Source: Tubulanus polymorphus (taxonomy: Eukaryota > Animalia > Nemertea). Taken from it: a stretch of DNA of 64,000 nucleotides. The position numbers and the translations under genes were made by a program. The notes beneath the pieces are model-generated. The model was not told the origin of the DNA. It was given only the letters and a program-made list of their open reading frames with translations, and made no database searches. Of this stretch, positions 1 through 64,000 are shown piece by piece; position 1 is the first letter of the stretch, and each line of letters begins with the position of its first letter. The DNA lies in contig NC_134034.1 of the NCBI RefSeq assembly GCF_964204645.1, forward strand, positions 12,412,962-12,476,961. The letters run 5' to 3'.

Positions 1-117
1 GAGTTTTCCAGGATTTTTACAAAATTTGTCAAATTCCTGGATTTTTTCCTGATTTCTCCTAGATTTTTCTGTTCCCCCGAGTTTGCCAGGTCTGCGGCCA
101 CCCTGTCCTTTATCCAG

Positions 118-464
118 GCCACAATCAGATCGTTGTAAATATTTCCTGCATTCGTCTCCATTATGCAGGTCATCTAGAGGCGGCCGAACTGCTGACGATA
201 CGTGTGAAGAACCCACACGTCTGGGATATAATCGAACCCCACACACCGCCCCGGATTCAACTCGGTTTACAAACCCCGCAGCGTAAAAAGCTCGTCGACC
301 TCGATTCCAAACGCCTGCGCAAACGTGACAAGAAACTGGCGACGATGTCGATGGCGCCACCTAAGTGCGAACAGTTGAACCGCGTGTTTACGCCCAAGAG
401 GGAAATGGCGAGTGCCGGGAATTCACCGGTGATGACGTTTAAAGGTAGAGGCAAGTGTCGCTGA
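118..464 (+). CDS. Terminal coding exon of an unidentified upstream gene
   Basis: Acceptor ctttatccag at 117, then an open phase-1 frame HNQIVVNISCIRLHYAGHLEAAELL...TFKGRGKCR* with the CG-rich codon style of the other exons in this window, followed by an AT-rich 3' UTR-like region. Protein not recognised. Confidence 0.6.
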
Positions 465-2886
465 TTCTGTTTAAAAACCCGAGGATCTGGTTCCACTAGT
501 TGTGAGTTTACTAAGTTAAAATTAGTTCATTTTCAATGAGTTTTATTCAATGAGTTAACTCAGTGAAATGTGAACTCACAACTGTGGCACCGAGAAAGTC
601 AAAATGAACTGGATCCAGTTCCACAGTTGTGAGTTAGTATTAACTCTGAACAACTGTGAAACTGAATCCAGAATGTTAAATTAGTAACTTTTGATAACTC
701 GAATATTGTTATATAATTGAACATTCATTGAGAATTGTAATGTAGCAGACCAAAAATTCGTAATGAATTTTTTTGATTAATTGTATATATACGTGTGACT
801 AGAAAATAGCTCTGATTATTTTCAGTGTTGTAAATATTTGGATTTAATTTATTATTAATATATCTATCATTATTTTCATTGAATATTGACAACAACAACA
901 AAAAAACGATAGAAAAATAAAAAGACCCACAAAAAAAAACAATTCCTTAACTTTCGTTAAAAGTTTGTGAAGTTAGTGCAATCCAAGGCGATACTGTGAT
1001 ATTCCGTGTACAGAAAAGTTTGAAAAACACTCGACGTTTGAAGCAAAAACTGTGATATTTTGTAAAAAGTTCGATCGTATTTAAATAAGCGTTGAAAAAT
1101 TTGAATTATCATTTAATATCTCTAGGGTTCAAAAAGAGATTTGCTTTCGGTTTTAAGTTCCTTTGAAAACGCCTGGATTTGTTAGAATTTTGGGTCGTTA
1201 TTCTAGGGGGATGAATTATTTATTACCGATATTTATTCCGAAAATGTAAAAAGTTTTGCAAATATTTTTAGCGTGTATGGTTTTTAGGGATTTCCGCTCC
1301 CGAGTTGTGTCAGTGCGTGTGCGTGTGACTGTTAGGGGTATAGGTTAATTATTTATTTCTTTGTAGATTGAAAAATTAAGAATAATATTTCGAGACACAA
1401 CTTTTGCGTTCGTTATAGAATAAAGATTAGATATGTTAAGTTTTGAAAGTCAGGCTTAGTGAGGGTAAATAGTGCAATAAAATCATATGCTAGTCCCAGT
1501 TTCCGTAGTTCGATAAAAATAAATTAAATATGATAAATTATTTATCTGTAAGTAATTAATAAATTATTAATAGTTATAAATATTAGTATAATTGATTACT
1601 ACGTTTGTAAAAGGGTCTTACCGGTATTTTCTTGTTATATGAATGATAATATAATGAAGTAAAGTAAGTTATTGAATTCGTCGTTAAATGGTTAAATATT
1701 CCAAACAAAAACAATGTTGAAATTATTATTTAGAAAGAAAAAAATCCGTAAAAATGCAATATTTCCTGCTTGTCGTTCATTTTTTCTCTGGAGTCTCGGG
1801 ATTTTTTATCCCTGAAAGACTGTCCCAATTCAATCGGACCAGTTAAAACGAAAATATTTTCTGGTGCCCTGAAGCCGATTGTAACAAGGTTCCGCTATTT
1901 AGGCCCGACCCAATAGTACAGGTACCCCTATTTCACGTACGAGGACATACATAAATATCTCAAGTAAGCCTACCCCTATACTGTAGCTAGTTAAGACTTT
2001 CAAATGGTTAATTCAGCTGCCTACAGCGTCTTGAAACATCCTTCACGCCAAGGCGTATTCACCGGTAGACGAAAAAAACTTTACAAATCGGAAACTGTTT
2101 CGAGACGCTACGTTTATTATTTTCGTACGATTTAACTAACACGCTGATCTCTAGAACGGGCTTAACAGAGAGTACCTGTTCATACTAAGTAGAAAATAGA
2201 TAACAGTTTATGAGATTACAGAACTCGCCCCCCCCCTCCACCGCTCTTAACGGTCTACGTTCTCGGCGTTTAATTTCAACAATCGCCGAGTGTTGAAAAA
2301 TACGTATGTTTATATAGTAAGTAGAAAAGCAGTTGCAGTTTATAAGATTACAGAACTCGCCCAGCGAGTACCCGAAACAATCAGATTCTACAGATCCTCG
2401 GCGCTTAATTTCAACAATCGCCGAGTGTTGCAAAATAAAGAACACCAATCGAACTGCCTGTGAAGGGCAAGTAGCTTTTGGAGGGGGCAAGTAAAATTTC
2501 AGATATGCTTGCCCCCCGGGCAAGTGGATTTCATTCCTTAGATCGGACCCGGAAATACATAGGCCTATAAAAGACATTGTCATGAAATGAGGTACGTTGA
2601 GTATGCGCGCCTCTTAAATGCATTACCTTTACCCGCATCACAAAATCTACTGTATTCATTTGTAAAACTAAATTAAACAAAATTTCGCAATTCTATCACT
2701 TTCAGAATTGACTATTCTCTGAATTTTGAACGAACAACACAAAATGTTTTCAACTCTATCGCGGTCAATATCTGCGACTCGCGGAATCACTTTCGCCGAA
2801 TGTTGATGTTTGTTTGAAATGCGAAGAATAACAAAGTTTAAAGCACATAATTACTGTTCAAATCCTCTTCGATGAATTTTTTCGAA

Positions 2887-12609
<9,723 letters not shown>

Positions 12610-15172
12610 CGTTCTACGTCACCTTTTTATCAACTTTTAACCTCCGGTTGTTTTTAGGCGTTTTAACCAGTTAACGTTCTAAAAATTCTTTTTCCTATTT
12701 ATCTGAAATAGAAAGAAGTCAACGTGTGACGTGGCAAAACTACGCAATGAATCGCGAGAGACGAGTAGAATGTTTAAGTCCCACAATCTCAGGATCGAAA
12801 AAGTTTTTTAAAAATCGAAACTATTAGAATTGATTAAAATTCCTAATTTTCGGTTTTATACTAAAAACCATTTTCAAGAGTATTGAAAATTATTGCATTG
12901 ATTAGAAGACATTTATGTCTTATGATGGTGATGGCGGCAGGTCGCGGGTTTCGGCCTGGTCCCTTGTCGTGTGAATGGTTTGGTAATGCTGGTTGGGGTA
13001 GGTTCTGAATGTTCAGGCCAAGCAGATGCTACACTGTAAGGCTGGGCCTGTGTACTAAGTTCCCTATGGACTATGTACACTTTCTTTTTCGCTCGGTCGA
13101 TGCCAGTCAATGAGTCACACTCAGTCATATGCTCGCTGGTTTGTTTGGGGTGCCTTGTGTTGTATGTATTTTGTTGTGGCCTCCTTTCTTAGGCTGCAGT
13201 GAAGGATATATATTTTTACCATCAGTGTTCTATCTGAAACTTGTAGAACGGCGCTGATTTAGTTGTCAATCAATCAGTATTTAATTACGGCTCTATTTCA
13301 AAACTGACTGCGACGCGGTTTCACTCAGAACGGCGCATGAGTGTCGAGGTGTCTAACGTAAGAAACGAATATTTGAAAACTCGCTTGCCAGTGCAAGTTA
13401 AATAGTAAACTCACTTGCCAGTGTTAGCTTTAGGGGGTTAAACGCATGAAACGAAAATACAACATTGCGATTCTACTGATTTTCCTACCCGAGTAATCGA
13501 CAGCGTTCAAATTTAATCCTAGCAAAAAAAAGTCATAGATTTAATGGATTAAATCAGACTTGCGACATTTCTGTGAGTTCGAAGGCACTTTCGCAACTTC
13601 AGTAGAATTTTTGGACAATAGTCCAGGCAATTGAAGTCCAATTCAGAGGCACAAAACACTTTTTTATAATCTAATAGCCGCATAAGAACCAAGTCGAGAG
13701 GAGACAAGTCACTTTAACCACAAATTCTTGGGCAAAATAGGATCATGGATGGTGGACACAATGAAGTGAAAAAGTCAATCTTCCCATTCTTTACTAAAAA
13801 CGAAGACAGGGTCCGATCTAAGGAATAAAAGCCACTTGCCCTCGGGCAAGCATATCTGAAATATTACTTGCCCTACACTCAGTCCAACTGCTGTGTCGAT
13901 TGGGAAAAAGCTTCGAGATACATAAATGCACCAGCCCTGAGGTAAAGTGATAAAAACCTACTTGCTCTAATGATAATATGCTAGTGGACCCTGGAATAGG
14001 GACTGAAGTCCTAAGTGATATCGTTTGCCTTTCTCTAAAACCAGAAAACAACTAAATCATCAAACTTCTTTTTTGGTATGAATATCAGATGTATTTTCCA
14101 TAAAAAAAGTTGTACACATATTACTAATAAAACACGGGGGGCAACGTGACGATATCATCACCGTTTATCAGTTACCAGTAGCGGCTGTACAAAATATCGT
14201 ATCAGGTTCAAATCAATCGCGAAATTATCGAAAATAAATTCCTACCATCACGTTGCTATCATAAATGCACAAATTACTAAATAACCGTTTATACACTATC
14301 GGTAGATTTTCTTCTATTATTTCATCGTCCAAATTGAATTCGTAAATATTTCGATAATAAAACGCACGTCTTTCTTTTGCAGCCCTCGTACAAAGCCTCC
14401 AGCGAACTTCAACTATTTTTTTTTGTTAAGAACAAGCACAACATAAATTTTTTATTTCACATTTCCTTTTTTACACTCAACAATTGATACGCCAGCATTA
14501 TTGATAACGCACAGGACTATCGTCGCGAGGACAGACAGAACACGGCCTGCCCGGTTTATTTCACCGGGACAATTCTGTTTCTCGCTTACAAATGAAATTA
14601 GGTTTTAATCTAGAGGACTTTTTTCAATCTAGTCTCCGACGATGGACAGACAAGCTTCGATACTTTTCGCGCCAGCAAAAATATTAATAACCGCGGGCTC
14701 AGTTTACATTTAAAAGTTTTCTGAATTAGAGACTGAATAATAAATCTGATCCCGCAAAAGAAAACCGACTCCGCTCCGGACGAGAGTAAATTACTCGGTC
14801 CAACCGGCTGCGTTTTATAGCAATTGCGTCTTATAAACAATACCCAAATATGTATCAGTATTTATATATATATATATACAGATCCGTTATTTTACACGTC
14901 CGCGTCTCGAATCCGCGCGACCGACGTTGTGGGAGAAAACCTCGGAAAATCGCTGCGCGCGAAATCCTACCCCGGCTTAAACCGATCGAATCCCGCCGCG
15001 AGCACATGCGTGTGTGTGAGTACACCGGTGTTATACGTGCCGATATCGATATGTTTGTTTTTTTTTCTCCGATTAGATTTAATTCTCGTCGCGTCGATTC
15101 GTTTTTTCCCAAAGTTTCTATGTTTTCGTGTAGTGTTTTGTTTAAACGTCTGTTGGATGTCGTCGGTCGTCC

Positions 15173-17233
15173 CTAGTGATATTCTTTACAGCCGCCGCCC
15201 GTCTGCTCATGAAACACTTCGATTACGTCATCTTTCACCAGCTCGAGCTGAAATAACGAAAAAATATAAGATTTCATCTTCAACTGCCGAGGCCGGTAAG
15301 TCTCCTTATGGTTGAGCAGAAATGGAATTGGCAGGGAGGGAAAATTATAAGGCCAAGGTACAGAAGAAAAGATAAAGCATTCCTCGGGTAAAGCTAAGGC
15401 CTCTATTGGGGTTCCGTCCTCGGTTGTAGATAAAACCTGACCCCGAGACTACCCCCGCCCAAAATCGGCCCAGGGATCATTCATTTATTATTTACGCATT
15501 AAATTCGCCTCTTCCAACCCCCCTCCCCCTCTGTACGCAAAATCGACCATTTTTAGTATATATTAAGCATTACAGTACACAATTGCACTGACCCCTCCCC
15601 CTGCCCTAATGCGTACGTAATAAATGAATGATCCTGGCGGTATTCCAGTTCTGTGATTGATGCCCCCTTCCGTCTCCAGGGTGAAAATCTGAGGCATAGA
15701 CTCCAGAGTAAAATGAGCCAATCGAAAAAATATAACAATTGCTGACTCAAAAGTAGAAATGACTCTACCCGGGGCGGATCTTGCAAAATTTGAAGGCCAG
15801 GATCAAGAAGAAAATGCATTTCTTGGACAACGCAGCCAAGTCAAGGCCGCTAGCCTCTCATCCTCAGTGGTAGTTGCTTTTGAAAATATACCCGAGTCAA
15901 ACCCCGATATACCGCCCACATCGGTGCAGAACGATTTCGGCCGAATAGATGGCAGTATATCGGGGGTGTTTTACTACGTATTTGTATAGAGATGTACATT
16001 GAGAAAACCTGGCGGTAGGCGGCCGTATATCGGAGGTTGAATGACAGTAGTTCCCAAGAGACGAAATTCCCGAGAAGAATTTTTTTCAGTTTTACCAATC
16101 TCTGTCATGACGAAAAGCGCCTTATTGACCACCGCCCAAGTCAGCCCCCGAAAGCCGTTTAGCCGTTGCAAAATTGATGAGAGACAACTTTTAAGGCGAT
16201 AAATACTAACCAGTTTCGGCGTATCTGTGTCGTTTATTCTTGTTCCATCGAACAGAAACCTGAGACTGCTAACCGGGATACCCTGTAAATCAACCAGAGA
16301 AAAACAGTTTTAACCATAATTGTGAACCGACTCTTTCCCCCCTACAAAACGTCTAAGGGAACTCGACAACAAAGGGTTTTTACCAATCAAGGAATTAAAC
16401 ATTCCCCGACGTTAGTTTCCTAAATCTAATCATAAGATATCCTCAGTGAGGGCCGTTTCTTCTCAAGAGGTTCCTTGTGCCACAAGCAAGAACAATAATA
16501 AGACACCAAAAATTCAAATTCCCCGATTAAATTATAACGTATCCTCAGTGTGGGCTTTTTCATATCAAAAGGTTCTTTCATACAGCAAGACATCAACTGA
16601 ACTTCCAGAACTGGCTTCCAGAAATCGATAAGTCAGAATTCCAAATAAATCCGAAATTCCTTGATGCCTGTATATTCACAGTGATATATATATATATATA
16701 TATTTTAACGACATCTTACCGTTCGTTCACTGTATGACTTTTTCAGTTTACCCATCTGCGTCGTCATCTTCACCCGGAAATGAATTTCATTTTGATCCTG
16801 CCAAAAAATACAGAAATTGTTTACACAAACATCCAGCACTATTTTTTCCCCTGGGGTGGGTCTTTAGGTTTGGGATGCAGAACACACTAATTTTCAGTCG
16901 AAATTTCAGTCGAATCTCGACACAAAATCAGGTTCAAACTTTACATTCTTGTCTCTAGAAAATCTTAAATCGTTACGATTGTAAACCTAAGACAAGAAAT
17001 CACGAATCTAAAACGGAACATATCACAACGAACATGTATTACAGTGGCGACATGGTACCGACCTGTGCTACAACTTTCAAATTGATGTACTCAGTTGGCG
17101 CCTCAGTTTTACCACCGTCCTGAAAATTCAAATGAATCAAAATGTAAATTTTTCTCATCCAGTAAAAGTCGGCGACGTTCTCGTCGAAATCTGAGTATTT
17201 TCGCCTTTTTTTACTGACCTGTTCTCCTGACAT
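15173..17233 (-). CDS. SUMO1: Small ubiquitin-related modifier, SUMO1-type, 5 coding exons
   Basis: Exons 17233-17219, 17119-17063, 16797-16720, 16282-16211, 15247-15173 give [98 protein letters not shown]. EIHFxVKMTT and EQTGG are SUMO1-type features. Confidence 0.92.
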
Positions 17234-18099
17234 TTTGCGGCTTTTATTCGATATTCCACACGCACGGCGTTAGCTGGAAAGATGAAGGGAATAATGACAA
17301 AGGCTAATGGACTGGTGCCGGCTCCGCGCGGTATTACGTGGTATTACCGTGCGGAACCAGTCCAAGAAAAGTAATATTCATTAAGCCGCTTACCCGCGGT
17401 TTGAAGGGACATTTTCACGCAAAATGTACTTATTTGGGCCATGAATTAGTGTCGATTATCCGAAATTCCTACTCAAAAACGTTAGAAAAGGGTTAAATAC
17501 AGATTTAGTAAATGACAGATGGCAGCACAAGACGGTCAATCACTCGTAATACATTGACTTACATTTGAAATCCGAGAAGGGCGTTGATTGGCTAGTCGAG
17601 TAATTTATCACGAGTTAGGCACGTGATGGAAAATAATTTTGCCTAAAATATAGGTCAAACTACAGCAATGGCGGGAAAATTTAAATTAACTTAGATCCAA
17701 AATGAAATCTAAAAGATGGTCCTCTTCTCCAAATGCAACGACCTACAGAGAATATGTAAAAAAGAAGATTTTTTATAAATCCGCATGGAATGAAAGATTA
17801 GAATTTCTCCCACGGGGTGGTTTTTGGTCATTTACAAATCCCTCCTGCCCCCTCCCCACAGTATTCCACGGGATCTAGGTTTTCATTGCATCACGTTTGA
17901 TAATAAACACCGAAAGCATTTATCCGAATTTCCTGATTCTCTTCTAGATTTTTCTGATTCCCTTAGTTTTCCAGGTCAATGACCACCCTGTCCTGGAATG
18001 AAGTCGTTGGTCAGTACTTTCAGAAAATAAGAAAAAAAACAAACAAAATTTCTTTAGATGTTGGAAAATATTTATTTGTTACTCTTTCTAAACATTGAT

Positions 18100-19578
18100 T
18101 CATTCAGTAACATCGGTTTTAGATTTTTTATTTTTCGAGCGTTTCGCCAGTTTAAATTTCTTCTTTCGTTTCTCCGCCTTCCTCTTCATCTCCGCGTCGG
18201 GATCGAGTCCGTCGAGGATCATCTTTTTGCGTTTGTTAATTTCGCGTTTTTCGCCGAAGTCCTGTTCGTCGAGGTAGATCTCGGCCTCGCGTCGCGACAC
18301 CGCGACCTCGGTGACGATCTTCGCGATCGCCGCCTCGTCGACCGGATACTCTAACAGTTTCGTATTAACATGCGCTTCGATCGCGTGGACTAGTTTAACG
18401 TCGAATTGCGTAACAAGCGAGACGGCCATCCCGTTCCGACCCGCTCGAGCCGTACGCCCGACCCTGTGAATATAATCCTTCGGTTTATTCGGAATGTTAT
18501 GATTAATAATCAAATCGACTGACGGAATATCTAAACCGCGCGACGCGACGTCCGTCGCGATCAGGATCTTCACTTGTTGCGATTTAAACCGTGCTAACGA
18601 CGCGAGGCGTTGACTTTGAGGGATCATCGAGTGCAGAACGACGACGTCGAATCCGAGATCGCGGCAGATCATTCCGAGAATCTGACAGTATTTACACGTA
18701 TTCGTAAAGATGATCAACGCGCTCGCCGCGTTCTGTTCGATATACTCGTGTATCACGTGTATCATATACGCGTCCTTCACCTCGGCGGGCATCAGAACGT
18801 ATCGTTGATCGAGCTGTTCAACGGTCGCCGTCGACGCCTTCGAGAACCACGTGAACGGTTTATTCATCGCGATTTCCGCGAGTTCCCGCAACGTTTCGCT
18901 CATCGTCGCGCTGAATAGCAACGTCTGCCGTTTCGCTGGCAACGCGCCGAAAATCGTTTTCAACTGTTCGCCGAAGTCGTCCTCGAGCAGACGATCGGCT
19001 TCGTCCATGATCAGAAATTTGATCTTCCTCAAACTGAAATTCGTCCCGGTCGAGATGTGGTCGGCAAGTCGACCGGGCGTCGCTATGACGACGTGTGGAC
19101 GCTGGACCAGATCGAGACCTTGTCGGATCATGTCGCGACCGCCGGTGATCACGACGTCTTTCAATCCGATCGGACGACCGAGAACGCGGAATTGTTCGGC
19201 GACTTGAAACGCCAGCTCGCGAGTCGGAGTGATCACGAGCGCGAAGATACCGTACGGGTCCTCGCAGAGTTTCTGTAAAACGGGCAGCGCGAACGCAGCC
19301 GTTTTACCGCTACCGGTCTTAGCGCAGCCGATGCAGTCGTCGCCGTTGACGATCGGAGGGATACAGTTGCGCTGAATCGGCGTTGGGCGTTTCATCCCGA
19401 CCGCGAGGCATTGTTTAACGAGCCAGTCGTTGAGTCCTAGCGACGAAAATAAACCGGCTTCGAAACTTGAACAATCCTGTTCAGCATCGGTAGTACTGGG
19501 TACAGCGACTACGGCGCCATCTGTCGTTTCTGGCTGAACGCCGTCTTCACTTTTTTTATTTTCTCTTTTTTTAGGCAT
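18100..19578 (-). CDS. DDX49: DEAD-box RNA helicase DDX49/Dbp8, single coding exon
   Basis: 492-aa uninterrupted ORF with [51 protein letters not shown] and the DDX49-like tail DFGEKREINKRK. Confidence 0.95.
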   Translation of the reverse strand: MPKKRENKKSEDGVQPETTDGAVVAVPSTTDAEQDCSSFEAGLFSSLGLNDWLVKQCLAVGMKRPTPIQRNCIPPIVNGDDCIGCAKTGSGKTAAFALPVLQKLCEDPYGIFALVITPTRELAFQVAEQFRVLGRPIGLKDVVITGGRDMIRQGLDLVQRPHVVIATPGRLADHISTGTNFSLRKIKFLIMDEADRLLEDDFGEQLKTIFGALPAKRQTLLFSATMSETLRELAEIAMNKPFTWFSKASTATVEQLDQRYVLMPAEVKDAYMIHVIHEYIEQNAASALIIFTNTCKYCQILGMICRDLGFDVVVLHSMIPQSQRLASLARFKSQQVKILIATDVASRGLDIPSVDLIINHNIPNKPKDYIHRVGRTARAGRNGMAVSLVTQFDVKLVHAIEAHVNTKLLEYPVDEAAIAKIVTEVAVSRREAEIYLDEQDFGEKREINKRKKMILDGLDPDAEMKRKAEKRKKKFKLAKRSKNKKSKTDVTE

Positions 19579-20537
19579 GATTCAGACTTAAAACATCTTC
19601 CAACATCGAATTCTAGTTTTCAAAGAGAGACATATTAACGTTTTGTTGCGGTTATTCAATGTTTCGGGGTCGTTCAATGGTTATTTTTGGTATTTAAACG
19701 CTACTTTCAGCTGAACGCGGAAGCGTGGACTTCGGAATAATCTACCGCACCACCATCTCGCGGGCAGCGAACTGAACTGTTAGGTGGCAGCACCAGCTTG
19801 GCCGAAACATTTTTTGTCGTTTCCGAAATAACCCCTGCCTAAATCATGCTATGTACCGACCATACCAGTTTAAGTTAGTAATACACCGTCGACATCGGAC
19901 AACTCAACTACGGCAGAGTTTTAGTTTCCTAGACGAAAGAATTCTCCATCATCCTCAAAAAATAATAGATTTCCTTTGAAAAAAATTAAAAAGTTCTCAA
20001 CTTCAAAAAACCCAAAAATCCAAATATCTTTTGAGGTTGGATCCAAATCACACAAGACAACACGATTATTCCTTGTTTTATATACATCGAGTATGCATTT
20101 TAATTCATCAAAGTAAATCTTCATTACAAATATTTCTTTTGTACAAAAATTTACACCCGCGTTCCCTCTTTCAGCCAGGGTTCGATAGCCTCCTCATCAA
20201 AACCCTGGCAAGCGAGGATGTCTTTCGGTAAAAATACAAGCATAGTTGAGACGCATCAAAAATAGACGCCCGTGTCCATTAACCCATGACTGTTACCGTG
20301 ACAATTAATAACATCATTGTTCAAATGACATCATAAGGGGACTAATTACGAGTAGCCATTTTCTATGAGAAATTTTGACATTATTTCAATGCATTTTGCT
20401 ACAAAAACCTCTTTTAAAGAGAATCGTCGTAAAAACTTAATTTCAACGTCACTTTCGAGAAACGTCAAAACAGTTTCTTCGACCGTGGCGAAAAACTGGC
20501 AAAATAATCCTGTCCGAGTCGCGCTCCGCGGGAAAAT

Positions 20538-29823
<9,286 letters not shown>

Positions 29824-30193
29824 TTCAAACAGCTCCCTCTCTCTGCAGAAAAATGTACCGTCGTTTTTATTATATGAATATTCAAAATCCAATTGAACCA
29901 GGATTATCGTAGGCCTAGTTTCATTATGACCCCCCTGCCCATCCTGCTTTGGTGTCAGCACTGGCTGTGTGCGTAAGTAAGGCATCGACATGGCAGCATC
30001 TCTTCAACCAAGTGCTGGCAAGAGCTCCAGTGACTGAAGTCGGTATTCCCAACATATCTGTCGTTTTTAACTGATTTTGAGCCTGGACTTCAATTTTTGT
30101 GAGGGACAGGGGGACGGGAAGGGTGTTTGTTGTAAACACATTAAACAAATCCTCAGTCTTTCTGACCACGCACCACACGGTACTTCTACTCAC

Positions 30194-30385
30194 GATGCGT
30201 TATTCTGTGTTTGGACCCGAATTTCAATCTTTAAACAGGTTCATTTTAGTCCCAAAAACGCAAAAACCCGTCTACGATTCGATTCAATTCAATTCAATTC
30301 AACTTCATTGCAACTACAGCAGTAAATGTCGGATTTGGACTTTGAGTAAGCGCCGGATTTGGCTTCTGGTTAGGCTGCGCGACCT
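30194..30385 (-). promoter_or_regulatory. Probable DDX42 non-coding exon 1 and promoter
   Basis: The DDX42 ATG exon has an acceptor at 29845, so an upstream exon is needed. A GTGAGT donor lies at 30193. Two CGGATTTGG motifs (30330, 30354) resemble those upstream of AVL9. Confidence 0.45.
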
Positions 30386-31487
30386 TGTTCAATGACTTGT
30401 CTGACTTATCACAACTAGTATCCTCATGGACAGACTGACCCTGTACGCATGATTTGATACCGCCATACTCTTTGACCAAAATCAAAAATGGGATGAGTAA
30501 ATTGGAACAAGAAACGAAATTCTAATGGACTTTCCTAAATTTACAAGATGATGTACCGTTTAAAACAAATTATTTTTTTTTTCCAGATTATGAGTGGTTA
30601 GCATGAAGTTTTTGGCAGAATTTCAGAGGATCGGTGCTCCAAGTAATTAAAAAAGCTTATAGGTCTCCCCTCAATTTAATCAAGGAGTTTTTTTAATGCA
30701 AATCTGTCTATTGACAGGTGTGATTAACGAATGGTGATTAATCACGAATACATGGTATTAGTGGGTTTTCCCTCAATGACTCAAATAGACCGCTTTCCTC
30801 GTGCATTGTGTGAGTTAGTTATCTCGGGGTGCATGAACTGTCCTTACGTAGTTGTGACGAATAAACTAATTTCATTAGTAAATGCGGTTTCTATTATATG
30901 GAGACCTGTGTTGGTGTGAATCTTTAACTGAAGTGCTATCGGTCGGTATAATTTATAAATCATTCTAGAATTTAAGAAAAAAAAAACAGGCGGCGGCTTA
31001 TAAATTCGGAAGTAGCTGTTGGGAAACAAGTACGTAATTTATATTATTTCATGGCCTTATTAAAGTTCCTCCACTATATTGTTCAGCTGACTACTGGCGC
31101 GTATTCAACCCGGCGGTGGAACCTTTCATAATGTAAGCCCATTCAACAATAGAGACACAATAGCGATTTTTCAGAGTTGTTGATATCATTCTGACACGCG
31201 CTATTGAATACGTCACCGGCTGACCACGGTGTACACAAGCATAGACCATTCACCTCTGCACACTCACACTGTGAACATGCTACCGTGGATTCTCCTCCTG
31301 GCGATTTTCGCTGCGCTCCCGCTCCTGTTCCTGCTTCCTGAGGAACGACGTCTTTATGTTTTATGTGTTACTGTTCGTCTCTGTACTGTCCTGTACTGTT
31401 CCGTGTTCATTAATCCGTTCTTTTTTCCAGGTTCTAACCCGTTTTATTTTTCAGGGCCGATTTCTCTGTCGAATTTCAATGTTTGCT

Positions 31488-32263
31488 GGAACAAAACTAA
31501 TGTCCGAAAGCGTCGGCTCTCCTTCGCCGGTCATGTGTCGAGGAGGTCAGACAAAGAGTCGGTCAGGAAATTCTGCCCTCTACACGCCCTCATACGGAAC
31601 ACGAAAACTAGGATGACGAGGCCTCACTGCCCCCACCTATCTACAAAGTGTGCTGAGTGATGTCAATGACGGGCATATCTGTGGGATTGCGCGGGATACA
31701 AATGGAGCGGTTATACTGGATTGTCACGCTACTAGCATTCATTGTGTCCTTGCGACCGCCCGGATGAGGGATGATTCTACTGTCACGCTCTTTGTTTCTG
31801 GTATTCTGAGTCGGCTGAGGGATGATTCTACTGTCACGCTCTTTGATTTCTAGTTTGAGTGCTAGTTTTCATTGTGTCCTTGTGACAACCTCGGTCAGTG
31901 GATGAAGTCTCTCGTCGGCTTGTGAGTGCTAGTTTCATTGTGTCCTTGTGATAACCTCGGTCAGTGGATGAAGTCTCTTGTCACGCTTTTGGGTGCTAGT
32001 TGAGATCTTGAATCTCAACCCGGTCAAGCTGGTTGTACTGCACTATTTGTGTTTCGTGCAATTTTACAGGTGTGTCAGTTACTGACGTCGCCCAGTACAT
32101 CCTGCAGTTAGATGGGGAATGTGAGGCGTCGTCATCCTGGGTTTCGCGTTCTGTGTGAGGGCGTGTAGAGGGCAGTATATTCCTGGCTGGCTCTTTGTCT
32201 GGTGTTCTGGGCATGTGACCGGCGACGGAGAGCTGTAAAGCTTTCGAACATTAGTTTTGTTCC
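31488..32263 (+). ncRNA. Long imperfect RNA fold-back (~235-bp arms, ~300-nt loop) derived from an RTE-type LINE fragment
   Basis: 31488-31723 is the reverse complement of 32025-32263 (ggaacaaaactaatgt...acattagttttgttcc). About 32 differences give G:U pairs on the + strand versus about 9 A:C. Confidence 0.8.
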
Positions 32264-35200
32264 GTACCAGGTTTTCATCGCTCTTCTCTTTTTTTTAATT
32301 TCAGGACTCCCAAGATGAAGAAGAAGATGCTGAAGGTGACTACAACGAAGAGGATGCCGAAAAAAAGAACACTGAATTCAGCAATATTGAAAGTTAAGTT
32401 GATACACATGTAAATTACGATGCGTGATACGAAAAGGATTGTGTAACTACAGAATATTGTTCTTTTACTCATTTCAGGTTAATCCGTAAAGGCCCATCTA
32501 AAATCTGCCCACCAGAAGTGCCCACAAAAGACTCCACCTTGAAGGACCACCAAAGACCTGCCGCAACCGAACCTGGCAGTCTTGACCTCATCCTGCATGG
32601 CAACAGGAATGCATACATACATAAAGCTAAGTTGATTCTTCATATCTGGGTTAGAATGCATAGGCACTGGAGAGGATAGAGACGCTGGTCAAGCTCACCA
32701 TCTCCGCACTACTTTATTGAAGCTCTGTGGCCGGTAGTAAATTGAAATATAGCTAGGCAATGATTGCTTGAATATTTACAATATTAGACGAAATGATTGA
32801 GTGAGGTCCCTTTAATATTCTTTGGTCTCGTAATTAAAATGTAGATTGGTCAGTTATTGATTGAAAGATTTTGTAAGTATGTAAAATTAAGGTAAATTCA
32901 CATTTAAGGTAAATTCAAATTGTGACATTTGAAATTTTTCAAATGTACCGTAGATATTTCAGGCCTCATATGACTATTGTTTAACTGACAATCAAGATAA
33001 AGATAGGACAATTTACTAATTAACCAATCGCTTAGATATAAGCAATCATTCAATATCTTATAATGTTTGATGAAAAATGCTTCTGGTGTAGATAAAACTA
33101 TGGACTGCAGGTCTTTAAGAAACTGTGATTAGGTCTCAGCACTTTGACAAATCTAGAATTAAACAAAGCTTTCAAATCATTCCCGAAAGCCATACTCTGT
33201 GCCTTGTTTTGCACAATGATTATTGTTTAACTGACAATTATCATATATAGCTAGGAAAAATTGCTCATTAACCAATGGCTTAGATCCACAATAAAGATGA
33301 ATTCATTATTTCTAAGATCAAAAACTATTTATACAGTATGTAATACAGGTCCATAATATAAATGTCGTAAAAACTGAAAATTTAAATTTGGCTGATATAT
33401 GTATGCGCACATCTGAATCAGTCTCATCGACTGATCAGTAATTCTATCTCCAACTGACGTACTTATGGCAACTGGTCATGTTCTTCACAATTGCCAAAAT
33501 TTACCTAAACCTAACTGATTCATCTAAAAGCCATACTGTGTGTCAAGTTACGCATAATAGATATTGTTTAACTGACAAATAGAATCAAAGGTGAATTACT
33601 CATTAATGTATTACTATATGATATCTACGATTAAGGTAAATTCAATATGTTATGTGAAATTGTTATCAATTCAGGTCCATGGACATTTAAAATGTAGCTG
33701 ATTCATGTGTATCTGAATACATTTATTTATCTGTATCTAGTGAACCTATTGTGTCTTCGTACAGCTGTATTAGTTTTGATACAAATTGCCAAAATCATTT
33801 CACACAGATTTACTTCTGATCGAAGGGAGATAAAACAAATCTGTATGTGCACAAATACATTCCTGAATTTGGAAGGGGGAATATTTCAATTTCACTGTGT
33901 ATGTCAGATTGAGAGCCTTATTCTGACAGGATATCCTAAACTTAGGTCTTATTCCTCTTGCTAATAGCTCTCTTTTACTAACCCCTCTCCTTCAAACTAT
34001 TTTCTAGCATCATGTCTTGCACCGCACCAGGGAGGTCCAGTCATAACAAGGTCTTTCGGTCCTTATACACAGTGTACTACTATAAAAGGGAAATAAAGAT
34101 TATATGGCAATTCGGCTTTAAGGGAATTTCTAATTTACCACTTAAATGCGCTTTTATCTTAATTTCTGATGAATTCATAATAGTGATGAATTCACCACAT
34201 GTGAAATTCTACTCATGTAGATTTTCAGGCTCCATGTTCAATTGACTATTAAAATGTAGCTAGTATGATTACTAATTAATGGATCGCTTAGATATCTAGA
34301 AGATTAATTAAAATTAATTCAATGTAATGAAAATAAGTGAAAATTATTTAAAAAATAGTGCAGTGGATGAGATGACTGTATCGTGCAATGTCACCTGCGT
34401 CATAACTGGGCGACATGTGTGTGGGATCTGTTGAATCAGTTAGGTTTTGGGGAATTCTGTATTCGTCAAACTAGATATCAAAAGCTCTTATGCAAAATAA
34501 GCATTTTGAAATAGTGAAAATAGTCTGAAATTCTCGTCATGTAGAAATATAAGCCCCGTATAAAATATTGTCTGAGACAATTTTAATTATAGCTAGGAAA
34601 TTAATTGAGTGATTAGGTATCTAAGATGAAGATTAATTCAGCATCTTCATATAAGGTAAAAGTGCTCAAATCAAGGGTTGATAAGAAAACTATATAATCT
34701 AATTGGTTGATATCTAAAGAAAACAGGGTGTGTTTAAACTCTGTCTCTTAGGCGTGGGATTTATTGAATCTTTATAGGCTTTGCAGAATTCTGGATTTGT
34801 CAAGGCGTTGGAATGATTCAAAGTTTATTAAATCTGTAGAACCATGTTGACCAGGATCAATGCTGGCAGCGCACAGTTAGTTATATTATCATAATTACAA
34901 GATCATTGTATATATTAGGAGCAATATTCAGAATTGCTGAAATGGATTAGAATAACCTTCACTGGGTACAGATGTCACCACCTATGGGTAGAAAACAAAT
35001 CTCCTAAAGTTTATTAATTGACGATGAAGTTAATTTGATAATACGAACAAGGTTTAACTGACAATTGAAATGTATTTAGGGCATTATTACTAGCAGGTTT
35101 GCACTGTACGATGGGCCTGGGTTTCAATAAAAGCCTACTGGTCACTGAGTGTTTAGCACCCAAGAAAGAAAAACATCAAGAATCTCTGAAGATAGAAACA

Positions 35201-36276
35201 GTACAAAAACAATTTGATAAGATTGATTATGCATTACTAAATTTGTTGTAACTCTGGTATTCCTAGAGATGACTAAAGATGCTTTAGTCGAATTGTTTTT
35301 AAACTATAATAATCAACCGTTGCTTAGATATCTAGAATATAGATTAATTACGATATGAGTTGAATTTCATATAGATATTGTTTAATAATTGACTATTATC
35401 AAAATCTACTTACCGGTCCACATTGCTGATCTTATATATATGAATTGACACGTTAATTATGATTAGATATTCAAAAGGATTTTCTGCTCACAAGATTCTG
35501 CTCTTTTTTTCAGCAATACTACTAATCAACTAGTCATAAAATGTACCAAATGATCTTCAACCTTGTAATATAGATATTCCAAATCTCGATGTATTAAAAT
35601 AGGCAGTCAACTTAATTGACCCCAATCAGTCGCTTGCCGGCTCAGACTGGTTGGAAGATTAATTGAATGAACTGGAACCGAATTTCCCAATTATTATTTA
35701 AATTTCCCAATTATTTCCCAATTTCCAAAATCGCGATGTGTTAAATTAGGCGGAAAGAAGTTAACCTTATAGTATAGATATCCAAAGTCACTGATGTATT
35801 AGAATAAGCAGAAAAAAGTTAACCTTGTAATATAGATATCAAAAATCACAGATGTATTGAAATAGGCAGAAAAATTAACCTTGTAATATAGATATCCAAA
35901 ATCACAGATGCAGGCTCTGTCTGACAAACATCTTGACTTAATATGCTCTCTTCCCAATGTCATTTCACTAGCCAGAACTCTGGCGGTGAGAAGTCTGGTG
36001 ATAGCACCATCCAGAATCCGACTCCGGGACTGAGTCCGATGACACCCTCGGACGTTCCAACAACATCATTACCTAGTCAACACGCGGGACAAACAACTTG
36101 GAGGATGAAGACGTCAACATATACCCGAGACAAACTACAATAAACTTTCGGACTATTATATATACGGAAAAAACGACCCAAAAAATTATGTAAACTTGAC
36201 CCCCGATCACACGACTATATCTGTACTTCGATTTCGAAAAAAGACCAAAGAAATGTATAGACAAAATTCTTCAACC

Positions 36277-36997
36277 TTGTAAACTTTCGGACTACATGAA
36301 AAAAAATACCAAAGAAATGTATAACTTAGACAAAATTATCTTATTGTAAACTTTCGGACTACTAGAAAAAAAAATACCAAAGAAATGTATAACTTAGACA
36401 AAATTATCTTATTGTAAACTTTCGGACTACATAAAAAAAAAATACCAAAGAAATGTATAACTTAGACAAAATTATCTTATTGTAAACTTTCGGACTACAT
36501 AAAAAAAAAATACCAAAGAAATGTATAACTTAGACAAAATTATCTTATTGTAAACTTTCGGACTACATGAAAAAAAATACCAAAGAAATGTATAACTTAG
36601 ACAAAATTATCTTATTGTAAACTTTCGGACTACATAAAAAAAAAATACCAAAGGAATGTATAACTTAGACGAAATTATCTTATTGTAAACTTTCGGACTA
36701 CATGAAAAAAAATACCAAAGAAATGTATAACTTAGACGAAATTATCTTATTGTAAACTTTCGGACTACATGAAAAAAAATACCAAAGAAATGTATAACTT
36801 AAACAAAATTATCTTAATGTAAACTTTCGGACTACATGAAAAAAAATACCAAAGAAATGTATAACTTAGACGAAATTATCTTATTGTAAACTTTCGGACT
36901 ACGTGAAAAAAAATACCAAAGAAATGTATAACTTAGACGAAATTATCTTATTGTAAACTTTCGGACTACATGAAAAAAAAATACCAAAGAAATGTAT
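36277..36997. repeat. ~67-bp tandem repeat, 11 copies
   Basis: ttgtaaactttcggactacatgaaaaaaaataccaaagaaatgtataacttagacaaaattatctta repeated head to tail with no spacers. Confidence 0.95.
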
Positions 36998-39900
36998 TAT
37001 AAAAATGTATAACTAAAGGTCAACCAACTGAGATGATCGTCTCCAATAACGAACCCAGCAATCATGAAAGGTAACTTGATATATGTGGAATTATTTCGAT
37101 TTATTCTTTATGTAATGTTTTGTGATAACAGGACATCATCTTTTTATGATTGCAGCTAAGTTTCAACTATCAGAAAAAGCCCAGCTTGAGATCAACTACT
37201 CGGCCAAAATCTACAAACTGGAACGGTGCACAGAAAAGGGCATGACTGAACCCAGCAATCTTTATTGCCGGTATATATAGATTTCAGGCCTCATATGAAT
37301 ATCATTTAATAAGTGACTATCATCAAAATCTACCGGTCCACATGGCTGATCTTACTAGTCTTAAACAGTGATGAACTAGTCCTACTACTGTAATTGATTA
37401 TTGGGGTTTAAATTGGGCAATTGACGTCAATGAATTTTACTTTGTGAAAAACATTGTTGCTCGTTATTTGAAATGACATGTAAATTATGATAGATATATC
37501 TGTCTGAAATGTTTTGCTTTCTTCACTTTGTTTCAGCCAAACTACATCTCGGAAATAATGGTCTGAAGAAGACACCCACAACGATTACTGATTGACCCAT
37601 TTCCTGATGAAAACTGCAGAAGCCCAGGTGATAAGTTGAGGAGCCAGTGACGGATTAATCACTCGACGTTTGATTTCTATAAAACATTTTATCAAGAGCA
37701 GCAAAGACAATAGTGAATCTTATAAACACTGATTCGAGCAGCAAAACTAATGGATTATTTCATAAACACTGATTCAGGATAAACAATGTTTTAAAAGCAG
37801 CAAAGACAATAGTGCATCTTATTAGGAGCAGCATAGATAATAGTGCATGTTATAAACACTGAGATCCAGGAGCGGCGAAGACAATAGCAGAATTCTGTAG
37901 TAAAGTATTGATTTTTTACTTATCACCTTTTTGAAACCAGTCTGATCGATAATATAGTGTTTTCGAGGAAACTATTTTATAATGTTTTATCCAATGTGAG
38001 AGTCTATTAATAAAAGCTAAGCTCCATTAATTCAAGATATTGGTCTTCGATCCGTGGTTGATAGATAAGTCAAGTTAGGTTAGTCACTAGGGGTAAATGT
38101 CGGAGTCGAGCGCCTAGTTTGGACTCGTAGGTCTGTTCGAGTTAACGCCTAAACTGAGATATAGTTTCAACTTGATATTGATAACTTACCATAGTTAAAC
38201 ATAGTCAACTGGCTATTTGTCGGTATAGATATCACGTAGTTAGGAAACATAGGACATAGCGTTAGACCAGTGTTGATGTACAAATATTAAGTATTTGCTG
38301 AATTGTAGATGTACTAATTTGATGGCATTGATATTTTCGGACGGCCCATGTAACCAATTTGACAAATGAATCGTAGATGTCGATTTTCACATCGACCTGT
38401 AAGCCTCCATCAAACTGTTTGATGATCATAGCTACGTATTTGAAAACAAAAGCTTTATCTGAAAGGAGACCATTATTTACATTTGAGAGGTTAAGCTAGG
38501 ATTAACAAGACATAAAGTTATAGCTAGGACTAATTTTGAACGTTTTAACATCGTTTATAGCTGTTTGAACTTCTTTTATTGTAATGGGTAAATCCATATC
38601 ACGAGATGGCTCTCGTGAATAATCACTTAACTTCAAATTGGGTGTATAATGATTATTAAGGAGTGGCAGTGAATCGGTAGCGCTTTTTTAAATGGGCCCA
38701 GAACTTTACAGTGAAAAAATGCCTGCAGTTGTAAATAGAGGAGTTTAAATGATACATAGTACAAAATACAAGTACATAAATTAATAACAAAATAAATCAA
38801 AAAACCAATAAATAATCGATAGTTAATAATACAAAATAGAAGCACATAAATAAATAGATAATATTAAAAAATAGATTAAAAGTAATAAACAGCAATACAA
38901 ACAAACAACAAATTAATGTTCTATTTACATGAAAAGGCATTTTTTTAAATATTCATCAACAAGGTTCTTCATTTATCGAACAACCTTCCCTAAGTATAGC
39001 GAAAACCCGAGATCTTTTCTGTTGTTATTCAAAGCATTCTATCGGACTCAGTTATTGTAATGAACAAAACAAATAACCATAAACCTTAACTAAATCGAAC
39101 ACACTTAAAGAAAATAACTGATATGATAGAATGCTTTGAATAACTGTGAAGAAAGATCGACCCGTCCTTTCAACTAGCCGCGCTCAATCACTGCTGTGAC
39201 TGTTGATCGTTATACTGGGATAGACTTACTATTTAAAATCTGGTACATACATTTTACTTTTTAGAAAGAATGTAAAACAGCTCTAAACTTAAGTAATTGA
39301 TGTTATTGATTAGTTACCGATTGTATGATTATGTTGATGTTTTCGAAGCTGACAGAAAAGAACATCAGAATACTTAGTATTTAATGCCAAGGTGCTTGGA
39401 CATCTTTAAGACAGGCAAAGTGGGCAAAATTCTAGTTTTCTAGTGAAAGTAATGATTAGTTGATACTGAGATTTCCAAAGTGAATCTGTATGTTCCATCT
39501 CTAGTTTTAATGCTTTTATGTTGGAGACTGTTATTGTAACACAGTTTGCATGTTTGGAAATTAGGAGCTTGCATGGTGATTCCTCGATTAGATTATTATT
39601 ATTGTGTGAATAAAACGATGTACATTTTCATCATTCGCGCTGAAACTTTTAAGTTGTTCAGTTTTATAGCAACAATTCCACTGTGGTGCTTTTTAGTGGT
39701 TCATAAAATACTGATTTAGTTAAGGGCTTGTCGAAAATAGCAGGAGCATAGAATATAAGGAGCAGTTGCTTGATAGGCTAACTTGAGGATGCAGTGCTAA
39801 TTGGTCAATTGTCCTAGCTTTGTTTTGATTATCGGTTTAACCACGTCTGCGTGGGGCCTGTTATATCTGGACTCGAAGAATTTATGATTTTTATATTGAG

Positions 39901-40041
39901 TTGTATTTATATCTACTATCCAAGTTGAATAATACAATTAAGAAGTTACCGAATACCTAGCTTCGCCAATCAAACCACATTTATATGAAAATACTTGATT
40001 TATCTTAAATTATCAAGAAAAAAAACCTTTATGATAGTTTG

Positions 40042-40296
40042 CAGGGTTTGATCTAAGGAATAAATGCCACTTGACATTGGGGCAAGCATATGTAATATCA
40101 CTTGCCCCCTCAAAAGTCAACTTGCCCTACATGAGCAGTCCAATTGTGACACAATCATCCCTTGCATCGAGTGGGTTAAAAGCTTTGAAACATAGAATTA
40201 TACAAGCCCGGTGGACGAGTGATTATGATAATCTGCATGCCCTAATGAAAATAAACTTGTCCCGGGCAATTGGACAAGTGCTTAGATCGGACCCTG
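40042..40296. mobile_element. MITE with CAGGGTCCGATCTAAG-type TIRs
   Basis: cagggtttgatctaagg...cttagatcggaccctg. Related copies at ~2455-2551, 13807-13950 and 62351-62610. Confidence 0.75.
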
Positions 40297-41721
40297 CTTT
40301 GTTACGCTCAAACGTAACATTTGTAATAAGCTAGTTGATAATGTTTGAAGAAATCTCTTAAAGACGAGGAAAATTTGGCAATGTTTGTAGATTTCTTGTA
40401 ATAATTAAGATTAATTAGTTAACCTTAGGCTTCCCAGAGTGAGTGAATTTGTAGGTTTAATGTTTTTATTTTGAACTGTTTTTAAATAACTCATTTAGCA
40501 GGTATAATTGTTGTAATAAAACAACATACATGTTCGTCATTCATGTAAAAAATTTTCAATTGTTTAGTTATGTGTATTGCAAATATATGTATTTATTTCG
40601 CTGTGGTGCTTATCAATGGTTCATAAAATACTATTTTCATCAAGGCCCTTATGGATCAAAGTTTACAATTCTTTGTGTATTTTTGTCATTTTCCTATTGA
40701 TGCAAATTTTATAAATCAGCTGCAGTGGAAATGTATCGTAGATAAAGACTTCTAAATACCTTACATGTAACTTTGTTTTAAGTTAGTACAATTTCATACA
40801 TAGTAATAGAAATAAAATTACTATTAAAATTTGAGAAAATAAGCTAAAAGTTAATAATATGATATGTGAAAATAAAATGATGTTAGAATGTAAATCAGAT
40901 TGATTACTTAATCCTACGCTTTCTAGAGTATTTGGCCAGGTTTATCTCTGGTTTTAGTGCGGGGAGCCATGGACTCACGGTTTAAGAGTCCATGGTTGTG
41001 GGCCATAGACGTTTCTGTTTTAGAGTCTATGGTTGGACCATGGGCGTATAAACTCTCGTTTATAGTTTATACGCCTATGGTGAATGGACTAGTTGTTTTT
41101 GAAAGTCCGTGTTAGAGGAGCTTACGTTATAATTCCTCGAGCACAAACCTGGCATTTTGTATAATTGTTGTATGAGAATAAATATAATTGATTTTGATAT
41201 TTGTCATTCGTTTCAACAAGTGTTACTTAAACGAAGCACTACTAAAAACGAAAACTATATGCACCCGAGAAAACCGACCAGGCAGTTTACGTTTCCGGCT
41301 TAGGTGGTACAGAGCGCCTCAAGTGATGATTTCGAGTATCTTCGGACTTCTTTTTAGTCATGCATAGTTCTAATACCCCAAAGTGCATAGGTCTTCGTTT
41401 TAGTAGCGCATGGTTTTTAGTAACACCCCCATTTCACTGCCTTGCTATAAAATTAACTGCTTTTCGCGGCCGGTCCGTGAATCATTTTCACGAACCCAGG
41501 GCCACTTTCGGTTATCTGAGTTAGTCGACTATAGTCGAACTAAACGAAACCGAATGTCCATTAGGCCTAGTCGGAATTATTCCGATAAATAGTTCGAAAA
41601 TCAAGCACATTCGACCGCAAAATGTACCATGTTGATAGAGAATTTCTCAGTTTTTGGTACAGTACATTATACAATATAACGGCATTTTAAGGGTCCAGAG
41701 GGCAAGGTCCAGCGGCTCAAG

Positions 41722-41776
41722 AGGGTTAGGGTTAGAGTCTAGAGGGTTTAGGGTAAGGTGAAGGGTTAGGGTTAGG
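41722..41776 (+). repeat. Degenerate TTAGGG telomere-like tract
   Basis: agggttagggttagagtctagagggtttagggtaaggtgaagggttagggttagg. Confidence 0.6.
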
Positions 41777-42420
41777 TGTCAACTCTAGTCATCACTTATA
41801 AATACCTAATCAACATTTTTGAGATAGTTCAGTTCAGATCAGATCAGAACAGGGCCGACCTGCGAGTCGTGAGCTCCGGATACTATAACGAAAAGGCCGA
41901 CCTGCGAGTCGCGAGCTTTGACATACATCAATAAATAATATTCACGACAGGTCATCGAAAATATACTAGTTAGTATTCTCCTCGTCTGGATTCGGAGTTT
42001 AAGAGACGTTCGACAAAGGATCGCTTCCGATAGTAGAGCACACCTCTTAAATAGTCTCTCTAAAACATACGCACGGTATCAACTGGTCGACCGGCACGAA
42101 AGGACACCTTTCTGGTGTCTACGGGGGGTTTGGGAGTCCTCCCGCAGAAAATTTTGAAAAATTTAAAGGGCTGAGATGACATTTCCTGGGTTTTGGAAGA
42201 GAAAAATCCTGTTTTAATATGGGTACTTTTTTCCAAGGAATCAGCTAAGTCAAATCCATCCATGAAATAAATAAAATGTTGTTAGAGGAAAAATGTTGAC
42301 TACCGCATTAGCGGCAAGTGCGGTAGGCTAAATTCGCCACTGAACCGTTTTTTGTTTGTGGAACGACGGCTAGCTACTAGACTATCACGGACGTAAAGTA
42401 GTTTATACGTCCATATGAGT

Positions 42421-42836
42421 TTATCAAATGTTCCACTGCCGGGTTGAATACGCGCCTCTGTACCCAGCTCTCAACGATATCGAATTCCAGAGTCCCACGT
42501 CTTTGCGGTCCGAGATCCGACGCGAGTGGATTGACTGCATGATCGAATAATAAAACCCCGGCAATAGACAGATTTTAATTCATAAAAATTCTTATTCAAT
42601 TGAGTGGAGACATATTAGGCTTTTTAGATTACTTGCAGCAGCGTGGATCCTCTGGAAATTCTGCCAACAACTTCAATACGCTTACACTCATAATTTGAAA
42701 AAACCCAAATTTCTTTAATTTTGATGCTGGATTAAACGGTACATCATCATGTAAATCCAGGAGTCCATATTAAGAATTTCGTTTCTTGTTTTCGGTCTTA
42801 AAATGATAGTATCTGTTTTTTTCCAAAGTATTTTAA
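42421..42836 (-). repeat. Truncated 5' flank of a third unit copy
   Basis: 42562-42836 is a near-identical direct repeat of 55909-56187 and an inverted, more diverged copy of 30506-30713. 42421-42456 is the reverse complement of 31096-31131. Confidence 0.8.
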
Positions 42837-45800
42837 AGCCTGTTTGGTCAACGGATGGCTATAGTGACAATCAAAAAGATTGCTGATTTCACAATACTCT
42901 TCGGCAGCTAAACACTTGCTTCTAACCGGTCAACTAAGTGTCAGTGTGTCTGCATCATCATGTTTTCCGCACATCCTCGTCTCCGGACAATGTTGGTGGA
43001 AATATTGGGTTGAAAAAAGAGGTGGATTGCAAAAAAACCACTGACTGGTCAACTAACGAAGTTCAGAATAGCTAATTAACTAAACAAATAAAATAAAGAA
43101 TTTCAAACAAACATATATATTATCATACAACAATTATACGAAATGCCAGGTATGTGCTCGAGGAATTATAACGTAAGTTCCTCAAACACGTGGACTGTAT
43201 TTCAAAAACAGTCCAACCATGGACGCATAAACTATAAACTAGAGTTTATGCAACCATGGTCCAACCATAGACTCTAAAACGAAAAAGGTCTATGGGCCAC
43301 AACCATGGGCTCTAAACTGTTAGAGTCCATGGCTCCCCGCACTAAAACCAGAGGTAAACCTGGCCAATTACCCTGGAAAGCGTAAGATTTAATGTTGAAT
43401 CAATCTGATTTATATTTTTACTCTTAAAAGTTGACCCGGCCAGCCGCCTATCTACCTTGTAGGTATTACTTTTATAATCATGATCAAGCTAACCATAACA
43501 GATTCGGCAGTTATAGAGATTAACTGATTACAAATATCATTGTTACTTACAAAATGACAGCTGGCTGATCAGGAAAAACAAGGTATCATTTTTAGCCTTA
43601 TAATGAGCTATCCAAAAAATAAGATTACCGCACTAGCCTTTAACATCACAATTGCTACTGCAAGGTTTTTATTCACCAAAAACATTTCGATTACAACTGA
43701 TTCAGAAAATTTGAATCAATAGGATAATAATAAAATAACACAAAAGAATTGTAAACTTTGATCCATAGAACACCGACAATTGGGACCAGTCTGAATGTCT
43801 AAGACTATTAATTTGACAATTCATGAAGTCACCAGGCATAAGTGACATTTGGCTATTTCATGAAATATGAATCATTTTACCATATCAACTCTTCAAATGA
43901 CAATGTAAGAGATATTTAGGATACTCTGTTTATGTATCATCAATCATCAAAGAACCACATAACATATCTCCAACATTTAAACATTAAAACTCCATAAATC
44001 CACAAATTCGCTCTCTCAAATAATCAATCTCTAATTTCATTTCATTAAACATTATTCTTAAAAGAAAACTGAAATTTCGCAAACTTTGCTTGGTATTTTA
44101 GGAATTGTAAGTTACTCGTTAACACATGAGTGAACTGTATTCGAAAAACAGTTCAACATAAAAGCATTAAAACTATTAATACCTACAGATTCAAACTGGA
44201 AAGAGATTAACTAATCAATCTTAATTTTTTTCATGTCCATTAACATTATTTTACAAGATAACTAGAGTTTTAAGTAAGACAGCTAGAGTTTTGCCAACCT
44301 TGCCTGAGGTTTTCAAACATTATCAACGTTATTTTCTCAACATCGTTATGTTTAATGCAAAGTATTTTGAAGGTGTTTTTAATTAAGATATATTGAGTAT
44401 CATCGTATAGATATTTCATCTATCCATATATCTAGGTAAATTACAAATAACTGATCACTGATGAGATATCTACAATTAAACTGAATTCGATAACTTTTTC
44501 GAGATCGGAAATGCATCATGCGAAGATTTGAATCAGGCCCCATATATTGTAAAACTGACAATATAGCTTTCAAAACATAGCTAGGACAATTTACTAATCA
44601 ACACTGTTCATATTTCCTCATTTATAGAAAAGAATGCTCCTCTATCTTCGATAGGACCTCAGTTTGATGGTTGCTATAAATCTAACTAAACAGTCGAAAA
44701 ATTCTAAGATGAATAATGAACACGTATGTGTCGTTTTATTCTCATGACAAAACCTTGCTAAATGACGGGTATTTACATACTCGCGGAATTATCATGTAAG
44801 TTCCTCGTTAACAAATGGACTGTATTTTAATAGTTCGACATAAAAGCATTTAAACCAGAGACAAAACCTACAAAGTCCCTCTTCCGCTGCCCCTCGTCTT
44901 AACTTATGATTTTCAAACATTATCAGTTCGCTCATTTAATACATTTAATACAAAGTTATTTGAAAACATGACAATAATTTTACTATCGATAACTTAATCA
45001 CGTTTAAAGCTGTTTAACATTCTTTCTAAAAAAGAGTAAAATGTAAAATCTCCCAGATATTATCCCTAAAACGATCAACAGTAACAGCAGTGACAGGGTG
45101 TGCTATAGGTAAAAGGGCGGGTGATCTTTCATCAGTTATTTGAAGCATTCTATCAAATCAGTTATTTTTTCAGTGTATTCGATTTAGTTAAGGTTTATGG
45201 TTATTTGTTTTGTTTATTACTAACTGATCCGATAGAACGCTTAAAACAACAACAGAAATGATCATAAGAGGTTGGGAAACTCTAGAGAAGGTTGTTCCAT
45301 GTGAAGAACAACCTTTAATGATTAGATTAAGTTAATCAAAAGAAAATTCCTGATGATGATTATAATTATAGAAGTTAACTAATTGTTTGTTCGTTTTTGT
45401 TTATTTTTTTTATTACTTATGATTTTATTTGTTTTTTTTAAATATTTATTTTATTTTGTTATGTATTTTTTATTCATTGTTTTTTTTATTTATTTACTTC
45501 TTTAATTATGTATTTTGTATTTTGTACTATTTTTTACTATTTACATCATCAGGAATTTCTTACCGGTGGAAATATGGGCTCACTTTAAAAAAGTGCTACA
45601 AATTCACTGCTGCTCCTAAATAATCATTTATCATTAAAAACCCCCGATTTAGAGTTAAGCGATCATTGAAAGCAACTCAACCTTATGTTATGGATGATGA
45701 TGAAAGAAGTTAAAACAGCTATAAACGGAATTAAAACGATCAAAATTATTGCTGGCCATTATCATTTATTCCTTTATATCACATTACTCCTAGCTATACC

Positions 45801-47039
45801 TCTCTTATACCTCTGTGGATACAATGTACTAAGATACAAGTTTTCATATACCTAGCTATGATCATCTACATGGAAGCTCAATGCTAAAACTCTACGTGAA
45901 AATCGAGCTATTCTACTCATTAGTCAAATCACTTTTATGGGCATTGGAAAAAAATTATGGCATCAACAAATACAACACTTTGGTATATAAACTTAGTATT
46001 TGTACACAGAACACTGCCAAACATTATAGTCTATGTTTTTCTTAACTACGTGATGATATTCAAGGGCGTAGCCAGTCTATACTGAAGGCCCACTTTTTGG
46101 CCAAGGAATCATTTTCAAAACATCTTTATTCAAAGCCCATAAACTTGCTGGGCGAGTTTAACTAATCAGGTATCAACTTCCTTTATTGCGTTTAAAAGTT
46201 TCAACCGTTTAACCGACTACCCTCTCCCTTTTGAACATTCAGGCTATGCAAATCATTTTCACTCTCAGGAAATATATAAAATGAATCACTGTTTCTAAGA
46301 GACCCAACTATGTCATTATTACAAATCATGCAAAGCTATGTTGAACTAAGTATGAAGATTATCTGAACTATCCTGTTGATATCATATCTCAGTTTAGGTG
46401 TATTTCAACGGACCTACGTCGAACCGTGACGCTGAACGCGATCAATACCATGAATTAATGGAGCTTAGATTTCATGAGACTTCAAGAAGGAACTTTCTGT
46501 CGCATTACAAAGGACATGACACATCTGTTTACAAATCGAAAACAGTTTGCCTAATCAATATGAAAGAATTAGGATGCCATTTTATTGAAATATTCAAATA
46601 TGAATAGTTCCTTCTCAGGCCCAGAGCCCTAATTATCTAACTTCAATTTTCATTAATCAACATTAAAACTATTTCTTTATTTCCGCCTCTTCAAATAGAC
46701 AGTGCATTTTAAAACGCATTTTGAAACCCATGTTACACGTCAGACTGGTTTGTAAAAAGGTAATACACAAAATAAATCAATACTTTACATAATCTACTGA
46801 CGTTGCTGCTCCTGAACAAGTGTTTATAAGATACGCATTGTCTGTGCTGCTCCTGAATAACTGTTCACAATATATATACATTGTCTCTGCTGCTCCTGAT
46901 TAATTGTTTATATATAACACACGCATTGTCTCTGCTCCACCTGTAGAAGAAATCCGTCATTGGGCGATAAACCGCTGCTGGCTGAATTTCTCATCTGGAC
47001 TTCTAGGCCTACGCAGTTGGACTCTTCTGTGGTAGTTGA

Positions 47040-50000
47040 TGATTTCAATTCAAGTTAGAATAATCCGTTGGCAGTTTGAATCAGTAGATTCTAGATGACG
47101 AGTTGATCTCAGGCCGAGCTTCTTCTTATAGATGTGATTTAGCTGAAATTAATAAAAGAAGATATCCTGTAATTATACAATATCTTACAATATACACAAT
47201 TTTTCATACAGCATTAATCATAATAAATTCCATGTAAATCAACTTACCTTTCAAGATAACTGGATTTAGTGTCGGCTAGGAGTTCTAAGTTAGTTGATTA
47301 GTAAAATTCAAGGTGCATTCTTCTGTTGTCTGTTCTAATGAGTAGATTCGAGATGGTTAGTTGATCTTAGTATGGGCTTTTCTTATAGATGTGATTTAGC
47401 TGAAATGCACAAAAGGAGATATCCTGTATTCACACAATATTTCATATAGCATTAATGAAAATGGATTCCACGTGAATCAACTTACCTTTCAAGTCGGTTT
47501 ATGAGTTAAATTCGTTCTGTGGTAGTTGATGATTTCAATTGGAATATTCTGTTGGCTATTCGAATCAGTAGATTTTTGACTAGTTAAATCTTAGGCATTT
47601 TCTTATAGATGTAATTTAGCTGAAATGAATAAAAGAAGATATCCTGTAATGAGACAATATCTTACAATATACACAATTCTTCATATAGCTTTAATCATAA
47701 TAAATTCCATGTAAATCAATTTACCTTTCAAGATAACTGGGTTTTGTGTCGGCTAGGATTTCTAAGTTAGTAAAATTCAAGGTGCATTCTTCTGTTGTCT
47801 GTTCTAATGAGTAGAAACGAGATGGTTAGTTGATCTTAGTATGGGCTTTTCTTATAGATGTGATTTAGCTGAAATGCACAAAAGGAGATATCCTGCATTC
47901 ACGCAATATTTCATATAGCATTAATGATAATAGATTCCATGTGAATCAACTTACCTTTCAAGATTGCTGCGTTAAGTATCGGCTAGGATCGTCTAAGTCG
48001 GTTCATGAGTTAAATTCGTTCTGTGGTAGTTGATGAATTCAATTCAAGTTGGAATATTCTGTTGGCTATTTGAATCAGTACATTTTTGACTAGATAATCT
48101 TAGGCTGAGCATTTTCTTATAGATGTGATTTAGCTGAAATGAATAAAAGAAGATATCCTGTTATTAGACAATATCTTACAATATACACAATTCTTCATAT
48201 AGCTTTAATCATAATAAATTCCATGTAAATCAATTTACCTTTCAAGATAACTGGGTTTAGTGTTGGCTAGGATTTCGAGGTTGGTTGAGTTTGAAGTTGG
48301 TTCTAAGTTCAAGTTGCATTCTTCTGTCGACTGTTTTAATCAGTAGATTCTAGATGGTTAGTTGATCTTAGTATGGGCTTTTTCTTATAGATGTGATTTG
48401 TGATAACTGGGTTTAGTGTCGGCTAGGATTGTCTAAGTCTGTTCTCTAATCGGCAGATTTTAAACGAGTTGTTGACCTCAAGCGCCGCAGTTTCATATAG
48501 ATATTACTCAGCTGAAACGAGTTAACAAAGATATCCTGTAATTACAAATATTTCATTCAGAATTAATCGTAATAATTTCATGTATATCAACTTACCTTTA
48601 ACGATTGCTAGGTTCGGTATTGGCTTGTATACTCGGTGTGTTGGGACATTAGTTTCGAACCCCAACTGCCTAATTATTTGTTGTAGTAGTAGCATTAGTT
48701 CATCACTGTTTATGATTAATGACGGGCCGGATATATATCAGATCAGCAATGTGGACCGGTGCATAGATTTTGGTAATTAAATGCCTCTTCTGTGCGCTGT
48801 TCTCTAATCGGCAGATTTCAAACGAGTTGTTGATCTCAAGCGAGGCTGGTTCACATAGGATAAAGCTGAAATGGTTAACAAAGATATCCTGTAAATACAA
48901 ATATTTCATTCAGAATTAATCGTAATAATTTTATGTATATCAACTTACCTTTAACGATTGCTAGGTTCGGTATTGGCTTGGATACTCGGTGTGTTAGGAC
49001 ATTAGTTTCGAACCCCAACTGCCTAATTATTTGTTGTAGTAGTAGCATTAGTTCATCACTGACTAATGACGGCCGGATATATATCAGATCAGCAATGTGG
49101 ACCGGTGCATAGATTTTGGTAATTAAATGCCTCTTCTGTACGCTGTTCTCTAATCGGCAGATTTCAAACGAGTTGTTGATCTCAAGCGCGACTGGTTCAT
49201 ATAGATAGGATAAAGCTGAAAGAGTTAACAAAGATATCCTGTTAATACAAATATTTCATTCAGAATTAATCGTAACTAGTGGAAAGCCCATGGACACCAC
49301 AGGGGATTTCTAAACAGGAACTTATTTCCAACTTATTATTTCGTTGCATGTTAATTGAGTATTTGGGCATTTTAAATTGGCCTTATTTATGTGGTGTGAT
49401 CAGCTGTGCCCATATAGAGACCATACAGGATCTCAGGACTCACTTGACCTTCTTCCCATGGAGGCCCAAGGTTACAGAACTATAGATAGAAACAAATATG
49501 TAAAGTACCGATATGATCATTTCATAATGTATGAATTTCATGACCCGGCAGCTGGGTCACAAAGGCAACAGTAGCTCGTACTGTATCAACAGTGACAACA
49601 GTGGCTGTCTCTAGTCAGTGGCTATACAAGCTGACCCATGCACCCTCTGTGAACAGTAGGAGAGACTACAAAAATTTGGAAAGTGAATAATTTTGAATGG
49701 AAACCATGCCCAAGCGATAAAAGACGTCGAGATCTCCCGCCGGGCAAATTTTCAGGGCAATTCATCCAGTAACGATGGAGCAGTCGGTACAACAATTCAG
49801 TATCATTATATAAGATAATTTCATGTATATCAACTTACCTTTTATTATTGCTTTGTTCGCTATCGGCGAGGATCTCCTAAGTTGGTTGGTTGATGTTGAG
49901 ATCAATTCAAATTGGCCCCTTCTGTGTGCTGTTCTCTAATCGGCAGATTTTAAACGAGTTGTTGATCTCATGAGCGGCAGTTTCATATAGATAGGATTTA

Positions 50001-50920
50001 GCTGAAAATGAGTAAACAAAGATATCCTGTAAATACAGATATTTCATTCAGAATTCAGGCCCCTTCTGTGCGCTGTTCTCTAATCGTTAGATTTTAGATG
50101 AGTTGTTGACCTCAAGCACTCGTTTGACTTTGTAGCCGGGTCACATCGTACTGTATCAACTGTGACAACAGTGGCTATCTCTAGTCAGTGGCTATGCCAG
50201 CAGACCCATGCGCCCTCTGTTTACAGTAGGAGAGACTACAAAAATTTGGCAAATGGCGCTGTTCCAGTTGGTCGATTTTGGAAGAGTAGTTGATCTCAAG
50301 CTGGGTTTTTTCTTATAGTTGCAATTTAGCTGCTATGATTAAAAAAAGATATCCTGTAATGACAAATTATTTCATTTAGAATTCATCATTATCATTTCCA
50401 TAAAATATCAACTTACATATCAAGTTTGCTGGGTTCCGTATCAGTTAAAATGTTCTAAGTTCATTGATGCATTTGATTTAAGCTGGAATTGTTGTGTGTG
50501 CCGTTCTTATCGGTAGATTTATGATGAGTTGTTCTCAAGCTGGGCAGTTTGATGAAGATAGGATTCAGCTGAAGAGTTAACAAAGATATCATGTAATCAC
50601 AAAACATTTCATTGAGAATGAATCGAAATAACTCCATCTATATTAAGTTACCTTTTATGATTGCTGGATTCGTTATCGGCGTGGATCATCGAAGTTGGTT
50701 GGTTGATTCTAGTTGGCTGTGCGCTGTTCCAGTTGGTCGATTTTGGACGAGTAGTTGATCTCAAACTGGGTTTTTCTCATAGTTGAAATTTAGCTGCAAT
50801 GATTAAAAGAAGATATCCTGTAATGACAAAGTATTTCATTTAGAATTTATCGCAATAATTTCAACTATTTTAAGTTACCTTTTATGATTGCCGGGTTCAT
50901 TATCGGCGAGGGTCTCCTAA
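47040..50920 (-). repeat. Tandem array of ~12 exon-intron modules (83-105 nt GT-AG introns, non-coding exons)
   Basis: Repeated (AAG)|GTAAGTTGA...TACAGGATATC...TTTCAG|CT units, e.g. introns 50878-50794, 50651-50569, 50416-50330, 48948-48866, 48595-48512, 48238-48134, 47954-47869, 47724-47620, 47485-47400, 47247-47143. Confidence 0.85.
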
Positions 50921-53276
50921 GTTGGTAGTCTAATTTTACATATCTTTTGTTGTTTTTTTTCTGTGTAAATAGTCCGAAAGTTTACAATGTTTGAATTTTG
51001 TCTAATTTTACATTTCTTTGCTTTTCTTTTCATGTAAATAGTCCGAAAGTTTACAAGGTTAAGATAATTTTGTCTAAGTTTTACTTTTTACTTTTGCTTT
51101 CTCCCCGTAAAGTTTTTTCAAAATCGGAAATCGAAGTACAGATATAGTTGCGTGATCGGCGGTCCATTTTACATAAATTTTCTTTTCTTGAAATCCAAGC
51201 ACATAACGGGAAATTCGGTTCCGGTGCCTTCAATTAATCTTCCAACCTGCCTATTTTGATACATCGAGATTGGAATATCTATATTACAAGGTTGAAGATC
51301 ATTTTGTACATATTATGACTAGTTGATTAATAGTATCATATAGTGCAAACCTGCTAGTAAAATTGCCCCTATATACATTACTATTCCCTTCGTATTATTA
51401 AATTAACTTCATCGCCAATTAATAAACTTTTAAGAGATATGTATTCTTCCCACAGACATCTGTGCCCAGTGAATGGTATTCTAATCCATTTCAGTAATTT
51501 TAAATATTGCTGGTAAAATATATACAATGATATACTTATGATTATGATAATATAACTAGCTTAACGAACCCAGAATTCCCCAAAACCTAACTGATTCAAC
51601 AGATCCCACACACATGTGGCCCAGTTAGACGCAGACAACATTGCACGATACAGTCGTCTCATCCACTGCGCTATTTTTAATAAACTTAAATTCGTTATAT
51701 TGAATTGATTCTAACTAATTTTCTGATACCTAAGCGATCCATTAATTAGTAATCATACTAGCCACAATTAATTGTCAGTCGAACAATATTTATATGGAGC
51801 CTGAAAACCTACGTGAGTAGAATTTCAGATGTGGTGAATTCATCACTATTTGAATTCATCAGAACTTAAGATAAAATCACATTTTTAGTGGTAAATTAGA
51901 AATTCCCTTACCCGAATTGCAATATAATCTTTATTTCCCTTTTATAGTACACTGTGTATAAGGATCGAAAGACCTTGTTATGACCGGACCTCCCTGGTGC
52001 GGTGCAAGACATGATGCCGGAATATAGTTTGAAGGAGAGGGGTTAGTAAAAGAGAGCTATTAGCGAGAGGAATAAGACCTAAGTTCAGGATATCCTGTCA
52101 GAATAAGGCTCTCAATCTGACATACACAGTGAAATTGAAATATTCTCCCTTCCAAATTCAGGAATGTATTTTGCACAGATTTGTTTTATCTCCCTTCGAT
52201 CAGAAGTAAATCTGCGTTAAATGATTTTGGCAATATGTATCAAAACTAATACAGCTGTATGAAGACACAATAGGTTCACTTAGATGCACATAAATAAGTA
52301 ATGTGCTCAGATACACATGTATCAGCTACATTTTTAATGTCAATGTACTTGAATTCAAAATAATTTCACATCATTGAATTTACCTTAATTGTAGATATCT
52401 AAGTAATACCTTAATGAGTAATTCACCTTAGTTATATCCTTATTCATCCCCACCGTTGGAACGTCCAATGGTGCCATCGGACTCAGTCCCAGAGTCGGAT
52501 TATGGATGTTGGTATCACCAGACTTCCCACCATCGGAGTTGGACTTCTGGCTAGCGAAATGACAAGATGAAGAGAGCATATTATATATTAAGTCAAAATG
52601 TTTGTCAGACAGAGCCTGACCACTGTGGTTTGAGAAAGCTTTAATTATCTCATAACCATCCCTATCATTAATAGTATTAACTATTATCGTGCCACAGATT
52701 TATGCCAGCTCCGTTCGTGTCTCGGGGTAGGTACATATACAGCCAAACCATATACCTCTTCCCCACACGATAAGTGTTTTTTGAGAACACCTGTATTTTG
52801 GAATTAGTAAAAATCAACCCCTGATATACCACTATCGCCCCAAGTTTGCTTAAAATGAGCTGAAATTAAATAGTACATAATCATTAATTAACAAGACAAA
52901 ATTTGCAACTATATCTAACTTTGATAGTGGATGATGAAAAAGATGAAAGGCCAGGATGAGGGGTCTGAATCAGAAATCGAAGCTACAGAGTTTAGGATGT
53001 ATTTGAAGTACACAAAAGATGCTCGAGATTACAGAGTTCACGAATACAACATAGACGATATCATCCGCTGCGACAAGAAAAATTGGGAAAGATTTTGATG
53101 GAAGGGGAAAGAACCTTGGATGAAAAATAAAATTTACACAGTTTCACGGCTTAAATCGATGTACAACCATATAGACGCTGGTAATACATAGTTTTAACGG
53201 CTTTACATCATATTTGATCTAACCTGAGAGAAAGAAGTCAGCACAGAACTTCTGGCTGATAACAGCAAAGTCCGGT

Positions 53277-53900
53277 TCTCAGGGTTCCAACTGGCAGCGG
53301 CAGAGTCGGAGTTCTGTAACGTGGCCTCGTCCCAGCTAGTGGCGGGGTACTGACGACACGGGTGTTACTACGGAGGACCCGTAATCAGAGTAAGACGGGA
53401 AGCGACAAACAACTTCGGCTTCGGGGGATATCCGATCTTCAAGCATCAACACCAAAAGATAACCGGCACCCAGAAGAGAGAGAGAAAAACTGGGTGAACG
53501 GGGAGCCCATCAGCAAGATGCCAATGGGTAGCCTTAGGCGAAGAAACCAGCCGATTCAGACTAGAATGGACCAAACTGGGGACCCAATTGAGAATTGAGC
53601 ACACCACCTAAGACAACCGACACCCAGATGACAAGAGAAAAACTGGGTGAACGGGGAGCCCATCAGCAAGATGCCAATGGGTAGCCTTAGGCAATGAACC
53701 AGCAGATTCAGACTAGAATGGACCAAACTGGGGACCTAAAGATCCAACAGCCCCCTCAGTCGAAGATTGCTACCGCCCCCATCTTATTCTGATCGTAGGT
53801 CCTCCATAGTAACATCCGCATCACCAGCACTCCGCCACTAGCTGGTAAGAGGCCACATAAGTGAACTCAGACTCTGCCGCTGCCAGTTGAAACCCTGAGA
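53277..53900 (-). ncRNA. Long imperfect RNA fold-back (~165-bp arms, ~290-nt loop)
   Basis: 53277-53443 is the reverse complement of 53735-53900 (tctcagggtt[c/t]caactggcagcggcagagtc...). About 15 G:U versus about 6 A:C on the - strand. The loop holds a ~100-bp direct repeat (53483-53585, 53633-53735). Confidence 0.75.
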
Positions 53901-56589
53901 TTGAGAGGGCGGGGGCGAGGGACGAATGAAATGAAAGAAAAAAAAATGAAAAAACAAAAATAATATAGAAAAAAAATGAAAAAAATAAAGATATAAAATA
54001 TACCACACATTCATACGACACATATTATAAACTCCATTCACTCCTCTTGCACACACCGCGCACACAACTCCATCCACCGCACACATAACTCCATCCACCG
54101 CACACATAACTCCATCCACCGCCACCGGCGCCACGCCACCACTCCGAAAAATACCGCGCCACAAGATCGCCAGGAAACACAGCAAAAGCTGAAGAGCTCG
54201 AGAGAACGCCATCTGATCGTGTCAAAGACTAGTACTCGATTGAAAGATTTTGGAGAAATTCCGAAGTTTACATTATCAAATGCAAACATAAATGTAGATA
54301 TTTTATTGAACGGAATTGATTTTTCAGTTCACGTCAGTTGAAAACCCGTTTTGATCGATGTTTTAATGTTTATTTTAAATACAAATTAGATTTAAGACCT
54401 AGGATTATTGACTAATATCTAATTGTGAGGGTAGGATAAAATGATCGCGGATAAATTTCCTGCTCGCATGCCACAGCTCTGTCAAATCTCAATCGTCCAG
54501 TGCTGCCCCTAAATACTGTGGCGAATACATAAACTAATCGATTAATATGCTCTACCCGTATTTGTACATGAGGCCTACCGTTTACTTATCTTACTTAGTT
54601 TACGTCGTTCGTGTCTTGTGGTATCCCAAGACTATAAATCATATTGGATCCATTTTCAGGGGTAGAGCTAGATAATTAAATGATAATTATCCGAACAGTA
54701 GATTGTTCTATTTTTTCTCCACGTCAAAGTTAATAGTTTAAAAATTCAAAATACAAATTATGTTCAAATTCAGATTTCACAAACAACAACTCGTTGGCCC
54801 ACTGAAAGATAGCAGCGAAACAATCTTCGGGTAATAAATGTTAGAAAGAATGAGGTTATCCTCTCAGGGCCTGGTTAATTGCGTTACCGTACCGTAATGA
54901 AAAAAAGTAAGCAAAGAAGGTAGGCCTGGACCGTGTAGGCTTACATTATCCAACTACAAAAGCCTTGACGCAACACCAACAAAATCGAAATGGAAAATAT
55001 CAAAAGTGCAGGATATCACATGCCTGAAGTAGCTTGGGCTTGAAGCTAATTACACCACGAGGGCAGATCTAGACAAATATATCCGAATTTCAATTGCTAG
55101 ACTTTAGAGTGTGGTCGAATGAGAGAGTATAGCATCTCAGGGAATGTCTAGAAGTTCAAATCACACTGCGTAGATTTGTTCACCTCAAGATTCATATAAA
55201 ACTCAAACAGTGCCATAAAAATGAGCACCTGAAGTCTACATCAAGGACGGGGGTGGCCATTTTATCAGAATCTTGGGAAGAAATCCGTCGAGGAAGCGTC
55301 GATGGATAAAAGCAAACACATCTGATTTAAAAAAAAAAACATGTTTTGATCATTAGTTTCCATAATATTGAAAGTATGCCTGTTTCAATAATTCTCATTA
55401 AAAAACCAAAACCGACCCTGAAAGATATATTCCAATGAGGTTGGTTTGCAATTTAGGTGGTAAACTATTGGAGATTTGGCTGTAGAAATATGAATCACAT
55501 TATGTTTCATGCAGTAGCCTATGTCGTAATACATTGACGCGATTGTGTGCTTATAGATTTCACATGGTCACGGTCGAATGATCGTGGGTGGTTCTCAGAG
55601 AATTTACTATACGCCAGTTCAATTGAGTCAATTCACGCTCGTAACACAAACTAAATCCCGTATACTCTAACGTGCGGTCAGCCCTATGGGCCCTGGTTGT
55701 TAATTATTAAGATTTTTGATGACGCGGTCTTTCGTCTTAGACTGTTGTTTGGTCATTGTTCGGAAGGTTGACCAAATTTCATCTGGGTTTGCATGCAGAC
55801 TTTTCGAATTTGTCTATACCCAAGCTTTCTTAGCGTTTTGAATGCTTAATTGGTGGTTTCTTCAGCCGACTTTAAGGCAAGGAGATTGTCGATGGAGTTT
55901 CTTTGTATCAATAGAGACAGATTTTAATTCATAAAAATTCTTATTCAATTGAGTGGAGACATATTAGGCATTTTAGATTACTTGCAGCATGGATCCTCTG
56001 GAAATTCTGCCAACAACTTCATTGCGCTTACCACTCATAATTTGAAAAACCCAAATTTCTTTCTTTAATTTTGATACTGGATTAAACGGTGTCATCATGT
56101 AAATCTAGGAACTAGTCCATATTAAGAATTTCGTTTCTTGCTTTCAGTCTTAAAATGATAGTATCTTTTTTTTCCAAAATATTTTAATGGCGTTCATATA
56201 AATGTTTGTTTATGGATAAGATTGGTAAGGGAAAAAATTTATTTGAGCCTTTCTTTTCGAAGACAGGATAGGTACTCAAGCAAGCAAGGAAAGCTAGCAA
56301 ACAAGAAACATCATCATCATCAATATCACGGACTTATGGAGGCCTGTTGAGGCCTATTGGTGTCCGGCTCGTTTGGTAATTAACATCAATTTAGGTGACG
56401 GTCGGTTTAAAATATTTCTCATGCAGCCATAGTTTGATATGCACCTAGCCCATCTAAAAGATGGGCGTTAAATGTTCTTTAGATCAGTTAGAATGGTTGC
56501 CAAGTATTGTAACATTACATGACTAGTTAAAAATATTGATATTGAATGGGACAGGCAACCAGTCTATAAGTGAAGGTAGAGACCGGTAA

Positions 56590-56700
56590 CCAGTCTAGCT
56601 TCTGGTGCGGACTGGTGCGCGCGCTGAAATCACCGGATTTGGACTAGGACTGGTGACCGCGCAGGAAACACCGGATTTGGACTGTTAAAACCCGGAAGTA
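56590..56700 (+). promoter_or_regulatory. GC-rich AVL9 proximal promoter
   Basis: Two CCGGATTTGGACT, two GGACTGGTG, GCGCGCGC and an ETS-like CCGGAAGT just upstream of the ATG at 56782. Confidence 0.55.
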
Positions 56701-56781
56701 ATTTTCGATTCGATTTTGAGATTTTTACTCGTCAAATGTCCCCTGATTTACGGACAGTTATGTGGCGCGTTTGATAAAGAA

Positions 56782-59700
56782 ATGTCGAGTGCAGGGATGG
56801 ATAAATGTGTCTTACACGTTTGTGTCGTGGGATTTCATCATAAAAAGGGATGCCAGGTAAATTAAAAACTTCCAAGAATCCGTCCGACCAAAATTCCAAA
56901 AACAAGAAAAAAAGACTGTTCCCCCAAAACACTGTAGTCACATTTAGCTGGCGGTCATCACTACCCCGGCAAACTCCTTTTTTTATCATGATGTTTTAAA
57001 CATACCTTGTATAAAATTGACCTCTTTCTATTAAAATTCTCTCTTCTTTCTTTACAAACAGTTAGAGTTTGCTTACCCGCCTCTAATAGAGGGTAACTCC
57101 GTCGACAGTCATGAATTACCCGACGTTTGGAAGCATTTACCATCGTTAGCCCTGCCAGACGGCGCCCATAATTACGAGAAAGACACGATTTATTTCCACC
57201 TGAAATCGAGAGACGATTCTTCTAACACGGTGTTCGGAGTTTCCTGTTATCGTCAAATATCGGCTCAGGTAAAATGAAAAAAACTCGATTCAGGGTTTCA
57301 TTAAATAGTTAATGCTAAAACGGTTAAGTTTGAACAACAAATGATATTGATATAATATATACATTGAATATATATAATATACAATGAATAATATGAAGTA
57401 ACCAATTTGATAGCTATTAAACCCTAAACCAGAAGCAATTAAACCATGACGCAGAAATGGCTTGAAAACTAGAATAAAGTCACAGTTAGATATTCTGTTG
57501 TTCTTGTATTAAAGTCTTGTACCGTAGCTTTATTTGATATTTCATGAGTCAGTTTCAGTCAGAAGTGGTCGAATCAATGGAAGTTTACAGATACAGAATA
57601 CAGTCATGTAGTAAATGTGACAACTTAAGACGAGTCCAAAGATATCTGACCACTTTTCAGGCTAACTCAACTTCGTCCTGTAGGTTGTTTAATTTTTCAG
57701 GATCTGATAAATAAAACTGCTGATATCACTAGAAGTACAGTACAGAAGAGTGTTTGTGTATTGAGTACTCTCGTAAGTCTGATATCTATCTGGTTGTTTT
57801 AGGGGTTACTAGTGTTCGCAATATACACCAGGGCTGGGTTTCATAGATGTGGAAGAAAAATAGTCCCTGGGAACATTTTGAAATTTGTCAGTTATTACCA
57901 TGGTTTCTCATTGTAACCATGGTGGTTGTCACCCAGATTGAGGATTTACCCCTAGGGATAACTTTGATACGCAGGCTATGAAACCAGGCCCTGGTGTCTC
58001 TACAGGGACCATTTTCATATATGCTTGACCTGTTGAATCTATCAGAAAAATCCAGTTAAATCTGCCTTTCGTTTCTGGGTGAAAAATCTTTTCTGATCTC
58101 GTTAATTTTCTTCCAGCCTCTGTACGGTCTGATACAGGCCAAACTAGAGCTGATCACTCATGCGTATTTCGAGGAACGTGATTTCAGCCAGGTGGCGCTG
58201 TTGGAAGCTATGTACACGAATTTGAACGCTCAAATCACCGCGAATCATATCAAAAGTCAAGCGTTTTTAGGTAACGGTTTCAAACCATACGAAACGTCAG
58301 TATTCCATTAGGAGGCTACGACTATATTGTATTTTCTTTTTTTTTTCTTTCAATTAAATATTTTTCAGGAATGTCAGCGCGCGATGTAGTCATTAAATAC
58401 AGACACAAAGTACTGATTCTATTTAAACTGTTGCTCCTAGAAAGAAAGGTAAAAAATAACTAAACTCTTGAGATGTCTTCGATCACCGGATGTGAGTTTG
58501 ACAGATTCGAGTTGGATTTCTTGCACCTAATTTGCTTCGAAGTCGGTTCGAACGCGGGAACATCAGCGGAACCTGATCCAAAATGAAACACAGTTTCATA
58601 GTAGAGTAGAGTTTAAGTTTATGAAAGTGGAATAATTCTATATGGATTCAAATTCAGCCAATAACTGTGGAACTGGGTCGCAGGACTTAGGAACTGGGTC
58701 GCATGGGAGTGATTGTAATAAAACTGTTCAGTAAGTGAAACCGAGTAAAGATTTATCTAATTCCTTGTTTTTAGGTGTTGTTTTTCATGTCTCCAGTTTC
58801 TACACTGAACAACGCGATGTTAGCAATATTATCACTGTTTCCTGGTGAGTACCGTAAACACGTATCAGTGACTCGAGTGAAAACTAAAACCCCTCAATGC
58901 TGACTGATTAATGCCTGAAAGTGCTGGATTTAATTTGAAAATTAAAGAAAAAGATTCCCAGTGTATTGAATAGCGAGTATACCGCTTAAGTGCGTCTACA
59001 CCAAGTGCTGCGATCTTTCAATAGAGATAGAAGATAATGATTAGTTATACTTCATCAATACACTGTGGTGCGGTGTACTCGTTCGTCACCTAATTAATTA
59101 ATACACGGCACTGCGGTGTAAACACACTGAAAGGGTTGATACAAAATGATTTCGATTGTTATGTTTCAGGTATGATTGAGAATGGATTAACGGAAGCAGC
59201 CGGAACAATCACGAGAAAAGTTTCCGCTACCCTCCGAGTCGATAGTTTCGGTGCCGATTTCATCGACGTATCCTATCTCCACGAAGACGACGACCTTGAC
59301 CCGCATGATGATAAACCGGATATCATCAAATCGCATCAGCCGAAATTAATGCTAGAAATGCCGTCGTCCAGGACAACTGCGAATAACTCGGGTTCGTAGA
59401 AATAAATCAAAATTCATCTCGGGAGTTTTTCTCCCAATTTTGATTTTCATCTCAATTTATTTATAGATAATTCGGGTAATTCCCCTCGAGTAACGCCCTC
59501 TAGTGGCGGAGGAACTCCTCGTTCGTCTGATCACGTGTTCTTCAGTTCGTCTCACGATTGTCCCGGTAAAGCGGTGCAGGTGGCGTCACCGGGCGGGTCG
59601 GCGGCGGAAGCGATCACTACTCAGCCGGGGATCGCCCCTGTTCCGTCGTTACCGTGCGTTCACACGGCCGCGTTACATCCCGAGAAAATCGGTTACCAAG

Positions 59701-62700
59701 GCAATGAACAATGCTCGCATTGTCGGCGAGCGTCTTCTAGTCAGAACGACGACGAACGAGCGTCGGTTAAATTTGAAATCGTTGCCGACGATTCTTTTAA
59801 AAAGTCGGAAGGGAATTCGACGTTTTACGCTCGGAATTCGACGGACGCCGCGAGAGCAGACGTCGAGCCGTTTGTGTTCTCCGACGTCGTCAATAGCGAT
59901 GACGAGATCACGTTTAAACAAGCCATCGCACGAGATTCGTTCCTCGAGAAATCGACGCCGGCGTTAACGGTTAACATAACTTCACCCGGCGGAACGATTG
60001 GTAAACCGGAATACACGGATCTGGACTCGCCGGAGAGTCTTTACGAAATCGATCGCGAGGACAACTTCCTGTGGGAGGACGATAAACTGTTACTCGAGAT
60101 CGAGGCCGAACTAGAGGACGATGGGAAGGCTAAGCAGACGTCGACGAGTCCCGAACTGATTTTAGATTTAAAAGGTGAAATCGACGCGCCACCAAGTGTT
60201 AGTTTAGATGAACCAAACGAGCAGACGGAGTCCGGGCAGACGACTACGACAGCTGGATTCATACGCGGTAAATTAAACCTCGTCGAAACTGATGAAACAG
60301 CCATCCACGTAGCGCCCCCTACAGCAACAGACGTTATCAGAAACATGACACCACCAGTCAGTCCGGTTAGATTACAGCAGGACGGACACGGATTTCCATT
60401 AGCTATTTTTACGAAAGTAAGTCATTGATAGAACAAGTTTCTTTCACCTTGGGGGGGGGGGGGTATACTAGAGAAGAACCTTTAATCAAAAAACATCGGA
60501 TTGGTCTAAAGATTTATGGAAAAATGATTTTGTTCTGATTTTCTTGTTTCTGATTTCAGGGATCCGTCTGCCACCCATATTTACCGTTACAATACTTCAA
60601 CATTCTCGAAGACGTCAACATTCGCAGTTTCGTAATCGGGGCAACGAATATTCTATTCAAACAACGGCGCCATCTAACAGACGTTGTGATCGGGGTAAGA
60701 GTTTAATCCCCCCATGAATTAACGAGATTTAAAATACAGCTCAACAATTGTCGACAGTTACTAGCTCTGAGTTAGAGTTAGTTCAATAAGTTAAATCTTA
60801 ATTCGCAACTGTGGAACTGAATCATGGCATATAAACATTTACATTTCTCTGCATTCACCTGCTTTTTAGGAGGGAGCTACGAATTTCGAATTTCACGACC
60901 CTGAACTGAGGAAAGCTCTGACATTGACGACAGCTGATTTGAGATTTGCCGACTATCTCGTTAAGAACGTACTCGGTGAAAATCTAGAAGATCTCTATCT
61001 CGACGGAACCGGTACGAAATGTTTTTATTCGTAAAATCATTGAATGCAAAGTTCAGCAAACAGTAGTTCAGAAAACACTGAGTGATTGAAAATACTGTTC
61101 AAAGGCACAATTTTATATCCTGGGTCCTCTGCCCGGTTTTATATCCTGGGCCCGGTTTTATAGACGTGTATTATCTCTAACCCAGGGGCTAATTCAATGT
61201 GTTAAAGATAAAACCGGTACCAGTAGATATAGCCACACCCAGGATATCAAAGCTACCCTTTGGAATAAATCCTTAAAACGATTGCGTTAGTTTTAGAGAC
61301 TGGTATCAGCTTAAACCCGATGGTTGACTGAATGAATAATTACTTGAGTTAGAATCTGTGGGTTTAAAGTTGATACCGGTCTCTTTAAACCTGGGCCTAG
61401 GATCGAAATCATTAGTTTATCCAAGTGAATGCTTGGGTATAAGTTTTCAAACAGTCTAGCATAACGAACACAAACTATTACTCTAAAATACATAATTAAG
61501 ATGAAAGCGTATTCTATTTAGATGATTTATCAAGTCTCGTCGGTAAGAGAAAACTCCATAACTGCATGAATCAACATTTTGAATCTTGTTTTCTCTGTAT
61601 TTTAAATTCGCATGTGATGTCTGGTATTTGCGCATTGTTTGCCCGCCGAAAGTTCGGATCAAAATATCTTTTATCAATCGGAATTTTGTTGTCAGGTGGC
61701 GGTAGACGGGCGATGAATTTTGGGGTTTTGCCCGGATTTTTGCTTGTTGCTTTTATTATCGTAGTTCCAATCTTTGCCGGTTCAATGAGTGCAAAAATGA
61801 ATTATCATCCAAAACTGAATGTCGATAAATGTCAAAAACTTTCAAACTAATCATTTCAGCAAGTCCTGGCATGTTCTTACTTCAGCAATTCAAGTCCACC
61901 CTATGGTTTTAAGTGTCTTATCTATTATTGAAACATGTTAGATCATCCGCCTGCCCATCTGAATGACATTTTAAGGAAATTAATTTGTTATAAGCTGTAG
62001 TAACGTCATCTCTTCATCATTTTAATGTGAACCAGCGTTAAAATATTGTGCTCACATTATTGAAATATCTTTACGCCCATAATCTGTTTCCATGTTGATA
62101 AAGACACTTGTCTCTCCTCTTGTTAAAAAAAAACAAAATACCCAAATAGATTTGCATTTGCTAACCTGTGACTGAGAATGGCAAAGCAGATCTGGGTTGT
62201 CTCAGGTACCTCCTTGGTTAGTCGTAACATGTCTGTGGCGATCATATATTTTCACAAACCACAAAGCTCATGCAATTATAAAAGCTTACCACCAATGATT
62301 AGGTTACTAACTACTCCTTGGCCTCAAAGTAACTAGGTACTACAACTACGCAGGATCCGATCTAAGCACATTTCTGATTGCCTGGGACAGGTATATTCTC
62401 ATCAAGGCTAGTAGTTTATCATTATCACTTGTCCCCCGGGCTAGTGAAATTTAATGACACAGAGCTTTTTTTCCCACTCGATACAACGGTGAATTGTGGC
62501 CACAAATTTGAATGCCTGTGTAGGGCAAGTAGCTTTTGGAGGGGGCAAGCGAAATTTCAGATGTGCTTGCCCCTCGGACAAGTGGATTTCATTCCTTAGA
62601 TCTGAACCTGCTATGACAAATTCTGATGTAGGGAATACTCCACCAGCTTGAGATGATGAGATCTACCATACGGTCTTAGGGGGAGGCGTTGACTAGAACC

Positions 62701-64000
62701 GATAGTAATCTTGTCTATTCTTTGTGAATAGGTTGGGAAGGTGGTGAAGAATGGATACGAGTACAATTTAAAGTGTACCTCACATCACTGATCGCGACTG
62801 TAGAATATTCAGGTAAGTCCGGTTGGACCACAGATGAAAATCTTTGGGCTCTAGAAGTTATGGCTAAACTCATTTTGGTTCTCGAGTCGATTTATAAAAG
62901 TGGTTTAGGCTTAAGAAAAAAATGATAACTTGTTTCTCCGCAGTTGCTGGGTCATTTTTCGGAAACCGTGATAAAATTCATTTCTATAACTGTCGGGTCT
63001 GTTATTGTGAGCTTGATCATGTTTTTAGATAAAGTGTAGTAGGTGGCCGGCCGGGTCAACTTTCAGGCTTAGCAGACGGGGAAACAAGGAATTTATTTTT
63101 TCTTAGCCTTGAAGTAGTGCTATTACTGATTTGTTGCTTTGAAGATCCGAATAACTGTCGTTTGTTTTTACAGGTGATGAGAAATTGTGCGACGAGTTTA
63201 ATACGAATTTCGTCCGCGCTTGGAAAACTACGCATAATTATAGAGTATGGAAGAGCGGGCAGCAGAAGCACGGTGATATCAGTGAAATGGACTGCGGGTA
63301 AGCATGCACCGAGGGTCTGGTTAGTTTACTAAGTCTTTCATAATCTGAATGATGGACTCACACCATTGTGAAAATGACAGAGGCGCATTTGTTTGAAATC
63401 AGTTTGTAGGAAAATCGTCTTTATTCATACTGGTTTACAAACCGGTTCACATAAACCGGCGTCTTTGTTCAGGCGTAAAACCTAAACGGTTTGCGTAAAC
63501 CAAACCGGTTTACGAGCGGTTTGCAACATCAAACTGACTTTTCCAACATGGCCGAATATGGGAATTTCCGCTGTCATCTGACTCAAACCGACTTTTCGTT
63601 CTGTCGCATTTGTTCATTCTACGGCAACCGATATAAACAGGTTTATACAATCCGATTTCAAACAAATTCGCCTCAGGTTACTGACTAGGAAGGGGCGTAC
63701 ATAGTTAATACTACAATGGAACCTCTATACAACGAACTTCCCGGGACCAGAAAAATATGTTCGTTATAACCGATAGTTTGTTATGTCCAACAGAAAACAA
63801 TCAATTTGGGCTTATTATTCGTGACGAAATTTGTTTTATGCGACGAATGATTGTATCCGAGTTGGTTATAACTAGGTTCCACTGTATCGCTTAATAGCAA
63901 GGTGCATTTTGAGTTCAGTCAATGAATTCAAATTGTTTTTATACTTCAGACATCCGTGTCGCGGTCAAATAGGTATAGGAGATATGAAACTACGCATACA
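56782..64000 (+). CDS. AVL9: Late secretory pathway protein AVL9 (DENN-related), 3' end beyond the window
   Basis: Exons 56782-56856, 57062-57268, 57701-57772, 58117-58270, 58369-58448, 58775-58844, 59170-59391, 59467-60416, 60560-60694, 60870-61011, 62732-62812, 63174-63297, 63950->64000. Motifs: VVGFHHKKGCQLEFAYPPL, LALPDGAHNY, FGVSCYRQI, TRSTVQKSVCVL, IGATNILF, LTTADLRFADYL, GWEGGEEWIR, WKTTHNYRVW. Confidence 0.95.
63714..63884. mobile_element. Tc1/pogo-like MITE with TA TSD
   Basis: TA|caatggaacct...aggttccactg|TA. A similar TA-CAG...CTG-TA element lies at ~7235-7393. Confidence 0.65.

Follow-up and report, generated by a model that had tools for sequence, protein, structure and literature searches.

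A strand-biased, G:U-rich fold-back in a gene-like repeat family of the nemertean Tubulanus polymorphus, possibly kept as an RNA hairpin by selection

The locus and its surroundings

The window, i.e. the whole 64-kb stretch of Tubulanus polymorphus DNA analysed here (genome reported at 313-358 Mb; PMC8468679), contains a long fold-back at positions 31488-32263 that lies within a gene-like repeat unit on the plus strand, and a second fold-back with unrelated arms on the minus strand:

30392-37400, plus strand: window copy of the host repeat unit, with its left end at 30392, recognised by homology to other copies
31130-32330, plus strand: conserved core, i.e. the hairpin with ~350 nt upstream and ~65 nt downstream, delimited by the diversity among copies
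31488-31725, plus strand: left arm of the hairpin, frameshifted and with one stop; putatively similar to the C-terminus of a non-LTR retrotransposon ORF2 (motif resemblance)
31726-32024, plus strand: loop of the hairpin, 299 nt, U/G-rich on the plus strand
32025-32263, plus strand: right arm of the hairpin, inverted relative to the left arm, from which it differs by 32 changes of G:U-type and 9 of A:C-type
32307-32393, plus strand: exon-like piece, 87 nt, acidic, with CAG acceptor and GTTAAGT donor
53277-53900, minus strand: second fold-back with unrelated arms of 163 nt (77%) and a loop of 299 nt, ~24 copies

The surroundings of the first hairpin are gene-like on both sides. Upstream, an ATG with a hydrophobic, signal-peptide-like stretch is located at 31267, and the length differences of this stretch among copies are multiples of three; downstream, a polypyrimidine tract with a CAG (32306) starts 43 nt after the right arm, directly ahead of the exon-like piece. 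The CAG acceptor and the GTTAAGT donor of the latter are kept in all copies; the exon body between them is hypervariable and carries indels that are not multiples of three. Similar exon-like units form an array at 47040-50920 on the other strand. In one subfamily, the AG at 32477 is directly followed by unrelated sequence. The signal-peptide-like stretch and the left arm are covered by a reading frame of 143-152 aa (31229-31660, plus strand), which is open in most copies, even at 54-80% identity; no such protein was found in the databases searched, and the persistence of the frame may simply be due to its pyrimidine-rich composition. Judged from these features, the host unit appears to be a multi-copy derivative of a secreted-protein gene that probably no longer codes for protein.

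Several other elements were noted in the window. A MITE-like palindrome at 28715-29224 (~500 bp, arms 85-87% complementary) has ~3,000 candidate copies in the genome, on both strands, and an inverted repeat of 300 bp at 40898-41193/43105-43401 has arms that are 87-90% complementary and separated by a 1.9-kb spacer. A repeat of ~230 bp occurs in three window copies of 74-76% identity (30506-30714, 42562-42790, 55908-56140), two of which are located upstream of the two hairpins. On the minus strand, an intronless reading frame at 18100-19578 encodes a DEAD-box helicase of 492 aa, the orthologue of DDX49, with the best named match in Lineus longissimus (72%) and close matches in other spiralians.

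Structure and strand bias of the fold-back

The fold-back, which an initial annotation of the same DNA had placed at arms 31488-31723 and 32025-32263, was recovered both by a repeat finder, as three colinear inverted-repeat blocks (31488-31511/32240-32263, 31516-31569/32180-32233, 31570-31711/32037-32178), and by aligning 31488-31730 globally to the reverse-complemented segment 32020-32263 (182 identities, 6 gap columns, 17 transversions). Over the arms 31488-31725/32025-32263, the 238 paired positions comprise 180 Watson-Crick pairs, 32 transitions of G:U-type, 9 transitions of A:C-type, and 17 transversions; the hand counts of the initial annotation (~32 versus ~9) were thereby matched exactly, and the asymmetry between the two transition types on the plus strand is significant in the two-sided binomial test (32 versus 9, p=0.00043). 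The G:U-type transitions are distributed over both arms, 19 with the G in the left arm (G/A) and 13 with the G in the right arm (T/C), and account for 13% of the stem pairs. At the level of DNA, the palindrome is ~76% identical; the corresponding plus-strand RNA stem is ~89% paired if G:U is included (238 positions). Compared with the dsRNA stem of >100 bp on one strand that is used as a criterion for hpRNA/endo-siRNA loci, the plus strand offers 238 positions of which 89% are paired.

Folding of both strands is in line with the higher stability of the plus strand that the initial annotation had predicted: The region 31488-32263 reaches -442.3 kcal/mol (z -25) on the plus strand versus -317.9 kcal/mol (z -18) on the minus strand, and the arms alone, with a tetraloop in place of the loop, reach -344 versus -256 kcal/mol. 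The loop, which contains tandem units of ~66 nt (31856-32001), likewise folds more stably on the plus strand (-98.5 versus -57 kcal/mol). The G+T skew is limited to the hairpin and its loop, the rest of the repeat unit being without skew. A search of the whole 64-kb window against Rfam at the gathering threshold gave no match to an RNA family.

The simplest explanation of such counts would be the neutral decay of a DNA palindrome, with an asymmetry that arose by chance. Only 41 transitions were counted, which leaves some room for chance; however, the p value of 0.0004 for the first hairpin decreases to 2e-5 if the co-oriented second family is pooled with it (49:15), the bias is present in all aligned copies, and the two other inverted repeats of the window, taken as controls, do not share it. 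The MITE-like palindrome 28715-29224 gave 9 versus 5 and the inverted repeat 40898-41193/43105-43401 gave 9 versus 8 differences of G:U- and A:C-type, and in both controls transversions are at least as frequent as transitions. Since neither control is biased, the G:U bias is not a general property of the palindromes of this genome, and we regard chance as a scarcely credible explanation. Both the fold-back and its excess of G:U on one strand are genuine.

Copy number, extent and class of the repeat family

For the left arm, no fewer than 316 candidate matches were found in its own genome, the best 40 of them at 98-100% identity. A 20-mer common to both arms gave 148 forward and 153 reverse genomic matches with up to 3 mismatches; among the matches listed, these form facing pairs ~583 bp apart, which indicates ~150 hairpin copies on all large contigs, spread over all chromosomes. 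Sequencing depth in DNA-like runs is ~34 on single-copy sequence versus 4,000-13,000 on the hairpin.

Thirty copies were retrieved, 29 of which entered the alignment. In 29/29 aligned copies, homology extends into the flanks for at least 180 nt on either side of the hairpin. In the window copy of the unit, which measures at least 6 kb, the hairpin begins ~1.1 kb from the left end. This end differs from copy to copy: Left of 30392, the window contains unique sequence except for a MITE, and some other copies extend further left than this position. To the right, colinear homology continues to ~35700 and then through satellites with periods of 58 nt (35735-35906) and 68 nt (36209-37048), and right-hand breaks are present among the copies as well. 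The two satellites are components of the 3' part of the unit and recur beside other copies. No long ORF, LTR or terminal inverted repeat was seen in the host unit of the window, and no target-site duplication was found at 31488 or 32263.

The assignment of the fold-back to a MITE or another fold-back DNA transposon is contradicted by the homologous flanks in 29/29 copies and by the lack of a target-site duplication at the arms. The hairpin is not mobile by itself, as each of the 29 aligned copies has the same flanking sequence around it. What had been taken for a single locus is thus one of ~150 near-identical copies, which form the conserved core of a gene-like, interspersed repeat. For annotation, this means that the many hpRNA candidates noted in this genome are copies of a few repeat families and are to be counted once.

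Sequence variation among the copies

In each of the 29 aligned copies, 30-37 G:U-type differences were counted versus 8-13 of A:C-type; given this uniformity, the bias is older than the spread of the family. The changes that are private to a single copy have a different composition: Watson-Crick pairs were converted to G:U in 12 cases and to A:C in 12 cases, and the ratio of transitions to transversions is ~1. This symmetry argues that no present-day, genome-wide mutational bias creates G:U pairs, and that the window copy is not visibly under selection itself. Individual copies now decay neutrally.

The distribution of diversity along the unit is distinctly uneven. Nucleotide diversity is mostly 0.003-0.07 over the conserved core 31130-32330 (except for 31400-31439, where it peaks at 0.09-0.15) and reaches 0.15-0.3 further out; over the hairpin itself, it amounts to 0.01-0.03 in arms and loop alike. 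In the closest copy pairs, flanks and core have diverged equally (1-3%), whereas the means over all pairs are 17% for the flanks versus 2.7% for the 1-kb core, i.e. about sixfold lower in the core. From the comparison of closest and all pairs, it follows that several source lineages with strongly diverged flanks possess a nearly identical hairpin. Among subfamilies, the hairpin has about six times fewer changes than the flanks, and these are almost only transitions.

Variants shared by at least three copies affect 3.4% of the hairpin sites versus 32-44% of the flank sites (ten times rarer in the hairpin), and their ratio of transitions to transversions is 22:4 in the hairpin versus 241:174 in the flanks (Fisher p=0.007). 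Of the 16 common stem polymorphisms able to alter pairing, 9 are interchanges between Watson-Crick and G:U pairs (~28% expected, p=0.016), the stem polymorphisms including both A:U/G:U and G:C/G:U kinds. A consensus structure calculated with RNAalifold from the 29 copies has -416 kcal/mol and 305 pairs. Compensatory double changes were not seen in any of these 305 pairs, the 29 copies being 97-99% alike and thus too similar for that test.

Taken together, the pattern of variation points to a constraint on RNA-type structure. Of the initial annotation, the fold-back, the plus-strand excess of G:U and the more stable plus-strand fold are borne out; the single hpRNA gene that it had envisaged is replaced by a repeat with ~150 copies.

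A second hairpin family at the same position of the unit

The second fold-back (53277-53900) exhibits a bias of the same kind: 17 G:U-type versus 6 A:C-type differences were counted on the minus strand, which is the sense strand of its own unit (p=0.035). In the window and at several other loci, it is followed by the downstream module that also follows the first hairpin, in the same relative orientation, with a signal-peptide-like ATG before it and a splice acceptor ~53 nt after it. Its loop (53440-53738) is U-rich on the sense strand, contains tandem repeats, and has the same length of 299 nt as the loop 31726-32024; homology between the two loops was not detectable (BLAST E>0.1; global alignment z ~2). 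The recurrence of position, loop length and sense-strand bias in a second, unrelated hairpin suggests a rule rather than an accident.

The position shared by both hairpins would also be expected if they served as an aid to splicing and had no small-RNA role: An inverted-repeat insertion of 776 nt into a formerly short first intron might be tolerated only while it is folded, since the fold would bring the 5' splice site near to the branch point and the 3' splice site. The base of the first stem lies 43 nt before the polypyrimidine tract with its CAG (32306) and that of the second hairpin ~53 nt before a similar acceptor, the exon bodies are less conserved than the splice signals, and two unrelated hairpins with 299-nt loops occupy the same position, all of which is consistent with such a role. 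However, no clear 5' splice site was seen within 31340-31487, the splicing is putative, contigs of a run that may be RNA (run X5, see below) are unspliced at the next exon-intron border, and the conservation of the loop sequence would be left unexplained; we therefore judge a pure splicing function to be decidedly unlikely.

A more far-reaching interpretation of the two families is a modular system of hairpin cassettes in a spiralian genome: spliced, secreted-protein-like units that no longer code for protein, each with a sense-strand RNA hairpin that comes next to the signal-peptide exon and ends ~45-55 nt ahead of a splice acceptor, with at least two unrelated kinds of stem on loops of 299 nt, the whole serving as a copy-amplified, heritable library of dsRNA or siRNA. 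By drift through G:U pairs, the stems would have ceased to be palindromes as DNA and remained so as RNA. We put this forward as a speculation that is on the whole unlikely; if true, the system would be the equivalent in nature of the G:U hairpin transgenes made by engineers.

Origin of the arms and possible targets

The arm translations described in the initial annotation were found again, with frameshifts and a shared TGA; they read RKRRLSFAGHV / ALYTPS(Y/H)(G/R)TR..G*R..T, which we take to resemble the C-terminus of ORF2 of non-LTR elements, RTE-like ones among them. Resolving the G:U sites as C to T yields a conceptual translation with AGHVPR.PDKEPARK, TPSHGTR.PG and IARDTNGAV; in our estimation, this version is closer to the tail of a non-LTR ORF2 than the version obtained with A to G.

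Based on this resemblance, the fold-back had been explained as a hairpin-RNA gene that originated from an RTE ORF fragment and provides siRNAs against an active RTE family. A language-model protein search added a lead in the same direction, an 'Endonuclease-reverse transcriptase' cluster with a score of 0.80, which is weak and below the level of evidence. The homology searches with the arms do not support the claimed RTE origin: Pfam at E<=10 gave no reverse transcriptase and only a chance match to YncO, word-seeded protein searches gave no match, and phmmer against 1.84 billion representatives gave no reverse transcriptase and listed one LIM-repeat protein. The latter is regarded as a chance match, its score being the sum of six weak repeat matches. 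DUF6451, a further candidate from the language-model search, was rejected as it matches genome sites adjacent to RT sequences and no hairpin copy. Thirty RVT_1 loci of the genome were compared with the arms by means of blastn, tblastx and a motif regular expression, and none resembled them. Since the in-frame stretches of the arms do not exceed 45 aa, the sensitivity of the protein searches is low, and their blank results are to be read as absence of support for an RTE origin and not as its refutation.

The genome's own sequences give the same picture with regard to parent and target. The best 150 genomic protein-level matches to the arm ORF are all members of the hairpin family, with open frames of ~150 aa, so that no long ORF parent is among them, and no target outside the family is found among these 150 or among the first 100 of the 301 20-mer matches, which are all located in hairpin copies. 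Moreover, the arms have diverged from each other by 24%, so that few 21-mers would match any parent. As a whole, the proposal of an siRNA source directed against an active RTE family is very doubtful.

Selection or strand-specific mutation

Five sequencing runs of unspecified kind gave contigs of the family, from which copy number and variants could be read; a sixth run, putatively RNA, had no match. Since the transcriptome of T. polymorphus was sequenced in a paper of 2014 (PMC4986456), run X5 of 2014, one of the five, may be RNA. Its contigs cover 31140-32875 and not the upstream flank that is covered by the DNA runs, and they continue unspliced over the next exon-intron border. This coverage may reflect transcription of the hairpin; we regard it as a lead that falls short of evidence for expression. 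At 32061, 32085, 32106 and 32110, all X5 contigs read G, whereas A is found in 28-29 of the 29 genomic copies; the four positions belong to A:U pairs of the stem and are located in the right arm. Among the changes in X5, A>G is the most frequent. Genes for ADAR-type deaminases are present in the genome. The A>G sites could be due to RNA editing or to the divergence of a sister species.

As a tentative reading, to which we assign a probability of roughly 0.45, the fold-back is the conserved core of a gene-like repeat in whose source lineages selection kept an RNA hairpin, its function being a matter of interpretation. The core would be positioned between a signal-peptide-like first exon and the conserved splice acceptor of a unit read on the plus strand, and selection in the lineages that seeded the copies would have kept the transcript foldable into a long double-stranded stem. 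Transitions that form G:U (sense-strand changes from C to T or from A to G) would have been tolerated, A:C mismatches and transversions would have been removed, and in the course of long purifying selection about three quarters of the pair-breaking changes would have been lost. Both types of G:U-forming mutation seem to contribute, C to T according to the protein-guided polarisation and both according to the A:U/G:U and G:C/G:U polymorphisms. With less weight, the folded RNA might be used as long dsRNA, i.e. as a hairpin-RNA precursor of siRNAs or as an ADAR substrate, and its targets might be the family itself or relatives, diverged by now, of the sequence that gave rise to the arms.

Two observations do not fit easily to selection on pairing. 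The first is found in the difference counts: A:C-type differences and transversions stand at the neutral proportion (9 versus 16), and G:U-type differences are in ~fourfold excess; a strand-specific mutational process would give the same counts, which speaks against the selection reading. The second is the loop, which is as conserved as the stem. This is not explained by selection on pairing alone and may be due to a recent exchange of the core between subfamilies; conservation of the loop at equal strength fits neither the selective nor the mutational explanation well.

The mutational explanation takes the bias as a by-product of strand-specific mutation or editing during the copying of the unit and the hairpin as functionless: Either C-to-U deamination of a single-stranded DNA intermediate or A-to-I editing by ADAR followed by reverse transcription would have converted G:C or A:U pairs to G:T, with an effect confined to the source lineages and, in these, to the transferred or sense strand. 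Besides the ~fourfold excess of G:U-type over otherwise neutral proportions, it would accommodate the symmetric decay of resident copies, the variable left ends (as in 5'-truncated retrocopies), the ADAR-type deaminase genes of the genome, and, in X5, the G at the four A:U pairs of the right arm together with the predominance of A>G. However, intron-like segments with conserved splice signals are retained in the copies, which argues against a spread via spliced RNA, and the 5' neighbours of the 32 G:U Gs (T 12, G 12, C 7, A 1) are unlike the preference of ADAR; the contexts of the G:U sites contain no signature of ADAR, APOBEC or CpG. The occurrence of C to T at several sites (by protein-guided polarisation) beside A-to-G polymorphisms argues against a single mutation type, the unpaired parts of the same unit are without skew, and the sixfold lower divergence of the core would remain unexplained. 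We consider a mutational origin rather unlikely, though of sufficient weight to be kept beside the preferred reading of an RNA hairpin retained by selection.

The family constitutes an unusually clean test: ~150 copies decay neutrally, while in the source lineages the hairpin stays almost unchanged and the sequences next to it diverge sixfold faster. A mutational bias would be informative too, since it would document that strand-specific editing took place when a repeat was copied.

Comparison with known systems

The hpRNA loci of Drosophila consist of a long inverted repeat that is transcribed from a single strand and whose arms, which stem from some other sequence, pair over hundreds of base pairs; they evolve rapidly and change in copy number. 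To our knowledge, no strong G:U bias has so far been reported for hpRNA loci, and we know of no work on an endogenous RNAi or hpRNA pathway in nemerteans. Endo-siRNA loci of the Drosophila hpRNA type are treated in PMC10317233 and PMC10292708. The fold-back of T. polymorphus is similar to them in being a long, one-strand inverted repeat with a stem of hundreds of base pairs, with arms that probably come from elsewhere, and with rapid evolution and a changing copy number, as far as sequence alone can tell; in contrast to the one or few loci of Drosophila hpRNAs, it is present in ~150 dispersed, near-identical copies within a long gene-like repeat.

With MITEs and fold-back elements, the hairpin has in common the multiple copies, the long arms and a loop with tandem repeats; it differs from them by constant flanks in 29/29 copies and by the lack of a target-site duplication, and the true MITE-like palindrome of the same window has no G:U bias, unlike the hairpin 31488-32263. 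Another point of comparison are the genomic fossils of ADAR- or APOBEC-edited retroelements, i.e. one-strand clusters of transitions that became fixed in repeat copies with an RNA or single-stranded stage. One-strand transition clusters in repeat copies are present here as well; however, the mutation types appear to be mixed, the context is not ADAR-like, and retrotransposition of the unit is putative.

The closest parallel in design is an engineered one. In plant G:U hairpin-RNA transgenes, every C of one arm was changed to T, by which RNAi was kept and the self-silencing of the inverted-repeat DNA was avoided (Zhang et al. 2022, PMC9263138). As in these constructs (PMC9263138), the DNA inverted repeat of T. 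polymorphus is degraded by transitions and its RNA still folds via G:U; unlike them, it is natural, and its G:U pairs (13%) are spread over both arms (19 G in the left, 13 G in the right). If the hairpin has indeed been selected at the level of RNA, it would represent a natural case of the plant engineers' design, in which transitions break the DNA repeat and G:U pairs keep the RNA duplex.

Follow-up and report, generated by a model that had tools for sequence, protein, structure and literature searches.

In a 64,000-nucleotide window of the Tubulanus polymorphus genome, we characterized a 624-base fold-back (fold-back B, positions 53277–53900) whose best explanation, favoured on balance, is a dsRNA-forming hairpin module carried by a mobile non-coding element, with pairing kept by source-lineage selection and with a likely role as an hpRNA-like Dicer substrate. 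That the module is an RNA-constrained hairpin inside an element with terminal inverted repeats (TIRs) is the part we hold with good confidence; that the hairpin serves as a source of small RNAs is put forward only tentatively. The structure, copy context, termini and substitution pattern with its controls are observed, whereas transcription of the hairpin, the direction of selection and a dsRNA or small-RNA role are inferred.

In the proposed mechanism, the carrier (unit B) would be read on the − strand of the window, from a block X, through the hairpin and internal tandem repeats, to an AATAAA-bearing 3′ module. In this transcript the module would fold into a near-perfect stem of ~156 bp with ~11% G:U, and its structured loop would be made up of two 153-nt units in tandem. 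In the source lineages, selection would keep the stem paired as RNA while the DNA arms drift to ~83% identity, and inserted copies would then decay neutrally. Its most likely role would be that of a long dsRNA domain of the element's own transcript, resembling an hpRNA Dicer substrate. Small RNAs, if produced from the stem, could act only on the family, the one set of sequences that the stem matches.

Architecture of the fold-back

A repeat search of the window found the arms at 53277–53399 and 53778–53900 with 82% complementarity, and gapped alignment lengthened them to ~166 nt each, with a loop of ~287 nt between them. On the − strand the arms oppose 17–19 G:U versus 6 A:C, the exact G:U count varying with the arm cut points; on the + strand the same positions read as 17–19 A:C/C:A versus 6 G:T. 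The 19 versus 6 contrast in the window copy gave p = 0.015 in a two-sided binomial test. The arms have a G+C content of 56–58%, as against ~39% for the window, most of which lies at 30–45%. The initial annotation, made from the letters of the window alone, had described arms of ~165 bp, ~15 G:U versus ~6 A:C on the − strand and a stem GC-rich relative to its surroundings, and each of these descriptions agrees with our measurements. Folding of both strands, which it had also suggested, gave a predicted RNA MFE of −361.5 kcal/mol (z = −25.9) for the − strand and −301.3 kcal/mol (z = −21.3) for the + strand. The − strand fold is thus better by ~60 kcal/mol, and both folds lie far below shuffled controls.

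The loop consists of two tandem units of ~153 nt that are 91–97% alike; by self-BLAST, 53442–53584 matches 53598–53736 at 91%. Each unit contains a 10-bp and a 7-bp local hairpin, both of which are kept in all copies according to RNAalifold on 20 copies. No Rfam 15 covariance model matched either strand of window positions 51500–56500 at E ≤ 1, and ARAGORN detected no tRNA or tmRNA. A known RNA family and a tRNA-derived SINE were accordingly rejected as identities of the loop. On the − strand, a long pyrimidine-rich tract in 53901–54000, running into ...CTCTCAATCTCAG, lies immediately before the first hairpin bases and overlaps them. It is conserved in all copies and resembles a splice-acceptor context. 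The coordinates of all features are collected in Table 1.

Table 1 Features of the window, with strand and the evidence defining them.
Feature	Coordinates	Strand	Description	Evidence
Unit B copy	42343..56311	−	~14 kb, non-coding, both terminal inverted repeats lost	Collinear matches to nine other copies
Block X	55915..56187	−	Near unit B 5′ end; repeated at 42566–42836 and inverted at 30506–30714 in unit A	Self-BLAST, 91%
Conservation peak of unit B	53000..54200	−	Hairpin plus ~300 bp on each side (~1.2 kb)	Pairwise identity, 20 copies
Hairpin 5′ arm	53734..53900	− (sense)	~166 nt, 56% G+C	Arm alignment, − strand fold, RNAalifold on 20 copies
Hairpin loop	53447..53733	−	~287 nt, two ~153-nt tandem units; most conserved part of the module	Direct repeats, self-BLAST
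Hairpin 3′ arm	53277..53446	−	58% G+C	Arm alignment, fold, RNAalifold
Module M	43099..43416	−	3′ module of unit B	Homologous to 40887–41201 (+) of unit A, 85% identity
Fold-back A	31488..32263	+	Internal control in unit A, opposite orientation	G:U count, MFE

A multicopy module inside a non-coding unit

A search of the organism's own genome (268 Mb, 77 contigs) with fold-back B returned 23 loci at 86–98% identity; 20 copies are full-length, at 86–97% identity, and 3–4 are partial or rearranged. All 23 hairpin copies lie in unit-B context: sequence outside the arms agrees with the window in every copy, and this similarity continues for kilobases to either side. Immediately outside the arms stand ...CCGGT on the left and TTGAGA... 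on the right, which the copies share and which do not form direct repeats; comparison of the copies revealed no target-site duplication at the arms. With flanks common to all copies and no such duplication, a free-standing MITE or fold-back transposon was rejected. Judged by this copy context, fold-back B is an internal module of a larger repeat, neither a single-copy hairpin gene nor a free MITE. The initial annotation had named a contrary scenario, in which the arms would be the TIRs of a multicopy MITE with a target-site duplication and the other copies would lack strand bias. Its multicopy part proved correct; the rest did not, as the fold-back is never free-standing, has no target-site duplication of its own and is strand-biased in its other copies.

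MITEs and fold-back transposons with hairpin-forming read-through transcripts share with fold-back B the inverted-repeat arms, the multiple copies and the potential to fold if transcribed. Unlike them, fold-back B never stands free, its flanks are common to all copies and it has no target-site duplication. In addition, its arms are ~83% alike and carry a strand-specific wobble pattern, which a DNA-level terminal repeat of a MITE does not need.

Unit B, ~14 kb long, appears to encode nothing. Its only stop-free stretches of at least 110 aa are GC-rich or repeat-derived ones of 126, 127 and 114 aa, none matched by Pfam, and no Pfam domain was detected among 20 stop-free segments of at least 65 aa. 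Nor did nine other unit B copies contain a long ORF beyond spurious GC-rich stretches. With no Pfam match and no long ORF, coding capacity of the unit was rejected.

The hairpin region is the best conserved part of the unit. Mean pairwise identity among the 20 copies is 91–97% at 53000–54200, 81–91% in the adjoining parts and 65–77% beyond 52400. Within the module the loop is more conserved than the stem (96–97% versus 91–93% pairwise identity). One copy, at ~7.3177–7.3184 Mb on C3, apparently has three tandem 153-nt units in its loop instead of two; its matches to window 53521–54532 and 52785–53736 overlap.

This conservation bears on a reading that we judge possible but unlikely, namely a structured RNA element left uncut by Dicer, which would serve protein binding, stability, localisation or processing in a long non-coding transcript, with no small-RNA output. 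The better conservation of the loop, together with local loop hairpins kept in every copy, suggests sequence-specific recognition over generic dsRNA, and, of a diced RNA or a structured scaffold, the high conservation of the loop favours the latter. The genome search, which turned up no target in trans, would also suit such an element. However, a near-perfect helix of ~156 bp far exceeds the needs of known protein-binding RNA elements, and the absence of an Rfam match also speaks against it. A helix of this kind and length is a typical substrate of Dicer and ADAR, and a dsRNA-forming module remains our preferred reading.

Wobble bias follows the orientation of two related units

The window contains a second unit, unit A (~30.5–41.2 kb, + sense), which self-BLAST showed to be collinear with unit B (− sense) in inverted orientation. 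Block X, several internal blocks and the 3′ module M are common to the two. Fold-back A, the hairpin of unit A, served as an internal control: it has 32 G:U on the + strand versus 9 on the − strand, the reverse of fold-back B, and its predicted MFE is −442.3 kcal/mol on the + strand versus −317.9 kcal/mol on the − strand. The wobble bias hence flips with unit orientation, as had been proposed from the letters of the window. Module M ends in AATAAA, on the + strand in unit A and on the − strand in the unit B copies C2, C7, C4 and C8; in the window copy of unit B this motif has been lost through a point change. In both unit types the G:U strand is therefore the strand with AATAAA, a motif like a polyadenylation signal, at its far end, which marks the sense strand.

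The two stems had been called unrelated, and neither MAFFT nor BLAST detected homology between them; homologous loops were rejected on the same grounds, and the loop tandem repeats measure 66 bp in fold-back A versus 153 bp in fold-back B. Block X and the next block common to A and B are separated by ~3 kb that contain the hairpin in each unit but cannot otherwise be aligned between the two. For this reason we place both hairpins in a variable region and do not regard their positions as exactly homologous. A cassette swap, in which the hairpin flanks would be homologous in A and B, was rejected, as the whole 3 kb differs.

Other traces of the history of these units were observed. A satellite array of 67–68 bp at window 36237–36997 has ~11 copies in unit A and ~2 at the collinear position 50928–51088 in unit B. 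On C1, a hybrid unit at 30.744–30.764 Mb combines a B-type hairpin and 5′ part with an A-type 3′ part (matching window 37021–39743), which suggests recombination between the A and B unit families; its terminus is diverged (76% identity). Degenerate telomere-type (GGGTTA)n repeats occupy window 41700–41780, in the gap that follows unit A with its truncated 3′ end and precedes the X segment to the left of unit B, and include two exact 13-mers versus 0.08 expected by chance.

Wobble bias across copies and its controls

To compare copies, the 20 full-length versions of fold-back B were aligned in − sense. All 20 are biased, with 15–24 G:U versus 0–8 A:C each, and RNAalifold indicated that the consensus hairpin structure is kept among them. 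The majority-rule sequence contains 138 Watson-Crick, 17 G:U, 4 A:C and 8 other oppositions (p = 0.007 for 17 versus 4, modest counts of which the ancestral contrast is a single historical sample). Its stem is near-perfect, ~156 bp with ~11% G:U, and its G:U pairs occur in both orientations, 9 in one and 8 in the other, being spread over both arms. The predicted MFE of the majority sequence is −398 kcal/mol versus −332.5 kcal/mol for its reverse complement.

Variants arising among the copies were then sorted by how widely they are distributed. Those common to at least two copies changed Watson-Crick pairs to G:U 19 times and to A:C 7 times, though some of these shared variants may derive from recombination or gene conversion among copies and not from source lineages. 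Private variants gave 18 and 22, respectively, and the two distributions differ (Fisher p = 0.04). Pooling the ancestral and shared counts yields 36 versus 11 (p = 0.0003). A parsimony count on the tree gave 63 versus 34; we relied on the simpler count because the tree and the stem states conflict in places, a conflict that itself suggests recombination among copies. Compensatory double changes were found at three stem pairs.

Mutation in the flanks provides no source for this bias. When ~2.5 kb of aligned flanks were compared, the rates per site were 0.241 for C>T and 0.235 for G>A, with no strand asymmetry, and 0.245 for A>G and 0.198 for T>C; strand-asymmetric mutation was rejected on these rates. 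The stem shows no A>G excess (5+5 A>G versus 5+4 T>C) and hence no ADAR signature. ADAR editing fixed through an RNA intermediate was rejected for this reason and for the DNA-transposon ends of the carrier. As a negative control we used a plain palindrome at 28715–29224, which has no G:U strand bias (5 versus 2; 2 versus 3). This nested palindrome (~510 bp; also at 4492–4655 and 57828–57996) has arms 85–87% complementary and belongs to a small dispersed repeat.

Since the bias is present in every copy, flips with orientation and is unexplained by mutational strand bias, the best reading of the strand-specific wobble excess is RNA-level selection on the sense strand of the unit. The initial annotation had favoured the same cause, and the 20 of 20 biased copies, the orientation flip and the flank control now lend it support. 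The split between shared and private variants points to selection on the lineages that spawned new copies, where pairing of the − strand RNA would have mattered. Such a pattern would be expected if inserted copies decay freely after source-lineage selection for pairing.

We give only a slim chance to a neutral relic, that is, an old inverted duplication or a nested fold-back insertion in an ancestor of unit B, with wobble arising by chance or mutational bias and with no function. The sharp ends of the fold-back and its passive carriage by a repeat would fit such an origin, as would the unbiased private mutations (18 versus 22) and the fact that much of the signal stems from one ancestral divergence event. 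Against it stand the flanks without strand asymmetry in mutation, the strength of the pooled ancestral and shared contrast, the like bias of unit A on its own sense strand (32 versus 9), the unbiased plain palindrome and the position of the module at the conservation peak of the unit. We therefore retain selection for RNA pairing as the preferred reading.

The stem matches only its own family

When the own genome was searched with one arm (E ≤ 10), every match belonged to the 23 family loci, and no stem relative outside the family was found. In the remaining 63 kb of the window, no 15-mer is shared with the hairpin. Both arms contain stop codons in all six frames, and a coding origin of the arms was rejected on that account. 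Two conserved stem 22-mers had no exact match in a viral contig collection, and a conserved loop 24-mer had none in metagenome contigs, each being a weak test. The genome search with the stem, one of the checks that the initial annotation had suggested, thus revealed a multicopy sequence matching nothing but its own family. The same annotation had supposed a target in a virus, a host gene or another transposon; the own-genome arm search, which matched the 23 family loci alone, did not bear this out, and neither did the window 15-mers, the stop-bearing arms or the viral 22-mers.

Long hairpins that feed RNAi are known mainly as single host loci directed against specific selfish genes, mostly in flies. 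Drosophila hpRNA loci are long inverted repeats that yield endo-siRNAs and whose arms are copied from the target gene (PMC10317233, PMC10292708). Fold-back B resembles them in its near-perfect dsRNA stem and sizeable loop, the fly loci being transcribed as one RNA with stems of hundreds of bp; their rapid, lineage-specific evolution is a further likeness (PMC10317233, PMC10292708). As in hpRNAs, near-perfect dsRNA from a long inverted repeat on one strand is predicted for fold-back B, with 156 pairs in the majority sequence. Arms homologous to a gene elsewhere, the other hallmark, were found neither in the own-genome arm search at E ≤ 10 nor among the window 15-mers. Moreover, Drosophila hpRNAs are single or few host loci, whereas fold-back B exists as 23 copies in a mobile unit, with no target beyond the family.

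For these reasons we consider it very improbable that the hairpin is a host hpRNA gene, or cargo directed against a virus, a host gene or another transposon. Its architecture is indeed like that of Drosophila hpRNA loci with target-derived arms (PMC10317233, PMC10292708), but its 23 copies in a mobile unit are not one locus, the genome holds no other match at E ≤ 10, no 15-mer lies elsewhere in the window, the arms have no open reading frame and the viral contigs gave no exact 22-mer match.

We instead see the module as a variant of what is already known, akin to hpRNA-like inverted repeats on the one hand and to non-autonomous TIR transposons on the other. A designed parallel to its wobble pattern exists in engineered G:U hpRNA transgenes, in which C-to-T changes turn G:C into G:U pairs, so that the RNA stays paired while the DNA inverted repeat is broken (PMC9263138). 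With 18–26% G:U, these constructs avoid self-silencing and still drive RNAi (PMC9263138). The transgenes are designed and carry all changes in one arm; fold-back B is natural, with ~11% G:U spread over both arms (9 and 8). By analogy, the G:U hpRNA logic would explain how arms only ~83% alike as DNA can be almost fully paired as RNA, and a benefit of G:U in fold-back B, for example stability of the DNA repeat or evasion of silencing, may be supposed.

In contrast to the single host loci, a hairpin with a signature of RNA-level selection here rides in a mobile non-coding DNA element, and the sister family (unit A) bears a different stem with the same signature. If expressed and processed, such hairpins would mean that transposons in a little-studied animal phylum spread their own dsRNA sources, and they would be a natural counterpart of the engineered G:U trick, in which the RNA hairpin is kept and the DNA palindrome weakened. 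If not expressed, fold-back B would be an ordinary repeat with an odd substitution pattern. A wider proposal, which we regard as speculative and decidedly unlikely, is that related large non-coding TIR families each carry their own selection-maintained dsRNA hairpin, with differing stems, in the variable region downstream of the shared block. These hairpins would be mobile RNAi cassettes, acting either as triggers that tune silencing of their own family or as decoys that soak up host dsRNA machinery.

The carrier has the ends of a DNA transposon

At the ends of intact unit B copies lie TIRs of 27–32 bp, with heptamer repeats next to them. The first letters of the 27-nt terminus are TATGGAAGCCCTGAGA, and repeats of the heptamer GTTGCCA come after it. 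It occurs 35 times in the genome, 17 forward and 18 reverse, and a reversed-pattern control gave 0; a longer terminal probe detected ~45 termini. Six other copies continue ~60 bp past the equivalent of window position 56311 and stop at a common sequence, after which their flanks differ. In the C7 copy the other end is the reverse complement of this common terminus. Pairs of intact inverted termini lie 14.35 kb apart in C7 and 14.85 kb apart in C5. Other pairs are 1–3.6 kb apart, and the elements that they bound are probably internal-deletion derivatives; short elements of this kind lie at 3.99 and 26.68 Mb on C2, 4.02 Mb on C1 and 2.02 Mb on C4. Among eight termini read, five distinct outer flanks were found. 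The insertion flanks of the two complete copies are ATAATT on both sides in C5 and GTATTT and GTATGT in C7; with only these two, a duplication of TA is also compatible with each. The window copy ends at 56311, 49 nt before the 5′ terminus would be reached, and no terminus motif was found in it. On its left side it runs into a second copy of block X, as is also the case where two units lie in tandem on C8.

Unit B is like non-autonomous, cut-and-paste TIR transposons in its TIRs of 27–32 bp, its subterminal heptamer repeats, its dispersed copies with unrelated flanks, its 1–3.6-kb derivatives and its lack of coding capacity. Unlike typical members, it is unusually large (14–15 kb) and combines a putative long non-coding transcription unit with a hairpin apparently maintained by selection and an AATAAA-bearing 3′ module. 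It is not obvious why a non-autonomous DNA transposon should need an RNA hairpin, and this counts against our best explanation, as does the loss of both termini from the window copy. So does the outcome of a transposase search: none of the 88 hAT dimerisation-domain matches and 8 Tc1 DDE_3 matches in the genome lies near any terminus, and neither domain led to a candidate autonomous partner. We rejected a relationship between the outer ends of the hairpin and the element termini, which have an 8-mer and a 9-mer in common but a local alignment score within the shuffled range.

That the strand bias reflects a single-stranded DNA hairpin, in which one DNA strand and not RNA would be selected to fold with tolerance of G.T while the element replicates or transposes, is barely credible: G.T is also the least disruptive DNA mismatch and the folding methods used cannot tell RNA from single-stranded DNA folding, but TIRs and clean dispersed insertions fit cut-and-paste transposition with no single-stranded stage, the hairpin lies at least 2.4 kb from either unit end, and the favoured strand carries AATAAA in both unit types.

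Two features of the genomic arrangement were also recorded. At 13.412–13.442 Mb on C8, two tandem B units are linked by a segment that contains X and is identical to window 42343–42950, and no terminal repeat separates them; the window and C9 have this junction too. Unit B copies and termini are found mostly toward chromosome ends (e.g., at 0.5–5 Mb, or a few Mb from the far end), and the 88 hAT domain matches lie almost all at 7–22 Mb, in chromosome middles.
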